58,484 nt of DNA, from positions 1-58,484 of the IMG/VR virus record IMGVR_UViG_3300047380_001405; one strand, 5' to 3'. Both the position numbers and the translations under genes were made by a program. Numbering within the stretch: the stretch's first letter is position 1; each line of letters starts with the position of its first letter. The notes beneath the pieces are model-generated. The model was not told where the DNA came from. It made no database searches and saw only the letters and a list, made by a program, of their open reading frames with translations. Below are positions 1 to 58,484 of this stretch, one piece after another. Source of the stretch: a virus (taxonomy: Duplodnaviria > Caudoviricetes).

Positions 1-837
1 CTCTTCTTTATCATCGCTAACTAGACCTAATCTATTAGCTAAATCTATATACTGAGTATCTGTATATCCTTCAAATGCGGCATCTAGAAGTCTACCTGTT
101 CTTTCTTTATTAGAACCAGACATTTTGCCAGTAGCATAATCCGTATATCTATATTTTCCAGAAACAGAATCGTACTTTATGAATCCAGATTCTGTAACCA
201 ACTTGTTTACAATAGTGTCTGGTTCTAACCCATTTTCAGCTGTGCTTAAATCTTTTAATGTTGAAGAAAACATGTTTATGCGCTGTCCTCTTGTGTTAAT
301 AGTTGACAATTCAGTTCTGCCATCAGTATTATTTTTAAAAGCAGCATGTTTCATAAGGTCTCCTATAACCTCAGCCTTAAGATCATTAATATAGCTGTCG
401 TTTCCACTAGCGACAAGATCATTTTTTTCTTTAATAAAAGTGTTTGCTTGTGAATATAAAGATTGTATTTCCTTTACAGAAGCTTTCCTTTTTGTATTGT
501 TTCTAGTGTAATCTGTTTGACTTAAAGCTCCAACAGAATATAGATATGTATCTCTTTCATATCCATTTTTAATCTGTTGCTGTAATTTAGCGGCAGCTTG
601 ATCAGCTTGCTCCATCCCGACATCATCTATTTTATCTTCATAAATCCATTCAGCATTTTCTTTTCTTTGCTCTTCAATAATTTTATTAATGTTCTTTTGC
701 TTATCAGCTTCTGCTTTTTTTTCAGCCGCTAATTTTGACGCATTAAGCTGAGTATAAAACATTAACTCTTTATCCATGCTAGGGATGTTGATTGCCCCTA
801 TTTCTTTTCCTATTTGAAAACCTCCTTCGTATGCCAT
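1..837 (-). CDS. Putative internal virion/ejection protein, 3'-truncated by the window edge
   Basis: Hand translation from ATG at 837 (MAYEGGFQIGKEIGAINIP...) stays open for 279 codons to position 1; helical and charged; follows the tail genes. Confidence 0.6.
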   Translation of the reverse strand, partial: MAYEGGFQIGKEIGAINIPSMDKELMFYTQLNASKLAAEKKAEADKQKNINKIIEEQRKENAEWIYEDKIDDVGMEQADQAAAKLQQQIKNGYERDTYLYSVGALSQTDYTRNNTKRKASVKEIQSLYSQANTFIKEKNDLVASGNDSYINDLKAEVIGDLMKHAAFKNNTDGRTELSTINTRGQRINMFSSTLKDLSTAENGLEPDTIVNKLVTESGFIKYDSVSGKYRYTDYATGKMSGSNKERTGRLLDAAFEGYTDTQYIDLANRLGLVSDDKEE

Positions 838-847
838 TTTTTAAATT

Positions 848-1582
848 TTAGTAGTTCCCGAAGAATAAACCATCTTGTTCACTCGTTTGATTACTTGGTT
901 GACTTTGTTGAACCATCTGATTCCCTGCTTGAACATACTGATCAAATGGGTTTGAAGGTGGTGGAGCTACAGCAGGACCATAAAATCTAGCGCCTGTTCC
1001 TCCTCCGAAAAAATTTGTTGAGCCCATAGGGGGAGGGGGCATCATAGGTCGTGTGGCATTTTTTTTGAAATCAATTCCTCCACCTTGATAATTCATTCCG
1101 AAAAAGGCGCCAGCAGAGGCAAGATCACCTACAGCTGACATTGTAGCTTGTCTCCCAGCAGCTTTTTGACCTAAAAGAACTTGTTGATCAAAAGAATCTC
1201 TTTGTTCTTGCATACCCCTAATATTCGCTTCATCTTGAGCCCTCATTCTGTCAATCGTTACTTGCTGTCTATCAAGTTCGGCAGAAATAGCTGCTTGTTG
1301 ATTTTGCATAAGTTGTTCTTGAGCTCCTAGTCCACCGACAACTCCACGAACACCTCCAGAACGAAGAGCGTCTACAGATGTAGCAAATCGTCTTTGAGCC
1401 TCACGTGTATTTAACTGAGCGCCCAAAGTAGAAACTCTCATTCCTTCTGTTACATTTCTTAATTCTTGTCTTTTGAATTTGTCTAAAGCCTTGTTTGCTT
1501 TTGCCGTTTGGGTAATACCCATTATTCCTTTTGTTATCGCTGCCGCTCCAGCTAAAGACGCTGCTAATATAACTCCTGCCAT
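848..1582 (-). CDS. Putative ejection (internal core) protein
   Basis: Gly/Ala-rich N-terminus and Gln-rich coiled coil, typical of podoviral pilot proteins; position downstream of the tail genes. Confidence 0.55.
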   Translation of the reverse strand: MAGVILAASLAGAAAITKGIMGITQTAKANKALDKFKRQELRNVTEGMRVSTLGAQLNTREAQRRFATSVDALRSGGVRGVVGGLGAQEQLMQNQQAAISAELDRQQVTIDRMRAQDEANIRGMQEQRDSFDQQVLLGQKAAGRQATMSAVGDLASAGAFFGMNYQGGGIDFKKNATRPMMPPPPMGSTNFFGGGTGARFYGPAVAPPPSNPFDQYVQAGNQMVQQSQPSNQTSEQDGLFFGNY

Positions 1583-1586
1583 AGGT

Positions 1587-2075
1587 TTATTTTTTTATAT
1601 CCATTATGTAATTAAAATCTTCTAATTCATCTAAATCACTAAATCCTAGTGGATTTTGAAATACATTTTGAAACACAGAGTAATCATTTGCATAAATAGC
1701 TCTTTGTGTTCCAGCTTTAGAAAATCCTATATACGGTGCTTGATAGTTTTTAATTCCATTCTCTGAAGACACTGTTATGTTTCCTATTAATAAAAACCAA
1801 ACATGATCTCTTCTGTGTATGCCACTTACAATTGTGGTGTTTTTCTTTAATATCAATCTTCTTAAATAAAGACCATCTGTAAAATCATGCTCTATTTTAA
1901 ATAAATCTTTACCTTCTCTTATTATTTTTCCTTTATTGTGTATTAAATTATCGCTGCTCTCTTTAGAATATGCGGTTTTTAATACATCTGATATCTTTTT
2001 ATTAAATGATTTTTTTGGTAAAAATCTTTCTTTTACTGTTAATATAAATCTTTTTATTTTTTTTACTAAAATCAT
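1587..2075 (-). CDS. Cupin-like protein
   Basis: HDFTDGLYLRR...SGIHRRDHVWFLL.G pattern resembles a cupin beta-barrel; has its own TATATTTG promoter at 2081-2088. Confidence 0.5.
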   Translation of the reverse strand: MILVKKIKRFILTVKERFLPKKSFNKKISDVLKTAYSKESSDNLIHNKGKIIREGKDLFKIEHDFTDGLYLRRLILKKNTTIVSGIHRRDHVWFLLIGNITVSSENGIKNYQAPYIGFSKAGTQRAIYANDYSVFQNVFQNPLGFSDLDELEDFNYIMDIKK

Positions 2076-2094
2076 TTATGCAAATATACGAATA

Positions 2095-2871
2095 TTAAGA
2101 GAAGCTTTTACTTACCTCACTATTTACAGCATAAAGCTCAACAGCATTTGTGCTGCTACTCACAAGCCTTATGCTGGCGTAATATCCTTTGAGCCCATAT
2201 GACTCAGCAATTGGGCTTTTTGCTGCGAATATGAAATCACCTGCGCTTGGCGTTATATCCGCTGTTCCTACTGTAACTACAGTTCCATCGTTGTTTGTTA
2301 TTGCGCCTATTCTGTTGTAAGCACCACCCACTGCTCTATATATCACATCTCCTATTGCTACTGCTCCTGGAACCGTTGTAAAGGTGTATGTTAATCCCGA
2401 TAAACTTGTTATATTTCCTATCCCTTGTACCGATAGTAATTCTGTGTTCACTATATCGGAAGCATTTCTTCTAATGTGTGCTGAATATATCCCTTCATCA
2501 TAGGTGTTTGGTACGACTGATGAGCCAGCAATATGATCCTCTGTTTTTGCAAAAGACGTGTTATCAATATGACCTTGATCTAAATTAGTGGCTATTGTAA
2601 CATCCCACCCAGAACTATTGCCTTCAATCTCTATTGTTTTAAATATCTTAACATCAGAAGGAGCTGCATTTGACATCACTTCTACCTCTGTATTGTAAGC
2701 TGTACCGTAAAAAGTGTTACGATTACCAGTACTTTTGTTGTGTTTATATAGCTGACCGTTCTTAAATGTATAGAATTCGTTATTTAAGTTTATCATGTAG
2801 TCAGGTATGTAAGAATGGAACGAAGTCCACCCTCTCACTTTTTCATCGTATGTTAATGTATTACTTGGCAT
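2095..2871 (-). CDS. Tail stabilization (muzzle) protein, C-terminal module
   Basis: TLTYDEKVRGWTSFHSY.PD...TFKNGQLYKHN and K.FKTIEIEG motifs resemble the C-terminal part of P22 gp10-like/crAss-like muzzle proteins. Confidence 0.6.
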   Translation of the reverse strand: MPSNTLTYDEKVRGWTSFHSYIPDYMINLNNEFYTFKNGQLYKHNKSTGNRNTFYGTAYNTEVEVMSNAAPSDVKIFKTIEIEGNSSGWDVTIATNLDQGHIDNTSFAKTEDHIAGSSVVPNTYDEGIYSAHIRRNASDIVNTELLSVQGIGNITSLSGLTYTFTTVPGAVAIGDVIYRAVGGAYNRIGAITNNDGTVVTVGTADITPSAGDFIFAAKSPIAESYGLKGYYASIRLVSSSTNAVELYAVNSEVSKSFS

Positions 2872-2896
2872 CTTTTGTTTTTTATACGGTATTTAT

Positions 2897-3676
2897 TTAT
2901 GGGTTAACTGAACAGACTGTACAAGAGTTAAATGATTGTCCATTCCAATATCTAACATTATTGCCCACATCTTTATAATACCCATTAGGTGCGTAATTAG
3001 TTGATCCACAATTTGCGCTGCTTGTATATATTTTTGTCGCTGAACAAAAAGTAGAATTATCTGTGAAGTACTCCGATTGATTAGAAAATGGGCAAGTAGT
3101 AGAGGCATCATAATATAACATATGAGCATAACAATTACTAGGAGCTGCTGTTGTTGTTGTAGTTGTAGTTGTAGTTGTGCATACAAATGGAGTGCTAATA
3201 ACCCCAGAGTTACTTAATAAAAATGATTTTCCTGTGTTCGGGGTTTGCTCAGTTCTAAAATACGTGTTACCTCCTTGATAAGGGGCATTATTTCCTGAAT
3301 CTTCGTACACCACTAAATTGTTGTTTATAGCATCATCCCAACCAGTTACATTTTGGTTAAAATAAACAGTAGTTGCATTTGCTGCGCTACTACAAGCTAA
3401 TGATGATGTTGCCCATCCAGTTGGTGGGTTATTGCCTCCTCCAGTTGTGCTTCTCCATATCGTCAAAGAGCTTGTAGGCGCTGCCGTAGTTGTAGTGGTG
3501 GTTGTACTGGTTGTGGTAGTGGTTGTATAAGCCTCTATAGGACATGCTGATGTGTCCTCAAAAGGTGGAATATAATCTGGATCGCTTGATGAGTTAGCTT
3601 TTGTGTCATCCGTAGGCTGTCCATCAATATACTTTCTCAAGGTCAAAACAGTCTTTGTTCCAGTGTAGTACGGCAT
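2897..3676 (-). CDS. Mucin-like virion-associated protein with poly-Thr linkers
   Basis: Two TTTTT(T/S)TTTAAP tracts and a Cys-containing C-terminal module paralogous to the end of 4632-7943. Confidence 0.6.
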   Translation of the reverse strand: MPYYTGTKTVLTLRKYIDGQPTDDTKANSSSDPDYIPPFEDTSACPIEAYTTTTTTSTTTTTTTAAPTSSLTIWRSTTGGGNNPPTGWATSSLACSSAANATTVYFNQNVTGWDDAINNNLVVYEDSGNNAPYQGGNTYFRTEQTPNTGKSFLLSNSGVISTPFVCTTTTTTTTTTAAPSNCYAHMLYYDASTTCPFSNQSEYFTDNSTFCSATKIYTSSANCGSTNYAPNGYYKDVGNNVRYWNGQSFNSCTVCSVNP

Positions 3677-3705
3677 TATAAAATCTTTTTACAAAGATAC
3701 TTAAT

Positions 3706-4611
3706 TTAAAGCAAAGCTTGCTGAAGCACCTTGTAGTACATGTAGGAGCATTTTTCTTTTGATACATTTAAATCCATTGCAGGGAGTTCCTTGATATAAA
3801 GACCTTTGAAAAACATGTCTTGCATTTGATCGGTTACACCAGCGTTATGAAATATGCTGTTTTTATTCCAAAAACCAACGGGGTCTGTAGCCCAACTAAA
3901 ATTTAAATTTTCTGATACAGCAGTCATTTGACCTTTTTTCCAAGCCACCCAAAGTAAAGCCCACATTTCGCAGGTCCATATTTGAAGGGGAAAGTAATCT
4001 GGATCACGTTGTTTTTTTTCATCACTGATCACTTGCATCTTTATAAATAAATCGTGTGATAAATCTACAACCTCTTCCCAATAAGATGTCTTTACGTTTT
4101 TAAATAAATATTGAGCTCCACCTGAGGCTCCTTGCATTGATTTAACTAAATCTTTTGATATACCTGCTATATTTAGCATTGGATTTAATATATCATCTCC
4201 TTTAGATTTTAAATAATCATACCCTATGTAGCTTATAGTATCGCTTAAATACCAAATATTATCATCAAGCAATCCGCTAAAATCAATTGGTTTTGTAAGA
4301 CATATGTCCGAGTCAGTCAAGAAAATAGTTTCATTTTCAAACTCTGGAAATGCTTGGTAGTGCTTATGAAGCAAGTGTTGTTTTATTGAGGGTATATAGC
4401 CCCTGTAATCTCTAGTATCTTCATAGAAAGAAAAAGAAACGCCAGGATATTTTTTCATGAGCCTATCGAAGTAAGGGTCTATCTCACCCTCTATATTGCA
4501 TACCACATTAACATCTTCTAGTTTAACTCCTACAGTTAAAAAACTGTGAAGCATCACATCAAGCTGCCATCCATAATATTGAGTGGCTGGTTGAGCACAT
4601 ATGTATTTCAT
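3706..4611 (-). CDS. GT-A fold glycosyltransferase (similar to peptidyl Ser/Hyp O-glycosyltransferases)
   Basis: DxD motif (FLTDSDI), N-terminal YYGWQ, GGAQY, WTCEMWA, IFHNAG. Confidence 0.6.
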   Translation of the reverse strand: MKYICAQPATQYYGWQLDVMLHSFLTVGVKLEDVNVVCNIEGEIDPYFDRLMKKYPGVSFSFYEDTRDYRGYIPSIKQHLLHKHYQAFPEFENETIFLTDSDICLTKPIDFSGLLDDNIWYLSDTISYIGYDYLKSKGDDILNPMLNIAGISKDLVKSMQGASGGAQYLFKNVKTSYWEEVVDLSHDLFIKMQVISDEKKQRDPDYFPLQIWTCEMWALLWVAWKKGQMTAVSENLNFSWATDPVGFWNKNSIFHNAGVTDQMQDMFFKGLYIKELPAMDLNVSKEKCSYMYYKVLQQALL

Positions 4612-4631
4612 TTAATTTCATTTTAAATTAT

Positions 4632-7600
4632 TTAAGGGTTGCATGTCTGACAAGGACCTTGAGAGAAGCTAGATCCGCTCCAGTATCTTGATTTAGTGCC
4701 GCTAGAGTATGTGTAGTATCCGCTTGGAGCATTTGTCGTACAGAACGTATCTGTTGATATTGAGGTTGCTAAACATAAATCAGGATCATCTAGATAATAA
4801 ACCCCACTTGTGTCTTGTTGGCATATTGTGGAAGATGAATATCCCAATGAAACTCCGTGACAATTACTAGGCGCAGCTGTTGTGGTGGTTGTCGTTGTGG
4901 TGGTTGTACTAGTAGTCGTGCTAGTGGTCGTGCTAGTTGTACTTGTAGTTGTTGTTAAACTCCAATTTACGGTGTGTGAGTCCGTGTAAGTGCCGTCTAT
5001 TGTAACCCCATAAGTTTTACTTCCGCTTGTTGACTCTGAAATATTTATAACTTTTGATGTAAGACCTGCCGCTGCATTTCCTGTCCAAGCCCAAGTAGAT
5101 CCTGTAAAGTTTAAATCCTCCCCAGTTAAGCTTATTGTCGCTCCAACTGCTGCTGAGGTTGCACCATCTATTCTGGCAAACGGTGTCGCTAGAGTTGTTG
5201 TTGTAGTCGTTCCTGGCGCAGCTGTTGTAGTGGTAGTAGTAGGCGCTGCCGTAGTTGTGGTGGTTGTCGTTGTAGTAGTGCTAGTTGTTGTAGTAGTTCC
5301 GCTTTCACACTCAAATGTATCAACCCTCCATTCTACTGGTTTATCTTGAACAGAAACAACATATTGGTCGTGTATAGGATCATAACCGCCTATTCCTCTT
5401 ACGTTTAAGTTTGTGTTTAAATTATCATTAAACCAACTTCTCATTCCGTAGTCTGATATCTCTGTAATTCCGTCTTGAGCTAATCTTAATATAGCAGACC
5501 TTCTTTCATCTGAAAAATACATTCTGCTTCCCCAAGACTGAAATGATTCGGGCGAATTACTTATTCCATACTCGCCAATGTAAGGCACTTCTTGTCCTAG
5601 TATATTTAAAGATTGAGACACATCACCTGTACCTGATGCTGTAAACAAAACATTTTTATTGAATAATATTCGGTGTATTTTATTCTCTTGAAAAACAATT
5701 AAGTCGTTGTCTCTAGAGTGAATTTTTTTAATTTCACCGTACTTTTCATCTATGTCTTTATAGTTTATTTGAGCAAGATTAAAAACATTCAGCCCGTTAT
5801 AGCTGGTGCTTTCTTCATATACATCACTGTATGTTAATGAAGCTATTCTTTTGTTGCTTTTATAAAGATCAATAACTTCATTCAGCCTAACGCCTAAATT
5901 AAATGTATTTAGAGTGATGTTATCTTTTATTCTGTTTGATTCTACTCCACCTCCAAAAGCAAATGCATTAAACGCTTGTGACTCTACTATAGCTGGTATG
6001 CTTATATCTTGATTTTGAAGTGTGCCGTTGTGAAATCCATTGACTACATTGTAAGTTCCAGGAACTTCGTAAAAACTTGAGTCTTGTTCTGTTTCTGATA
6101 TAACCTCAAAAACAGTGTATCCAGTTTGACCATAAGCAAAATAAGTTAAAGCTTGAAGAAATCCTTTTCCTTTTAATTTCATATACACGCCTGCAACTGA
6201 ATCTCCTGGTTGAGAAGGTGGACTTAATGATAAATTAATATAAGGAATCTCTCCCACTGCATACGATGCAACGCTTTCGACTTCATAGGTTTCTGAGTTG
6301 TTAATTGTAGTTAAACTACCAGCAGCGTAAGTTGATTTTACGATAATGTTGGCGCCATCGGGGACTTTACTTGTTTCGTTTTGATTTATTCTAACATAAG
6401 TAGAACCACCTGCACTATACTTTTCTAATGTTGTTTTTAAAACAACATAAGTTCTTTTAACTTCTTTTACGACTATCTTGTATCTATCAGCCCATATTGG
6501 AGCTGGGTTGTTTATTGTGACTTTTAAAGAATTTGTCTGATCGCTTGATTCAAAAGGCACATTAACAAATTTGTTTTCATCGGCAATAACAGAAGACTTT
6601 CTTCCGTTAGAATCAAAATAAACAAGCCCAACTATATAATTTCTATTGCTTTTAAGAGTTTTTTTAGGAGAAAAATCTCCACCACATGTGTTGCCTGAGC
6701 TTATTGTTAAACCTGTTTGACTTTGCACTGATGCAGCGCAAATTCTGTTTTCTCCTGGCTTTGCTATTGCTTGCCTAGAATTACTTTCACTACAAAGCAA
6801 ATAGCTAAATGTTATGTTTGAAGATGTTGTATTAGTTACGGTATACAATAAATTAGAACTACACTCTGACGTTAAATCCGAAGACTGTATGTTAAGTGTT
6901 ATATCTAAAGGATCTACAATATCATAATTTTCTTCGTAGTTTGCGTAAACAATCCTATTTCCTAAAAAATCTTGAGCCGCTGCTTTTAATGGAACATTAT
7001 CATATACTCTATTATACTGAGTATCGCTAAGTAAAGTGTATATTTTATTATTGTTGAATGATAATTGATAGTTTGTGTTATCAGAAAGAGTGTCATTTGC
7101 TTTATTGAATTTTCCTATTAGAAAATTGTTAGCCGTGTTTTCTTCTTTTGCGTAGACTTCTATTTCTAATGCTTGACTTGGTCCAGAGTTATAAGTTACT
7201 TGAACGCTATTAAATCTATTTGTCATTGCGTAAGCGCCATAAGGCTCCGCTTTGAAGGTGTCGTCATTAGGAAAAAAAGCTACTTCAGAAAAAGGAGACA
7301 GCGCACTAAACTTATTGTGCTTGTATTTATATCTGTAGGCAAACGTAAAAAACTTGTCTTCTATATAGTTGTCATCTAAAGTTCCGTCTATTTGGAGTAC
7401 AATTGAAGGCTCTGCTCTTGGGGGTGCTTTAATTACAGCAATATCTTCTTCTGAGAAGCTGTTTGCTCCGTAAGCCTTTGCTTCAGCAACCTCTAAATAT
7501 CTTGGTGGGTTTTCATTATCTGTCCAATAAATAAAAACTTTATTTTCGTTGTCATTAATTAAGACGTTAACGCCAGTAATTATTTTATTCTTCTTAAAAT

Positions 7601-7943
7601 TAAGAACATTACTTCCAGCAGCTCTTGTGTCTTGTAAAACAAATGCAGAGGTATTAGAAAACTCGTAGTATTCTGCTATGTATGATCCAGTATCTGACTT
7701 GACAAACCAATATATCTTTCTGTTCTTATCGTCAGCAACTGCGCCAATACAAACGGGGTTTGTTCCAAAGTCTAAAGAGGTGAGAACTTCGTTTGAAAGC
7801 GAATTCTCTATCGCCCCTACATCAGAGCCAACAGAATTAGCAACCTTTACATTAAGAGCATCTCTATACTCTCCTTGAGGAAGAAGCCTCTCATCGAGGT
7901 CTTTGTTCATCTTTCCAGATGTAAATAGGTTTTGTATCTTCAT
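4632..7943 (-). CDS. Tail stabilization (muzzle) protein with mucin-like C-terminal extension
   Basis: N-terminal GKMNKDLDERLLPQGEYRDALN and GEYGIS..PESF...YFSD..R motifs typical of P22 gp10-like proteins in Bacteroidota phages; poly-Thr tail. Confidence 0.75.
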   Translation of the reverse strand: MKIQNLFTSGKMNKDLDERLLPQGEYRDALNVKVANSVGSDVGAIENSLSNEVLTSLDFGTNPVCIGAVADDKNRKIYWFVKSDTGSYIAEYYEFSNTSAFVLQDTRAAGSNVLNFKKNKIITGVNVLINDNENKVFIYWTDNENPPRYLEVAEAKAYGANSFSEEDIAVIKAPPRAEPSIVLQIDGTLDDNYIEDKFFTFAYRYKYKHNKFSALSPFSEVAFFPNDDTFKAEPYGAYAMTNRFNSVQVTYNSGPSQALEIEVYAKEENTANNFLIGKFNKANDTLSDNTNYQLSFNNNKIYTLLSDTQYNRVYDNVPLKAAAQDFLGNRIVYANYEENYDIVDPLDITLNIQSSDLTSECSSNLLYTVTNTTSSNITFSYLLCSESNSRQAIAKPGENRICAASVQSQTGLTISSGNTCGGDFSPKKTLKSNRNYIVGLVYFDSNGRKSSVIADENKFVNVPFESSDQTNSLKVTINNPAPIWADRYKIVVKEVKRTYVVLKTTLEKYSAGGSTYVRINQNETSKVPDGANIIVKSTYAAGSLTTINNSETYEVESVASYAVGEIPYINLSLSPPSQPGDSVAGVYMKLKGKGFLQALTYFAYGQTGYTVFEVISETEQDSSFYEVPGTYNVVNGFHNGTLQNQDISIPAIVESQAFNAFAFGGGVESNRIKDNITLNTFNLGVRLNEVIDLYKSNKRIASLTYSDVYEESTSYNGLNVFNLAQINYKDIDEKYGEIKKIHSRDNDLIVFQENKIHRILFNKNVLFTASGTGDVSQSLNILGQEVPYIGEYGISNSPESFQSWGSRMYFSDERRSAILRLAQDGITEISDYGMRSWFNDNLNTNLNVRGIGGYDPIHDQYVVSVQDKPVEWRVDTFECESGTTTTTSTTTTTTTTTTAAPTTTTTTAAPGTTTTTTLATPFARIDGATSAAVGATISLTGEDLNFTGSTWAWTGNAAAGLTSKVINISESTSGSKTYGVTIDGTYTDSHTVNWSLTTTTSTTSTTTSTTTSTTTTTTTTTTAAPSNCHGVSLGYSSSTICQQDTSGVYYLDDPDLCLATSISTDTFCTTNAPSGYYTYSSGTKSRYWSGSSFSQGPCQTCNP

Positions 7944-8800
7944 TATTTAATCCACTTGTTGCGTCCCTTGAAGGCTTGAGCTAAGTCAAATGGATGTATA
8001 TCCATCATTCTTATTTTCATGTTTTTCATAGCCGCAAACTGTTCATTTTTCATTCGTCTAACTATGTACTCTTGGACGCCAAACTTATATTGAATTACTT
8101 GGTACGCAATGTATTTTAATAAAAAGTCTTCAGCAAGTTTATTTACTTGCAATTCTGCTTCTGTTAGATAAGACAAACCATCAGTAATATATTCGATTAC
8201 TATTGCCTTGTTTTTTACCTCAGAACTAAACCTCAAATAGCCAGCATTCTTGTCTATACTGTACATTCCATTTACGTTTGTTCTGTCTGTAAACATTCCA
8301 AATCTTCCCCCAAAAAACTCATAGTCTAGATTTGAGAATGTATCGTTATCAACGGTAGCATTACTAGCTTGCTTCATGTCTATGACAGAAGTACCTTCAG
8401 CCGCAGCATCATTGCTATCAAATATTATATCATAATCATCATCTTGTAAATAAGCTTTTGCTATTGTTGTATCCACGTCCATCATCATAGGATGAAGCCT
8501 TCCTAGCTCATCAACCCAAGACAGTCTTACAAGCTTCACAAAGTCTTTTGGCAGTTCTAATTGCAAATCATCGGGTAATTCTAATTCAAGAGCTCTAACG
8601 TCTTTTAATGCGTCGTAATGCAGCTCTTGCAATCCTCTTTTTGCGTGATACACAACATCAAATCTTTCGATATGATCAATTATTTTACCATCACCTACAT
8701 AGAATGCCATAAAGTTATTTATAACATTCTTTAAAAGCACAAACTGATTATCACCCCAATTGGTGCTGTTTTCGTAATATTGCTTGTCTGTAAGTGCCAT
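7943..8800 (-). CDS. Tail ring/head-tail adaptor protein
   Basis: Lies between the capsid and muzzle genes; HAKRGLQEL.YD and LP.DFV motifs. Confidence 0.55.
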   Translation of the reverse strand: MALTDKQYYENSTNWGDNQFVLLKNVINNFMAFYVGDGKIIDHIERFDVVYHAKRGLQELHYDALKDVRALELELPDDLQLELPKDFVKLVRLSWVDELGRLHPMMMDVDTTIAKAYLQDDDYDIIFDSNDAAAEGTSVIDMKQASNATVDNDTFSNLDYEFFGGRFGMFTDRTNVNGMYSIDKNAGYLRFSSEVKNKAIVIEYITDGLSYLTEAELQVNKLAEDFLLKYIAYQVIQYKFGVQEYIVRRMKNEQFAAMKNMKIRMMDIHPFDLAQAFKGRNKWIK

Positions 8801-8803
8801 TTA

Positions 8804-9493
8804 TTATACGTTTTCTTTCTGTGTTTCTACGGCATCGATTTGAGCAGCCGCTTGCGCAACCTCTGCCTCTCTGATAGTAACACCTGATAATTTTAATATT
8901 TCTACAATTAAACTTGCTTCGTCGTCTGGGTTTAATTCAAAGTCTTGATAATCTCCTGCGCTAGGATTAAATATAGGGTTTTCTCCAACAACAGTATAAG
9001 TCCACTTTGGGTCAACCACATTTCTTATGTAATTTACATTAACCTCTCCAGTTAATGTACTTGGTTTTACATACCACTTATCGTTTTCATCACAGTATCC
9101 AGGATAAAGTTCTGAAGGTCCAGAAATGTTTGATGACTCCAAGTATGTTTCTTTATATTTTGGAACATACTCCATTAATTTTCCGCTATACACTAAGGTT
9201 ATAGGAGTGTATAAGTCAGATGGCTTGATTAGGTATGTGCTTGAAATTGATACTGAGCTAGTCTTCATAAACTTATCTATATTAGACCGAAGTATCGATA
9301 GCTTATCTCCTTGATCTTTTGATAGTCTCCTAGCATTTTTCATTGTGGATAGGCGAGAGTACTCTGAAAAGTACTGATCAAACAATAGCTGTTGAGCATA
9401 CTTAGCATATGAGTTAAATTGAGAAACAGTTAACGTTCCTCTATTCTCCTTATTTAAAACACTTAAAACAGTATTCCTTACGTGATTTATCAT
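8804..9493 (-). CDS. Tail ring/tubular protein
   Basis: Start reassigned to ATG 9493 (MINHVRNTV), which follows a TATTTTTG promoter; structural gene block. Confidence 0.55.
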   Translation of the reverse strand: MINHVRNTVLSVLNKENRGTLTVSQFNSYAKYAQQLLFDQYFSEYSRLSTMKNARRLSKDQGDKLSILRSNIDKFMKTSSVSISSTYLIKPSDLYTPITLVYSGKLMEYVPKYKETYLESSNISGPSELYPGYCDENDKWYVKPSTLTGEVNVNYIRNVVDPKWTYTVVGENPIFNPSAGDYQDFELNPDDEASLIVEILKLSGVTIREAEVAQAAAQIDAVETQKENV

Positions 9494-9506
9494 GATACAA
9501 AAATAC

Positions 9507-9538
9507 AAAAAAAAGAGGAGCCGTTAAGACGACCCCTC
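9507..9538 (-). terminator. Rho-independent terminator
   Basis: GAGGGGUCGU-CUUA-ACGGCUCCUC followed by U8 on the minus strand. Confidence 0.8.
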
Positions 9539-9566
9539 CTTGAGCTGTAGTGGTAGGTGGGAAGAA

Positions 9567-10331
9567 CTACAGCTTATTTGTAATCCCTTGTAAAACATCA
9601 AGTCCATCGTCCGTTTTGAAGAAGGAAGCTAAAGCTGAATAAACATTTTCACCGTAAGGAGCTGTTATTATTTTGTCCTTTGTGTTGTTGTTCCAGCATA
9701 CAGTTCTATTGTCGTCTTTGATAAATATAATGCCCATTTCAACTGCACGAACCGCAACATTTCTAAGCTTTACATTTTCATCTTCTGACAATTCTACAAC
9801 CTCTCTTGGATTTCTAGACGCATACAAAAGCATATCTCTCTTGATTTCCTTCGAAGTCATTTCAGAAACATTTCCTTGATCACGAAGACAGATTCTAGCT
9901 ATTGCCTCTAAGTCCTCTATGTCCATTTCTAGGACAAGGTTTTGTGCCTCTAAAGTTTCTTTTAAAGTATCAATGTCTTTTTCTGCTTCTCTACTTGGAT
10001 CAAACTCTATATACTCACCATCTTTGTCTGGGTGGTATAGAGATAAGAATTTTTGCAATATCACCTGTTCTTTTGGCACAACAAGCTTTCCATCTCTAAA
10101 AATAATAGCAGGAAGAGTTACGTCTCCATGTTGCTCGTCTTCAAAAACAGAAGTTTGATTAGAAGCATATCTAAGCGATCTAGATATATTTCCGTCAAAA
10201 TATTGTAAAGGCTTGTTTAAGTGATGTCTTGATCTAAGAATATAGTTTACTGGCGTTTTGCCTTCTGTTAAAACATATACTCTATCTTTTATTTCCCATT
10301 TTGGCTGGGACACCATAGCATCTTTAGTCAT
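9567..10331 (-). CDS. Hypothetical structural protein downstream of the major capsid gene
   Basis: 254-aa ORF in the virion block. Confidence 0.55.
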   Translation of the reverse strand: MTKDAMVSQPKWEIKDRVYVLTEGKTPVNYILRSRHHLNKPLQYFDGNISRSLRYASNQTSVFEDEQHGDVTLPAIIFRDGKLVVPKEQVILQKFLSLYHPDKDGEYIEFDPSREAEKDIDTLKETLEAQNLVLEMDIEDLEAIARICLRDQGNVSEMTSKEIKRDMLLYASRNPREVVELSEDENVKLRNVAVRAVEMGIIFIKDDNRTVCWNNNTKDKIITAPYGENVYSALASFFKTDDGLDVLQGITNKL

Positions 10332-10353
10332 TTTATTAAGATTTAATTAGATT

Positions 10354-10385
10354 AAAAAAAAAGGGGGACAGGAGTCCTATCCCCC
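10354..10385 (-). terminator. Rho-independent terminator after the major capsid gene
   Basis: GGGGGAUAGG-ACU-CCUGUCCCCC followed by U9 on the minus strand. Confidence 0.85.
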
Positions 10386-10393
10386 AATTAATA

Positions 10394-11731
10394 TTACTTC
10401 ATGATAACGAAGTTGTTTGCACCGTGTACGCAAAGCGCTCTTTCACTTAAGAAATGAACTTGCATTGCATCTAGGTCACTACTCATTCCAGCTGTACCAG
10501 CAGAACCAGTTACCCAAGACTTGTACTTACGATCTTCAGCTTCTGACTTTCTATATTTTACATGTAAGAAAGGTCTAACTGCGTTTTTACCTAAAACTTG
10601 ATCGTAGATAGTAGTAGTACCAGCGGGCACTAATACACCATCAACAGCAGAAGTTAATGCTCCTGTAGTTGGATCGTTTAAGTATTTCCAGTCAGTTTTG
10701 TAGAAGTCATATCCTAAGTTAAATCCTTGAAAACCTAAGCTAATAGCCATGCTCTCGTCGTTATCAAATAAACCATAAGAACTTGTAGAAGCACCGCTGT
10801 TGTTTTGTGCAGCTAGTACTGTATCAATTTCAAATGATTTAGTTCTGTTAACGAAAAGAACGTTTTCTTGAATAGCTCCTTCTTTATCTAGAACTTTGAT
10901 GATTTCTTCAATGTCTGTACGAGCAGCGATAGATCCTGTTGAGATGTTACCTCTGTTGTCTAGTTCATAGAATAAACCTTTTGTTCCTTTGTATCCAGCA
11001 GACTCTGCGCCAGATGAACCAGCAGCAGGACGACCTTCAATTAAAGAAAGCTCCATATAGTCTTCGAAACGTAAACGAGTTTCATGCTCTGATTTTAAAT
11101 ACCAAAGGTATCCAGTAGCACCATTCTCAGTAGTCACTTCAATCCATCCGATCTGAGCTAAGTCAGAACCATTAACCTCGTACTTATCTTTAATGATAAT
11201 TGGGTTGTTAGTTTGGATGTCTTTTGGTGCCTCTAGAGAACCACTCATTCCGTTAGTTCCTTTTTTGAATTCAGAACCAAACGCAAATACTTTTAACCCA
11301 GTAGTTGCGATGGCACTTGCAAGGTTAGCATTTTCATAAGATGCTACAGTAAACGTATTAGTTGTAGTAGCAGTAATGATTGCTTTCTCTTGGTCAGTTC
11401 CATCAGAAACAATAACTGTTTGGTTTACACGGAAAGGGTGTCCGTTTGATGTAATAACATCAGCAGAACGAGTCGCTCCAGACACGGCTAAGTGTAGTCT
11501 TCCTTGCTCTGACCATTGGATTACGTCAGATTGGAAAGGCATCTCAGCTCCTACCATTCTTAAAAAAGAAGATACAGAACGATTTCCATACTTTTCAAAT
11601 TCAGCTTCATAAACATCAGGTAAATATTGAGAAGTAAACTCAATAGATGACCCTAAATAATTGCTCGACAATGTCGATTTACTTGGCGCTGGGGTTAATG
11701 CTCCACCAACACCACTCATAGTTACACTCAT
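10394..11731 (-). CDS. Major capsid protein (HK97 fold, crAss-like type)
   Basis: 445 aa, follows portal and scaffold, strong terminator, high-expression codon usage; WSEQGRLH and FYKTDWKYLND motifs. Confidence 0.8.
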   Translation of the reverse strand: MSVTMSGVGGALTPAPSKSTLSSNYLGSSIEFTSQYLPDVYEAEFEKYGNRSVSSFLRMVGAEMPFQSDVIQWSEQGRLHLAVSGATRSADVITSNGHPFRVNQTVIVSDGTDQEKAIITATTTNTFTVASYENANLASAIATTGLKVFAFGSEFKKGTNGMSGSLEAPKDIQTNNPIIIKDKYEVNGSDLAQIGWIEVTTENGATGYLWYLKSEHETRLRFEDYMELSLIEGRPAAGSSGAESAGYKGTKGLFYELDNRGNISTGSIAARTDIEEIIKVLDKEGAIQENVLFVNRTKSFEIDTVLAAQNNSGASTSSYGLFDNDESMAISLGFQGFNLGYDFYKTDWKYLNDPTTGALTSAVDGVLVPAGTTTIYDQVLGKNAVRPFLHVKYRKSEAEDRKYKSWVTGSAGTAGMSSDLDAMQVHFLSERALCVHGANNFVIMK

Positions 11732-11754
11732 GGTAAATAGTTTTTAATGATTAA

Positions 11755-12927
11755 TTATCTTTTTTTAATTTTAAAAGAGAACGTGTCATCATTTTCGAGG
11801 GCTCTAAATTTAATACCACTACTTTCTGTCTGCATATTTTGCCTAACATCCATGTCAATATTTTTTGTTTCCTTGACAATCCCGTTAGTTGCATCAGCCT
11901 TACCTTGTTCGTATGCGAACTTAAATATTGCATCCGCATTTTGCGCAGCATACAAAGCCTTGTGATACTTGTTTATATCTTTAACAGAACCGTTTTCATC
12001 TAGGTGCTGATTAAAAAAGTTGTTTATATCTGATTGAACCTCTTTAACCTTCACTACATCATTCGGCTTGTAGACTTGTTTCTTTTCCCCAGCTGTGAAT
12101 TCAAAACCTTTGAAATCATTAGAAAAAAGATCGTTTGTCTTTTCTGCAAAAATACGTGAGCGTTCCTCTTGAGCCTTTTGACCCTTTTCCGACTGTTCTC
12201 TGTATTCATTATAAAAACTAAAAGCTTCTTTGTATTCATCTGGAAGATTAGCATCTCTTGACTCAAGCGGTGCCTTATACTTTTCCTTCAGTCCTTCAAA
12301 GTGACTTGTAGCCTTATATAATTCCTCTTTATAAGCAATCTTTTTCTTTTTGATATCTTTTTCATCATCAATATCAGCATCATAGCTGTATTCTTCTGTT
12401 ATTAGATAATCAATCTCGTCTATATCTAAATGAGGTTTTGTTTGCTTGTAGTATTCTCGCAAGCGTGTTGTCTCATCTACTTTTGACCAATCCTGTTGCA
12501 GTTTTGCGTAGTCTTCAAAGGAACGTCCAGTTTCCTTTTGATACTTCATAAACTCTGCAATTTCTTCAGGCAAAGATTGCTCTTGTTTTTTTTCAGTATT
12601 TTTAAGAACTTCTATTGACTCAACCTCAAGGTTGTGTCTATCTTTTAGATAACTTAAAATGCTGTTATCATCAAGCTCGTAGGGCTTTTCTACTTTTTGC
12701 TCTACTTCTTGCTTTTCTTCTTGTACGTCTTGGGCTTGCTCTTCGACTTGCTCGCTGACGACTTCTTCTTGCTGTGATACATCATCTTCTTTGTTGTTAT
12801 CTGTTATTTCTTCTTTTACTTCTTGATTGTCAACTTCTTTTGGCTCTTCTTGAACCTCTGGTTGCTCTTTTTGTTTTGGCTCAATAGGATTCCCATCGTC
12901 ATCCAACGCCCTTACTTTCCATTCCAT
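11755..12927 (-). CDS. Putative capsid scaffolding protein
   Basis: Very acidic, low-complexity N-terminus and coiled coil; between portal and major capsid genes. Confidence 0.6.
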   Translation of the reverse strand: MEWKVRALDDDGNPIEPKQKEQPEVQEEPKEVDNQEVKEEITDNNKEDDVSQQEEVVSEQVEEQAQDVQEEKQEVEQKVEKPYELDDNSILSYLKDRHNLEVESIEVLKNTEKKQEQSLPEEIAEFMKYQKETGRSFEDYAKLQQDWSKVDETTRLREYYKQTKPHLDIDEIDYLITEEYSYDADIDDEKDIKKKKIAYKEELYKATSHFEGLKEKYKAPLESRDANLPDEYKEAFSFYNEYREQSEKGQKAQEERSRIFAEKTNDLFSNDFKGFEFTAGEKKQVYKPNDVVKVKEVQSDINNFFNQHLDENGSVKDINKYHKALYAAQNADAIFKFAYEQGKADATNGIVKETKNIDMDVRQNMQTESSGIKFRALENDDTFSFKIKKR

Positions 12928-12962
12928 ATTATTAAATTAAATTGTATTGCAAAATTATAAAA

Positions 12963-15386
12963 TTAATCAACACCCACGATCCCACTCATACCTGAGCCTA
13001 ATGAATCTTGACCATCAAAGTCTATAGGATCTAAGTCTTGTTTTCTTTGCTGTATTAGCTTTGACTGTTGAGATGCTTGCTTAGCTGTTCTCTTGTCTTT
13101 CCTGTCTTCTTTGTATCTGTCTTTTTCCTGCTGCATTTGTAGCTCGGAAGACTTTATTTGACTTTCTATGCCCTTTTGCATTTTAATAAGCTCTGACTTA
13201 AGAAGAAACTCTTGCTGCATTCTCTTCATTTCTAACTCAGACTCTAGCTGCTTTATTTTAGCTTCTGCTTCCATTTTAGCTAAAGCGGTCTGTTGTTTTC
13301 CTTGTTCAGCTGTGAGTGAAGCTTGCTGATTGGCTTCTGCTTGAAGCGCAATGTTTTCTTGCTGACGTTTGTTGTCAAGCTTTTCTTTTCGTCTTTTTCT
13401 AACCTTCAATAACTGAGATGCTATTTTTACGTTCTTTACGCTTCTTATATCAATAGCATCATCAATGTCTATTTTACCAGCAGACAAGGAGGTTTGTATG
13501 TTTTGCTCTAACATTTGTCTTTCTTCCTCATCAGGATGAAGCTCTATGTATATTCCAAAATCATGTAAATGAAGCTCCTTTATTTCATTTAGTATATCGA
13601 CGCTGTGTCTTCCAATACTTTTTACGAAATCTTCTTTCATGGTAGAATATTCAAGTATATCTGAAATTCTGTATCCCACGCACTCAGCAATTCGTTGTGT
13701 TGTAAAAATACCTGACTTTAATATATGTCTTGTCGCAGTGTTTGAATTTAAGGCTGCTAATTTTTGAACGCCAACTAGTGCGTTTGGATCAGGCGTTGAG
13801 CCATCTCTTGCTTCGTTAAGTCCAGTTACGCCCCTTAATAGGTTTAGGTTGTAATTGTACATGTTTATTAAAGAAGATATTTTTGAGTTTGCTCCCGAAG
13901 AAGTTAGCTCTTGAATAGGGACTTTTCCATTATTAAACTCCCCTTCTTCTGTGTAGCTTCTTCCAATTACTGATCCTGTTTGAAAATAAAGGTTCAGAGC
14001 CTCTTGGGGAGAATAGGTATTTCCATTACCTAAATTCACAGATGATAGACCATCGATGTCAATAAAAACCCCATCTGGTATCATCTTAGATGCAACTTGT
14101 TGCAGTTTTAAATGCAATAGCTGTATCTGATCAGCGAATGGAATCATTCTTTTGACAAGAGAATCAATCTGACCCCTGTACATTTTTGGTGCACTGACAA
14201 TAAACGGGGCGTACACCTTCTCTATCGAGCTCTTTGGTCTCACCATGTTTTTCATCACCTCCCACTTCAATATCTTGTTTGTTCCTAATACAAGTACACC
14301 TTCGTACCATACGTCAATTCTTTTAGATAATTTTTCAAAACGTGCTTGTTCTGTTTTTGGTGGGTTGAATTGATCGTCCTTTTTAAGTACTTTTTCGCCT
14401 CCATAGGCGTTTTTCTTTTTCTTGTATACGATATTCTTGTCAGTCTTATAACAGAAATACAACAATGTTGCTGTATTGTAGTCAAATGTGTCAGTCTTAT
14501 AACCTCCACGCATGCCTTGATAGGCATCGAACTTAGAAGATGATTTAGCTATTTCATCTATCTCAGATTGCGTTAAATTAGGATTTATTTTTTTTATTTC
14601 AGTTATGTTTACATTTTTCACTTCTCCAAAGTAATAACAGTCCTCGAAATAAGGATCTTCAGTAGGGCTGTATACTAGGTCAGAAGGATCAACGTATTCA
14701 ACACGAATGCCTTCATGAGTATTAAAGGAATGTTTTACAGCAGATATACCTAGCACCGTTGCATCCTCATCAATTCTTTTTTTAGTCAATTCGTAGTTGT
14801 TATATTTTAAGGTTGTCTCAATTGCTTTTTCTTCGGCAATCTCTATGTCATCCTTGTAATCTATCTGCATATGAAGCTCAAGCTCGTCGTCTGTTTCTGG
14901 TAGCGTGTCTGGATTAGAGCTAAACATGCTTTTTCCTAGCATAGCTCCAATTTCCTCAAAATCCTCTTTGTTTCGCATTTCTGTTTGAATGCGATTTTTG
15001 TACATTGCTTTCTTGTTAGAGGATACAGGGTCAACCGAATCAGCCTTTACATCAAACAAACGATTTGAAATCCCATTAACAACAATATCTACAAACTTTG
15101 GTATTATTGGAACTGGAGTCCAATCTAAATTTAGATAAGATATATCTCCATTAACAGCTAGTTCGTTTTTATATTTTCTAACTGACTGCTCCCCCATTGC
15201 GTAAGTTCGCAGTTTATGGTAAGTGTCTCTGTTGTTATAAAACCTTGATTGTCCACCTTCTTTTCTGAACCATTCAGATTCGATGGCTCTTCCAACCATT
15301 AGCCCATATTCTTCTGACGCTTTCTCGGCATCGGACGCTAATTGGTTTGGAAATCCTATAATGTAATTCGTAGAAGAATTCTGCAT
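12963..15386 (-). CDS. Portal protein
   Basis: 807 aa directly after terminase; SYLNLDWTPVPIIPKFVDIVVNG and TGLNEARDGS motifs; long Gln-rich coiled-coil barrel. Confidence 0.85.
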   Translation of the reverse strand: MQNSSTNYIIGFPNQLASDAEKASEEYGLMVGRAIESEWFRKEGGQSRFYNNRDTYHKLRTYAMGEQSVRKYKNELAVNGDISYLNLDWTPVPIIPKFVDIVVNGISNRLFDVKADSVDPVSSNKKAMYKNRIQTEMRNKEDFEEIGAMLGKSMFSSNPDTLPETDDELELHMQIDYKDDIEIAEEKAIETTLKYNNYELTKKRIDEDATVLGISAVKHSFNTHEGIRVEYVDPSDLVYSPTEDPYFEDCYYFGEVKNVNITEIKKINPNLTQSEIDEIAKSSSKFDAYQGMRGGYKTDTFDYNTATLLYFCYKTDKNIVYKKKKNAYGGEKVLKKDDQFNPPKTEQARFEKLSKRIDVWYEGVLVLGTNKILKWEVMKNMVRPKSSIEKVYAPFIVSAPKMYRGQIDSLVKRMIPFADQIQLLHLKLQQVASKMIPDGVFIDIDGLSSVNLGNGNTYSPQEALNLYFQTGSVIGRSYTEEGEFNNGKVPIQELTSSGANSKISSLINMYNYNLNLLRGVTGLNEARDGSTPDPNALVGVQKLAALNSNTATRHILKSGIFTTQRIAECVGYRISDILEYSTMKEDFVKSIGRHSVDILNEIKELHLHDFGIYIELHPDEEERQMLEQNIQTSLSAGKIDIDDAIDIRSVKNVKIASQLLKVRKRRKEKLDNKRQQENIALQAEANQQASLTAEQGKQQTALAKMEAEAKIKQLESELEMKRMQQEFLLKSELIKMQKGIESQIKSSELQMQQEKDRYKEDRKDKRTAKQASQQSKLIQQRKQDLDPIDFDGQDSLGSGMSGIVGVD

Positions 15387-15390
15387 GCGT

Positions 15391-17670
15391 TTACTTTATA
15401 ATAGTGCTAACTGATCCGCTATTATTATATCTTGCAAAGTTAACATTTATTTCCGTATTATTTTTCTGAGGCTTAACTACATACTTTTGAGTTGCCATGA
15501 TCGCTAAACCAGAGCTAACCGTTGCATCAAACTTCGTTCTTTTATTTATATCATAGTTTGCCCAATCTAGTAAAGTTCTTGAAAAATACATGTTTCCAGT
15601 GCCTTCATCGTTGAAGCCAACTCGCTCCTCTATATAGGTTTCAATTGCTTCAGCGTGTATAGATATAACCGAAGGCGAAGAGGGTATTCCTCCAAGTTCT
15701 TTTTCTGCCTTTGATAGATCATTTTTATTCTTATCTGGTCTGTTTATACTCCACTTTCTATACCCTCTGTTTTTTATATGATAAAGAAGTCTTGGTTTGT
15801 TGTTCTCTGCTAATATTGGCATGCCGTAAAAAACCATAGCCATCAATACGTCTTCGTAAAATAACTCAGCAGTTTGAGGTCTATATATATATTCTAAAAA
15901 GAAAGTATTTGAAGGTCCATCTAGGTTTGGTCTACAGTATCCATGAAGAGCTCCATTAGAACCTCCACCTCCAACAGTTCCAGATATATCATATGAGTCA
16001 CAACCAAAAGCCCCTATATGCTCATTACCAGGATATTTAAATCCATTTTTATTTATAACCCTGTTTCTTAACTCAAAAGGAGGTATCCAAGAAACATAAA
16101 ACCTTCCGTTTTTTTCTGGTGTCCACACAACCTCTGAATCTTTTATCCCGTTTTTCCAATGAAAACCTCCTCTTTGAACAACTCTTTGCCTTTGAAGCCC
16201 GTCATTAAAATCTATTTGCTCATATATTTTTGTTAGATTAAATAGACTATTTTTTGCCTCATCCCTAAAAGCGTGACCTTCTGTTCTAGGAAACTGCCTA
16301 TAAAACTCATTAAGAGCATCAGAATCACTTCTTAGGCTCTCTACTTCATTTTCCCAGTAGTCTATTACCCCTCCATCTATTGTGTCTCCATAAGCGTCTA
16401 AAATAGGCTTATTTGGCTTTCTAAAAACTGGGTGACCGTGATGATTTAAAAAACCCTCGAAGTTCCATTCCATTGGTATAAATAAACTATACATGCCACT
16501 TTTAGTTTGACCATTAGCATTTCTCTGAGTCACATCAGAGTCCATATATAATCTCTTAAAATTACTTCCACCTTTGTCAAGTGAATTAGAGGTGGATCCC
16601 ATCATACACTTACCGATCACTCTTCTCCCTAGTCTGAGACAAGTTTTAGTGACACGCCAACTGTTGAGGATGTTATCTGGACGTTCCCATTTTCCAGACT
16701 CATCATGAACAAGCAGTCGGAGTTTCTCACCGTCATAGGAATTGTCGCCTGTATTTTTCCAATCAATTGTTGTGTCAAGACCTGCGAGTTCTTCTTGTTG
16801 TTCTGTTTCTTGAATCGATTTTCTAGTAAGCTTTGATGCTGGGACCCTGTAGGCGAGCTCTGTCTTGGGTTTGTCCATTCCGTCTTGTATTGGTTTAAAG
16901 AAGAAGGGATAGTTGACGGATATCGGTACGACCTTGTCTGTAAACATTTTTTTAGCATCAGCTCCTGATTTGGACAGTATCCCAAACCGTGCGTCTGAAG
17001 TAATTGTCGCTTGAGCAACGGATTCTGCTGAAGACATAAAGGAGAAACCAGACCTTCTGTTTTTAAGATAGCACATTCCGTAACACCTAGTGTCGGCTTT
17101 ACACGCTTCCCAGAAAATATAGAATACTCTATTAGACTCTCTGAACTCAGGGAGCCCAACATCAATCTTGGTCCACTGCAAGTACATGTAATGAGAGCCA
17201 GTAATATAAGTAGGATTGCCGTTGTTTTTAAACCAAAAACCATTTTCTCTTCTTTCAAACTCATCTTCAATGTAATCAACCCAACTCTCTTTGAATGCAG
17301 ACGGGTAGTCGTTCCACTGGAATATGGTCTTAATTTTTTTAAGTTCTTTTGGGATTTCGAAAGGTTCCCAGTATTGTTCTGCATCCGTCTTGTCTCTAGA
17401 GAAAATGTTTTTCGGCTGCAAAGGTAGTGCTATTTTTAAATTTTGTATCTCAACAACATCACCTATTTGCCCAGACTTAGATATGACAATAACATCATGT
17501 TCGCTGTTGTATCCATAGTCCCAAGCTTTCTTTTTGTTTAGTTTGTCTCTAGTTTTACTATCAATATGAGAGACAACCTTGCATAGCTCAAGACTTTCGT
17601 CCCCTAGACTCTGCGAAGCTTTGGAATCCTTTATCTTTTCCTTTGCCGTCTTTAGTCTGATCTTCGCCAT
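15391..17670 (-). CDS. terL: Terminase large subunit
   Basis: Walker A-like KNRRSGFS, Walker B LLVHDESGK, MGST coupling motif, RNase H-like nuclease FGCDSYD...FDATVSSG. Confidence 0.9.
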   Translation of the reverse strand: MAKIRLKTAKEKIKDSKASQSLGDESLELCKVVSHIDSKTRDKLNKKKAWDYGYNSEHDVIVISKSGQIGDVVEIQNLKIALPLQPKNIFSRDKTDAEQYWEPFEIPKELKKIKTIFQWNDYPSAFKESWVDYIEDEFERRENGFWFKNNGNPTYITGSHYMYLQWTKIDVGLPEFRESNRVFYIFWEACKADTRCYGMCYLKNRRSGFSFMSSAESVAQATITSDARFGILSKSGADAKKMFTDKVVPISVNYPFFFKPIQDGMDKPKTELAYRVPASKLTRKSIQETEQQEELAGLDTTIDWKNTGDNSYDGEKLRLLVHDESGKWERPDNILNSWRVTKTCLRLGRRVIGKCMMGSTSNSLDKGGSNFKRLYMDSDVTQRNANGQTKSGMYSLFIPMEWNFEGFLNHHGHPVFRKPNKPILDAYGDTIDGGVIDYWENEVESLRSDSDALNEFYRQFPRTEGHAFRDEAKNSLFNLTKIYEQIDFNDGLQRQRVVQRGGFHWKNGIKDSEVVWTPEKNGRFYVSWIPPFELRNRVINKNGFKYPGNEHIGAFGCDSYDISGTVGGGGSNGALHGYCRPNLDGPSNTFFLEYIYRPQTAELFYEDVLMAMVFYGMPILAENNKPRLLYHIKNRGYRKWSINRPDKNKNDLSKAEKELGGIPSSPSVISIHAEAIETYIEERVGFNDEGTGNMYFSRTLLDWANYDINKRTKFDATVSSGLAIMATQKYVVKPQKNNTEINVNFARYNNSGSVSTIIK

Positions 17671-17887
17671 TTAATTTTTCTCTTTCATTTTCAATACGCT
17701 GTAATATTTCAAAGGCATCAAATATAGCAAGCTTCTTCGTTGCTGCTGCGTTTTTTAATCTATCGGCAGCTAAATCATCATCTGGTTTACCTGTAATTAT
17801 TTCTTCTTGAGCAACCTTTATTAATTCTTCAACAGCCCTTTCTCCAGCTAATATTACCCTTAATATTGTTTCTTGAGTGTCACTCAT
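17588..17887 (-). CDS. Putative terminase small subunit
   Basis: Helical 99-aa protein immediately upstream of terL (ADRLKNAAATKKLAIFDAFEIL). Confidence 0.5.
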   Translation of the reverse strand: MSDTQETILRVILAGERAVEELIKVAQEEIITGKPDDDLAADRLKNAAATKKLAIFDAFEILQRIENEREKLNGEDQTKDGKGKDKGFQSFAESRGRKS

Positions 17888-17954
17888 TTAAATAAGTATA
17901 AGTAAAGTAGTAGCCCTCCCAAGTTCCTGTTGTAACCCAATATTCTTCTTTCAT
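17880..17954 (-). CDS. Tiny hypothetical protein (24 aa)
   Basis: MKEEYWVTTGTWEGYYFTYTYLNE; fills the gap and overlaps both neighbours (ATGA coupling). Confidence 0.35.
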   Translation of the reverse strand: MKEEYWVTTGTWEGYYFTYTYLNE

Positions 17955-18184
17955 TCTTTCTTAGCTTCTAAAAGTCCTCTTTCGTATTCAGACTTTTTTT
18001 CCAACTCCAATATACGACTTTCCATATTGCTAATGACTAAAATCTTTTCATCTAATCTTTCATGAACTAGATGAATTTCATCTTTCAAAGCAGTAAACTC
18101 AGCGAATATACCTCCTGCGGCAAATACAGCAACCACAAAAGAAACAACTATTGATAAATTATTTTTTATAAAAGCGTCAGGCAT
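17951..18184 (-). CDS. Membrane-anchored coiled-coil protein
   Basis: One N-terminal TM helix followed by a coiled coil. Confidence 0.5.
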   Translation of the reverse strand: MPDAFIKNNLSIVVSFVVAVFAAGGIFAEFTALKDEIHLVHERLDEKILVISNMESRILELEKKSEYERGLLEAKKE

Positions 18185-18185
18185 A

Positions 18186-18731
18186 TTAACATAATTTAAT
18201 ACAAATATCCGAATTTTTCATTCTATATATTTTTTCGTCATCTATAACAAACTCATATTCAGAATTTCTAGTAAAACCAATTTTTGTTCCTTCAGTATAT
18301 ACTGAGCTATGTTTTATAAGTCCCACGTGCTCTTCCTTTTTTTTGTCAGATCTATATATCTCACCATCTTGAATATAGTCAAGAGGAGATACAAAGCAAT
18401 ATTCTTTAGTCGTTTTCCATCCATCTCCGTTATCGTACATATATATTTTATCAGGATGAACTAAATATTGACCATCCCTAAAGTATTCGTTACTTTTTCT
18501 TTTTTTGCCCTTCATATCAAGATAGGTTCTAAAAACATTATGATGAACAACTACTATACTACCAACTGGTATCTCTCCACCAATCGGAATCGCATTTACA
18601 ATACCCATTCGGTTTACAAAACTCGCATCCTCTATTGATGTGTTTATCGTGAACTCCTGGTTGGCTATTTTTTTTGTGTTTTTGTACTCTCTTCCTAAAG
18701 GAGTCACCAAGTAATCCCATCTTGGATTCAT
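18186..18731 (-). CDS. GroES-like-fold hypothetical protein
   Basis: Two beta-rich repeats (GSIVVVHHNVF; GTKIGF...EYEFVIDDEKIYRMKNSDI) reminiscent of cpn10. Confidence 0.4.
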   Translation of the reverse strand: MNPRWDYLVTPLGREYKNTKKIANQEFTINTSIEDASFVNRMGIVNAIPIGGEIPVGSIVVVHHNVFRTYLDMKGKKRKSNEYFRDGQYLVHPDKIYMYDNGDGWKTTKEYCFVSPLDYIQDGEIYRSDKKKEEHVGLIKHSSVYTEGTKIGFTRNSEYEFVIDDEKIYRMKNSDICIKLC

Positions 18732-18946
18732 ATTAGATTTATGTTGTATTCAACTACTACTGGAATATCCTTAAACTCTTTCCATTTTACAGACTCGTCG
18801 TTTTTTTTAACCCAAACACTAAATCCTTCTTGCTCTTGAGCTATATCGCTTATTGTATATGACCCTCCTAAAACCCCTTGATTAACTATATAGTGCATAG
18901 CATTCTTGTAGTCTGCTCCTACAGATATTTTTCTTATGTAATTCAT
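18728..18946 (-). CDS. Hypothetical protein
   Basis: IRKISVGADYKNAMHY; translationally coupled to the next gene. Confidence 0.6.
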   Translation of the reverse strand: MNYIRKISVGADYKNAMHYIVNQGVLGGSYTISDIAQEQEGFSVWVKKNDESVKWKEFKDIPVVVEYNINLI

Positions 18947-19246
18947 TTATATTTTATTTTCTTCGGTAAAGTTTGTGACCTTAACTATCTTGCCCATTTT
19001 ATAATGAACTGTTTGGCGTATAAATCCATTTTCCTTGTACATCACAAACAAACCGTCATTAATTAAAACTCCATCAACAACAACAACTTGACCCGAAATT
19101 ACAGGTTTTTCATTAGAATAAAAAACAACTTTCATTCTTTTCGTAGGTGAAGTTGCGATATGAGATTCATTTTTTTGTGAAAAAACACCTACTGTTGTAA
19201 GCAAAAACAGTAAAAATGTTAATCCGCATGTCTTTAGATCTTCCAT
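18947..19246 (-). CDS. Secreted protein with a MORN/YwqK-like repeat
   Basis: Signal-peptide-like N-terminus (..GVFSQ); DGLFVMYKENG...YKMGK repeat. Confidence 0.4.
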   Translation of the reverse strand: MEDLKTCGLTFLLFLLTTVGVFSQKNESHIATSPTKRMKVVFYSNEKPVISGQVVVVDGVLINDGLFVMYKENGFIRQTVHYKMGKIVKVTNFTEENKI

Positions 19247-19247
19247 T

Positions 19248-19688
19248 TTATATATCATCTACCATTTCCTCAAAACCTTGTCTTTGTTTTAGCCTTGAGT
19301 AAGCATCCACAAAAATATTGTTGTGATCTCCTTTGTAAAGTTCATTAGTAACTATGTAATTGTAGAAAGCATTGTCTCCATCTAGATAAGCTTGTTCACT
19401 TTCAAACACCCAAATTGCATACTGTATCTCGTAAAATTTCTGTGTGACTCCATCTGCATCTAAAAACAACCTTCTATTAACAGTCACTTGACTGATGTTG
19501 CAATAGACATTTTCGTGTTCTACGCTTGTAATTACAGGATCTTGTCCTTCTAGTGTCTCAGTTGTGCCTCTCTTATCATAGTCTGGATGTCCTTCGGGTA
19601 AGTCACTCGGATAAGTAACTTCAATTTCTCTAGCTGTGAACTCATTTGTGTGGTTTGCCCAATGAGTAAAAGTTCCAATTATTGCCAT
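19248..19688 (-). CDS. Hypothetical protein, possible fibre chaperone
   Basis: 146-aa acidic ORF at the end of the fibre cluster. Confidence 0.5.
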   Translation of the reverse strand: MAIIGTFTHWANHTNEFTAREIEVTYPSDLPEGHPDYDKRGTTETLEGQDPVITSVEHENVYCNISQVTVNRRLFLDADGVTQKFYEIQYAIWVFESEQAYLDGDNAFYNYIVTNELYKGDHNNIFVDAYSRLKQRQGFEEMVDDI

Positions 19689-19698
19689 TTTTTTTATT

Positions 19699-20595
19699 TT
19701 ATGTTAAGTCAAATTCGTGTTGTAAAAGTCCTGCGGAAAAAGAATTAGTCCCTGCAGTTCCTGTTAAAGTGTTTCTCATCAAACTAGATGTGTTGCTATT
19801 AGTTGTGGCACTTGTATAATCACCTGTAGCACTTAAAACTCTATTTGATAATGAATATCCACTAGGAGCATAAGTGTAAAGTTGTACGTTTTGAGGAGCG
19901 TGATCAAAATAGTAGTGTGACCAAGTTCCCCCACCTTGTCTATTTGTGGTGTTTGTTGCAAGTTTTATGTCCATACAACAATTACCAGAACCGCATCCCG
20001 TGTAAGGCGAATTAGTCCAATAACTAACATTGTAAGCGGTGTTATATTCATTTCCTCTACAGCCATTCAAAATGTGAGGTGCAGTCCCATTGAATTGAGC
20101 AGGACTCGTTGATGTACCTCCATAGCCTGTCCGCATATATCCAGCATTTTGATAAGTAGAAGTGCTTGTGTCAAGATATTGGTTAGTCAAAGAAAGTTGA
20201 GATATACTTGTGTATGACAATTTAGAGCTAGTGCTTTGTGAAATTAAATTTGGTACAAAAGCAGTTGCTTGAGTCCTAGTCACACCTACGCTTTCTCCTC
20301 CATCGTTTATAGCAAAAGCAGTAATGTAGTAAGTTGTCCCTGCAGTTAATCCTGTTGCATTATAAGTGTAAGCACCTGTCGAAGCATTTGTTGAAACTGT
20401 ATATTTTGTGTTAGATAAATAACTTGCATTTGCTCCAATGTAAAATCCTACACTAACATTTCCACTTCCTCCACCAATAGAACTCAATGTTCCATTAGCA
20501 GTAAATGTAGTTCCTGCAACGCTACTAGTTGAATCTGTAACTACTACAGGCAATTCTATTGAGCCAAAACTTAAAAATCTTCTTCCTAAACTCAT
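19699..20595 (-). CDS. Tail fibre/appendage protein with an FN3-like domain
   Basis: Thr/Ser/Gly rich; TGLTAGTTYYITAFAIN is FN3-like. Confidence 0.55.
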   Translation of the reverse strand: MSLGRRFLSFGSIELPVVVTDSTSSVAGTTFTANGTLSSIGGGSGNVSVGFYIGANASYLSNTKYTVSTNASTGAYTYNATGLTAGTTYYITAFAINDGGESVGVTRTQATAFVPNLISQSTSSKLSYTSISQLSLTNQYLDTSTSTYQNAGYMRTGYGGTSTSPAQFNGTAPHILNGCRGNEYNTAYNVSYWTNSPYTGCGSGNCCMDIKLATNTTNRQGGGTWSHYYFDHAPQNVQLYTYAPSGYSLSNRVLSATGDYTSATTNSNTSSLMRNTLTGTAGTNSFSAGLLQHEFDLT

Positions 20596-20604
20596 AAATT
20601 TTAA

Positions 20605-21411
20605 TTAAGGGGTGTTATCTACAACATAAGTTGAAACTGTATAGAAAAATTTTGTGTCTGTAGCACTGTCATCTGCTACCTCAAGCTGCAGAATGTTGTA
20701 TCCTGTATTATCATAATCTACACCACCAATTTTACAAAACTCATTTGAGTTACTACCTTGAGCAGCTAGAGTTAAAGATTGCCCATATAAATTATAAATG
20801 CTTACAACTTGTCCTTTTTTATAGTTTGTCAAATTAATAGTTAATGCACCTGTTAAACTTCCACTCATTTTAAAACAACTAGCAGTTGAACAATCAAAAG
20901 CAACTGTTCCTGTAAGTGTAGAAATAGTTGCACCCGCTGTATATCTAGCCTCTAATTTATCGTGAGTTATATTATCATTCAAAACCTTTGCCGTAGTAAC
21001 TGCATCTGCTGCAATAGTTAAAGCTGCCGAACCTGTAACATCTCCTGTATGGGTTGCATTAGTAACCTTTGCTGTATTTGCTGCTATCTCTGTATTAATT
21101 GAGTTAGCTAGTTTATCTGCTGTAACCGCATCGTCGGCAAGTTTTGCTGTAGTTATATTTGCATCAGCAATCTTAGCAGTAGTTACGTTAGCATCTAAAA
21201 CTTTTGCTGTTGTAACGGCATCATCAGCGATCTTTGCTGTTGTTATTTGAGAATCTGCTATATGAGCTGTATCAATAGCACCACTCGTTATATGTTCTGA
21301 ATCTACAGCATTATTTGCTATTTTTGTTCCATTAACAGAATCAGCAGCTAAACTTGCTGTGTGAACCGCTCCGTCTGTTAATACGCTATTTGTTACTTTA
21401 GTTAGTGCCAT
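20605..21411 (-). CDS. Tail fibre protein
   Basis: Tandem 10-aa AVTTAKIADD-type repeats. Confidence 0.7.
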   Translation of the reverse strand: MALTKVTNSVLTDGAVHTASLAADSVNGTKIANNAVDSEHITSGAIDTAHIADSQITTAKIADDAVTTAKVLDANVTTAKIADANITTAKLADDAVTADKLANSINTEIAANTAKVTNATHTGDVTGSAALTIAADAVTTAKVLNDNITHDKLEARYTAGATISTLTGTVAFDCSTASCFKMSGSLTGALTINLTNYKKGQVVSIYNLYGQSLTLAAQGSNSNEFCKIGGVDYDNTGYNILQLEVADDSATDTKFFYTVSTYVVDNTP

Positions 21412-21414
21412 GTT

Positions 21415-21738
21415 TTAAGGTTTTGTTGGTTTTGTATTTGGAAAGTTATCTGTATCAGTCCAGTCTCTCAATTCTTGTCTATATGTTATCCAAGCATCTC
21501 TGTTTGGGTAGTCACTCAATGGCATTATGAAGTCTGTATCTTTCAGTTCATTGTTTCTCCACTCCCTAGCTTCAGTTTCAAGTTCTTCAGTTGTTTTTAC
21601 AGGGTGACTCCATCCGTCATCTTCATTCCACAAATCACCAAAACCAAAACCTTCTTCTTCCGCAGCCCAAACTCCACTAAAACCATTAATGTCTGATTGT
21701 TTGCTTTCTGCTATTCCATTTATAATTCTATAATACAT
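21415..21738 (-). CDS. Tail fibre assembly chaperone-like protein
   Basis: AREWRNNELKDTD...WITYRQELRD...FP..KP signature. Confidence 0.65.
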   Translation of the reverse strand: MYYRIINGIAESKQSDINGFSGVWAAEEEGFGFGDLWNEDDGWSHPVKTTEELETEAREWRNNELKDTDFIMPLSDYPNRDAWITYRQELRDWTDTDNFPNTKPTKP

Positions 21739-21749
21739 TTTTTTAGTTT

Positions 21750-22553
21750 TTAATAATATAATAATATTGCTCCATCTCCACCAGTTTCACCAGCAAATCC
21801 ACCACCACCCCATCCGTGACTTTGATTACCTCGAGAACCTGAGATGGAATTACCAGACCCTCCTCCAGCACCATATCCAGAAACGCCCGAATATCCTCCA
21901 AGATGATTTGTTGCATTAGCACTACCCCCTGCCATATCTGAACCATCTCCACTTGATAAAGTTAAACCACCTGTGATTGTTGAATTACCACCATTTGAAA
22001 CACCAGGCGTTACAACTAAATCAGTTGATGCGTTTGTAATAATCGCAGTTCCGAAGTTTATTTTTCCTCCTCTTCCTCCATAGCTAGAATTGTTACCACC
22101 TGCACCACACAAAAAATATCCAATACTGTCTCCATCAGACAAACCTAAATCGGTTGCAGGGTTTACTGTTAAAAAAGTAGGGTTTGTAATAGTTACATAA
22201 GAAAAAGCTGCCATCGTAGCAGTAAGTCCAGGCGTAAAAGTTAAACTAATACCTGCTCCTGTATTTACGTCATAGGCAGTATTTGTAGCTATTGTGTGTG
22301 TTTGTCCATTATGTACAAATGTACCCCCAACAATTTCATTTGCTGAACTTTGATAGCCACTTGGAGTAGTAAGCTGAAAGTTAGTAAACCCAGTCGCCCC
22401 TATTGCTAAATTAGTAAACTGCCTTCCGTAAAATGTAGCAGGAGGTACTTTATCTGTAGCGTCATTTAATGCCCTACTTGTAGAGTATTTTTTCATTTTT
22501 GTAAAACCTCCTCCACCACCTGCTGCAGGAAAAAAACTTGAAAAATTTGTCAT
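21750..22553 (-). CDS. Glycine-rich tail fibre tip protein
   Basis: Gly-rich C-terminal domain (GAGG...GGDGAILLYY). Confidence 0.6.
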   Translation of the reverse strand: MTNFSSFFPAAGGGGGFTKMKKYSTSRALNDATDKVPPATFYGRQFTNLAIGATGFTNFQLTTPSGYQSSANEIVGGTFVHNGQTHTIATNTAYDVNTGAGISLTFTPGLTATMAAFSYVTITNPTFLTVNPATDLGLSDGDSIGYFLCGAGGNNSSYGGRGGKINFGTAIITNASTDLVVTPGVSNGGNSTITGGLTLSSGDGSDMAGGSANATNHLGGYSGVSGYGAGGGSGNSISGSRGNQSHGWGGGGFAGETGGDGAILLYY

Positions 22554-22573
22554 ATTACTTTATTTACTTATTC

Positions 22574-24091
22574 TTATGCTGCCGTACCTTCGACTCCTAT
22601 TAATATCCATCCTTGTGCTGCACCCGAGTAAATTAACTCAAACCCAGCATTTAATTTATCTAGCGTCAAGTCTGCTGTTGCTCCCATAATTTTTTCACTA
22701 TTTCTAGCAATTGTACAAGTTGCAACCCCCGATCTATTACTTACTTTTATATAATTACCAGCACTTGGCGATGCAGGCAATGTTAATGTAAGGTTTGCTG
22801 TTAACACATAAAGATTTCCGCTTACAGCGGTTGTGTTTGACGATATAACAGAAACACCTATTCCTTGTGAATCAACATAGTCTTTCACTGCCGCAGATGT
22901 TGGTAAAGTTGTATCATTATCGTTTGAACCTATACCCTCTGACTCTGTTACTATAGCGGCATCTGCTATTTTAGCTATCGTAACTGCATCGTCTGCTATA
23001 GTCAAAGCTGTTGCGCCCGTTACATCTCCTGTGTGAGTAGCATTTGTAACCTTTGCAGTGTTCGCTGCAATTTCAGAATTGATAGAGTTTGCTAGTTTGT
23101 CAGCAGTCACTGCGTCGTCAGCTATATGCGCTGTGTCTATAGAACCGTCTACATAGTGTTCCGAGTCTATACTGTCATCAGCTATCTTGGCATTTGTAAC
23201 AGCGTCTGCTGCTATCTGAGTCGTACCTACACCACCATCTGATATCTGAACATCGTTTGCGTTAACAGTTATTCCTGTCCCCGCTCCTACAGCTAAAGAT
23301 GCATCTCCTGATGTAGCGTCTCCTGTTAATCCGTTACCTGCTACTATACCTGTTATATCTCCATCAAATTTTTGCTCCCAAGTAAATCCTGCTGTAGTAG
23401 AATCATATGTAAGGACGTAACCATCCGTTGGAGTATTTGTAACGCTTAACTGCTCTTCATATACAGTGCCCGCTGCTAATTGATTTGTGTTTATAGGTTT
23501 TATGTTTACAACCTCTATAGAATCTGAATTCGATGGAGCTGTAGAAAACGTAATCGTACTTCCAGATGTGGAGTAGTTGTCTTTAGATTGATAGACTCCA
23601 TTTATGTAAACTTGAGTATTATTTTCATCAGCAACATTAGCAGTTAAGTTAAAAGCAGTAGCGCTTCCGTCTCCAGTTAAGGTATCTCTGATTATTGTTG
23701 CATTGGCTGATAATATATGTATCAACTCTATACTTACGCCATTTGGAGGTGCCGTTGAAAAAGTTACAGTTGATCCCGATGTAGCGTAATTGTCTTTACT
23801 TTGATAGACTCCATCTAAATATATTTGAACATTGTTTTCAGATACAATAGCAGTTGTCGTATCAAAAGTCACATCAGAACCGTCTCCTGTATAAATGTTT
23901 TTTTCAACTTCAACACTTCCGCCACCAGCGATAGCTCCCCATTCGTCAGTATAACCTTCAAATTGACTATCAGTGCTATTGTATCTAAACATACCAGCAA
24001 CTGGAGAACTAGGTCTTTGACCCGTAGTTCCTGCTGGGAGTTCAATAGCGTCTGTTGTATCAAAATGAACCTTTGATAAGTACCTTGCCAT
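22574..24091 (-). CDS. Tail fibre protein
   Basis: LPAGTTGQRP..GMFRYN head, two VY.NGVYQ...TFSTAP modules, AVT.AKIAD repeats, TLTLPASPSAG tip. Confidence 0.75.
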   Translation of the reverse strand: MARYLSKVHFDTTDAIELPAGTTGQRPSSPVAGMFRYNSTDSQFEGYTDEWGAIAGGGSVEVEKNIYTGDGSDVTFDTTTAIVSENNVQIYLDGVYQSKDNYATSGSTVTFSTAPPNGVSIELIHILSANATIIRDTLTGDGSATAFNLTANVADENNTQVYINGVYQSKDNYSTSGSTITFSTAPSNSDSIEVVNIKPINTNQLAAGTVYEEQLSVTNTPTDGYVLTYDSTTAGFTWEQKFDGDITGIVAGNGLTGDATSGDASLAVGAGTGITVNANDVQISDGGVGTTQIAADAVTNAKIADDSIDSEHYVDGSIDTAHIADDAVTADKLANSINSEIAANTAKVTNATHTGDVTGATALTIADDAVTIAKIADAAIVTESEGIGSNDNDTTLPTSAAVKDYVDSQGIGVSVISSNTTAVSGNLYVLTANLTLTLPASPSAGNYIKVSNRSGVATCTIARNSEKIMGATADLTLDKLNAGFELIYSGAAQGWILIGVEGTAA

Positions 24092-24100
24092 AATTTATTT

Positions 24101-25345
24101 TTAGTCTATTTTAGTAACTAATACTCTAATATCGTTTGATGCAGGAGCAGCAGTAAATGTAATAGTTGCTGTATCTACCGTAGTTCTAACTACGTCTGCA
24201 TAAACAGTATCAAATGAACTGTTATCGTATAATTGAATCACTACATCTCTAGTATTTAAACTATGCGTAACAACAATTGAGGTTGCTGATCCATCTCCAA
24301 TATTTGCTGAAAAACTCCTTGCAGCCAATCCAGCTGGTGTAACAACCTTTGATGTGTCTGTTCCTGTTAAGGCTTCTGCTGTTGTAGCTAATTCAACGAC
24401 CCCTTTGTTACTTTCTGTAGCATCTTCTGCGGCTACTGTAATTGCTCCAGCAGCGTTTGTAATATCAATTGCTTCTCCAGCTGTAAGCGTTGCAAGCTCC
24501 ATATCTCCAGCGGAAGTATTACCCACTAAAAGCTGTCCGTCTGTTGGTGCTGCCCCATCAATACTTGTAATTGAACCAGATAAATCAAGACCAGTAATGT
24601 CTAGATTGCCTTTTGTACCTGAAAATACTTCAGAAGAATTTGTTGCTGACGTAAGGAATGTGAATTTATCTGTAGAATCGTCGTATCCAAAAAATCCTAG
24701 TTTAGCACTTGATCCATCATGATATCTAAATTCAATACCTCTATCCTTATTGTCATCTGAAGCGGGCGCTGTGTCCCCTCCTAAAGTAAAAACAGGATCA
24801 TCTACAGTTACAGTATTTGAGTTTACTGTTGTAGTCGTGCCATTTACAGTTAAATCACCAGTAACTGTTACATCGTTTGTGACAGTTAAGTCATTACCAA
24901 TTGTTACATCATTTGGCAATCCAATCGTTACAGTGTCTCCGTTATTTACGGTTCCTCCATCAGTAACTTCAACCTCGTTAGTAGTCCCGTTAATAGTGAT
25001 ACTTGATGCTCCTATCTGAGCTATAACAAAATCATAAATTTGATCCCCTGTAGCTAGTGCAGTGCCTCCATTTGTAACAGCTCCAGTAACGGTAGCTATA
25101 CTTGGATTTGGTCCAGCAGAGTCTGTAATAGTTAATGTCGTTGAAGTAGATGTTGCAACGCTTTTAATATCCCCTGATGCATCAACAAAACTAGAGCCAT
25201 CAAAAAAGTACAGTTTGTTGTCTGTAGAGTTGTAATACATTTGTCCTTCTACTGGGCTTGAAGGAGCTGTCGATAAGACATGAATCTTTACGTTTTGTAA
25301 TTCATTCTTATTTAAGTCAATGTTATTAAGAAAGTTTATAGCCAT
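24101..25345 (-). CDS. Tail fibre/structural protein
   Basis: APSSPVEGQMYYN, GDLTVNGTTTTVNS...DRGIEFRY, VTHSLNTRDV motifs. Confidence 0.65.
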   Translation of the reverse strand: MAINFLNNIDLNKNELQNVKIHVLSTAPSSPVEGQMYYNSTDNKLYFFDGSSFVDASGDIKSVATSTSTTLTITDSAGPNPSIATVTGAVTNGGTALATGDQIYDFVIAQIGASSITINGTTNEVEVTDGGTVNNGDTVTIGLPNDVTIGNDLTVTNDVTVTGDLTVNGTTTTVNSNTVTVDDPVFTLGGDTAPASDDNKDRGIEFRYHDGSSAKLGFFGYDDSTDKFTFLTSATNSSEVFSGTKGNLDITGLDLSGSITSIDGAAPTDGQLLVGNTSAGDMELATLTAGEAIDITNAAGAITVAAEDATESNKGVVELATTAEALTGTDTSKVVTPAGLAARSFSANIGDGSATSIVVTHSLNTRDVVIQLYDNSSFDTVYADVVRTTVDTATITFTAAPASNDIRVLVTKID

Positions 25346-25349
25346 TTTT

Positions 25350-25691
25350 TTAGTTTAAATATGCTTTACCTGTAAAAGCGGATGAAAAAGTTAATGTTAT
25401 TTGGTTGTCGTCAACATACTGAGTGTGACCGTATATTATGTTTCCTCCAGTGTCAACTATGCTTACAGACGGGTGCCTCTGTAAGTTGTGTGTTATAGTC
25501 CAGGTGGTTGAAGCAACACCTTGAGTGTGAGTGTAGGTTGATGCTGCAAATCTTCCTGTTCCAAATAAATAATCCGCTACACTTACAGCGGAGTATGTTT
25601 TAGTAGCAAGACCGTCTCCTACATCTGATCCAATAAACAAATCATTATCTGTTACAGTATTGTCTGCGGGATAAGAGCTAATTCTAGGCAT
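25350..25691 (-). CDS. Structural protein (fibre base)
   Basis: Start MPRISSY at 25691 after a TAAATTTG promoter; WTITHNL..PSV...TFS.AF.GKAYLN. Confidence 0.55.
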   Translation of the reverse strand: MPRISSYPADNTVTDNDLFIGSDVGDGLATKTYSAVSVADYLFGTGRFAASTYTHTQGVASTTWTITHNLQRHPSVSIVDTGGNIIYGHTQYVDDNQITLTFSSAFTGKAYLN

Positions 25692-25733
25692 AATTGATTG
25701 TTTATGCAAATTTACAAAAAAAACAAAGACGGT

Positions 25734-25868
25734 TTATCGCCCTTGCCCCCTGTAACCTTTCTTGTAATTTTTGGATGACTTCAAAGAAGAACTCTTGGTT
25801 TTTGAGTGCACTCCTGGTCTTTTAATCTTGCTTTTTTGGTAAACAGTTGTGTTTATACTTTTAGCCAT
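25734..25868 (-). CDS. Small basic protein (44 aa)
   Basis: MAKSINTTVYQKSKIKRPGVHSKTKSSSLKSSKNYKKGYRGQGR; translated by hand. Confidence 0.55.
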   Translation of the reverse strand: MAKSINTTVYQKSKIKRPGVHSKTKSSSLKSSKNYKKGYRGQGR

Positions 25869-26292
25869 TTTTTCCAGGTATTTTAACTCCAATCTTATCT
25901 GCCGTTCTAGCTCCGAAGTATCCGCAAAGGACCCATGTGAGGAGCGATGCCGTGTCTTCTGTGGGGAGACCCATGTACCATCCGCCTACATACGCTCCGA
26001 CTAATACAATTAAAGTCAGCGGTCTTACATTACGAGCAAGCCAACTTTGGCTTCCAGAGTCTGCAACCCAGCGCCTAGTTACACCGTCTATTTCAGCCCT
26101 TTCAAGTCTAAGTTTTTCTAAAGCTATACTTTTGTCGTTTTCGCTTAATTCTTGATTGCCGTTTATTAATTCAGATATAACATTTCCTGGAAGTATAGCG
26201 TCACCAACCATGCCTAGTATTGAAGGCGCTTTCTCGATAAGAAACCTGCCTACCCCTGTTTCCTTAAATGGTTTTTTACCCTTGCTACTCAT
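25861..26292 (-). CDS. Putative holin
   Basis: RW.AD..SWLARNVRP, two TM helices and YFGART, typical of 3TM-holin family proteins. Confidence 0.65.
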   Translation of the reverse strand: MSSKGKKPFKETGVGRFLIEKAPSILGMVGDAILPGNVISELINGNQELSENDKSIALEKLRLERAEIDGVTRRWVADSGSQSWLARNVRPLTLIVLVGAYVGGWYMGLPTEDTASLLTWVLCGYFGARTADKIGVKIPGKNG

Positions 26293-26644
26293 CTTCTTTT
26301 TTCAACTGAAACTGCGCCCCTACTACTGAAAGCTTTTTAATAATATCTTGTTGCAGTGTAATAACCATGTTTTCTAATTGATCATTTCTTTTTTCCATGA
26401 TATCACAAGTAGCTTGAAGTGAGTCAACTTTATTTTGAAGCTTAGTAACTTCGTCTGGGTTCTTTCCTATGATGGTAAATATGACCACCGATAAAGACCC
26501 AACAATCATTCCGATAATGGATACAAAAATATCTTTGTTTTCTTGAGGGATGGTTTCGTAGGATAAAAATAAAAGCAGCCCAACAACTAAAATAAAAACT
26601 CCAGCGGCTCCTATATAATGTCTTAAATCTCTTGCGTCTTTCAT
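26285..26644 (-). CDS. Membrane protein (lysis cassette)
   Basis: Two TM helices and a coiled coil, between holin and endolysin. Confidence 0.5.
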   Translation of the reverse strand: MKDARDLRHYIGAAGVFILVVGLLLFLSYETIPQENKDIFVSIIGMIVGSLSVVIFTIIGKNPDEVTKLQNKVDSLQATCDIMEKRNDQLENMVITLQQDIIKKLSVVGAQFQLKKEDE

Positions 26645-27099
26645 ATTAATGTATAATTTGTTTTTCCGTTTAATTTTTGTGCTCTAAGGCATCTTTGTCT
26701 GTTTCCGTCTTCCGATATATAACTAACGTGAATCCAGTCAGGATTCTCATCGCTGCCAAACTCCCAAATAAGTTGATCAAAATTAAGATTAATTTTTATA
26801 TAGTTAAACATCTCGGCATTCGTCTTGTAACCATGAACATCATCCAAGTCAATCGCTCTTCCCTCGCAATGCTGTGATCTAGATGACCCCCCAATAGCCT
26901 TATTTAAACTATCGCATCTATAAAAGCTGTTTATTCTGATAGGACCTCCAACCCACTCTCTTAATGGCTCAAATATTTTTTCAGCCACGATTTCCATGTT
27001 TTGTTTGTCGTAGGCACTAGGAATATTATCTATTCCCATTCTAAGAGCTGTGTTTGATTTTATTCCTTCCTTATAACTTATGTGCTGTGAAATTTTCAT
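26641..27099 (-). CDS. Endolysin, peptidase M15A family
   Basis: INSFYRC..LN..IGG...SQH..GRAID and WIHVSY zinc-binding motifs. Confidence 0.85.
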   Translation of the reverse strand: MKISQHISYKEGIKSNTALRMGIDNIPSAYDKQNMEIVAEKIFEPLREWVGGPIRINSFYRCDSLNKAIGGSSRSQHCEGRAIDLDDVHGYKTNAEMFNYIKINLNFDQLIWEFGSDENPDWIHVSYISEDGNRQRCLRAQKLNGKTNYTLI

Positions 27100-27105
27100 T
27101 TTTCA

Positions 27106-28347
27106 TTAATTTGAATTTATATCGTAATAAACAACATTTGTTCCGCCAGTAGAACTAGTATTTAAATATCCAGAAACAAATAATCTTTTCCCTAATACTT
27201 TCATGTTATAGACGTTTGTTCTAAACTGAGCAGTTGATCCTGGATTATTTAGTTGCGTTGTTCCTATATAATTATTAGTTGGTGATGTTGCGCTAAATGG
27301 ATCCGTTGTAGTCCAAGCTGGTCTATCGTAATTTGTTCCATACTCTGCTGTATGAAGATATGTTGGACCATATTTTATAAGAGTTGACGCTTCTGATGAT
27401 GGTCCACCAGCAGGAGTGAATCCCGACTGAGTGAAATTCGCGCCTCCGTTAAGGCTATATTGATAATGATTATTATAATCATCTCTATATATAACCTTGT
27501 TGGCATTTTCAACATATATATTATCAACAGGATTTCCTGATAAATTGCTAGCAAACAAGCTTGTCCAATTCAATCCATTATCGGTTGATTTTGCTATCTC
27601 TCTTCCAGTTGAAAAATAAACTGTATTACCATAGCCTTTTAAATGATCTAATAAAAACTTTGAATTTACGCCATAAGTGTGAGTAAACACTGAAGTAAAA
27701 TTTGTGTTATTGGTAGATCTTAAAAGTTCTGTGTTTGTAGCAATATAATAAGCATTATTGTGATAAAAATACCCACAAACATAATCAGATCCTGGAAGAG
27801 CTATATCTGTAGTATGAGTTGAAAAAGTACCAAGATTATTAAGATAGTGTTTGTTTATAGTTGCATCACTAGCCGCATAATAAAAAGCACCTCCTCCTCC
27901 GTCTGCTGGATTAAACATAATGATAGTTCCATAGCTAGTTGACAGATTGGAAGTTATATCAGTCCATGACGTTCCAGAGTTGGATGATATGATGGTTTTG
28001 CTACCAGTACCAGGTCCTGAGCTAACAACAACTGTTTCTTTGCCATCCGTAGCTATATTGGTGTCTCTAGGCGCAGTTGATGTATCCAAAGACTGTATAC
28101 CTCTATATGTAAATGTAGGTGTAGTGTCTCCTAAATTAACAGAAATATCTTTATAGTTAGTGCAAGTTCCTGTAGAATAAACTCTTACAGTAGTTGTAGC
28201 ATTATCAAGAGTTAATGAATATCCAGATAATAAAGAGCTTGAAGATACATTAGTAGCTACAGCAGAAGCATAGTTATCAGAGTTTTGATGTATACTAAAC
28301 GATCCTGCGCCTGTTCCTATTAAATCAAGTGTTAATGTTGCTGTCAT
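27106..28347 (-). CDS. BNR/Asp-box repeat beta-propeller protein
   Basis: SSNSGTSW, STDNGLNW and SLNGGANF Asp-box-like repeats. Confidence 0.6.
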   Translation of the reverse strand: MTATLTLDLIGTGAGSFSIHQNSDNYASAVATNVSSSSLLSGYSLTLDNATTTVRVYSTGTCTNYKDISVNLGDTTPTFTYRGIQSLDTSTAPRDTNIATDGKETVVVSSGPGTGSKTIISSNSGTSWTDITSNLSTSYGTIIMFNPADGGGGAFYYAASDATINKHYLNNLGTFSTHTTDIALPGSDYVCGYFYHNNAYYIATNTELLRSTNNTNFTSVFTHTYGVNSKFLLDHLKGYGNTVYFSTGREIAKSTDNGLNWTSLFASNLSGNPVDNIYVENANKVIYRDDYNNHYQYSLNGGANFTQSGFTPAGGPSSEASTLIKYGPTYLHTAEYGTNYDRPAWTTTDPFSATSPTNNYIGTTQLNNPGSTAQFRTNVYNMKVLGKRLFVSGYLNTSSTGGTNVVYYDINSN

Positions 28348-28358
28348 ATTTTAATAAT

Positions 28359-29387
28359 TTATGTTTTTATACAATTTCCTTCTATTTGACAATTACTTTC
28401 AGCTTCAAGTGTTCCGCTACATTGACCCTCAATAACACATCCTGTTGGACCTATTGTTGTTGTGGTCGTAGTGGTAGGAGCTGCGGTGGTTGTCGTTGTC
28501 GTTGGTGCAGCAGTAGTAGTTGTCGTGGTACTAGTAGTGGTGCTAGTTGTAGTGGTCGTACTAGTTGTAGTGGTTGTTGTTGGCTGCGTACAACTTGCAT
28601 CATAAGATAAGTTGTTTTGACCTCCCATATAACCATGATACCAACACTCATAACTTACAGTTCCATAATCCGAACTTACTGTTATTGTTACATCTCCATA
28701 GAAATATTGATATGAGTTTCCGTCTTGTGCGGTTTTTGTTCCTTGACTTGTTGTGCCAGTGTAAGATATTTGAGATGTTTTGCTATTATTCAGTATTGCT
28801 ATTGGGTGTGACGAAGATATGCCCGTCAATGTATATGTTCCTGTAGTTGTTTTATAGCTACCATATGAACCTCCGAATACGTAACTGTTTGCTCCATTAA
28901 CAGTAGCAAATGTAACAGCGTTGGATGCTGATAGACATATATTGTTTGGAGCCGCAGTTGTTGTCGTAGTAGTAGTTGTTGGAGCTGCCGTTGTTGTCGT
29001 TGTGGTGGTAGTAGGAGCTGCTGTTGTTGTAGTAGTTGTTGGTGTAGCAGTCGTGGTAGTTGTAGTTGTTCCAGCTAAAGTTGTTGTTGTGGTTGTTGGT
29101 GCAGCGGTAGTAGTAGTGGTTGTAGTTGTTGTTTGACCTGGCAATGTAGTAGTTGTGGTGGTTGTAGAAACTGGTCCTTGAAAACTCCAAGTTCCATCGC
29201 CATTACTAGTTAATACCTGACCTGGCAATCCAACCCCTCCCCTTACATAAGCAGCTAATTTTGAAACAGGATAATTTTTTGTGTGCTTAGGATCATTACC
29301 ATCATCACCTATAATTTTGTCTGCATCTGATATTGTGGAATCCGCTGCAAAATCCTTTAAGTTTATTTGTGATTTATTTAGTTTCAT
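28359..29387 (-). CDS. Mucin-like structural protein with a cupredoxin-like module
   Basis: Long poly-Thr/AAP tracts; SSHPIA...YECWYHGYMG motif; fibre-like GQVLTSNGDG. Confidence 0.55.
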   Translation of the reverse strand: MKLNKSQINLKDFAADSTISDADKIIGDDGNDPKHTKNYPVSKLAAYVRGGVGLPGQVLTSNGDGTWSFQGPVSTTTTTTTLPGQTTTTTTTTTAAPTTTTTTLAGTTTTTTTATPTTTTTTAAPTTTTTTTTAAPTTTTTTTTAAPNNICLSASNAVTFATVNGANSYVFGGSYGSYKTTTGTYTLTGISSSHPIAILNNSKTSQISYTGTTSQGTKTAQDGNSYQYFYGDVTITVSSDYGTVSYECWYHGYMGGQNNLSYDASCTQPTTTTTTSTTTTTSTTTSTTTTTTAAPTTTTTTAAPTTTTTTTIGPTGCVIEGQCSGTLEAESNCQIEGNCIKT

Positions 29388-29587
29388 CAGATTGTTGACC
29401 AGTATACGCCACCAATACCATCAGATTTCAACACTTGTCCAGCGGTTCCGCCTGTAGGAATAATATACTGTTTTAGATCACCAATCGATATGTTTTTTGT
29501 TTGATTAGCATTATCAGCGTCTGTTGATAACAAAAGATCATTGTCAGTTATTTGAGTATCTGCATCGTATTTTTGAATTCTTGGCAT
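29387..29587 (-). CDS. Small fibre-like protein
   Basis: MPRI..Y..D..D.D N-terminus shared with 25350-25691; GQVLKSDG.G. Confidence 0.55.
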   Translation of the reverse strand: MPRIQKYDADTQITDNDLLLSTDADNANQTKNISIGDLKQYIIPTGGTAGQVLKSDGIGGVYWSTI

Positions 29588-29868
29588 TATTTTCTTCTAT
29601 AGTTATCCTCTATGTGTTTTATGTCGTCCATGTTTTCTTTAGCTTGGACTGCTACTTTTTCTATCTTTAAATCCACCTCTCTTTTATAAGCCTCTAAATC
29701 TTTTTCACTAACCTCTTGTTTAGGCATCTCCATAGCCTTTTCTATTTTGTTGTTCAAGGTGTAATACGAGCCTATGATTGACGCAAATAATGAAAAAACA
29801 GCAATTAGCTGTGTTGCGTTTATTTGAAAGTCTGGTTTACCATCTCCATCGATATCAACTTTTGCCAT
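29587..29868 (-). CDS. Membrane-anchored coiled-coil protein
   Basis: DIDGDGKPD motif, one TM helix, coiled coil. Confidence 0.5.
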   Translation of the reverse strand: MAKVDIDGDGKPDFQINATQLIAVFSLFASIIGSYYTLNNKIEKAMEMPKQEVSEKDLEAYKREVDLKIEKVAVQAKENMDDIKHIEDNYRRK

Positions 29869-30013
29869 TCTTTTTTATTTTTTCTGTTATATTAATAACG
29901 GTGTATATAAGGGTTGCTGTTAAAACTAAAGTTGATAAAATTGGATTTATATCAGCAAAAAAACTACCGCCCAAAGCAGTTAAACTAATTCCGTATATCT
30001 TCAAATCTTCCAT
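29855..30013 (-). CDS. Small membrane protein (holin-like, 52 aa)
   Basis: MEDLKIYGISLTALGGSFFADINPILSTLVLTATLIYTVINITEKIKKNGKS; translated by hand. Confidence 0.5.
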   Translation of the reverse strand: MEDLKIYGISLTALGGSFFADINPILSTLVLTATLIYTVINITEKIKKNGKS

Positions 30014-30090
30014 TATTTTTTATGTGAGCCGTCACAATAACCCTCTGCATTAGAGGTGTTTCCGCATTGGCATATTGGTTTTCCTTTCAT
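30013..30090 (-). CDS. Minimal CDGSH-type iron-sulfur/zinc-finger microprotein (25 aa)
   Basis: MKGKPICQCGNTSNAEGYCDGSHKK; its stop overlaps the next ATG (TAATG). Confidence 0.65.
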   Translation of the reverse strand: MKGKPICQCGNTSNAEGYCDGSHKK

Positions 30091-30094
30091 GATT

Positions 30095-30391
30095 TTATTT
30101 TTTAGGTTTTCTACCTGGTCTTGTTTTTCCTGTAGCAGCTTTTGGTATATCTCCTAGTTGATTGCCAACTTCTTTGATGGCTTTACCAACGTCTTTAAGC
30201 TCTTCTCCTACACGTTCTACACGAATAGATACATCTTGCTTCAGTTCAGCCATTTTCTCCTCTAAGAGGTCAGGAATCATGTTGTTGTTGTCATCACGAG
30301 TCAGACCTTTTCTAGTCATCCAAATTGCTGCAATGTTAACTACCACTAAAAGTGCTATAACTGCGATTAAAATAAAAATAATAGTTGTCAT
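30095..30391 (-). CDS. Membrane-anchored protein
   Basis: N-terminal TM helix, DDNNNMIPD, helical C-terminus. Confidence 0.55.
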   Translation of the reverse strand: MTTIIFILIAVIALLVVVNIAAIWMTRKGLTRDDNNNMIPDLLEEKMAELKQDVSIRVERVGEELKDVGKAIKEVGNQLGDIPKAATGKTRPGRKPKK

Positions 30392-30406
30392 ATATAAAAA
30401 TTAAAA

Positions 30407-30655
30407 TTAAGCTTTCTTTGAGCCTCCTCTGGCTCTGTTTTTTCTTCTGTGTTCGTACACTAATGTACCATTTTTATGAGAGCAATCCATGTTATCTCCA
30501 TTCCCATAAGTTCCTTTTTTTCTATTAAACTTATTGCATTCAACACGCTTCTTGACTTGCTCACGTTTTTTTTGAAACTTTTTATCGTAAGCGGATTTAA
30601 CAGCCCTTGCTTCAGGGTTGTCTCTGTAGTATCGTGCTGTTTTCCCTAGCGACAT
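30407..30655 (-). CDS. Small basic protein with an HNH-like remnant
   Basis: GD..DCSH..G...NRARGG pattern; Lys/Arg rich. Confidence 0.5.
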   Translation of the reverse strand: MSLGKTARYYRDNPEARAVKSAYDKKFQKKREQVKKRVECNKFNRKKGTYGNGDNMDCSHKNGTLVYEHRRKNRARGGSKKA

Positions 30656-30783
30656 TATCCTCTTTTTTTCATTTTTTTTAAAGCTTTAAAATCGGCAGCT
30701 GTTATTTCGTCTCTTGGATCTGCAATTCTAGCTATCTTCATTTGCGCTTTAGAGTATTTCTTTTTTCCTTTTGGCTTTGGCAT
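30655..30783 (-). CDS. Small basic protein (42 aa)
   Basis: MPKPKGKKKYSKAQMKIARIADPRDEITAADFKALKKMKKRG; translated by hand. Confidence 0.55.
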   Translation of the reverse strand: MPKPKGKKKYSKAQMKIARIADPRDEITAADFKALKKMKKRG

Positions 30784-30784
30784 A

Positions 30785-31024
30785 TTATCTAGTTTTAACT
30801 TTTGCCTTCTTTGTATTTGCTACAAACTGTTTTTTATTACCTGCTGCTTTTTTCTTTCTAGCAGTCTTGGCTCTTTCGGCTTTGGAAAGAGAACGTGCCT
30901 TTGAGAGAGGAAGGCACCTGTCTGGATTCTTCTTATTCTTGCTTGTACCGCACTCACCCTTGATGCTACCATCCGTACCAATTCTGACCCACTTTTGTTC
31001 ACGCCATTTTTTTAATTCACCCAT
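30785..31024 (-). CDS. Small basic protein (DUF5872-like)
   Basis: LKKWREQKWV...RCLP...TARKK pattern. Confidence 0.55.
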   Translation of the reverse strand: MGELKKWREQKWVRIGTDGSIKGECGTSKNKKNPDRCLPLSKARSLSKAERAKTARKKKAAGNKKQFVANTKKAKVKTR

Positions 31025-31197
31025 TATTTTTTCTTCTTCTTCGATCCTTTAGCGTAGTTAGGATCTTTACAATACTTAGATGCAGCCATATTAGCGTAAG
31101 CGCTGGGATAACGGTCAAATGTACGTTTAGCCCAAGAAATCCCAGCTGCACAAATTTTGTTGCCCCTGTTTGCTTTAGTTTTACTTTTTGTTGCCAT
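31024..31197 (-). CDS. Small basic protein (57 aa)
   Basis: KICAAGISWAKRTFDRYPSAYANMAASKYCKDPNY; translated by hand; TAATG coupling. Confidence 0.6.
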   Translation of the reverse strand: MATKSKTKANRGNKICAAGISWAKRTFDRYPSAYANMAASKYCKDPNYAKGSKKKKK

Positions 31198-31354
31198 AAG
31201 GAAATAGATCGTTTAGTGTTTTTTTTCTTTGTTGACATCCACAAGGTTTTTTAAATGCTTTTGATCCAGCCTCTACAATGGATTTTATTCCCGTTGCTTG
31301 AGTAACCGCCTCTATCGTGTCCCCAAGACCTTTATGATTCTTAAGGGGATTCAT
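31181..31354 (-). CDS. Hypothetical protein (GLGDT...CGC family)
   Basis: KGLGDTIEAVTQATGIK...PCGCQQRKKTLN; translated by hand. Confidence 0.6.
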   Translation of the reverse strand: MNPLKNHKGLGDTIEAVTQATGIKSIVEAGSKAFKKPCGCQQRKKTLNDLFPYGNKK

Positions 31355-31521
31355 CAAGCTGTTGTTTTAGGTTCTTTTGTTTTAAAACCAGTTCCAAAGG
31401 GTCCTTCAAAACTTTTTTCTCTTTTTTTACCTGGCTTATTCTTAGCTTCCATGTTTTTTAGAAACTTATCTACTGTTGTGTTTCTAAATACAAATGTACT
31501 GTGATCAATATTATCTGGCAT
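31354..31521 (-). CDS. Hypothetical protein (55 aa)
   Basis: MPDNIDHSTFVFRN...; TGATG coupling to the next gene. Confidence 0.45.
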   Translation of the reverse strand: MPDNIDHSTFVFRNTTVDKFLKNMEAKNKPGKKREKSFEGPFGTGFKTKEPKTTA

Positions 31522-31525
31522 ATCT

Positions 31526-31825
31526 TTAATATTTTCCTTGTTTTGATTTAGGAGATGATTTAGTGGACCCTCCTTTTCCAGCCCATAAGTCTTTACAAGC
31601 CCAATAGCGAGCCGTTAATTTATTTGTGGCACTTGAGCACTTATGACGTGCTTTGAATGATTTACGTGCAGCAGCGCTATAGTTGTGTCCATATCCAGAC
31701 GCACCATAATGGATTATTTTTTCTTGACCCCCTGAGCATCCTTTAACCACTTTTTTCTTTTTTGGATTCGGACTCTTTTTAGGAGAGTTGCACTTCATTT
31801 TAGATTTGTCCACTCTTGCCGCCAT
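31526..31825 (-). CDS. Small basic protein
   Basis: Start MAARVDK at 31825; SFKARHKC....KLTARYW motif common in marine phages. Confidence 0.6.
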   Translation of the reverse strand: MAARVDKSKMKCNSPKKSPNPKKKKVVKGCSGGQEKIIHYGASGYGHNYSAAARKSFKARHKCSSATNKLTARYWACKDLWAGKGGSTKSSPKSKQGKY

Positions 31826-31843
31826 ACAAATAAATATATACCG

Positions 31844-31877
31844 CAAAGATAGTTAAAAAAATAAACTTGTATATTTG
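31844..31877. promoter_or_regulatory. Divergent pair of Bacteroidota-type -7 promoter boxes
   Basis: TATCTTTG on minus (31844-31851) and TATATTTG on plus (31870-31877). The same TAnnTTTG box also precedes gene starts at 2081, 3692, 9498, 12950, 25707, 34971, 36077 (minus) and 49206 (plus). Confidence 0.7.
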
Positions 31878-31899
31878 CTCATCACACACAATATAATAT

Positions 31900-32391
31900 A
31901 TGCACAAGAGTTTTTATGTAACTAAAAAACAAAAAAAAACACCAACTTATCAAGCCCGACCAAGAGAGTATAACTTCCTTAAATATTGGAGGGTTGTTAA
32001 ATACTATATAAAAACAAAATACGAGATATCTGAACCAGAAATTGAAATGCTTTTATTCCTATACGACGAAAGCGTTTTTTCAAAAAAATCTTTTAATCAA
32101 TTTTCCAAAACAATGAGTTGGGATAAAAATAGATTTAAGAAAATGATGGACGATGGTTATATAAAAATATGGAGAGAAAGAAGAGAAACGCAAAGATCAT
32201 CTCTTTATGAGCTTACAATAAAATCTAAGCGCATATGCAATCATTTATATAAGAAGCTGATGCAAGAAGAGGTAATCTCGGAAGACCCCTACAGGAATGA
32301 AATATTCAAGGGGAGATCTTATATGGATAAGATATATAAGGATGTAATTAAAAAAATGAATTCTAGTACTCAATCTCGTAACGATTTATAG
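31900..32391 (+). CDS. Winged-helix (MarR-like) DNA-binding protein
   Basis: ISEPEIEMLLFLY...DDGYIKIWR...LYELTIKSKR pattern. Confidence 0.55.
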   Translation: MHKSFYVTKKQKKTPTYQARPREYNFLKYWRVVKYYIKTKYEISEPEIEMLLFLYDESVFSKKSFNQFSKTMSWDKNRFKKMMDDGYIKIWRERRETQRSSLYELTIKSKRICNHLYKKLMQEEVISEDPYRNEIFKGRSYMDKIYKDVIKKMNSSTQSRNDL

Positions 32392-33103
32392 CTTCTTTAA
32401 TTATGGAATAATCTCTAATGTTTGTTAAACTTTTAAGTTCTTGCATTTTAACTTTGTTTCCAGAGTCAGACAAGAGGTCTATCCATTCAATGGCATTAGA
32501 TATCGCCTTCTCTCTTTTTATCTTTTTATTTATCACTTCAATACTTGATTTAATTTTTTGGTTCATAATCCTACTCACCGTTCTGCGACTACACATTAAT
32601 TCAGTAGCAAGCGTTTCTTGAGTCACAACTATCTGTGCTCTAGATAGTTTCTCTACACAAATCAATAAATCTGCTGAAGTATAGCTCATGCCCCTTTTTA
32701 TCATGTGAGCGGTAACAGCCATTTTTTCTTCAAAAGAAATTATTATCTCTGGGTTAAAAACAACCCTTCTCATTCTTCTACAGTATGGATTCTCTTTATT
32801 GAAATAGACCTCTTTTGTCATCTGATCTACACGTGCTTTAGAGTAGCTTCTGATTGTTTTTCCACTTTCTCTATTACCTATCCACCGAAAATATCCTTGA
32901 AAAATACTGTATTTTATGTCGGGGTTCAGAAAAAAAAACACCTCAGCATAATACTGAAGTTGCTGAAACGAAAGTACTCTGTGATTGATAGAGTGTAAGT
33001 CAAAATGATCTACTGGTTCATTGTACCAAACAAAATCAAAACCTCTAAAATCGTGCTTCGTTTGAAGCTCTATGTTTTCGTCTTCTATTTCAAATAATCT
33101 CAC
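32363..33103 (-). CDS. Hypothetical protein with an HTH motif
   Basis: VTQETLATELMCSRRTVSR HTH-like segment. Confidence 0.5.
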   Translation of the reverse strand: MRLFEIEDENIELQTKHDFRGFDFVWYNEPVDHFDLHSINHRVLSFQQLQYYAEVFFFLNPDIKYSIFQGYFRWIGNRESGKTIRSYSKARVDQMTKEVYFNKENPYCRRMRRVVFNPEIIISFEEKMAVTAHMIKRGMSYTSADLLICVEKLSRAQIVVTQETLATELMCSRRTVSRIMNQKIKSSIEVINKKIKREKAISNAIEWIDLLSDSGNKVKMQELKSLTNIRDYSIIKEAINRYEIEY

Positions 33104-33357
33104 AGAACTACAACTATCTGTCTATCAGGTATAACCGTAAGTTTTTCTCCGTTAATTCTTATGTCAGAGCCAGCAGCAGAGTCATAATAAATTTTATCGC
33201 CCTCAGACAAACCCTTAACATTTTCACCAGCTGAAACAACCTCAGCTAATTTATACCGTATAGCTTTGTCAGAAAATTCTGTTATTATAAAACCCCCCTT
33301 ACTTTTAACCTCTTCATTTTCTTTTCTAACAACCACAAATGATCCTATTGCTTTCAT
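33100..33357 (-). CDS. groES: Co-chaperonin GroES
   Basis: KSKGGFII mobile loop, VVSAGENV...EGDKIYY; adjacent to groEL. Confidence 0.8.
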   Translation of the reverse strand: MKAIGSFVVVRKENEEVKSKGGFIITEFSDKAIRYKLAEVVSAGENVKGLSEGDKIYYDSAAGSDIRINGEKLTVIPDRQIVVVL

Positions 33358-34943
33358 GCTCTTTTATTTGATATAGTACAGTTTGTAGTTAAAATTGTTA
33401 TCGAAACCGATATTGCGTTTTGCAGTGCGTTCTTAGTTACCTTGAATGGATCTATAATCCCCATAGAAAACATGTTCCCAAACTTCTTTCTTTTCACATC
33501 AAACCCGTAGTTTCTTCTTCTTACGGTATCTATTTTCTCTACAAATGAATCGTAACTCATTGAAGCGTTTTCTAGTATGTGCTTTATAGGGGAGATTAAT
33601 GCTGCTGATAAAATAGAACAAGCAGCTTTCATTTCATCGTCACTTTCTTTAAAGTATCTGTTATGCATTTCCATAGCTGCATTATACAATGCCACTCCTC
33701 CTCCTGCAACAATTCCTTCTTCAAGAGCAGCACGTGTCGCAAATATAGCATCCTCAACTCTATCCTTCTTCTCTTTCATTTCTACCTCAGTTAGCGCTCC
33801 TACATGTATAGCAGCAATCCCCCCCGAAAGCCTAGAAAGACGATCCTTATAATGCCACTCATTTGAAGAATCATCTTTTTTCTTTAAAATATTTCTAACC
33901 ATCTCAGCTCTTTCTTTAACAGCGTCAGCTGTTTTTTCAGAATTTAAAGTGAGTACAGTTTCTTTTTCTGTTGATACAGTCTTTTTTGCAGTTCCTAAGA
34001 AGCTTTCATCTACAGCAGAAAAGTCATTACCAGTCTCATCAGAAACAACAATAGCCCCCGTCATAATAGCTAGGTCTTCTAAAAGCTCAAATCTATTTAA
34101 CCCGACACCCTCTGGGTTTATGACATTAACCTTGATGACCCCTCTTGTCTTGTTCACATTAAGAAGCTGCATTACATTGTCTTCTATTTCAGAAACAATA
34201 AGTATTGGTTTTTTGTTTTGCATTGCAAACTGACAGCACGGTTCTATATCCTCCCAAGTGTTTATTTTTTTATCTGATATTAAAATAAAAGGATCTTCAA
34301 GAATAGCTTGTTTCTTCTCCACATCTGTAATCATGTATGGACTATGAAATCCTCTTTTAATTCTTGTGCCCTCTAATATTTCTGTGTGTGTATCTTTTGT
34401 CATTGACTCTTCTATAGTCACCACACCCTCTACGCCAACTTTAAGATACGCATCAGCTATAATTTCTCCAAGCTCAGAGTCGTTGTTTGCTGAAATGGTT
34501 GCTACGCTTTTTAAATTTTTTTCTGTAACCTCTCTAGACCTTTTCTTAATCTCTTCAATAACGTCATTCGATAAGGACTCTAGAGAGTTTCTAAGTTTTG
34601 TTACGTTTACGTTTTTTGACTCTATGTATTCAAATGAACGATTGACTAATTCTTGAGTTAGAACGATTGAAGTTGTTGTTCCGTCTCCTGCTTCATCAGC
34701 TGTCTTAATAGACGCTTGCTTTACTACTGTAGCTCCTAAGTGCTCTACGGGGTCTGACAAGTTTATACTCTTGGCAACTGTAACACCATCCTTAGTAACG
34801 TGGGGTCTACCTATTTCATCCTCTAAAATAACTGTATTACCTGCTGCTCCTAGTGTTTGTTTCACAGCATCTGCTAAAGTATCTATTCCTTTTTTTAGGC
34901 TGTGTCTAGCATCTTCATTGAAGTCAATGTTTTTTTCTATCAT
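33354..34943 (-). CDS. groEL: Chaperonin GroEL
   Basis: VTKDGVTVAK, AGDGTTT, ATISANND, KDRVEDA..ATRAALEEGIVAGGG, GIIDP.KV. Confidence 0.95.
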   Translation of the reverse strand: MIEKNIDFNEDARHSLKKGIDTLADAVKQTLGAAGNTVILEDEIGRPHVTKDGVTVAKSINLSDPVEHLGATVVKQASIKTADEAGDGTTTSIVLTQELVNRSFEYIESKNVNVTKLRNSLESLSNDVIEEIKKRSREVTEKNLKSVATISANNDSELGEIIADAYLKVGVEGVVTIEESMTKDTHTEILEGTRIKRGFHSPYMITDVEKKQAILEDPFILISDKKINTWEDIEPCCQFAMQNKKPILIVSEIEDNVMQLLNVNKTRGVIKVNVINPEGVGLNRFELLEDLAIMTGAIVVSDETGNDFSAVDESFLGTAKKTVSTEKETVLTLNSEKTADAVKERAEMVRNILKKKDDSSNEWHYKDRLSRLSGGIAAIHVGALTEVEMKEKKDRVEDAIFATRAALEEGIVAGGGVALYNAAMEMHNRYFKESDDEMKAACSILSAALISPIKHILENASMSYDSFVEKIDTVRRRNYGFDVKRKKFGNMFSMGIIDPFKVTKNALQNAISVSITILTTNCTISNKRA

Positions 34944-34987
34944 TTGTAAATTAAATTTAATTTATATCTACAAATATAGAACATTTT

Positions 34988-35908
34988 TTACTCATAAATG
35001 GCAGATGTGCAAGATTTACATATAGAATTCCATGCTTTTTGTAAAACTTCTTGGTGTTTTTGATTCATCCACACCTCTTTTAGTGAAAAATCTTTAAGAT
35101 TTGCAAATTTATGCTCCATGTGATAATCGTTGCAGCACAAGAAAAGCTCAGAGTTTGCGTTAATATGAAGCCACTCAGTATCTCTTTTACCCATACACCC
35201 AACTACTTTCTTGTCAGGATGAACAAACGCAGAGGAACTTATATATTCGTCAATCAATCCAACTCGATCTATAAGATGAGGTTGTTTGAATACGTTTGCA
35301 TTTGGAAACATTGACTTAGCTACCGCTACTTGTTCGTCTAGTTCTGTATCTGATATATCTGGAAACTTGGGTCCCTTGATCGCACCAGATTCTCTATCGT
35401 GTCCATTTATTTGAACTGAAAGTAGGTTTTTGTTTTTAAGGTTTGTGTAGGCATATGAAACATTTATTTTTAACTTTTGAAATAAGTTAGATTTCATGTT
35501 TGTTCTTTTAGCGAACAATTCAGCATCTGACCACACAGGGGCATTAACACAAACTCCCCAAACCACATCTTGGTATTTGTTTATTATATCTACTTTATCT
35601 GGTGTGAGAGGCGTTCCGTTGGTCAAAACCATCATGCCAAGCTTAAACTCTCTCAGAGTCTCTAGCATTTCCTCAAAATACCTATACAATAAAGCTTCGT
35701 TGTAATGAGAGCTATATATTCCATTAAACTCTGGAGAAACAATATCACCTTTGTTTTCATGGATTTGCTGAATTATATTTCTAAAGTCCTCTGGGGACAT
35801 TTGATTTATAGACTCCTTTGGATTACCCTCGTATGCTACTGGACAAAACCAACACCCAGCGTTACATAATCCATTAGGGTCTATCTGAGCATACCTAATT
35901 TTTGTCAA
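34988..35908 (-). CDS. Radical SAM protein with SPASM/twitch domain
   Basis: CNAGCWFC (CxxxCxxC), LTNG, C-terminal LCC.D...CKSC; TTG start overlaps the upstream stop (TTGA). Confidence 0.85.
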   Translation of the reverse strand: MTKIRYAQIDPNGLCNAGCWFCPVAYEGNPKESINQMSPEDFRNIIQQIHENKGDIVSPEFNGIYSSHYNEALLYRYFEEMLETLREFKLGMMVLTNGTPLTPDKVDIINKYQDVVWGVCVNAPVWSDAELFAKRTNMKSNLFQKLKINVSYAYTNLKNKNLLSVQINGHDRESGAIKGPKFPDISDTELDEQVAVAKSMFPNANVFKQPHLIDRVGLIDEYISSSAFVHPDKKVVGCMGKRDTEWLHINANSELFLCCNDYHMEHKFANLKDFSLKEVWMNQKHQEVLQKAWNSICKSCTSAIYE

Positions 35909-36072
35909 ACCTCTAGATTTTTAATTTTTTCTCCGTTATTTCTCCATCTGTAAGACACAGCAAAGAATAACAAATATAAATTAAACTCATTGAATTGAAG
36001 ATCTTCTGTTTCTTCAAAATACTCAAATCCCGTCATTAAGGCGTTTGGAAATATAAATGTAAATAATAACAT
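35905..36072 (-). CDS. Hypothetical protein (55 aa)
   Basis: MLLFTFIFPNALMTGFEYFEE...; preceded by TACCTTTG promoter box. Confidence 0.5.
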   Translation of the reverse strand: MLLFTFIFPNALMTGFEYFEETEDLQFNEFNLYLLFFAVSYRWRNNGEKIKNLEV

Positions 36073-36208
36073 GAATCAAAGGTAAAAAAGAAAAGGGAGC
36101 CTATAACCTAAATAAGATTTATAAAACTCCCGATCTCTCCATTGAAATAAACAAAAACAAACTCTAATGAGAAAAAACAAATGTACTTAAAAAAAACTAT
36201 ATTGCATA

Positions 36209-36703
36209 ATGGAATTGTCAAAAGAACGAATAGAATATTCTCAGAGATACGGAAATAATGCTGAAAGCATTTTTAGAAAGTTTATAGAGTCTAGAGGTCA
36301 CCAAGTAATTGATACGTCTGAATATGAAAACAAGATTGACAAGAAGGATTTCTACGTTGATATAAGTGGTAAACTATTTTCTTTTGATGTAAAAACAAAA
36401 CACTCTGAATCTATTTGGCTTGAGATTAAAAACATTCATAAGTATCCTGGATCACTATATGGGAAACAAACTCACTTTGCTTATTACTACCACAACTTAA
36501 ACATCCTTGCCATAGTTAAAAGAACTGACATGGTTGAATACGTTAAAGAGAACACAATAAAAGAATTCTACAAGGCATCAAAAGGAATACACGTTCCTTA
36601 CCACTACCTCTACAACAGAAAAGGACGTAAAGACATTCTCGTTAAAACCAAAAGAGAATTCCTTATGCTATCCGTTCCCTCCTACAGAGAATATACCTTA
36701 TAA
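36209..36703 (+). CDS. PD-(D/E)XK-family nuclease
   Basis: G..AE..F, DFYV...FDVKT, IWLE motifs. Confidence 0.6.
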   Translation: MELSKERIEYSQRYGNNAESIFRKFIESRGHQVIDTSEYENKIDKKDFYVDISGKLFSFDVKTKHSESIWLEIKNIHKYPGSLYGKQTHFAYYYHNLNILAIVKRTDMVEYVKENTIKEFYKASKGIHVPYHYLYNRKGRKDILVKTKREFLMLSVPSYREYTL

Positions 36704-37706
36704 AAAAACTATACCGCAAATAGCGCTAATTAAAAAAGGGGAGTTTAGGGGGAGAGAGTGTGTTAGACCTCTATAAAAAGATGGCATGAATTTGTGCCAA
36801 ATAACTGCATACATTATAATAGAACGTTAATTGTCTCAAAAGTATGCCACGTTTATATTTAGTGATCAGATATATTGAGGTTCTAGGTTATATATACAAT
36901 ACACGCACGGCAGCCCGTACAAAAACTGACTTTCTCTGACCCACCGCCCCTATTTTTTTATATTATTGTCACCAAATTTTCACCTTTTTGTCCTATATAT
37001 ATACATAAAAGCTAATTTCTACTACCTATAGATGGTTAATCAACAGGTTTTAAGATATTCTGAGATACTGAGAGACCTAGAATAACCCCTACACATTACA
37101 ATCTTTTCCTTAACGTATTGCCCATGTTATTGCATTATTCGTAATCAGCTAACTGGAGGAACTGGATAAAACTTAACACACTATATATCAATAGATTAAG
37201 AAATGCTGAACTGGAGGAAAAAATACAAAACCTATCATTTTCGGTTATATCCATTCGTGTAAATTATATTATTCTCAGTAAATCGATTAAATCGTTATGA
37301 ATATCTCATGAGAATATCGTAATGATTCTGTTAAAAAACTGAGAATCTTTCAACAAAAACAATTTAAGAAAACTTTAACATTGTACATACAAATGTCTGT
37401 TAGGTATTATAAACATTGACGTTAGAAAAATCAATGGTTAAAAATCAGAGCAATCTTAATTTAGATAGCTTTGTTTATTCAGATTCTTTATATAAGATTT
37501 GTGAATCGATTTGGACGGATGCCAATCTGTAGATTACTAATCGAGGGTGCAGAGAAACACTCAGAGATATCAGACCTAGCGGAACGGGAAGCTCGAAATT
37601 CTTACAACAATTGCCAAGATAGGCATGATGGTCGAGCGCCTGCTCCCAATGTTGAATACATCCTCCTCCAGATGGAGATAGGGACTGCGGCTAAGAGCCG
37701 TCAATA

Positions 37707-37847
37707 TTAAGATTAAGTAAGTATATCTGATGATGCTGGAGAGAGACAAAACTCCTAGACTCCTTTCGTAGAGGGGAACCTGTAATGGTCGAAACGTAAA
37801 CGGTATGCGGGCTACGAAAACCCGCTTACGTCATATACTAATCTTAA
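37707..37847 (+). ncRNA. Type I hammerhead ribozyme with an expanded stem II domain
   Basis: Stem I arm UUAAGAUU-(AAGUA)-AGUAUAU 37707-37726; core CUGAUGA 37727-37733; GAAA 37791-37794; stem III CGUAA/UUACG; GUC site with cut after 37832; 3' stem I arm AUAUACUAAUCUUAA 37833-37847. Confidence 0.85.
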
Positions 37848-37858
37848 AATTAATTACA

Positions 37859-38203
37859 ATGAACTTAAATAGCTTAAACAACAGAAAGCCTAATCTAAGA
37901 ACCTATACTGGTTATCTTGAAACAATTCAGAAACATATGAATCCAACGAAAGAGTACACTCACAGAAGTTTTGAAAGACACGAAATTTTTGAACAGGATG
38001 ATAGAACGTTGGTATTAAATATGATTCAATCAACCTATGGAACTGGAGATTGTGATTCTGAAATAACAAACATGCTGTTTGGACTGTTTGATGGTTACTG
38101 GTATGACAGACTTATGACTGATTTGCATGAGTCAAAAATATTCAAACCAAGTACACTAATTGAACTTTCTGAAATACTAGATAGAATAGAAGATTCCATT
38201 TAA
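37859..38203 (+). CDS. Early hypothetical protein
   Basis: Start reassigned to ATG 37859 (MNLNSLNN) by analogy with the other repeat units. Confidence 0.65.
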   Translation: MNLNSLNNRKPNLRTYTGYLETIQKHMNPTKEYTHRSFERHEIFEQDDRTLVLNMIQSTYGTGDCDSEITNMLFGLFDGYWYDRLMTDLHESKIFKPSTLIELSEILDRIEDSI

Positions 38204-38262
38204 TTATGGTCGGAGGGAGCAATCCCTCCAACGTCATATACTAATCTTAAATAATAATTAAA

Positions 38263-38457
38263 ATGGCACAATCAAGATTCACATCAATATTAAACAAAGC
38301 TAGAATTCTTCAAACAATTCATGCAAGTTGGTCACTACAGAAATGTGTTCAGCACCTAGAAAACAAAGGCGTTATAATACTTTCAGAATTTGAAAAAGGT
38401 ATGTTTTATACCCATGACGAAGAAACCTTAATTGGATTCGGTAAGTTATTTAATTAA
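38263..38457 (+). CDS. Early hypothetical protein
   Basis: 64-aa ORF filling repeat unit 2. Confidence 0.6.
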   Translation: MAQSRFTSILNKARILQTIHASWSLQKCVQHLENKGVIILSEFEKGMFYTHDEETLIGFGKLFN

Positions 38458-38514
38458 TTAAAATGGGGAGTTATCGCTCCCCTACGTCATATACTAATCT
38501 TAAAATTAATTACA

Positions 38515-38763
38515 ATGACACTCAAAAAGTTTTATTTAAAAAACTACCCAACAGATGATATGGGTACTGAAATTAATAGTAAATCTACTTTTCAAGGATT
38601 AATGAATACACTCGTTCAAAAAAATGATGTTTATGATTATATCGGTGTAGGAGATTCTATTGTTAGAGAAAGATTGTTTCAAGGATTATCAAAAGAACAA
38701 GTATCAGTTACTGCTGATAGCGATGTTTTTCTTGATATTATATACCATCTTTGGACATCCTAA
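38515..38763 (+). CDS. Early hypothetical protein
   Basis: YPTDDMG...DVYDYIGVGDSIVRERLF; unit 3. Confidence 0.65.
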   Translation: MTLKKFYLKNYPTDDMGTEINSKSTFQGLMNTLVQKNDVYDYIGVGDSIVRERLFQGLSKEQVSVTADSDVFLDIIYHLWTS

Positions 38764-38829
38764 ATTCAAAAGTATAGGGGTAGAAATGCCCCTACGTCAT
38801 ATACTAATCTTAATTTAAATATAAATATT

Positions 38830-39732
38830 ATGAAAACTCTTGTAAACACACACATGAACCATGTAAACAATGACGAAGTAAATGCTATACTAGACCAATT
38901 CGGTTTGAACTGGAAAGTAGAGAAACGTCCATTGTTTTTTCAGGCAACAGAATCAATTGATGTCCCAACAGACTATTTTGGTGTAATCAGAACTGATAAC
39001 AATGATTGTTTTGGTGCTATGACTAATCAATATGAGCCATTTCAAAACTCTGAGTTAGCTGAATTAGTACTAAATATATCTGATGTTATCGATAAGCCTG
39101 TAACACATGGTAAAGTGTTCAAAGGAGGTCGTAGAGTTGCTATGCAAATTGAGTTAGAACCAATCAAGGTTGGTTTTGACACAATCAAACGCTATGCTAC
39201 TGCAATTAATTCTCATGATGGTTCAACGTCATTAAGATGGGGAACTACAGGATACACAGTATCGTGTGACAATCAATTCAGTGCATTACGTAAGGACTTG
39301 CAAAGCAGTGCTAAACACACAGGTAATATGAGACAATTGATTGATAACTCATTCAGGACTCTCGAAAGACTTGAAAAAGCAGACACGACCTTGTATGATA
39401 CGTTTAGAAAAATGACTGAAGTCCCAGTGACAACAGACTTTGTTAATGACGTTATCAAGAAAATCAGCAAAGTTGATTTGAAGACACCTACACGTGAAGC
39501 ACAAAAGTTGTATAGTACTAGAGCAATCAACAAAAGCCAAGACTTATTCTTGTCTACTGCAAAGGAGATGAGTTACAAAGGTCAGACGCTATGGGGATTA
39601 TTCTCAGGTATTACACACTACACTACACACAAAGGTGGTTCAGATAGAACTAGAGAGGAATCAAAGTTAATTGGTGGATTGCAAAAAATCGACCAAACAA
39701 TCTTTGACCAATTCTCTGAACTAGTTTCTTAA
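38830..39732 (+). CDS. DUF932/DUF945-family protein
   Basis: GLNWKVEK.PL, YEPFQN, NSHDGS.S, CDNQ, TLWGLF.GIT.Y..H motifs. Confidence 0.8.
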   Translation: MKTLVNTHMNHVNNDEVNAILDQFGLNWKVEKRPLFFQATESIDVPTDYFGVIRTDNNDCFGAMTNQYEPFQNSELAELVLNISDVIDKPVTHGKVFKGGRRVAMQIELEPIKVGFDTIKRYATAINSHDGSTSLRWGTTGYTVSCDNQFSALRKDLQSSAKHTGNMRQLIDNSFRTLERLEKADTTLYDTFRKMTEVPVTTDFVNDVIKKISKVDLKTPTREAQKLYSTRAINKSQDLFLSTAKEMSYKGQTLWGLFSGITHYTTHKGGSDRTREESKLIGGLQKIDQTIFDQFSELVS

Positions 39733-39789
39733 TTAATCGGGGGGTAGCAATACCCCCTACGTCATATACTAATCTTAATTTAAAACAAA

Positions 39790-39957
39790 ATGAAAGCAAA
39801 TTGGAAAGACAATTTTGAGAGCCTATACAATGACATTGTAGGTGTTGTTACAGTAGATGGCGAAGAGATGACAGATGGAGAGTGTGTTGATGCCTTATTT
39901 AGTGTATTAAAAAAGTATCGAGGCAAATCAGACGAACAGACAGAAGTAAAATTTTAA
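39790..39957 (+). CDS. Early hypothetical protein (55 aa)
   Basis: MKANWKDNFESLYNDIVGVVTVDGEEMTDGECVDALF...; translated by hand; 26 nt after the predicted cut in repeat 5. Confidence 0.6.
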   Translation: MKANWKDNFESLYNDIVGVVTVDGEEMTDGECVDALFSVLKKYRGKSDEQTEVKF

Positions 39958-39972
39958 CTTAAATTAAATAAA

Positions 39973-40128
39973 ATGAAACGTAAAATAGTTTTTATACAAT
40001 ACAATGTTTGGAATGATAAATATCAGATCGTAGATAGTTGGTTTCCACCGAAAAAAATAATAAAGGAATTCAAATATCATGCGAGTGCTATTAAATACAA
40101 ATCCAAATACAATCAGGGGCTAATTTAA
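39973..40128 (+). CDS. Early hypothetical protein (51 aa)
   Basis: MKRKIVFIQYNVWNDKYQIVDSW...; translated by hand; AT-rich start context. Confidence 0.5.
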   Translation: MKRKIVFIQYNVWNDKYQIVDSWFPPKKIIKEFKYHASAIKYKSKYNQGLI

Positions 40129-40164
40129 GCCCCTACGTCATATACTAATCTTAATTAAAATCAT

Positions 40165-40599
40165 ATGAAAATTGATTACATCAAGTATGAAAAATCTCAT
40201 GGTGGTAGAGAAAACTATTTTCCTGTAGGTAGGAAAAAAGACTTAGTTGGTGATTGTGCTATTAGGGCAATCGCATTGGCACTAGAGATGGATTATATGC
40301 AAGTGCTGAGAGAACTCATGAATTTAGCAGTTGAAAAATTTGGTATACCATATGCTAACAGTCAACGAGTTTATGAGGATTACTTAAACAGTAAAGGATG
40401 GGTGAAAAAACCCCTGAAAGAAGGTAAAACGTGGAAACCTTTATACAAACACAAGCGTAGATTAGAACAGAACAAAAACTATATATTCTATGTTAGAGTT
40501 GGTTATCAAACACATCTTACTTCTGTAGTAAAAGGAATCAATAAAGATACATGGCTATGTCAAGATAGAATGGCGTATGCTATGTACGATAAACCTTAA
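40165..40599 (+). CDS. Early protein of the DC.IRA family
   Basis: GDCAIRAIALA...HLTSV..G...DTW; possible Cys-His-Asp triad. Confidence 0.6.
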   Translation: MKIDYIKYEKSHGGRENYFPVGRKKDLVGDCAIRAIALALEMDYMQVLRELMNLAVEKFGIPYANSQRVYEDYLNSKGWVKKPLKEGKTWKPLYKHKRRLEQNKNYIFYVRVGYQTHLTSVVKGINKDTWLCQDRMAYAMYDKP

Positions 40600-40665
40600 T
40601 TTAAATCGAGGGGTGTATTAACATCCCTCACGTCATATACTAATCTTAAATTAAATATAAATATT

Positions 40666-41187
40666 ATGAATGCAATAGAATTAATTAAAAAAGAGATTCG
40701 AATATTCGAATCAAAAGTGACTGCTAGGGAATTAGCTGAGGCAATCAAGATGGTTACAGTAGACCTCATAGATGAACTCGCAGAACTATATGAACACGAT
40801 GATGAAGACCAAATTGAATTAGTTAATGGCTTTGTGCTACACCAGTCATCAGAAGATGGTGGCGGGTGTGTGGATATTGTCCACGAAGAGGATTGGTTTA
40901 ATGTCATTAACTGTTCTATATCAGAAGACACTCAAAGTGTTTGTTTTGACCCTGTCGAAAAGTCAGAAGTCATCACAGAGGCTATTAAAATAGCGAACAG
41001 AAAGACTTTTATCTTAAAACAAACAGTATCATATGAAGTGAAACTAGAAGTGGAGGATGAAAGTGTGGAAGATGTTATTGCAAAAGCAGAAAATGGAGAG
41101 TTTGATGAAGATTTATGTTACCTTGAAACTGAGTTTAAAGCAATAGATTCAAGAGAGTATGAATTTTCTGCTAGTGAAAAAGAATAA
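40666..41187 (+). CDS. Early highly acidic protein
   Basis: 173 aa, very Asp/Glu rich; unit 7. Confidence 0.6.
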   Translation: MNAIELIKKEIRIFESKVTARELAEAIKMVTVDLIDELAELYEHDDEDQIELVNGFVLHQSSEDGGGCVDIVHEEDWFNVINCSISEDTQSVCFDPVEKSEVITEAIKIANRKTFILKQTVSYEVKLEVEDESVEDVIAKAENGEFDEDLCYLETEFKAIDSREYEFSASEKE

Positions 41188-41242
41188 TTTAAAAGGGGAC
41201 TTCGTGTCCCCTACGTCATATACTAATCTTAAATTAAATAAA

Positions 41243-41476
41243 ATGGAAATTAATTTAACACCACAGGACGTGGTAAAAATGTCTGAGAACAAGGTTAATG
41301 AATGCTTTGATATATTCAAAGAGCCATTAAACTTAGAGGAGGCAAGTAGCCTTATTAATGCAATTCTTCCGCAATTAGAACAGGTAATATCTGACACGTT
41401 GCAGGAGCAGATTTATGATGACCTCATGGATAAGAATGGAGGTCATGATTGGATTGACGAAAAGCTGTCGAAATGA
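41243..41476 (+). CDS. Early hypothetical protein
   Basis: Start reassigned to ATG 41243 (MEINLTPQ), after repeat 8. Confidence 0.6.
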   Translation: MEINLTPQDVVKMSENKVNECFDIFKEPLNLEEASSLINAILPQLEQVISDTLQEQIYDDLMDKNGGHDWIDEKLSK

Positions 41477-41670
41477 CAATACTAGATATGCAACGGCTAG
41501 GAAATTCAGGGGAGGAAATTGTTTCTCTCCTGAATGATATAATTCATAGTGTTAAAAACAAAAAGTCTATAGACGGCTACAAGTTTGAAAACAATAATGA
41601 AAGGATAGAGCATATAGAAGAAACTACTTCTATGATTCTTCAACAATTATGTAATTTAAAATTAAAATAA
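41473..41670 (+). CDS. Hypothetical protein
   Basis: ATGA-coupled 65-aa ORF. Confidence 0.55.
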   Translation: MTILDMQRLGNSGEEIVSLLNDIIHSVKNKKSIDGYKFENNNERIEHIEETTSMILQQLCNLKLK

Positions 41671-41671
41671 T

Positions 41672-41902
41672 ATGAATAAACTAGAAACAATTAAAGGATA
41701 CTACGCTAAGAAAGATAACCTCTACCTGTCCTATAAAAACACATGGACGAAGGATATTAGAAAAGCAGTACTGTTTGATCATAAAGAATCAGCAGGAGAT
41801 TCAATTGCAAGACGACCCTCTGGAAGAGTCGTAGTGTCTATTGATGTAAATCATGTTGTTGATAAGAGAACAGAGTATGAAAACATCGAAACAGATGTTT
41901 AA
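41672..41902 (+). CDS. Hypothetical protein
   Basis: 76-aa ORF ending just before the hairpin and ribozyme. Confidence 0.55.
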   Translation: MNKLETIKGYYAKKDNLYLSYKNTWTKDIRKAVLFDHKESAGDSIARRPSGRVVVSIDVNHVVDKRTEYENIETDV

Positions 41903-41933
41903 ACCCAACAATTATGGGAGGAGCAATCCTCCC

Positions 41934-41984
41934 TCTGTCGATAGGTGTGTGCCTATCCTGATGAGTCCGAAAGGACGAAACAGA
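41934..41984 (+). ncRNA. Type III hammerhead ribozyme
   Basis: UCUG-UC^ (cut after 41939), stem I GAUAGG-UGUGUG-CCUAUC, core CUGAUGA 41958-41964, stem II GUCC-GAAA-GGAC, then GAAA-CAGA; all core nucleotides canonical. Confidence 0.95.
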
Positions 41985-42009
41985 ATTATTAATTAAACAA
42001 TAAACAATT

Positions 42010-42267
42010 ATGAGATATCCACCTTATGAAACAAACCCATTCGTAGATGTATGGGACAATTCAGTATCAGATACTGCCCACGAAATCAGCAAAGATTTAA
42101 TGGAAATGATAGAAGAAAAAGTAAGAGAACACGTTGAGGAGTATTTCGATATTCCTCCACAGTGGAGAGATGAAGTCAAAGAACACGAAGATGACTTCAT
42201 TGAAGATGTAATAACTGAAGTAATGAGTAAAATTAAAAAAGATGATGATAAGAGAATCACAAGCTGA
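42010..42267 (+). CDS. Early acidic hypothetical protein
   Basis: 85-aa acidic ORF after the ribozyme. Confidence 0.6.
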   Translation: MRYPPYETNPFVDVWDNSVSDTAHEISKDLMEMIEEKVREHVEEYFDIPPQWRDEVKEHEDDFIEDVITEVMSKIKKDDDKRITS

Positions 42268-42502
42268 AGATTTAGCTCTAATAACATGTGTTATTATTAA
42301 AGAAGAGTTAATTGGTGGCACGGTATGGCAAGACTTTACAATTGCCTATGAACTTGCTAAAGAATTTCAAAAGGTATATCCCGCTGACCATGATTGGCAA
42401 GACGAGGATGTTGATTTTGAATCCGCCATTGTAATGTTTGTTAAAATACATAGAGTCAATGCGTTACAAAATAAATTTGGAAATTATAAACAAAGTTATT
42501 AA
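42242..42502 (+). CDS. Hypothetical protein
   Basis: 86-aa ORF overlapping the previous gene. Confidence 0.55.
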   Translation: MMIRESQAEDLALITCVIIKEELIGGTVWQDFTIAYELAKEFQKVYPADHDWQDEDVDFESAIVMFVKIHRVNALQNKFGNYKQSY

Positions 42503-42512
42503 CTTGCAAACA

Positions 42513-42552
42513 AAATAGGGGAAGCCGAAAACCTTACAGAGTAGGCGTATTT
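42513..42552 (+). ncRNA. Small pseudoknotted RNA motif, RAGATH-18-like
   Basis: AAAUA-GGGG-AA-GCC-GAAAA-CCUU-ACAGAGUA-GGC-G-UAUUU: GGGG/CCUU and GCC/GGC cross-pairing; family assignment is from memory of the consensus. Confidence 0.45.
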
Positions 42553-42565
42553 AAATTTTAATATA

Positions 42566-42892
42566 ATGAAAACAAAACGAAAAATGAAAAGAAACGTTAA
42601 GTACTATCACACTAGACTGTCACAAGACAAGATACATTTTATTAAGAATCTTGGAACTAATGATACGGCAAAGATTTCTAGAGAATTTGAAAAGAAATAT
42701 GGAGCCCCTCTTAGAGAGTCAACGATTATTAATACGCTCAAAAGAAAAGTGGCTAAGGTTGAGAACAACAATAGCAATCAAACAAAAAGAGTGGAGATTG
42801 TTGCAAAATACGATGGTATGGAGTACAAATTGAAGCACTTTTCTAACAAATTAATCATTGATATGGTTTTACAAAACCTAAATAATGATTAA
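42566..42892 (+). CDS. Basic hypothetical protein, possible HTH
   Basis: TAKISREFEKKYG..LRESTI. Confidence 0.5.
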   Translation: MKTKRKMKRNVKYYHTRLSQDKIHFIKNLGTNDTAKISREFEKKYGAPLRESTIINTLKRKVAKVENNNSNQTKRVEIVAKYDGMEYKLKHFSNKLIIDMVLQNLNND

Positions 42893-43052
42893 CGTTGTTA
42901 ATCTTGACACGGGCATATCCGTCATTTCTGTAAAAGGAAGTGACGGAAAAGTCCACATCAAAGTATTAGACAAAAACAAGACTTATAAGTTTAATGTTTG
43001 GTGGTCAAAAACCAAAGATTCACTATCATCAATAGGTATCAAAACGATTTAA
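42885..43052 (+). CDS. Hypothetical protein (55 aa)
   Basis: MINVVNLDTGISVISVKGSDGKVHIKV...; translated by hand. Confidence 0.5.
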   Translation: MINVVNLDTGISVISVKGSDGKVHIKVLDKNKTYKFNVWWSKTKDSLSSIGIKTI

Positions 43053-43053
43053 A

Positions 43054-43290
43054 ATGGAAAGAACAAAAGATTTATTGCCAGAAAACTGGTACGAACATCA
43101 AGAGCAAATGAACCTTCATTGGATGGAAGAAGAATATTTTGGTAAATTAGCCGAGCAAAACAGAAAGAAAAATCCATATGATAAATTTCAAAAGCAAAAA
43201 AAGAAAGCACATATCAAAGGTCAGAGACCACATGATATCGCTACACAACAAAGCAGTAAAACTAAACAACGGATGCCACCTATTGAATGA
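43054..43290 (+). CDS. Hypothetical protein
   Basis: Good start context; 3' half overlaps 43178-43381. Confidence 0.45.
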   Translation: MERTKDLLPENWYEHQEQMNLHWMEEEYFGKLAEQNRKKNPYDKFQKQKKKAHIKGQRPHDIATQQSSKTKQRMPPIE

Positions 43291-43381
43291 GGAGGAGTTT
43301 GAGGAGCTTAGTAAAAAGCTCAAATCTATTTCATTAAGGAAATATCAACTAAGAAAGTATTTAAATCTATTATTATTTTAA
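43178..43381 (+). CDS. Hypothetical protein
   Basis: 67-aa basic ORF ending 3 nt before the next start. Confidence 0.4.
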   Translation: MINFKSKKRKHISKVRDHMISLHNKAVKLNNGCHLLNEEEFEELSKKLKSISLRKYQLRKYLNLLLF

Positions 43382-43384
43382 CTC

Positions 43385-43627
43385 ATGCAGAAAACATTTA
43401 AAGAAACACAAGGCGAGTGGGCTTTAGAGAAATACAAAGCCCTTAGAACGCAGCACAAGGGCTTGAAAAGCCTTTACGAGAAAACCAGGCTCAGATGTAA
43501 TAAACTTCAAGCGCAAAAATCTTATGACGAAAACATAATAAAAGAATATTTGGAAATCATCGAGGGCTACAAAGAGACGGTTCAAAACTTAATTAAAGAG
43601 ATAGACAAGGTAAATGAAAGAGTCTAG
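43385..43627 (+). CDS. Coiled-coil hypothetical protein
   Basis: 80-aa helical ORF. Confidence 0.5.
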   Translation: MQKTFKETQGEWALEKYKALRTQHKGLKSLYEKTRLRCNKLQAQKSYDENIIKEYLEIIEGYKETVQNLIKEIDKVNERV

Positions 43628-44042
43628 AGAATATATGCTACACGTTCTGTGGAGGACAATGAATCCAATTGATAAAATCGTTTTTATAGATAAAACAGAA
43701 CAATATTTTCTTCCTAGACTAAAGTTTGAAAAGTCTAAAGGTGGTGATCTAGAGATTTATTCTACAACATCAGATATTTATTACCCTATAGAAGAGTCGC
43801 TTGTGGCTTTTGCATACGAAAATACCTTGAGGGCTCTTTCAGACTCACTGTGTTATTCTAATGAGGTAGATAAGACAGAAAGCCTTTGTCTTAAGAAGGA
43901 CTTGGTTCCTGAACACGTCTTGTTGAAACATCAACAGAGGCTAGAATTATTTAAATCAAAAACAAATATACACGTAAATCAAATCAAAGAAAATTATGGC
44001 AACAAACAGAGAGAAGATAGCGAAGCTATACAAGAAGTATGA
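43614..44042 (+). CDS. Hypothetical protein
   Basis: 142-aa ORF. Confidence 0.5.
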   Translation: MKESREYMLHVLWRTMNPIDKIVFIDKTEQYFLPRLKFEKSKGGDLEIYSTTSDIYYPIEESLVAFAYENTLRALSDSLCYSNEVDKTESLCLKKDLVPEHVLLKHQQRLELFKSKTNIHVNQIKENYGNKQREDSEAIQEV

Positions 44043-44385
44043 CCTCACCCCAGATGAGGTATTTAAACACCAACACTACACGATTATAACTCGTGCAGGC
44101 ATCGATAAGATACAAGGTGTAGAGAAAATCAATATACATTTCGATGTTATTGAATGTAAACCAGAGTTTGCAGTTGTGAAGGCGAATGCTGAAAAGCAAG
44201 ACACCACAATACAGACCTTTGGTTCTGCCCTCAAGGGAGACTATAAGAGTGGTAACTGTAACACATGGTATGTTATGGAGATGGCAGAGAAACGAGCAAT
44301 GTCTCGTGCTGTATTAAAGCTAACAGGATTCTATGAACTAGGAGTTTTTGGGGAAGACGAATCTGAGGACTTTAAAAGAAAATAG
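43996..44385 (+). CDS. Putative single-strand annealing protein
   Basis: IITRAGI.KI...MAEKRAMSRAVLKLTG...EDE motif; next to exonuclease and SSB. Confidence 0.55.
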   Translation: MATNREKIAKLYKKYDLTPDEVFKHQHYTIITRAGIDKIQGVEKINIHFDVIECKPEFAVVKANAEKQDTTIQTFGSALKGDYKSGNCNTWYVMEMAEKRAMSRAVLKLTGFYELGVFGEDESEDFKRK

Positions 44386-44387
44386 CC

Positions 44388-44864
44388 ATGAGATATAATC
44401 AAAACGAAAAGAAAGCTTTCGAAAAAGGCTACAGAATAACTGATGAAGGAAAAGTAACTGGGCTGAAGGGTGAGACGGTTGGTTTTACGCAAACAAACGG
44501 ATACCCTACTTTTAAAATTAGGGGTGTTGAAAATAAAAACCTTAACGTGTCTTCACACAGACTACAAGCGTATCAAAAATACGGTGAAAAAATATATGAA
44601 GACGGCATTGTTGTAAGGCACTTAGATGGTGATAAACATAACAACTCAAAGGATAATGTAAGCATAGGAACCTACAGCGACAACTACATGGATCAACCAG
44701 AACACATTAGGGTTTCTAGGGCTAAACACGCATCAAGTTTTATTAGAAAATATGATAAAGAGGAGGTGAGAAAATATCATGAGGAACATGGTTCGTATTC
44801 AAAAACTATGGAAAAATTTAGCATTTCAAGTAAAGGAACTCTACACCACATATTAAATAAATAA
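44388..44864 (+). CDS. HNH homing endonuclease
   Basis: HRLQA...VVRHLDGDKHNN...N...GT..DN, plus a C-terminal HTH. Confidence 0.8.
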   Translation: MRYNQNEKKAFEKGYRITDEGKVTGLKGETVGFTQTNGYPTFKIRGVENKNLNVSSHRLQAYQKYGEKIYEDGIVVRHLDGDKHNNSKDNVSIGTYSDNYMDQPEHIRVSRAKHASSFIRKYDKEEVRKYHEEHGSYSKTMEKFSISSKGTLHHILNK

Positions 44865-44868
44865 AGAT

Positions 44869-45555
44869 ATGAGCAAAATTTCATTTGATAAATACTTATT
44901 TAGGTGCTCATCTTTAGGGAAGCTGATGACGTACCCCAACAAGGATACGTTGTCGGCTGGACCAAAGACGTTCTTAGGTCAAATATTTAAAGAGGAGCTC
45001 TTCGGTAAGACTGGAGAAATAAAGTCAAAATATTTAGATAAAGGACTGTTGGTGGAGGAAGAATCAATAAATCTTTACAACACTGTCCATAAGACAAGCT
45101 ACTCAAAGAATTCTAAAAGATACGACAATAAGCACATAACAGGAGAGCCTGATATATTTTCTGATGTTCTTATAGACATTAAATCTTCATGGGACCACAA
45201 CACTTTTCCGCTTACTAGCGAAAATATTCCTAATAAAGATTATTATTGGCAACTTCAAGGTTATATGGATCTTACAAATAAAGATACGTCTAAGCTAGTA
45301 TATTGCCTTGTGGACACCCCCGATGAAATAATTCATCACGAAATTAAAGTTATAACCTCTAAGTTGGGCGTCATTGATATTCCAGAGGATCTAGAAAATG
45401 ATATATGGGATGGTCTTAAGTTTGCTAAAATAGATGCTAAGCTAAGAATAAAAGAATTTGTGGTTGAAAGAAACCAAGAAGACATAGATGCAATCTATAA
45501 ACGAGTTGAGTTGGCACGAGGCTACCTTGACGATTTAAATCAATTATTAAATTAA
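44869..45555 (+). CDS. YqaJ/lambda-exonuclease-like recombinase nuclease
   Basis: RCSS, G...E, GEPD...DIKSSW, YYWQLQGYM. Confidence 0.8.
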   Translation: MSKISFDKYLFRCSSLGKLMTYPNKDTLSAGPKTFLGQIFKEELFGKTGEIKSKYLDKGLLVEEESINLYNTVHKTSYSKNSKRYDNKHITGEPDIFSDVLIDIKSSWDHNTFPLTSENIPNKDYYWQLQGYMDLTNKDTSKLVYCLVDTPDEIIHHEIKVITSKLGVIDIPEDLENDIWDGLKFAKIDAKLRIKEFVVERNQEDIDAIYKRVELARGYLDDLNQLLN

Positions 45556-45558
45556 AAA

Positions 45559-45912
45559 ATGGAAATTACAGGTAAAATTAAAGTTATTAATGAGACAAAA
45601 AGTTACGGAGACAAAGGATTTCGTAAGAGAGAGGTTGTAATAACAACTGAAGGAAACTACCCACAACCTATATTGGTTGAATTTGTTCAAGACAAATGTG
45701 ATATCATTAATGGATACAGCGTTGGTGATGACGTCAAAATTGGCATTAATTTAAAAGGTAGAGAGTGGGTCAGTCCGCAAAAAGAAACTAAATATTTTAA
45801 TTCTGTTGAGGGCTGGAGGATTGAAAAGTCTGATGGAGAAGGAAACCAGTCTACTCAACAAACAAAATCAGCTGAACCACAAGCTGTAACACAAGACGAC
45901 TTGCCTTTCTAG
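45559..45912 (+). CDS. DUF3127 single-stranded DNA-binding protein
   Basis: MEITGKI...FRKRE.V...YPQ.I..EF.QDK...GREW...YFNS..GWRI, acidic tail DDLPF. Confidence 0.85.
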   Translation: MEITGKIKVINETKSYGDKGFRKREVVITTEGNYPQPILVEFVQDKCDIINGYSVGDDVKIGINLKGREWVSPQKETKYFNSVEGWRIEKSDGEGNQSTQQTKSAEPQAVTQDDLPF

Positions 45913-45993
45913 TTTGGTTTAGTATATAACACTTGGCAACTAAGGGGGGCATTGCAAGTCTGCCCCCTGTCAAGTAAATTAAAATAAAATTTA

Positions 45994-46461
45994 ATGATTA
46001 AATATAAAGTAGAAGAGACAAGAAAAATTGAAATTCTTATTGATTTAGTAACCAATCAAACAGGTGTAGACATATTAAGAATTCCAAAAAAAAGATACAG
46101 AAGCCTAACAGACTCAAGAGCAATCTTTATGTATCTAGCTAGGAAAAACACAAAATATTCTTTAGCAGATATTGGTCTTGTTTTTAAAACATCAGATTAT
46201 AGAGGAAAAGATCACGCTACTGTGCTACACCAGTTTAAGAAAATAAAAAACTTTTTAGATGTTAAAGACCCTCAAGTAGTTAATTTAATAGCAAAATGTG
46301 ATAAGCTTTTTGAACAAAAGTGTATTGATGAATCAATAAAAATAGAAGGCGAAAAAAAACTCGCTAGGAATTTGGTAAAAACAGAAATTAAATACAGGGC
46401 ATATTGTCTTCACTCAAGAATAACTATGAGAGGAAAGCTTAATGATAGGATTTATGCTTGA
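45994..46461 (+). CDS. DnaA C-terminal (domain IV)-like DNA-binding protein
   Basis: R.IFMYLAR..T.YSL.DIG..F...DHATVLH signature. Confidence 0.8.
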   Translation: MIKYKVEETRKIEILIDLVTNQTGVDILRIPKKRYRSLTDSRAIFMYLARKNTKYSLADIGLVFKTSDYRGKDHATVLHQFKKIKNFLDVKDPQVVNLIAKCDKLFEQKCIDESIKIEGEKKLARNLVKTEIKYRAYCLHSRITMRGKLNDRIYA

Positions 46462-47131
46462 TTCTTTCATAACTCTAAATAGAAGGATTTTGGAGTGGGA
46501 GTGGTATACGGACTCAAACACCATGAGACTATTTATACACTGCCTTCTGAAGGCTAATTGGAAAGATAAAGAGTGGAAAGGAACTCTTATTAGAAGAGGG
46601 ACATTTATTACTTCACAACAAGGTCTTGCCGACCAGCTTGGTTTATCTAGAAAACAAATCCAACTATCTCTTGAAAAACTTATTGAAACTAAGGAGATTG
46701 AAAAAGAGGGGAACAACAAATATACCCTCGTAACTGTTGTTAAATATGATGATTACCAAAAAAATTCATACGAAGAGGGACAACAAAAGAACAACAAAAG
46801 CACATCAAAAGAACAACAAAAGCACACAACTAATAATAATAACAACTATAACAATGAAAACAATAATATAGTAATAAGGGGTTTTGAGGAAAATTTTGAA
46901 ATAGCAATATCAAACGATCAATATATTACGGCAATAACATCAAATTTAAAAATATCAAAAGAACGCCTTATGGAATTATATAAAGAATTTCATGAGCATT
47001 TAAAAAGAACTCAAGATACTGTAAAGACTCAGCATATGTATGTTTCTCATTTCAGAAACTGGTATTTAAAAAAATATAATATAAATCACAATACAGGAAA
47101 ACCAAAACTTAAATACAAAAACTCATTATGA
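46442..47131 (+). CDS. Replication initiator (replisome organiser, HTH)
   Basis: LFIHCLLKAN...RGTFITS...LA..LGLSR N-terminal HTH; internal iterons. Confidence 0.75.
   Translation: MIGFMLDSFITLNRRILEWEWYTDSNTMRLFIHCLLKANWKDKEWKGTLIRRGTFITSQQGLADQLGLSRKQIQLSLEKLIETKEIEKEGNNKYTLVTVVKYDDYQKNSYEEGQQKNNKSTSKEQQKHTTNNNNNYNNENNNIVIRGFEENFEIAISNDQYITAITSNLKISKERLMELYKEFHEHLKRTQDTVKTQHMYVSHFRNWYLKKYNINHNTGKPKLKYKNSL
46779..46822 (+). repeat. Four tandem 11-bp iterons, putative replication origin
   Basis: GACAACAAAAG-AACAACAAAAG-CACATCAAAAG-AACAACAAAAG followed by an AT-rich stretch inside the initiator gene. Confidence 0.65.
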
Positions 47132-48921
47132 GAATAATAGAATGGAATCAAATAGAACTTAAAGGCAAGTCAACTGGTCAGATTAAAACAATTTGCCCCG
47201 CATGCTCACCCGATAGAAGAAATAAAAAAGACAGGTGTTTGAGCGTGAATGTCGCTAAAGGTGTTGCCAAATGTCATCACTGTGAGGCAATATCTATTAG
47301 AGATGACAGACCTTTGGTTCAAGACAAAGTCTATAAGGTTCCTGAGCAAAATTGGGTTAATTATACAAGCCTATCAGACAATATGGTTAAGTTCTGCGAA
47401 TCAAGAGGAATTTTTCAAAGCACACTTAAAGACCTTAATGTGACAGAAGAAATTTATTATCAACCACAAGCAAGAAAAAATTTAAATAATATAGTTTTTA
47501 ATTACTTTGAAGGAGATGCGCTTGTAAATAAAAAATACAGATCGGGGGGAAAGCACTTCACTCAAACAGCAGAAACGAAGCCAATATTCTACAACATTAA
47601 CTCTGCTGTTGGTCAAGACGAGGTTTTTATAGTTGAGGGTGAGTTCGATGTACTCGCTATGCATCAGTGTGGTTTTAAAAATACAATTAGCATCCCTAAT
47701 GGCGCAAATGATAATGATGACTTCTGGATTAACTGCGAAAAATATCTTCAAGATGTAAGTAAATTCTATATAGCAACCGACAACGATGATAAAGGAGAGA
47801 TTGTTGCTGAGAAGATTGCACAAAGGCTTGGAAGGTATCGATGTGTCAGAGTTTTATTTAAAGAAAAAGATGCTAATGGAGATTTACTAAAAGGAGGAGA
47901 GGATTTAGTCAAAGAATCTATAATAAACGGTAAAAGGTACCCAGCTTCTGGGACATTTACTGTGGAGGACCTTGCTGGAGGTATACATGATTTATACAAC
48001 AACGGATTGCCAGAAACACTTTATCCAAAGCATAAATGCTTCGGTGATCTCAAGAAAGTCTTCACGGTGATGAGGGGTCACTTGGTTGTGTCTACAGGTA
48101 TACCTTCTCATGGTAAATCAAATTTTACTGAATGGTATGTTATGAATCTGATCAAGGATTATAACTTGAAAGCTTCGTTTTTCTCTCCAGAACACAGCCC
48201 TATGGCACTCCATCAAACCACTTTTATTGAAAAGTTCTACGGAACAAACTTTTTCCAAGACAATCCTGGTAGACCAAGAGTCACAAAAAACCAAATAGAT
48301 AGATACGTAGAGTGGGCAAATGAAAAAATATATATAACCGCACCCGATAAAGGGGAGATGCCAAATTGGTCTTGGATTTTAGAAAAGTTTAAAGAACAAA
48401 TGTTTATATATGGAGTCGATATGTTTGTTATCGACGCCTTTAACAAGGTAGAGTTTGATAAATCTAGCGACTCAGAGTTATCAAAAATAAAGCGTGTCTT
48501 GACTAAGCTAACGATGTTTGCTCAAATGAATAACGTAATAATATTCTTAGTAGTTCATCCCACAAAAATGAGAAAGAAAGACAATGGTGATTATGAAATG
48601 CCAACCCTATATGATTGTTCGGGTTCAGCTGATTTTAGAAACCAAACTCACGATGGATTTACTGTTTATCGGCATTTTGAAGAGGACCAAAGTATCAGTA
48701 TAGACAAAAACGACGTTGATTTTGTGGTTCAGAAAGTTAAAATGAAGTTTCAAGGCGAAATGAATGGCTTAGAAAGATTTAGGTTTGATGTGGTTTCTGG
48801 AAGGTATTACTCGAAGGACCAAAGCCCTCCAACATTTGTTTTTGATAAAGAAAACGAAACCTTGCCAAATCAACAGCCCGAAGATGCTTTTGGACTGCAA
48901 CAAGAAAACTTACCTTTTTAA
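47128..48921 (+). CDS. DNA primase-helicase (T7 gp4/Twinkle-like)
   Basis: CPAC...CHHC zinc finger, TOPRIM VEGEFD and ATDND, Walker A TGIPSHGKS, VVHPTK, GSADF. Confidence 0.9.
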   Translation: MRIIEWNQIELKGKSTGQIKTICPACSPDRRNKKDRCLSVNVAKGVAKCHHCEAISIRDDRPLVQDKVYKVPEQNWVNYTSLSDNMVKFCESRGIFQSTLKDLNVTEEIYYQPQARKNLNNIVFNYFEGDALVNKKYRSGGKHFTQTAETKPIFYNINSAVGQDEVFIVEGEFDVLAMHQCGFKNTISIPNGANDNDDFWINCEKYLQDVSKFYIATDNDDKGEIVAEKIAQRLGRYRCVRVLFKEKDANGDLLKGGEDLVKESIINGKRYPASGTFTVEDLAGGIHDLYNNGLPETLYPKHKCFGDLKKVFTVMRGHLVVSTGIPSHGKSNFTEWYVMNLIKDYNLKASFFSPEHSPMALHQTTFIEKFYGTNFFQDNPGRPRVTKNQIDRYVEWANEKIYITAPDKGEMPNWSWILEKFKEQMFIYGVDMFVIDAFNKVEFDKSSDSELSKIKRVLTKLTMFAQMNNVIIFLVVHPTKMRKKDNGDYEMPTLYDCSGSADFRNQTHDGFTVYRHFEEDQSISIDKNDVDFVVQKVKMKFQGEMNGLERFRFDVVSGRYYSKDQSPPTFVFDKENETLPNQQPEDAFGLQQENLPF

Positions 48922-48923
48922 TT

Positions 48924-49199
48924 ATGATTTTTTATCCAAATCAAATACATCAAAATGCTATGGCTTTTTGTTTATCTAATGGTGTAACTATAATACCAGA
49001 ACTGTTGAAGAAAAACAAAATCAGATTAAACGTCCGAGTTGAGGCGAATGGAATGATTAAAAACATAGTTTCTCCAAAAACATATACCAACGATGAGCTG
49101 TGGCAGCCTATTTATGAGATATACTTAGCTTATTTTAAAAAAATGGCTGATGAGGAGATAATTAAAAAAGCAAGCTCTAAACACCTGAGTTTCATATAA
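48924..49199 (+). CDS. Hypothetical protein
   Basis: 91-aa ORF. Confidence 0.5.
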   Translation: MIFYPNQIHQNAMAFCLSNGVTIIPELLKKNKIRLNVRVEANGMIKNIVSPKTYTNDELWQPIYEIYLAYFKKMADEEIIKKASSKHLSFI

Positions 49200-49218
49200 A
49201 TTAACTAACTTTGATGTT

Positions 49219-49524
49219 ATGACAACAAAAACACTATTTCAAAGAGAATATGATAAAATAAAGCAAGAAAGTTTTAACATATGTAATTTAGACGTTTCTG
49301 CGTTTTGTGAAAAGGTAACTGGGTACGTTAGTAAAGGCGAAAAAGAAAAAATGGATGCGCTTTTAGAGCTTGATACTCTGCTTTACACTAGAATGGGCAT
49401 TGACTCAAGTTTAACAGAAAAAAGAGAAACAAAAAAGAAATCAAGAATAATATATAGAGCTATAAAATCATTCAACAAAAGAGTTGGTGATTCGTTTCTA
49501 CAGCACATGGATCCAGATGTATGA
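49219..49524 (+). CDS. Hypothetical protein
   Basis: DALLELD..LYT.MGIDS...SR.IYRAIK; preceded by TAACTTTG. Confidence 0.6.
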   Translation: MTTKTLFQREYDKIKQESFNICNLDVSAFCEKVTGYVSKGEKEKMDALLELDTLLYTRMGIDSSLTEKRETKKKSRIIYRAIKSFNKRVGDSFLQHMDPDV

Positions 49525-49691
49525 CACAAAGGTTTAGATTTTTGGAAAAGTTAAGACTAGCCCTACATAGCAACGTAGATAAAATAATTGACTCCATAAA
49601 CCAGCCTAATAAGGATGAAACCAAAAGCTCAATAGGTTCTTTAAAAGTAAATCTTGACAAGCTTCAAAATCAAATTAAAGACGATGATTGA
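49521..49691 (+). CDS. Hypothetical protein (56 aa)
   Basis: MTQRFRFLEKLRLALHSNVDKIIDSI...; ATGA-coupled; translated by hand. Confidence 0.45.
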   Translation: MTQRFRFLEKLRLALHSNVDKIIDSINQPNKDETKSSIGSLKVNLDKLQNQIKDDD

Positions 49692-50841
49692 TAGAAATGA
49701 AGAAATAAAATCTTTAACTGAAAAATATTTTAAGGACGGGCATAGGAGTCCATCTGAGATCGCAAGGTATATACATCAAGACCTAGAGATAAACCTTGAA
49801 GAAAAGACAGTAGAATCTACTAGGCGATACATATCAAGGCATATACAAAAACTTACAAGGACTGAGGATCAGCCAGCTTTAGCAAGCGCTTGTGAGGAGA
49901 GAGGTATTGACATTAGTAGCGTAGGAATAGCGTGGTCAAAAGATAAGAAATGGTCAATACAGTTTAAACCAAATAAAGACAGCGGTCCTACTTTTGAACA
50001 GCTGCTTGAAGACCACATTGATGCTGTCAAAAATCACACGTTTAGTTATGAATACATTGAGAGAGCAAATACTACTGATGGCTGCTTACTTGTTGTTGAT
50101 CCTGCTGATGTACATATTGGGAAATTAGCGTCTTCATTTGAGACAGGAGAGGATTACAATTGTCAAATAGCAGTACAGCGAGTTAAGTCTGGGGTTGAAG
50201 GGATATTGAAAAAAGCATCTGGATTTACTATAGATAAAATTGTTTTTGTGGCAGGTAACGATATATTACACATAGACACCCCTAAGAGAACCACCACGAG
50301 CGGAACTCCACAAGACACAGATGGAATGTGGTATAATAATTTTTTAATTGCTAAAAAGCTTTATATCGACGTTTTGGATACATTAATTCAAGTCGCTGAT
50401 GTGCATTTCATGTTTAATCCGTCTAACCATGATTATCAAAGCGGATTTTTTTTAGCGGATTCAATTAGCTCTTGGTATAATAAATGTGAAAACATTACCT
50501 TTGACACCTCAATAGCTCACAGAAAATATTATCAATATCATAACAACCTTATTGGAACAACGCACGGAGACGGAGCAAAGATGCAAGACTTACCTCTGCT
50601 CATGGCTCAAGAGGCGAGGGAGGAATGGTCTTCAGCAAAAAACAGATACGTTTATATACACCACATACATCATAAGATGTCAAAAGATTTTATTGGCGTT
50701 ACTGTTGAGGCTCTTAGATCACCTTCTGGAACAGACGGCTGGCACCACAGAAACGGCTATCAACATGCGCCTAAAGCCGTTGAAGGATTTATTCATTCAA
50801 AAGAGCACGGGCAGATGGCAAGACTGACACATTTATTTTAG
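49684..50841 (+). CDS. Calcineurin-like metallophosphoesterase
   Basis: DVHIG, GND, SNHD, THGD, HHIHH motifs. Confidence 0.8.
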   Translation: MIDRNEEIKSLTEKYFKDGHRSPSEIARYIHQDLEINLEEKTVESTRRYISRHIQKLTRTEDQPALASACEERGIDISSVGIAWSKDKKWSIQFKPNKDSGPTFEQLLEDHIDAVKNHTFSYEYIERANTTDGCLLVVDPADVHIGKLASSFETGEDYNCQIAVQRVKSGVEGILKKASGFTIDKIVFVAGNDILHIDTPKRTTTSGTPQDTDGMWYNNFLIAKKLYIDVLDTLIQVADVHFMFNPSNHDYQSGFFLADSISSWYNKCENITFDTSIAHRKYYQYHNNLIGTTHGDGAKMQDLPLLMAQEAREEWSSAKNRYVYIHHIHHKMSKDFIGVTVEALRSPSGTDGWHHRNGYQHAPKAVEGFIHSKEHGQMARLTHLF

Positions 50842-50851
50842 TTTAATAATT

Positions 50852-51013
50852 ATGAATTGTTGGAATTGTCAAACAAAATTAATATGGGGTGGGGATCATG
50901 ATGGAGAAGATTATGGCAACGAAGAATATGGCATAGTAACCAATTTAAGTTGCCCCTCATGCGAAGCTTTTGTATTAGTATATCATCAAAAAAATGACAA
51001 TGACGCTTCTTGA
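50852..51013 (+). CDS. Zinc-ribbon microprotein (53 aa)
   Basis: MNCWNCQTKLIWGGDHD...IVTNLSCPSCEAFVLVY; two CxxC; translated by hand. Confidence 0.65.
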   Translation: MNCWNCQTKLIWGGDHDGEDYGNEEYGIVTNLSCPSCEAFVLVYHQKNDNDAS

Positions 51014-51163
51014 GATGGCTAGATCTATTTCGGTTGTTGTTGCTATAGCCTTGTGGGTTTACTTTTTTTATGGCTCAAGAAATGGATTTAAGTAGACAAA
51101 CTAGAATATGTGATTGCTGGCTTGATGTAGGTCAGTGTGAATGTAAAATTACAAATAAAGAAA

Positions 51164-51379
51164 ATGAAGGAAAGCGAGTTAATTCAAATAAAAAATCAAG
51201 TAAAAAACGTAGTGGGGATGCAACAAGCAATCCTAAGTCAACTACAGAACCTGAAAGACCTCTCGATTGGGACGCTAGAGACCTTAAAACGCATGGATGG
51301 GTACCAAAAAGCAGTAGATCAACTGAAGGAAGATATACAGGCAGATTCTGGGAAGAAGAAGAATGAAATCATAAAGTAA
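51164..51379 (+). CDS. Hypothetical protein
   Basis: Start MKESELIQ in AAAATG context; helical. Confidence 0.5.
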   Translation: MKESELIQIKNQVKNVVGMQQAILSQLQNLKDLSIGTLETLKRMDGYQKAVDQLKEDIQADSGKKKNEIIK

Positions 51380-51388
51380 ATAAAAGCC

Positions 51389-51862
51389 TTGAGGTTAAAA
51401 TCAGAAAAAATAGTTTTTAATAAACCTCTTGAGTTGTCGGATGCAGTAAAGGCATTAGCCGCCTTAAAAGAGATAGTTGGTGTATCTGAAATTAAGGATA
51501 ATTATTTATATGTTTTTGTTAAAGAAAACCATGACTTGTACATTGAAACAATACCTGATATTGAAGTTTTATGGATAGCTGATAGGCTGGGTGTTAGTGA
51601 CAGGCAAGCTGTAGTGTGTCTAATGGAATATCCTGGTTTTTGGGATTCCTTAAAAGACTTGCTTTATTTATGTAAAATAAACAACTTTAAAAGATATAGT
51701 GTGTTCACTAAAAATGATCTCATGGGAACTGGGAACAGGACATGGGAAGAGTATATAGGGGAAAGCGAAGAAGACGCTAGAGAGTTTTATGAGCACATTT
51801 TATTGGTTGACGATATTGTATCTATAATTAAAATGGACGATGAGGAAGAGGAGGAGTACTAA
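51389..51862 (+). CDS. Hypothetical protein
   Basis: 157-aa acidic ORF with TTG start. Confidence 0.45.
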   Translation: MRLKSEKIVFNKPLELSDAVKALAALKEIVGVSEIKDNYLYVFVKENHDLYIETIPDIEVLWIADRLGVSDRQAVVCLMEYPGFWDSLKDLLYLCKINNFKRYSVFTKNDLMGTGNRTWEEYIGESEEDAREFYEHILLVDDIVSIIKMDDEEEEEY

Positions 51863-52295
51863 AAGAAGACAGATAACAAGGTCCACAAAAGTTAAAGAAG
51901 ATGGCATTGAGTTTTCCTCTAAGCTAGAGCTCTATATGTACAAGGCTCTGAAGAAGGCTAAAATAAAAAATAAATATGAAGGGAAAACGTTCACTATCAT
52001 CAATGGCTGCGACTTCCCTATGGCTTCCTACGAAAAAACAAAGTCAAAAAAAATACTACACGACAGGGGTAATAAAAAGCTGCTCGGCATTAAATATACT
52101 CCAGACTTTATAGATACTCAAGACCCACCAAGATTTATAATAGAAACTAAAGGCAATCCAAACGAAGCTTTTCCTATACGCTGGAAGCTCTTTAAAATGC
52201 ATTTAGTGAACGAGGGCATACAAACAAACCTATTTATGCCTCGCAATCAAAAAGATTGTGACGAAACCGTTGCGATTCTAAAAAAGATATTGTAG
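51840..52295 (+). CDS. PD-(D/E)XK endonuclease (T7 endo I/DUF1064-like, possible resolvase)
   Basis: DGIEFSSKLE, KYE, YTPDF, IIETKG. Confidence 0.8.
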   Translation: MRKRRSTKRRQITRSTKVKEDGIEFSSKLELYMYKALKKAKIKNKYEGKTFTIINGCDFPMASYEKTKSKKILHDRGNKKLLGIKYTPDFIDTQDPPRFIIETKGNPNEAFPIRWKLFKMHLVNEGIQTNLFMPRNQKDCDETVAILKKIL

Positions 52296-52338
52296 GTTTG
52301 ATCTTTCTTATTAGCGTACTTATTTTGGTACATGGAAG

Positions 52339-52372
52339 AGGGGGCAAAATACGTAATTGTCTCCTTTTTTTT
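52339..52372 (+). terminator. Rho-independent terminator between convergent modules
   Basis: AGGGGGCAA...UUGUCUCCU followed by a U-tract. Confidence 0.65.
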
Positions 52373-55300
52373 ATTTATAATCCCTCAAGAATACTTTTAT
52401 AGCTTTTACTGGCAGGCTTTTATCTAAAAGTTCTTTAGCGTTGTTCATGTACCTGACAAACTCCTTTGGGTCTCCCCCCGAAACATTGTCATATATATAC
52501 TTTAAATGTATAAGCTGTGACTCAATTTCTCTTTCATAAAACAAATCAATAACTTCATAAGGAACCCTTTGAGCCCCTTTTTCAGCATTCTGCTCCATAT
52601 TTATATATTTCACAAAGCGCTGTCTTTTATTTTCTTGATCGTATTTATCAGCAGGATATTTTTTTATTATTTCGCTTTCTAGTTTTGAAATGAATGATTC
52701 ATAATTAGGTTTTTCTTTTGACATTTCATCCCTAATCATCATTTTAATTTCTTGATCTTTACTGTATTCATCACCTTTAGCTTTGATTAGTTGATCAGTC
52801 ATTTCCTCTTTTGCCTTATATCTTTTTAAATTACTGTTTGTATAACGCTTAAATTTTTTCAAAGAGTTTTCTCCTAATATCTTTGGTAGGTTTTTTAACT
52901 CATCAGATTCTTTGGTGACTATTCCGTTTGCTACCGAATAAAATATAGCAAGTCCAGGATTTGTAGTTGGAGTTGTTACTATTTTCTCCATAGCAACCTT
53001 TAATTTTTTGGGAGATAAATTCATTTTTTCTCCTATTTGTTTATATATACCCTCGACTTTTTCGTCATACAATCCTTTTTTATATTCAGGTATATCTTTT
53101 GGACCTCTCCATATATCTTGATCGTAGAATACATCTTTATTGTCAAATAGAGCTCGTCCAGATGCAAGTATAGGAACTGTTGATTCTACTCTTCCACCAC
53201 CAAAAAATGGTACTGACCATCTGAGAGCCTTGAAGCTTTGCGAATAATCGAATTCTTTACCAAGCATCACCTGTTCAACTTTTTGTTCTGAAATTGAAAA
53301 GACTACATTTAAAAGAGGTAGCTTTCTTATTCTGTAATATTCAAGTTCTCCTTTTTTGTTTTTGTTACCTGTAAAGAACACAAAATAATTAGCTCTCTCA
53401 TACTCACTCAACCCCTCTAAAGCATCTTTAAGCTTTCTTTTTTTCTCTTCCTCATCTCCATCAAAAGCAAGCATTGCCATAGCGAGAGATCCTGTGTGCA
53501 AAATAGCTGATGCTGCCATCATTTCTACAACCTTGCTAGCAAATATTTTAGGGTTTTTTCTGAAGCCATCATAAAATCTTCTTAAGCCTAAAAAACTCGC
53601 ATTTGTATACGGCATAACCAAATCTAAAGATTTTGAAAATGTACCACCCTGATTATAATCCATAACTTCACGAGCTTCTCTTGTGGCTGTTTCTTTTATA
53701 TCCTGTAACTGTTCAGGGCTTGGAAGCTTACCATTCTCTTTTTTAAATTTACTTATCTCTTTGCTTTTTGTTCTTTCATAGACGGCTAATCTAAAAGCCA
53801 ACTCAGAGGCATCTCCTAAATATCCAAACGCTTTTCCATAGTAATTGACTAAAGAGTAAAAAGGTTTTGCAAACTTCTTTGCTTTGTCAATATCGTTTTG
53901 TGTGAGATTAGCTTGTTCAGCCATAAAAAGCATTTTACCTCCATTTTCAAAATACTCTCTTTTAATTCTTCTATATTCACTTGTGTTCGCAATCTTTCTT
54001 AGAAAGTTGAGAGTAAAATCTTTAGCTAAAGGTAAAGCTCCAAATAAAGCTGACCTCCCATATATATTTGAGTTTAATAATATGTTTTGATAATCCATTG
54101 GTATGTTAGACAATACAAACAATGGGTTAGCTGCGGTTGCAAAGAATCTAAGTATAGGAGAAAATGATCCTAATCTAAGAAGTGATTTCACGGTTGGACT
54201 TAAAGACTTTGTTTTTAAATTTAAAAGTTGATTTCTAGCCTCCTTCTTCATCACCATCTTATACTTGATACCGTTTTTGAAGAATGATATTTCTTTATAA
54301 CCTAGAGGTATTTTAGCATCATCGTATTTAAACTTCAAGGCACCAGTTGTTTTTTTGCCAATAACAGGATTGTCTAGTATAAATTCATTAAAATCCTCTT
54401 TATTTTCTCTACTTACATAATCATCGTATACAGCGTTTAACAATTCATTTTGAGCTACTCTGAATTTAGTCATATTCACCTGCAACATCATCATGTATCT
54501 CAAGTCTTGAACTATATTTCTTTCGTTGTTTTCTGTTAGCGTCATGATGCCGTTACTAGAAATTCCTAGTTTTTCTGAAAAAGAATCTATATCATCTTCC
54601 GACCAGTTTTCTGTTTCATTTTCAAGTACAAATTTCAATGTCTTTATTGGCATGTACTCTAGCTGTCTTATTGATTCATATGATTCAGAGGTTAGTAGCC
54701 CACCATCATACATCTCTTTAAGCATCTGTCTAGACATGTCAAAATACTTTGAAGCTCTGTCATTAAGCTTTTTAAATAATTCAGGATTGTCTTTAGATAA
54801 GCTTTTTAAATAAGCTTCAGATTCCTTTGTATTATACCCATCGGTTCCTGTGTACTCTTTGAATTTTTTACCATCTCTGGATAATCTGTTTCTATTTATT
54901 TCTATGATTCGTCTAGACAAGACAATCATTTCAAGGAGAGATATCTCGCTCTTTTTAAGACCACCAAGTATTTCTTCCTCATATTCTTGAAAAACATCAG
55001 TTGCATAGCCTTTAGCCCCAGCAATGTTTACTATTTTATTTAAAACCCTGTTTTGTTTTGACAGCGTATCGTATCCTTCATATATTCTTTTAATGCTTGC
55101 CTGACTGTCTGTAAGTTGTTCGCCAAAAACATTTTTTAAGAATTTTACCATTTGTGTTTTAAAACCTTGCTTTGTGTTTTTTAAGGCTTGATCATTCTTT
55201 TTCCGTATTGAATTACCTCTGTCTAAGCTTTCTTGTTCTTCCTTTGTAAGCTTACTTTTTCTTACTCTTGCTGGTTCTGCTTGTTCACTAACCTGCTCAG

Positions 55301-58300
55301 ATACATTTGTAGACATTTGACCTCCACCAAGCCAGTTTAAATATTTTGCTTTAGCTTGATCTCCATATTTTTCTACATAATTTTCATAACCTACATTTTT
55401 GCTACTTATGAAAGGAAATAAATCTTTAGCACTGTAAGCTTTGTCTAAAAGTAAAAGCTCCACATCTTCTGTAGACCTAATGACAAATTTGTATGATGGG
55501 TGATAGTCTGGATCACCAGGCTTTGCTTCCTCCAAAGAAAGATCTCCCTTTGTTCTAACATAAGATATAACATCTCCATAGTCGTGACCAACCGATAATG
55601 GTTCTGACAATTCGTTAGCTAATTCAGTGAAATTCGGAAGGTTTCCGAATTTATTTTTTGGCACTTTTGCATTCCCAAGTAATGTGTTTAAAAATGATTT
55701 TCTTTGCTCAAAGGTTGAGTTATCACTCCCTATAGTCTTTCTGATTGCATCAGCTATAGATTTTGCGTTTTTAGCTTCTGCTAATGAGGTAAATTCATCT
55801 TTAAAAGATTTAGTGTCCTTCACACTAAGAGCCTTGAGAACTCTTTTATAAGCGTCTTCTGTAGATATGTTCTCTTGCGAAATACTTTTTTCAACTAAAT
55901 TAATAGCCTCAGAAAGCATGTTGTTATTTGACATGTGAGACTCTGTAGACCCGAATGCAATCGTAACATACCTATATCCATCATCATTTTTTACAGCAGA
56001 ATTTATTATTCTTGATCCTGATGTTTTTTTATTAGCAGCCCAAACAGAGTTTGTTATTGCAGGGAATAGGATTCCTCCTAAATATTCTTTTCCTTGTACA
56101 AACCCACCGACTAATCTGTCTGAAAAAGTAAGATGAACGGTTTTGTTTGCTATGTCGGCTATTGTAGCATCTTTAACTTTTGATTCTACGCCTTTGTGCC
56201 TCTTTATCCCTAAGTCTACAAGAATACTTTTTCTTGGCTTGTCTTTTAGATTGTTGACTTTGTTGCCTGTAGGCTTAGCTGTTTCGTTTATTTTCTCTGA
56301 TAAGACTTCTAACTCTTTAGTATCTACTCTTTTTCCTTCTGTAACCTTTTGCTGAAACCTATTTAATACATCTATAACTTCAGCGTCAGTAGCGGCATCT
56401 GTAAATACTGTACCTAAATTTAATTTTTTAGCAACTGAATTAATCCACTGTAGTATTTGTGTTTTAACACTTGGCGTTAATTTATCATAGTTAGCCGAAA
56501 GTTTACCTAAAATGTTTGCTAAAGCCTCTTCATTTTGTACAGACTCTTCGTAATTAGTAAGCAAGTCTTGTATGTCACTGTAAATTTCTTTACCCTCTTT
56601 AGTTGTTAATACAGCATCTAGCATTCTTTTTGTTAGCGCTTGTAATTCCGTATCGCTTTTTATTGCATTTAATACAGCTGCGTGAAAAGCCTCATGCCCA
56701 ACATCATCGTTTGTAGCAACATCCAGCGCTATATGAATTGTGTTGTCTTTGTTTACATATATTGCTTTGGTGTCAGTATCTGCCTCTGGAACCGAAGATA
56801 CCATATCTTCTTGAGTTTCATAAACAAAAACCCTTGTCCCATCACCTACGTCTTTTAATGCTGCTTCTGCGTTATCTGCTCTATTTAAGATGTCACTTTT
56901 TTCATTTTCTTCATTCATCAAGTAGGGTCCTCTATCTATAAGAGAAGGACTCATGCCTTTTTTGTAAGATCTTTTCCTTCCAGGAGCTTTCTTTTTTCTT
57001 TCAGGCTGTTGCTCTTGCTGCTCTTCTGTTTTAGCAGTCTTTGATATCTCAGTAAGCCTGTTATTAATTTCTGTTATTCTTTCTTCAAAAGGAGCTGTCA
57101 TTGATTCATCAACACCTTTCTTTTGTTCATTCAATGATTCTCTTTCTCTCAAGAGATCGAAAGATTCCTTTCTACTTTCTGGTGATATGTTTTTTGGTAT
57201 TTTACTTGAGATGCTTTTAAAATAATCTAAATTCTTTTTATTTTTATCATATTCTTCTTTTGTTATAGCTCCTTTTTTAAGAGCTATTCTCTGCTGCATC
57301 TCATGATATATTATCATCTCGGGGTTTTGAACATAATCATCTATAATATCAAATAATTTTTGTTCTAGCTTGTATCCTTTTCTTTCTCTTATTCCATTTA
57401 AGGCGGCTGGTACTGTAGCCATAACAAACCCGCCTATAGCTTCTTGAGCACCAGATCTCAGCACTTGACTTGCAAAATCCGTTAATGATCCTGGCGTTTC
57501 AAACATTTTTTTGTCTTTAACGCCATTATATAATGATTTAACAGTAACATCTGATATTTCTTGTAGAGCGCCCGTCTCAAATTCAGCAAGACCACCTGTT
57601 CCTATTCTTATAGCTCCCTTTGCTAGGAGGCTTTTTATTTCACGATCAGCAAGTTCCGTAAAGGTTTTAGCTGTAATCTTTTTACTTTTAGTTTTAAGAA
57701 TATTTGATAAAACAGTCTTCGTTAAACTGCTTCCGTTTACAATATTTCTAAATCCATAATTTTCTAATACTCCATTTATGACAGCTATAGGAAGTTTTAC
57801 AGCATATTTTTCTGTTTCACTTATCCCATCAAAATCTGGATTGTTCTCCATTTCTTTTGACACTGCATCTGAAGCCTGTAACCCAAAGCCTAATATTCTT
57901 GTATACTTATTTCCTATCATTTCAGGAAGACTTTTAGCTAATCCGCTAAATGCACCACCAAAAAATGTTTGTTCCCACTTATTCATGTACTCTTGAGTAG
58001 TGCTTGAAACACCAGCGAATTCTAAAGCACCTTTTCTAATCTCTGGAAGTAATTGTTTTTTAGAGTATTTTCTAGCATAATCTAATATTTCATCTTCCGA
58101 CTTACCTTCAGATTTTAACCTATCATACGTCTTTGGGCTTAGTCCATTTCTTGGACTGAAATAAGTCATACCGTCTATCATCAAATCAACAGCTCCCGAT
58201 GCCTCTGACCCAACTCCCATCATGAAAGAATTATACATAGCTCCTAAAGGGGAGCCTTCTTTAGATTTTTCACTAAGGATGTTTGCTGTGGCTGCTTCTA

Positions 58301-58484
58301 TTGAAAATACTTTAGCTTCAAGTTGATCCTTAAACTGCTTCATTTTATTATCAGCAGCTTTGTTTTCTTCTATAATTTTGTTGTATTCTTCAATTTGTCT
58401 ATTCAATTTTTCAGGATAAGGCTGGTCTCCTAATAATTCAATCTGCTGCTCTATCCTTTTCTCCTCGTCCTGTAAGTAAGAATT
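52371..58484 (-). CDS. Giant virion ejection/polyvalent protein, 5'-truncated (>2037 aa)
   Basis: Frame is open to the window end (26 more codons beyond 58406); HEAFH zincin motif; LPD38-like C-terminal region. Confidence 0.65.
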   Translation of the reverse strand, partial: NSYLQDEEKRIEQQIELLGDQPYPEKLNRQIEEYNKIIEENKAADNKMKQFKDQLEAKVFSIEAATANILSEKSKEGSPLGAMYNSFMMGVGSEASGAVDLMIDGMTYFSPRNGLSPKTYDRLKSEGKSEDEILDYARKYSKKQLLPEIRKGALEFAGVSSTTQEYMNKWEQTFFGGAFSGLAKSLPEMIGNKYTRILGFGLQASDAVSKEMENNPDFDGISETEKYAVKLPIAVINGVLENYGFRNIVNGSSLTKTVLSNILKTKSKKITAKTFTELADREIKSLLAKGAIRIGTGGLAEFETGALQEISDVTVKSLYNGVKDKKMFETPGSLTDFASQVLRSGAQEAIGGFVMATVPAALNGIRERKGYKLEQKLFDIIDDYVQNPEMIIYHEMQQRIALKKGAITKEEYDKNKKNLDYFKSISSKIPKNISPESRKESFDLLRERESLNEQKKGVDESMTAPFEERITEINNRLTEISKTAKTEEQQEQQPERKKKAPGRKRSYKKGMSPSLIDRGPYLMNEENEKSDILNRADNAEAALKDVGDGTRVFVYETQEDMVSSVPEADTDTKAIYVNKDNTIHIALDVATNDDVGHEAFHAAVLNAIKSDTELQALTKRMLDAVLTTKEGKEIYSDIQDLLTNYEESVQNEEALANILGKLSANYDKLTPSVKTQILQWINSVAKKLNLGTVFTDAATDAEVIDVLNRFQQKVTEGKRVDTKELEVLSEKINETAKPTGNKVNNLKDKPRKSILVDLGIKRHKGVESKVKDATIADIANKTVHLTFSDRLVGGFVQGKEYLGGILFPAITNSVWAANKKTSGSRIINSAVKNDDGYRYVTIAFGSTESHMSNNNMLSEAINLVEKSISQENISTEDAYKRVLKALSVKDTKSFKDEFTSLAEAKNAKSIADAIRKTIGSDNSTFEQRKSFLNTLLGNAKVPKNKFGNLPNFTELANELSEPLSVGHDYGDVISYVRTKGDLSLEEAKPGDPDYHPSYKFVIRSTEDVELLLLDKAYSAKDLFPFISSKNVGYENYVEKYGDQAKAKYLNWLGGGQMSTNVSEQVSEQAEPARVRKSKLTKEEQESLDRGNSIRKKNDQALKNTKQGFKTQMVKFLKNVFGEQLTDSQASIKRIYEGYDTLSKQNRVLNKIVNIAGAKGYATDVFQEYEEEILGGLKKSEISLLEMIVLSRRIIEINRNRLSRDGKKFKEYTGTDGYNTKESEAYLKSLSKDNPELFKKLNDRASKYFDMSRQMLKEMYDGGLLTSESYESIRQLEYMPIKTLKFVLENETENWSEDDIDSFSEKLGISSNGIMTLTENNERNIVQDLRYMMMLQVNMTKFRVAQNELLNAVYDDYVSRENKEDFNEFILDNPVIGKKTTGALKFKYDDAKIPLGYKEISFFKNGIKYKMVMKKEARNQLLNLKTKSLSPTVKSLLRLGSFSPILRFFATAANPLFVLSNIPMDYQNILLNSNIYGRSALFGALPLAKDFTLNFLRKIANTSEYRRIKREYFENGGKMLFMAEQANLTQNDIDKAKKFAKPFYSLVNYYGKAFGYLGDASELAFRLAVYERTKSKEISKFKKENGKLPSPEQLQDIKETATREAREVMDYNQGGTFSKSLDLVMPYTNASFLGLRRFYDGFRKNPKIFASKVVEMMAASAILHTGSLAMAMLAFDGDEEEKKRKLKDALEGLSEYERANYFVFFTGNKNKKGELEYYRIRKLPLLNVVFSISEQKVEQVMLGKEFDYSQSFKALRWSVPFFGGGRVESTVPILASGRALFDNKDVFYDQDIWRGPKDIPEYKKGLYDEKVEGIYKQIGEKMNLSPKKLKVAMEKIVTTPTTNPGLAIFYSVANGIVTKESDELKNLPKILGENSLKKFKRYTNSNLKRYKAKEEMTDQLIKAKGDEYSKDQEIKMMIRDEMSKEKPNYESFISKLESEIIKKYPADKYDQENKRQRFVKYINMEQNAEKGAQRVPYEVIDLFYEREIESQLIHLKYIYDNVSGGDPKEFVRYMNNAKELLDKSLPVKAIKVFLRDYK

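What the first reader, a model, noticed from the sequence alone, without database searches (positions are those of the whole stretch)
37707..41232. One hammerhead catalytic strand with eight matching substrate sites: a multi-target ribozyme system for processing early mRNA
Seen in sequence: 37707-37799 reads UUAAGAUU-AAGUA-AGUAUAU-CUGAUGA-[stem II domain]-C-GAAA-CGUAA, a complete hammerhead enzyme strand. The 20-mer ACGUC^AUAUACUAAUCUUAA is its exact substrate: a GUC triplet, 4-6 bp of stem III, and 7+8 bp of stem I around a 5-nt bulge. It occurs 8 times with no mismatch, always intergenic, with predicted cuts after 37832, 38235, 38488, 38798, 39763, 40139, 40634 and 41217. Only the first copy sits next to a catalytic core. 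The invariant part of the repeat coincides with the region that pairs with the enzyme. Established: hammerheads can be split into enzyme and substrate strands, but natural ones are normally single-turnover cis cleavers. Inference: one ribozyme, acting in long-range cis or in trans, cuts the early polycistron into gene-sized RNAs, an RNA-only analogue of RNase III processing of T7 early mRNA. Stem I is 13 of 15 A-U pairs, which would favour product release and turnover. I cannot check whether this has been described before.
Basis: partly seen in the sequence, partly recalled or inferred. Interest (0 to 1): 0.96.

Follow-up and report, generated by a model that had tools for sequence, protein, structure and literature searches.

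The report
One hammerhead ribozyme, eight cleavage sites
A marine phage carries one hammerhead ribozyme at the head of its early operon and seven further copies of only that ribozyme's target sequence before the early genes, so a single catalytic RNA may cut the long early message into gene-sized pieces, which is not known for natural small ribozymes.

Summary
The 20-mer occurs 8 times without mismatch, on one strand and always between genes. The stretch 37707-37799 carries every conserved hammerhead core base, and its arms pair with the 20-mer. One caveat: stem II is irregular in this phage, and Rfam does not score it.

The reading gains real comparative support but no biochemical proof.
- Five related phage lineages each have one core and 4-8 core-less sites. 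Their arms, stem II and sites covary with the window's.
- In L050 the ribozyme's stem III arm fits the core-less sites better than its own adjacent site. The same is true in L143, from a second family whose hammerhead shares no arm, stem II or site sequence with this one.
- A ninth junction in this genome, and homologous junctions in relatives, carry complete hammerheads in the same hairpin-cut-leader-ATG layout.
- A host-type promoter and a conserved structured leader precede the ribozyme. The 20-mer has no such promoter motif.

Against: contigs from RNA-labelled runs bridge 6 of 8 predicted cuts, and the ribozyme's own product strand should compete with other sites.

Earlier unchecked notes of this scan report the same layout in at least 7 other genomes. 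Four literature searches found no description.

The parts
37470..37501 (+). Putative host (Bacteroidota-type) promoter: TTTG, 19 nt, then a near-consensus -7 box
Evidence: Read. In alignment A3 it lines up with TTTG-N20-TATATTTG in L050, L128 and L129. L132 has one mismatch. The strict pattern is not enriched genome-wide (3 matches against 6.1 expected), and the window copy misses it by one base. The consensus is recalled.
37505..37706 (+). Conserved structured non-coding leader that would stay attached to the ribozyme after self-cleavage
   Evidence: conserved in all 5 aligned lineages. RNAalifold gives 34 pairs, 6 of them with compensatory changes. No Rfam family matches.
37707..37726 (+). 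Stem I, enzyme side: distal arm TTAAGATT, 5-nt bulge AAGTA, proximal arm AGTATAT
   Evidence: pairs 8 + 7 bp with every one of the 8 sites.
37727..37733 (+). Hammerhead core C3-A9 (CTGATGA)
   Evidence: A strain variant in run X4 reads A at N7 (37731), which the consensus allows.
37734..37790 (+). Irregular stem II domain: an extra U, one possible G-C closing pair (37735/37790), two inserted hairpins, then ACC-TGTAAT-GGT
   Evidence: three hairpins and no closing stem; enforcing the closing pairs costs 5.5 kcal/mol over the stems I+III fold; the X4 variant has 6 changes in the first hairpin. By my reading they keep the hairpin (G-U to U-A, G-C to G-U, and a new G-C pair).
37791..37799 (+). Core G12-A14 (GAA) followed by the stem III enzyme strand ACGTAA (A15.1 onward)
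37800..37825 (+). Loop III with hairpin GCGGG...CCCGC (37807-37825)
37826..37847 (+). Site 1 (adjacent, cis): TTACGT-C then ATATACTAATCTTAA; predicted cut after 37832
38212..38250 (+). Site 2: hairpin plus core-less 20-mer; predicted cut after 38235
   Evidence: The hairpin is identical to that of the matching junction in L050.
38465..38503 (+). Site 3: hairpin plus core-less 20-mer; predicted cut after 38488
38777..38813 (+). Site 4: hairpin plus core-less 20-mer, before the DUF932 gene; predicted cut after 38798
   Evidence: The same junction holds complete hammerheads in L051, L052, L059 and L060.
39729..39778 (+). Site 5: hairpin plus core-less 20-mer; predicted cut after 39763
40114..40154 (+). 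Site 6: hairpin plus core-less 20-mer; predicted cut after 40139
40608..40649 (+). Site 7: hairpin plus core-less 20-mer; predicted cut after 40634
41194..41232 (+). Site 8: hairpin plus core-less 20-mer; predicted cut after 41217
41916..41986 (+). Ninth junction: the same kind of hairpin (41916-41933) followed by a self-contained type III hammerhead; predicted cut after 41939
Evidence: Rfam RF00008 scores 45.4 bits, E 4.8e-9, against a gathering score of 48.5.

Best explanation
Host RNA polymerase starts at a Bacteroidota-type promoter near 37470-37501 and transcribes three things in turn: a roughly 200-nt structured leader, a type I hammerhead enzyme strand (37707-37799), and the early operon.

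The hammerhead first cuts its adjacent site after C37832. This frees a leader-ribozyme RNA of about 325 nt. The same enzyme strand then pairs with the seven core-less sites. Stem I contributes 7 + 8 bp. Stem III contributes 4-5 bp, stacked on each site's own hairpin. The ribozyme cuts after the GUC of each site.

Each piece would therefore end in a protective 3' hairpin with a cyclic phosphate. The next piece would begin with a 5'-OH and a uniform 25-31 nt A/U-rich leader before its ATG.

What the sequence and comparisons show: the motif anatomy, its conservation, the covariation, and the single-core, many-site layout in several lineages.

What is inferred: that the core is active in this phage, that sites 2-8 are actually cut, that the reaction is truly intermolecular with turnover, and what the ends do for RNA stability.
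For: (a) Anatomy. All core bases are present, the cut triplet is GUC, and A15.1 pairs with U16.1. The invariant block of the repeat begins and ends exactly where pairing with the enzyme begins and ends.

(b) Recurrence. In 6 lineages (window, L050, L128, L132, L129, L141) there are 6 cores and 44 sites, of which 38 have no core. The core always lies 5' of all the sites. Proximal stem I pairs at 7 of 7 positions at 44 of 44 sites, and stem III has at least 4 contiguous pairs at 44 of 44.

(c) Covariation.
- Three stem I pairs next to the cut differ between the window and the relatives.
- Stem II is canonical in the relatives and changes GACC/GGTC to GTCC/GGAC.
- A stem I bulge to loop II complement of 7-10 bp recurs in the 5 relatives.

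(d) The enzyme fits the core-less sites beyond what its own site needs.
- L050: the arm ACGTTGG pairs 7 of 7 with 3 of 6 core-less sites and at least 5 Watson-Crick pairs with 6 of 6. Its own site gives 3 Watson-Crick pairs plus 1 wobble.
- L143, second family: one compact canonical core whose arm pairs 5 bp with 7 of 7 core-less sites and 3 bp with its own site.

(e) Site variants keep pairing. C to T changes fall opposite G in L050, L128, L132 and L141. A/G variation falls opposite U in L149 and L150.

(f) Complete hammerheads occupy the same junction layout at 41916-41986 in this genome. They also do so before the DUF932 gene in L051, L052, L059 and L060, and up to 3 type I copies per locus occur in more distant relatives (L052 has a fourth, type III).

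(g) Promoters and polymerases. There is one conserved host-type promoter and a leader upstream. No match to the strict host promoter pattern lies within 37800-41300. None of the 24 protein queries hit an RNA polymerase family.

(h) Folding. The hammerhead-competent fold is only 1.8 kcal/mol above the minimum free energy fold. Predicted binding of the released enzyme to sites 2-8 is -12.0 to -14.8 kcal/mol.
Against: - No cleavage data exist for any site.
- The window's stem II is irregular. Rfam finds no hammerhead at 37707-37847, nor at the L129 enzyme, even at E up to 10.
- After self-cleavage the enzyme keeps its own stem III partner in a hairpin-closed 6-bp helix. In the window this is stronger than the 4-5 bp offered by sites 2-8, so product inhibition is expected.
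- One enzyme per transcript must serve seven further sites, so turnover is required.
- In L128, L132 and L141, arm positions 15.5-15.7 do not match most core-less sites.
- Contigs from four RNA-labelled runs span 6 of the 8 predicted cuts with at least 31 nt on each side. These are sites 1, 2, 4, 5, 6 and 7, at depth 2-19. They are contigs, and DNA carry-over cannot be excluded, but they show no sign of complete processing.
- Covariation of enzyme and core-less sites is also expected if all copies are kept identical for another reason.
- The crude cofold energies do not separate a genome's own sites from foreign ones.
- I scanned only part of the proteome for polymerases, and the 2316-aa virion-type protein has no assigned function.
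Confidence: 0.6

Rival explanations
1. Only the adjacent site is cut. The 20-mer is kept identical for another reason, and the single cis hammerhead merely uses the first copy as its substrate strand. That reason could be a promoter for an unrecognised phage polymerase or factor. It could also be a binding site for a translational or stability regulator, or the homology block through which early-gene cassettes are shuffled.
For: Strictly conserved 20-mers about 26 nt before each early gene, each behind a hairpin, are what phage-specific promoters look like (recalled from T7-type phages and the T4 promoter-stem-loop repeats). Gene order between the repeats differs among relatives, so recombination at the repeats is likely. 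Subsets of sites share longer identical flanks. Contigs from RNA-labelled runs bridge 6 of 8 sites. A giant protein of unknown function could hide a polymerase. Co-change of all copies with a specificity partner is also how promoters and polymerases evolve.
Against: - The strict host -33/-7 pattern has no match within 37800-41300, so no 20-mer or its flank carries it.
- None of the 24 protein queries hit a polymerase family, and the giant protein has no DFDxD motif.
- The conserved block coincides at both ends with the enzyme's footprint.
- The enzyme's stem III arm matches bases that only the core-less sites have, in L050 and in L143 from the second family.
- Site variants are wobble-compatible.
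- One L003/L016 copy carries a 5-nt insertion exactly between the two stem I boxes. Pairing tolerates that better than a promoter would.
- The ninth junction and relatives' junctions use complete hammerheads instead of the 20-mer.
Confidence: 0.27
2. The core-less sites are leftovers of once-complete hammerheads, or duplicated junction cassettes, kept alike by gene conversion and without any function of their own.
For: More distant relatives have complete hammerheads at such junctions. L086 and L071 show a core-less copy of a site next to a complete ribozyme with the same arms.
Against: All 8 copies are identical while the hairpins and leaders beside them differ, so the homogenised tract would need sharp edges at the enzyme's footprint. 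The layout persists in 6 lineages, and in a second family with a different sequence.
Confidence: 0.07
3. Each junction encodes a small antisense RNA on the minus strand, like the Bacteroides FopS family. It would end at the hairpin and pair with the leader and start codon of the early gene.
For: Weak Rfam matches to FopS fall on the minus strand over several junctions, at 16-28 bits. Five of the 9 junction hairpins look like intrinsic terminators on the minus strand only.
Against: All scores are far below the gathering score of 56, with E values of 0.11 to 9.2. The T-rich minus-strand tails follow from A-rich gene ends in an A+T-rich genome. This reading does not explain the complementary core-bearing strand or its covariation.
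Confidence: 0.03
4. The hammerhead-like match is a chance finding beside an unrelated repeat.
For: The hammerhead core is short, and chance matches occur in large databases, as the discussion of PMC3088659 says (passage seen). My loose scan gave many spurious hits.
Against: The core, the arms and the layout are conserved with covariation in 5 further lineages.
Confidence: 0.01

Closest known systems
Tandem complete hammerheads flanking genes in prophage and phage polycistronic RNAs (Perreault et al. 2011, PMC3088659; passages seen)
   Same: Hammerheads lie between genes of a phage-type polycistron. Cutting into gene-sized RNAs was shown there in vitro for three arrangements. This phage's relatives (L052, L060, L065) and its own ninth junction follow that pattern.
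   Different: There, every cut site has its own catalytic core. Here, one core faces seven sites that have only the substrate half.
Discontinuous (split) hammerhead in mammalian Clec2 3' UTRs (Martick et al. 2008, as summarised in PMC2920678; passages seen)
   Same: Enzyme and substrate segments are separated on the RNA. That review notes related mRNAs with a substrate but no ribozyme, and raises action in trans as a possibility.
   Different: That case has one substrate per enzyme on the same transcript, in a eukaryote, and action in trans remained a speculation. Here there is an ordered array of 5-9 sites per enzyme in a phage operon, with covariation across lineages.
Engineered trans-cleaving hammerheads with extended or discontinuous stem I (design recalled; PMC3064770 seen only in the listing)
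   Same: The strand layout is the same: an enzyme strand with both arms, and a substrate with NUH between them. There is a bulged stem I and A/U-rich arms.
   Different: Those are man-made. In the natural case here, the enzyme keeps its own product strand attached through loop III.
RNase III processing of T7 early mRNA (recalled, not checked here)
   Same: An early polycistron is cut at hairpin-marked intergenic sites into stable gene-sized RNAs.
   Different: That processing uses a host protein enzyme that recognises double-stranded RNA. Here an RNA encoded by the phage itself would supply both recognition and catalysis.
RNase P RNA, the natural RNA enzyme that acts in trans (Figure 1 legend of PMC6765202, seen)
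   Same: One catalytic RNA acts on many substrate RNAs with turnover.
   Different: RNase P is a large ribonucleoprotein that works by hydrolysis. The same legend describes the reaction of small nucleolytic ribozymes as occurring in cis.

Membership tests
Hammerhead ribozyme | Core C3-U4-G5-A6-N7-G8-A9 | tested here: met
   CTGATGA at 37727-37733. The relatives have CTGACGA.
Hammerhead ribozyme | Core G12-A13-A14 followed by the A15.1-U16.1 pair | tested here: met
   GAAA at 37791-37794. A37794 pairs with T37831, and with the T before the C at all 8 sites.
Hammerhead ribozyme | Cleavage triplet N-U-H (H is not G) | tested here: met
   GTC at 8 of 8 window sites and at 36 of 36 sites in the 5 relatives. 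The L003-type repeat has CTC. The rule itself is recalled.
Hammerhead ribozyme | Stems I and III flanking the core | tested here: met
   Stem I is 7 + 8 bp and stem III is 4-6 bp. The fold with both stems is 1.8 kcal/mol above the minimum free energy fold.
Hammerhead ribozyme | Stem II closing directly on A9 and G12 (10.1-11.1 pair) | tested here: inconclusive
   Window: U/C at 10.1/11.1, and three hairpins without a closing helix. A G-C pair is possible only if an extra U is allowed after A9. That such an extra base is tolerated in a viroid hammerhead is recalled, not checked. The relatives do meet this feature, with GACC/GGTC or GTCC/GGAC.
Hammerhead ribozyme | Score against the Rfam covariance models | tested here: not met
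   No hammerhead hit at 37707-37847, even at E up to 10, nor for the L129 enzyme. Large insertions in stems II and III are the likely reason. The ninth-junction ribozyme scores 45.4 bits against a gathering score of 48.5.
Hammerhead ribozyme | Site-specific self-cleavage giving 2',3'-cyclic phosphate and 5'-OH ends | not testable with these tools
   Only contigs of RNA-labelled runs were available, and they cannot show RNA ends.
Host (Bacteroidota) sigma-A promoter, as a reading of the 20-mer | -33 TTTG and -7 TAnnTTTG at about 19 nt spacing (consensus recalled) | tested here: not met
   none of the 3 strict matches in the window lies within 37800-41300. The 20-mer itself contains no TTTG.
Phage single-subunit or virion RNA polymerase promoter, as a reading of the 20-mer | A phage-encoded RNA polymerase in the genome | tested here: inconclusive
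   No polymerase family among 24 protein queries against PHROGs and Pfam. The giant 2316-aa protein has no PDB sequence match (its C-terminal 2037 aa were the query) and no DFDxD motif. Not every ORF was scanned, and no structure was predicted.
Intrinsic terminator, as a reading of the junction hairpins | G+C-rich hairpin followed by a U run on the transcribed strand | tested here: not met
   0 of 9 junction hairpins are flagged on the + strand, and 5 of 9 on the minus strand.
FopS-type Bacteroidota small RNA (Rfam RF04319) | Score at or above the gathering score of 56 bits | tested here: not met
   16-28 bits, with E values of 0.11 to 9.2.

The most novel reading that the evidence does not exclude
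The leader-hammerhead RNA released by self-cleavage is a true multiple-turnover RNA endonuclease that acts in trans. It would be an RNA-only counterpart of RNase III that the phage brings for itself. It dices the early transcript at hairpin-marked sites, and its arm and site 'alleles' co-evolve. At least two sets of sites with a matched enzyme exist in this family, and a different set in a second family. Each phage's ribozyme would therefore cut only its own messages. The conserved 200-nt leader may stabilise or help recycle the enzyme.
Probability: 0.4. Interest if true: 0.95.

Novelty: new variant of a known kind. Interest (0 to 1): 0.85.

Why it matters
Small self-cleaving ribozymes are treated as acting once and in cis. 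The review PMC6765202 draws their reaction as occurring in cis and says the purpose of the bacterial and phage examples is still undefined (passages seen). Whether any of them acts on other RNAs in nature has been an open question since the split Clec2 hammerhead (PMC2920678).

This phage group offers a compact test case. It has one enzyme strand and a defined set of 5-9 natural targets. It also has natural specificity variants and built-in controls: complete hammerheads sit at equivalent junctions.

If confirmed, this would be the first natural small ribozyme with several targets and turnover. It would give phage hammerheads a clear function, namely protein-free processing of early mRNA. It would also provide natural design rules for trans-cleaving ribozymes, such as the bulged A/U-rich stem I and the substrate hairpin stacked on a short stem III.

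Tried and rejected
- Rfam, whole window at gathering scores: only DUF805b RNA. Rfam at E up to 10 on 35800-41500, on 37500-37870 and on L129: no hammerhead at the type I enzyme.
- GenBank phage collection. Megablast and blastn of the region found nothing. A tblastn with the DUF932 protein gave only distant actinophage hits. The terminase placed the phage near Flavobacterium, Cellulophaga and Tenacibaculum podophages, but none of those shares the locus.
- The 20-mer in IMG/VR: only one near-identical contig. The L003-type 16-mer: 45 loci, of which only L016 and L020 are true relatives. Neither reaches the head of the operon, so the enzyme of that third site variant could not be examined.
- The first early gene in IMG/VR: only the L050 contig.
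- Leader patterns gave L138, L139 and L141. The genome-contig scan gave one chance hit in an enterobacterial genome.
- L134-L137, distant homologues of the first gene, have no repeat and no plausible core.
- Cofold energies of enzyme with site: binding is favourable, but the energies do not separate a genome's own sites from foreign ones. I give them no weight for specificity.
- Bulge to loop II complement: taken singly, shuffles reach the observed length in 10 to 257 of 1000 trials. Only the recurrence across lineages counts.
- L086 and L071 core-less copies: looked at but not resolved.
- Sequencing runs: all four are contigs, so they show no RNA ends, no strand and no expression level. Contig breaks at the repeats, and the 965-nt 'skip' in X3, are assembly effects of the 31-nt repeat and were not used.
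- No structure was predicted for the giant protein, and I ran no atlas or representative search.
- Supplements of the papers were closed. Figures S5-S7 of PMC3088659 (core variants, tertiary contacts) might bear on the irregular stem II.
- Literature. Searches listed no paper that describes one core with many core-less sites. I read passages of PMC3088659, PMC6765202, PMC2920678 and bioRxiv 10.1101/2020.03.07.982082. All other papers I saw only as listings. Subscription journals are not covered.

Full report
**What the window is.** The window is a whole 58,484-bp contig. A giant minus-strand ORF runs off both ends and closes into one 2316-aa frame when the ends are joined, so the genome is probably complete and circularly permuted. 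The terminase, portal and a virion protein match families of Flavobacterium, Cellulophaga and Tenacibaculum podophages. Structural and late genes lie on the minus strand up to 36072. After an ORF-poor stretch, small genes and then replication genes run on the plus strand from 37859. The finding sits at the head of this plus-strand block.

**The observation.**
- The 20-mer occurs 8 times on the plus strand without mismatch. Chance expectation is 0.01, and 0 of 100 shuffles reached 8.
- Each copy follows a G+C-rich hairpin whose sequence differs from site to site, and lies 25-31 nt before an ATG.
- It pairs with every copy through 7 + 8 bp of stem I and 4-6 bp of stem III.
- No other CTGANGA lies on the plus strand between 37734 and 41957, so sites 2-8 have no core of their own.
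- The weak point is stem II. The 57 nt fold into three hairpins with no closing helix, and Rfam reports no hammerhead here even at E up to 10.
- The fold with stems I and III is only 1.8 kcal/mol above the minimum free energy fold. Forcing a G-C closing pair plus ACC/GGT costs a further 5.5 kcal/mol.

**Relatives with the same layout.** I fetched loci around homologues of the DUF932 gene (38830-39732) and of the first early gene, and by leader patterns. Five further lineages reach the head of the operon: L050 (the same as L127, L130, L131 and L139), L128 (the same as L133 and L138), L132, L129 and L141. Each has exactly one core just upstream of the first site, and 4-8 further sites without a core.
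- Over the six lineages there are 6 cores and 44 sites, of which 38 have no core.
- Proximal stem I pairs at all 7 positions at 44 of 44 sites. Stem III has at least 4 contiguous pairs at 44 of 44.
- In the relatives stem II is canonical and covaries, GACC/GGTC against GTCC/GGAC.
- A long stem I bulge is complementary to loop II over 7-10 bp in all five relatives. This resembles the tertiary contacts of natural hammerheads. Taken singly, these matches are not significant.
- The three stem I pairs next to the cut differ between the window (AGTATAT with ATATACT) and the relatives (AGTAATG or AGTAATA with TATTACT). Every core-less site follows its own genome's enzyme.
- At the matching junction after the first gene, the hairpin is identical in the window and L050, while the bases just after the cut differ.

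**Does the enzyme pair with the core-less sites, or only with its neighbour?** Co-change of enzyme and repeats alone cannot decide this. The copies might be kept identical for another reason, with the enzyme following only its neighbour. Four observations speak specifically for pairing with the core-less sites.

1. The invariant block of the repeat starts and ends exactly at the limits of the enzyme's footprint.
2. In L050 the stem III arm ACGTTGG pairs 7 of 7 with three core-less sites, and at least 5 Watson-Crick pairs with all six. Its own adjacent site gives only three Watson-Crick pairs and a wobble.
3. L143 has one compact, canonical core and eight sites. Its arm pairs 5 bp with all seven core-less sites but only 3 bp with its own site.
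4. Natural site variants keep pairing. C to T changes fall opposite G in the first family. A/G variation falls opposite U in L149 and L150. One L003-type copy has a 5-nt insertion exactly between the proximal and distal stem I boxes.

One result runs the other way. In L128, L132 and L141, arm positions 15.5-15.7 do not match most core-less sites.

**Complete hammerheads in the same slots.**
- A ninth junction in this genome (41916-41986) has the same kind of hairpin, followed by a textbook type III hammerhead. Rfam RF00008 scores it at 45.4 bits, E 4.8e-9.
- Before the DUF932 gene, where the window and L050 have a core-less site, L051 and L052 have a hairpin plus a type III hammerhead, and L059 and L060 have a type I hammerhead. 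That is 4 of the 22 loci inspected. The others have neither.
- More distant relatives carry up to three complete type I hammerheads per locus, each 15-30 nt before a gene; L052 has a fourth, of type III.
- Cutting just upstream of early genes is therefore a recurrent trait of this phage group. The core-less sites occupy the place of complete ribozymes.

**Where transcription starts.** Upstream of the ribozyme lies a conserved leader of about 200 nt. RNAalifold gives it 34 pairs, 6 of them compensatory. Before the leader is a Bacteroidota-type -33/-7 promoter. It matches the strict pattern in L050, L128 and L129 and misses it by one base in L132 and in the window (the consensus is recalled). 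No match to the strict promoter pattern lies within 37800-41300. None of the 24 protein queries hit a polymerase family. The giant protein has no PDB sequence match for its C-terminal 2037 aa and no DFDxD motif. For the crAss-like Cellulophaga phage phi14:2, the authors found no common motif upstream of early transcripts (bioRxiv 10.1101/2020.03.07.982082, passage seen), so no known virion-polymerase promoter resembles the 20-mer. On the plus strand the junction hairpins are not followed by a U run.

**Mechanism, and what is inferred.** I infer the following sequence. The operon is transcribed from the single upstream promoter. The ribozyme cuts its adjacent site. The released leader-ribozyme then binds the later sites through stem I. 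Predicted binding is -12.0 to -14.8 kcal/mol. Stem III is 4-5 bp and may stack on the site's own hairpin.

The main mechanistic difficulty is that the enzyme keeps its own product strand in a hairpin-closed stem III, which is 6 bp in the window. That strand must be displaced. In L050 and L143 this cis helix is weaker than the one offered by the core-less sites, which fits a design for action in trans. In the window it is not weaker. Turnover of at least seven per enzyme would be needed for complete processing.

**Evidence from sequencing runs.** Four RNA-labelled marine runs hold parts of the region, but only as contigs.
- Contigs span sites 1, 2, 4, 5, 6 and 7 with at least 31 nt on each side, so uncut molecules exist, whether RNA or carried-over DNA.
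- RNA ends cannot be read from contigs.
- One run holds a strain variant with seven changes in 37731-37756 and none in the arms, the GAAA or the site. By my reading, the changes keep the first stem II hairpin.

**Comparison with what is known, and novelty.** Tandem complete hammerheads in prophage polycistrons are known and cut in vitro (PMC3088659). A split hammerhead, with speculation about action in trans, is known from mammalian Clec2 mRNAs (PMC2920678). A review draws the reaction of small nucleolytic ribozymes as occurring in cis and calls the bacterial and phage function unresolved (PMC6765202). Four full-text searches listed no description of one core with many core-less sites. Earlier, mostly unchecked AI notes of this scan report the same layout in at least seven other genomes. 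I verified one such lead myself.

**Verdict.** I class this as a new variant of a known kind. I put about 0.9 on the adjacent hammerhead being a real, selected element and about 0.6 on the core-less sites being its substrates. Interest is high because the decisive experiment is simple.

Noticed in passing
window 42515-42547 (+): Rfam DUF805b RNA (RF02914) scores 42.7 bits against a gathering score of 35.6, E 7.9e-9. It lies just before the gene that starts at 42566, two junctions after the ninth-junction hammerhead.
   Followed up: no
window 1-837 and 52371-58484 (-): The two open-ended ORFs join across the contig ends into one 2316-aa frame without a stop. The contig therefore looks like a complete, circularly permuted genome. 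The protein has only weak LPD38 and SHOCT hits, no PDB sequence match for its C-terminal 2037 aa, and no DFDxD motif.
   Followed up: partly
window 36704-37470: This roughly 770-nt stretch upstream of the promoter has few ORFs. It resembles L050 900-1330 in part (TATATATA-rich blocks and a G+C-rich hairpin at 36904-36921). Small contigs of RNA-labelled runs lie on it (X1 at 37088-37319, X4 at 36892-37114). Its function is unknown; it could hold a genome end or an origin.
   Followed up: no
window 37731-37756: Run X4 holds a strain variant with 7 changes here. One is at the free core position N7, and six are in the first stem II hairpin. There are none in the arms, the GAAA or the site.
   Followed up: partly
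L050, L128, L129, L132, L141: The genes between the repeats differ in identity and order among lineages. For example, the first gene after the ribozyme is not the same in L128, L129 and L141. The hairpin-site cassettes probably also serve as recombination joints for shuffling early genes.
   Followed up: no
L086 690-740 and L071 about 2909: A core-less copy of the site (TGTC then TTAACCATAAA) lies upstream of a complete hammerhead with the same arms. In L086 it sits directly behind a host-type -7 box. This would be a reverse order of site and enzyme.
   Followed up: partly
L143, L149, L150 (second family): After each site, the stem I strand TATAGC is followed by AGGAGG and then GCTAT. The cut 5' end could therefore fold into a hairpin with a Shine-Dalgarno-like loop. 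This suggests a different host group and a link between cutting and translation.
   Followed up: no
window 38465-38482, 38774-38795, 40114-40135, 41194-41212, 41916-41933: These junction hairpins score as intrinsic terminators on the minus strand only. Weak FopS-like Rfam hits fall on the minus strand at several junctions, three of which (sites 3, 5 and 8) were listed. The hairpins could also block antisense transcription.
   Followed up: partly
window 33354-34943 (-), 34988-35908 (-): The phage encodes a GroEL-type chaperonin (PHROG 5725, E 2.8e-143). The neighbouring gene has weak radical-SAM matches.
   Followed up: no
L055-L062: More distant relatives repeat a different motif, AAACTATATAATATG, which ends in the start codon, up to 9 times per locus. 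It is probably a shared translation-start leader. The A/U-rich leaders after the window's cut sites resemble it in part.
   Followed up: no

Follow-up and report, generated by a model that had tools for sequence, protein, structure and literature searches.

A predicted type III hammerhead ribozyme and a putative distributed type I hammerhead in a small-gene block of an uncultured marine phage

Gene block, junction elements and related loci

The window, i.e. the whole stretch of DNA that was analysed, is the entire IMG/VR record IMGVR_UViG_3300047380_001405 (58,484 bp, estimated completeness 91%) and represents the nearly complete genome of an uncultured marine phage. One large protein of the window matches the crAss-virus muzzle protein family, and the RNA-labelled runs containing parts of the record are labelled marine or seawater. 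A blastn search of positions 36700-42100 against deposited phage genomes gave no match. Between approximately 36.2 and 52.3 kb the plus strand carries mostly small ORFs without known families, and the minus strand is free of genes across the junction block. ARAGORN found no tRNA in the window, and a whole-window Rfam scan at gathering thresholds returned only the DUF805b motif, located away from junction 9.

The features of the block are listed in Table 1. Junctions 1-8 share a 20-mer, ACGUCAUAUACUAAUCUUAA, which is present in eight exact copies between 37828 and 41232, all on the plus strand (0.01 expected; none of 100 shuffles reaches eight). Each copy lies 0-2 nt 3' of a hairpin of variable sequence and 11-19 nt 5' of an AUG, with an AU-rich spacer. 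Conservation is 8/8 in every column over exactly the 20 positions and drops on both sides. All copies fall within the 3.4 kb that directly follow the enzyme strand; none is found before the other plus-strand genes up to 52 kb. The enzyme strand itself is located in a stretch of approximately 1.1 kb without credible ORFs, immediately 5' of the first copy. At junction 6 the hairpin overlaps the stop codon of the upstream ORF. The junction 9 element sits between the stop of the ORF at 41672-41902 and the AUG at 42010.

Table 1. Positions of the junction elements and of the putative catalytic strand in the window
Feature	Position	Strand	Basis or remark
Type I hammerhead catalytic (enzyme) strand, putative; the only one in the window	37707..37797	+	Arms match 8 sites; no Rfam match
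Unit 1: distal stem III hairpin (37807-37825) and cis substrate 20-mer (37828-37847)	37807..37847	+	Predicted cut after C37832
Junction 2: hairpin (38212-38229) and 20-mer (38231-38250)	38212..38250	+	Predicted cut after C38235; no local core
Junction 3: hairpin (38465-38482) and 20-mer (38484-38503)	38465..38503	+	Predicted cut after C38488
Junction 4, upstream of the 300-aa gene: hairpin (38777-38792) and 20-mer (38794-38813)	38777..38813	+	Predicted cut after C38798
Junction 5, downstream of the 300-aa gene: GCAA hairpin (39739-39758) and 20-mer (39759-39778)	39739..39778	+	Predicted cut after C39763
Junction 6: hairpin (40116-40133) and 20-mer (40135-40154)	40116..40154	+	Predicted cut after C40139
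Junction 7: hairpin (40608-40629) and 20-mer (40630-40649)	40608..40649	+	Predicted cut after C40634
Junction 8: hairpin (41195-41211) and 20-mer (41213-41232)	41195..41232	+	Predicted cut after C41217
Junction 9 hairpin GGGAGGA-GCAA-UCCUCCC	41916..41933	+	Sequence; minimum-energy fold; GC-rich hairpin at the same place in 3/3 type III homologues
Junction 9, complete type III hammerhead	41934..41984	+	Rfam RF00008 and covariation in 3 homologues; predicted cleavage after C41939

Relatives were found by a search with the aligned 300-aa protein (38830-39732) and its L011 homologue, which yielded 14 viral loci, 13 of them at 53-61% identity. An equivalent junction in these relatives is definable only around the 300-aa gene, and the modules were compared at the two junctions flanking it in 13 related loci. 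The window and L327/L255 carry substrate-only sites on both sides of the gene. L243 and L244 have a hairpin and a type III hammerhead upstream of it, and a type I hammerhead is found upstream in L251 and L252 and downstream in L244. Other loci have a conserved long hairpin upstream (L245-L248, L253, L254); the same element (18 bp, z -5.6) is also present downstream (L246-L248, L251, L252, L254). The downstream junction of L243, L245, L249 and L250 holds a T-arm-like hairpin, GGUUCGAUUCC; its acceptor-like closure is our own reading, and the minimum-energy fold differs. The operon contains a tRNA-Arg(UCU) gene in 6 of the 13 loci. The exchange of modules among relatives is thus directly observed, and the original prediction that core-less sites and complete ribozymes are interchangeable holds at the junctions flanking the 300-aa gene across these 13 loci. 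It is highly probable that the junction elements are interchangeable RNA-processing modules, cleavage itself being inferred. The hairpin before the GUC is stem III in every type I example of the relatives, which explains the origin of the hairpin and GUC layout of the window.

Enzyme strand, substrate sites and the second lineage

The stem I 5' strand of the enzyme consists of UUAAGAUUA, the bulge AGUAA and GUAUAU. It is followed by the core CUGAUGA (37727-37733), with an extra U after A9, and the strand is completed by GAA (37791-37793) and the stem III strand ACGU (37794-37797). A 57-nt domain separates CUGAUGA from GAAACGU, and its stem II is elaborated into three hairpins (37735-37790). 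From A9 to G12 the order is the extra U, a G pairable with C37790 (G10.1-C11.1), two inserted hairpins and then ACC-UGUAAU-GGU. The insertion between G10.1 and the ancestral stem II hairpin amounts to approximately 42 nt, and the last hairpin matches the plain type I stem II of relatives (GACC-UGUAU-GGUC in L244, GACC-UUAU-GGUC in L252). The arms complement UAAUCUUAA and AUAUAC, which gives a stem I of 9 + 6 bp around a 5-nt bulge, and the ACGU of the enzyme pairs with ACGU 37828-37831 of unit 1 in stem III, C37832 being C17. Unit 1 (37707-37847) is therefore a complete type I hammerhead, with a core, an NUH site and three helices, stem I being open. Its stem III extends across an internal loop into the hairpin listed in Table 1. 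Canonical core spacing, in which A9 directly precedes G10.1, is not met. An Rfam search of 36700-37900 gave no match at E up to 10, and unit 1 was not recognised by any hammerhead model. A viroid hammerhead with an extra nucleotide in its core has been published.

Sites 2-8 correspond to the unit 1 structure without everything 5' of the stem III internal loop. The motif CUGA-N-GA is absent from the 250 nt upstream of all seven (0/7), and the sole one belongs to site 1. The conserved 20-mer has its 5' edge exactly at the first base of stem III and its 3' edge exactly where the complementarity to 37707-37715 stops. The seven sites meet the definition of a substrate used here, namely no local core and both arms complementary to a remote catalytic strand. 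Judged by their sequence, the eight hairpin and 20-mer sites carry the substrate half of a type I hammerhead. When the enzyme was cofolded with each of the seven substrates, the substrate 3' arm paired with 37707-37715 in 7/7 cases; the hammerhead junction was not the minimum-energy structure in these cofolds, and a scan by duplex energy did not rank the bulged enzyme site.

The small-gene block of the plus strand (approximately 37.8-42.3 kb) probably gives rise to a polycistronic RNA, which hammerhead cleavage would divide between the genes. For the distributed type I ribozyme, the enzyme strand would provide the 5' arm of stem I, CUGAUGA, the elaborated stem II, GAA and ACGU, and each of junctions 1-8 would provide only the hairpin, ACGUC, the cut site and AUAUAC-UAAUCUUAA. 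Unit 1 would fold in cis. For sites 2-8, that enzyme strand would have to bind distant parts of its own transcript or, with unit 1 already cut, act genuinely in trans. The local hairpin would probably stack on the short stem III, restoring the unit 1 structure with a nick in the internal loop.

A second lineage is available for comparison. In L011/L255 (53% protein identity), four junctions are built in the same way with different arms: a hairpin, then CCUC or UCUC, then AUUUAAC-UAAUCUU. The contig starts too late to reveal an enzyme, and Rfam gave no match on L011. The enzyme was predicted from these four sites before the search as GUUAAAU-CUGAUGA...GAAAGG. Short enzyme-pattern scans of viral contigs gave only chance matches among the matches listed, the fully specified pattern gave 3 chance matches in the same contigs, and a search with the substrate 16-mer found only L270, a shorter copy of L255. 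Scanning of metagenomes with the substrate 18-mer led to contig L327, which overlaps L255 over 123 nt at 100% identity. L327 reads AGAUUAA-GUUAAAU-CUGAUGA, a stem II domain, GAAAGGG, a hairpin, and CCCUC followed at the cut by AUUUAAC, which is the predicted enzyme. It also has a second, substrate-only junction before the 300-aa gene. No hammerhead core was found on the plus strand of L255, and the second lineage (L327 and L255) therefore consists of one enzyme and six substrates.

All six sites match the arms of the L327 enzyme, and the observed enzyme/substrate match is specific to each lineage. From the window to L327, stem III changes from ACGU:ACGU to AGGG:CCCU, with compensating changes at 2/4 pairs, and stem I from GUAUAU:AUAUAC to GUUAAAU:AUUUAAC, with at least one compensating pair and one inserted pair. 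Two pairs are swapped in hairpin P2.1 (GA/UC to UG/CA) and two in P2.2; loop AGAGACAAAA and the ancestral hairpin of stem II are the same in both enzymes. These counts come from reading the sequences by eye. RNAalifold on the two enzymes recovers P2.1, P2.2, P2.3 and distal stem I, with six pairs kept via two-sided changes. Opposite the enzyme GGG, the six substrates of the second lineage have C or U at 16.3 in 6/6 and at 16.4 in 5/6 cases, and in one of these sites 5 nt are inserted precisely at the internal loop of stem I. The original prediction that hairpin and GUC junctions are points of RNA cleavage is supported, by inference, by the match of eight substrate halves to one catalytic half and by the re-matched second lineage. 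However, covariation between lineages is not decisive on its own, because it is also expected if the repeat served some other function and the enzyme merely tracked its own cis copy.

A strain variant of the enzyme region was found on an 801-nt contig. It differs at T37731A, which is N7, the sole free core position, and at two compensating double changes in P2.1 (G37738T/T37756A and A37740G/T37753C); one bulge change and one loop change complete the list. The variant contig (37360-38129) has a depth of 18.8, compared with approximately 2 for the rest of the phage in the same run, and its ends overlap, as if it were circular or tandem. The comparison of enzymes rests on two lineages and this one strain variant only. 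A third lineage may exist, and none was found in the pattern searches; the conserved stem II pattern gave 2 chance matches in viral contigs, and a stem II-type pattern gave none in prokaryote genomes and subsequently at least 120 chance matches.

That one enzyme strand serves sites 2-8 is favoured with modest confidence, cleavage being inferred. Opinion is evenly balanced on whether the RNA of 37707-37797 is a true enzyme, which would free itself at unit 1 and cut the seven further intercistronic sites with turnover; turnover is likewise inferred. Four weak points attach to action in trans. Stem III with the trans substrates is only 4 bp long. After cleavage at unit 1, the enzyme fragment retains an ACGUC strand of its own as a competitor of the substrates to be bound. 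Products may be released slowly from a stem I of 15 bp, and there is no precedent.

The principal competing explanation accepts junction 9 as real and takes unit 1 as cis-only. The other seven elements would then be promoter or leader cassettes, or sites for a protein RNase, and the enzyme arms would track the neighbouring copy. Promoter-stem-loop cassettes are known from T4-type phages. A perfect identity of 20 nt before each small early gene resembles phage promoters, the 20-mer contains TATACT, and the covariation between lineages is predicted equally by this explanation. It is also in keeping with the contigs of RNA-labelled runs, which bridge five of its sites uncut. However, calls of sigma-70-like promoters overlap 0/8 of the 20-mers, and no -35 region is conserved. 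Confinement of the copies to the 3.4 kb downstream of the enzyme strand and the coincidence of the edges of conservation with the edges of pairing also speak against it. The C or U opposite G and the 5-nt bulge insertion of the second lineage fit RNA pairing and not a contiguous DNA motif, and at the same junctions the relatives have RNA-processing elements, not the 20-mer motif. Furthermore, stem I of the enzyme is approximately 15 bp long, compared with approximately 6 bp in the cis ribozymes of relatives. The promoter or RNase-site explanation is considered unlikely, though possible, and the distributed hammerhead is preferred.

Parts of the region are present in four RNA-labelled runs as contigs of low depth (2-7). 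Six predicted sites are spanned uncut by these contigs, namely those of unit 1, of junctions 2, 3, 5 and 7, and of junction 9, the last within a contig over 41869-42128. DNA carry-over is possible in these runs, and the contigs show neither transcript ends nor strand. Given this depth and the possible carry-over, the bridging contigs show neither cleavage nor its absence.

Junction 9 and its type III hammerhead

The junction 9 hairpin is formed by G41916-A41922 paired to U41927-C41933 (7 bp, GCAA loop) and abuts stem III of the hammerhead without a gap. Stem III pairs UCUGU (41934-41938) with ACAGA (41980-41984) over 5 bp, and its 5' strand together with the cut site reads UCUGUC (41934-41939), C41939 being C17. 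The NUH triplet is G41937 U41938 C41939, and U41938-A41980 forms the U16.1-A15.1 pair. Stem I (GAUAGG/CCUAUC, 6 bp, loop UGUGUG) occupies 41940-41957 and stem II (GUCC-GAAA-GGAC, 4 bp) 41965-41976, with G41965-C41976 as G10.1-C11.1. Stems I and II are capped by loops and stem III is open. The core is composed of CUGAUGA (41958-41964) and GAA (41977-41979); all invariant positions are present, and C3 U4 G5 A6 N7 G8 A9 / G12 A13 A14 align to the core columns of the Rfam model. The region folds better than 200/200 shuffles (z -3.98). The minimum-energy fold contains the upstream hairpin and stems I and II; stem III is absent from it, and the CUG of the core pairs with CAG instead.

The Rfam model Hammerhead_3 (RF00008) matches 41932-41986 over its full length (1-54) with 45.4 bits and E 4.8e-9 in a search of 301 nt. 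The curated gathering cut-off for RF00008 is 48.5 bits; the match is approximately 3 bits below it and does not pass, and for this reason junction 9 is not listed in the whole-window search at gathering thresholds. The Rfam check that had been suggested for a type III hammerhead thus gave a full-model match, yet one below the cut-off. The L243 and L244 homologues, which directly precede the 300-aa gene, score similarly (48.1 and 47.8 bits, just under the threshold). When the three copies are aligned, 45/45 cells of 15 pairs are standard, and 8/15 pairs are compensatory. Such pairing is reached by 0/500 shuffles, and slid-partner controls pair only 27-40%. A GC-rich hairpin abuts stem III in 3/3 homologues, and the loops are alike in all three (loop I UGUGUG or UGAGUG; loop II GAAA or AAAA). 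Both the anatomy and the covariation are matters of observation, and the complete type III hammerhead claimed at 41934-41984 is confirmed in core, model match and pairing. The junction 9 sequence is unchanged in contig L009/L242, which is near-identical to the window; being identical, this copy adds no evidence. That junction 9 is an active type III hammerhead is well supported and is stated with great confidence, although cleavage is inferred and not demonstrated.

Cleavage after C41939 would give the upstream mRNA a 3' end made up of the GC hairpin, six further nucleotides and a 2',3'-cyclic phosphate. The mRNA on the other side of the cut would begin with a 5'-OH and have the ribozyme body, in folded form, 25 nt ahead of its AUG. 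A role of the terminal hairpins and of the end chemistry in stabilising the processed mRNAs is inferred.

As originally proposed, the hairpin resembles that of unit 2 (38212-38229): both have 7-bp stems and GCAA loops, and 14/18 positions are identical. The four differences make up two compensating pairs, and for that reason a 3-mismatch hairpin search finds unit 2 only. The distance from the hairpin end to the cut site, which had been described as almost the same, is 6 nt at junction 9 and at junctions 2-6 and 8, 5 nt at junction 7 and 7 nt at unit 1. The further suggestion that the most distal junction keeps its own catalyst stands only in part. Junction 9 has its own catalyst and is the last of the series. 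Further operon junctions lie beyond it, however, at 42503-42565 and 45913-45993. Junction 9 is of type III and the core-less sites are of type I origin; it does not look like a surviving copy of the core-less module, and it most resembles another cassette, the one that precedes the 300-aa gene in L243 and L244. The proposed comparison with related phages yielded these two homologues; the exact junction 9 cannot be compared, because the small ORFs beside it have no detectable homologue by tblastn in 15 related loci.

The junction hairpins, including 41916-41933, could instead be terminators or attenuators, with the GUC adjacent by accident and the junction 9 hammerhead independent of its hairpin. 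They are GC-rich and follow directly after stop codons, and junctions 3, 4, 6, 8 and 9 are called terminator-like. These calls are on the minus strand only, which is geneless in this block; on the plus strand no terminator is called at any hairpin, and no U-run follows them. The spacing from hairpin to cut is 5-7 nt in 9/9 junctions, the equivalent hairpin is stem III in the type I ribozymes of relatives, and the hairpin abutting stem III is kept in 3/3 type III homologues, all of which makes a terminator role very unlikely. An inactive relic or chance match at 41934-41984, to which the score under the gathering threshold and the one contig spanning the site uncut might point, is extremely improbable given every invariant core position with the G10.1-C11.1 and A15.1-U16.1 pairs, the Rfam E of 4.8e-9, and the 45/45 pairs kept in three homologues, 8 of them compensatory. 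The model as a whole, i.e. a self-cutting type III hammerhead at junction 9 and a distributed type I hammerhead at junctions 1-8, is judged reasonably probable.

Significance and comparison with known systems

The layout of one enzyme and many substrates is a novel arrangement of hammerheads. According to the accessible portion of a 2019 review (PMC6765202), small nucleolytic ribozymes act in cis in nature and their role in phages is open. What is available of a commentary on the split Clec2 ribozyme (PMC2920678) asks whether any hammerhead is naturally an enzyme in trans. No report of a natural multi-substrate hammerhead was found in the open-access literature and bioRxiv, supplementary data not being covered. 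If the RNA of 37707-37797 does act as a true enzyme, it would be the first hammerhead found to cleave in trans in nature, an RNA endonuclease encoded by the phage and co-evolving in specificity with its targets. This would also mean that self-cleaving ribozymes can lose their cores at most sites, with one master copy serving them. The case is compact and directly testable: a single enzyme strand faces eight identical substrate sites, and the arms are re-matched in a second lineage, which makes specificity-swap experiments straightforward. In the early operons of these phages, hammerheads of two types would be exchangeable with long hairpins and tRNA-like elements as cassettes for processing between cistrons, which bears on the unresolved role of many hammerheads near phage genes.

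Intercistronic processing of T7 early mRNA is carried out by host RNase III, and polycistronic RNA can also be punctuated by tRNAs. The window resembles both in that a polycistronic early transcript is, by inference, cut between genes to give hairpin-ended products, and the long 18-bp hairpin, the tRNA-Arg gene and the T-arm-like elements at the same junctions of relatives strengthen the likeness. Unlike in these systems, the catalyst of the window is encoded by the phage and is RNA.

The junction 9 ribozyme itself belongs to a known kind, the clustered hammerheads of phages and prophages. Tandem hammerheads flanking prophage genes were shown to cut polycistronic transcripts of approximately 2 kb in vitro (Perreault et al. 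2011, PMC3088659). As far as the accessible parts of that paper describe them, junction 9 is similar in its canonical core, three helices, open stem III and intergenic position in a phage operon. It is dissimilar in its score 3 bits under the threshold, in the abutting GC hairpin and in standing in a series with substrate-only sites.

Trans-cleaving hammerheads are classically known as designed molecules (Uhlenbeck; Haseloff-Gerlach). Engineered forms have an extended or discontinuous stem I and tertiary stabilising motifs, according to the portions available of PMC3064770. Measured against these portions (PMC3064770), the phage enzyme is alike in recognising an NUH substrate with two arms and in its long stem I with an internal bulge. 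It differs in being natural, in combining a 4-bp stem III with a substrate-borne hairpin, and in its two extra stem II hairpins.

The closest natural parallel in layout is the discontinuous hammerhead of rodent Clec2 3' UTRs, in which enzyme and substrate segments lie apart on the transcript (Martick et al. 2008, as cited in the accessible text of PMC2920678). The window shares this separation of enzyme and substrate. However, Clec2 has, by the same partial account, one enzyme and one substrate per mRNA and is found in mammals, whereas the window has one enzyme and 8 substrates, and the second lineage 6, in a phage operon. The commentary offers, as a suggestion only in the text available, that the enzyme part of Clec2 could act on other substrate-only RNAs (PMC2920678). 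In contrast to that speculated action in trans, co-variation of enzyme and substrate between lineages is a feature of the phage system.

Surroundings of the enzyme strand
The enzyme strand (37707-37797) is the catalytic half of a type I hammerhead, and was cofolded with each of seven of its predicted substrates, the junctions composed of a hairpin and a 20-mer. In four of these seven cofolds the core region at 37730-37735 (AUGAUG) paired with CGUCAU of the substrate, a predicted alternative pairing that is presumably inactive. The ORF-poor stretch that precedes the enzyme strand shows partial conservation across the two lineages (counterpart on the minus strand of L327, 575-1338) and had no match in Rfam; it could contain promoters, an origin or a structured RNA of larger size. 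The RNA-labelled run X4, whose assembled contigs may include DNA carry-over, yielded a variant-strain contig of 801 nt that spans window positions 37360-38129. Its depth was 18.8, versus approximately 2 for the remaining phage in that run, and the 31 letters with which it opens recur at its far end (38129 joined through T to 37359), as expected, judging from the assembled sequence, if a 771-nt form were circular or repeated in tandem. The ends of the contig do not coincide with predicted hammerhead sites.

Coordinates of features in the window and in related viral loci
Feature	Location	Strand	Details
GroEL/Cpn60-family chaperonin gene	window 33354-34943	-	216 bits
Region without credible ORFs, ~1 kb	window 36704-37700	+	upstream of enzyme strand
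Rfam DUF805b motif	window 42515-42547	+	42.7 bits (threshold 35.6)
Further junction	window 45913-45993	+	GC hairpin GGGGGCA...UGCCCCC, then UGUC
Conserved intergenic element, ~70 nt	L252 2021-2100		also L245-L248, L251, L253, L254
T-arm-like hairpin GGGAGG-UUCGAUU-CCUCCC	L243 5671-5712		also L245, L249, L250; downstream of 300-aa gene

Junctions downstream of junction 9
Beyond junction 9 (41916-41984), the DUF805b motif occupies the next intergenic gap of the operon (42503-42565), with a small ORF on either side. Its folding was not above that of shuffled sequences (z 0.21), and it may be another junction element. The GC hairpin of the junction at 45913-45993 is enclosed by a hairpin that is longer and imperfect (z -2.2); the vicinity contains no hammerhead core, and the junction has no complementarity to the arms of the enzyme strand.

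Junction and leader elements of related loci
Among the related loci that share the 300-aa gene (L243-L254), the motif UUAAACUAUAUAAU stands immediately 5' of AUG in up to nine genes per locus, often preceded by a small hairpin whose loop is AU-rich; this leader is absent from the window. In the ~70-nt element, a hairpin of 18 bp with a GAAA loop (z -5.6) precedes a small one. The element stands at junctions where other relatives have hammerheads, and a double-strand-specific RNase may act on it. The T-arm-like hairpins, flanked by GGAUAG...CUAUCCA, are also located at gene junctions; neither ARAGORN nor Rfam called a tRNA there, and their stem sequence is identical to that of the junction 9 hairpin in the window.
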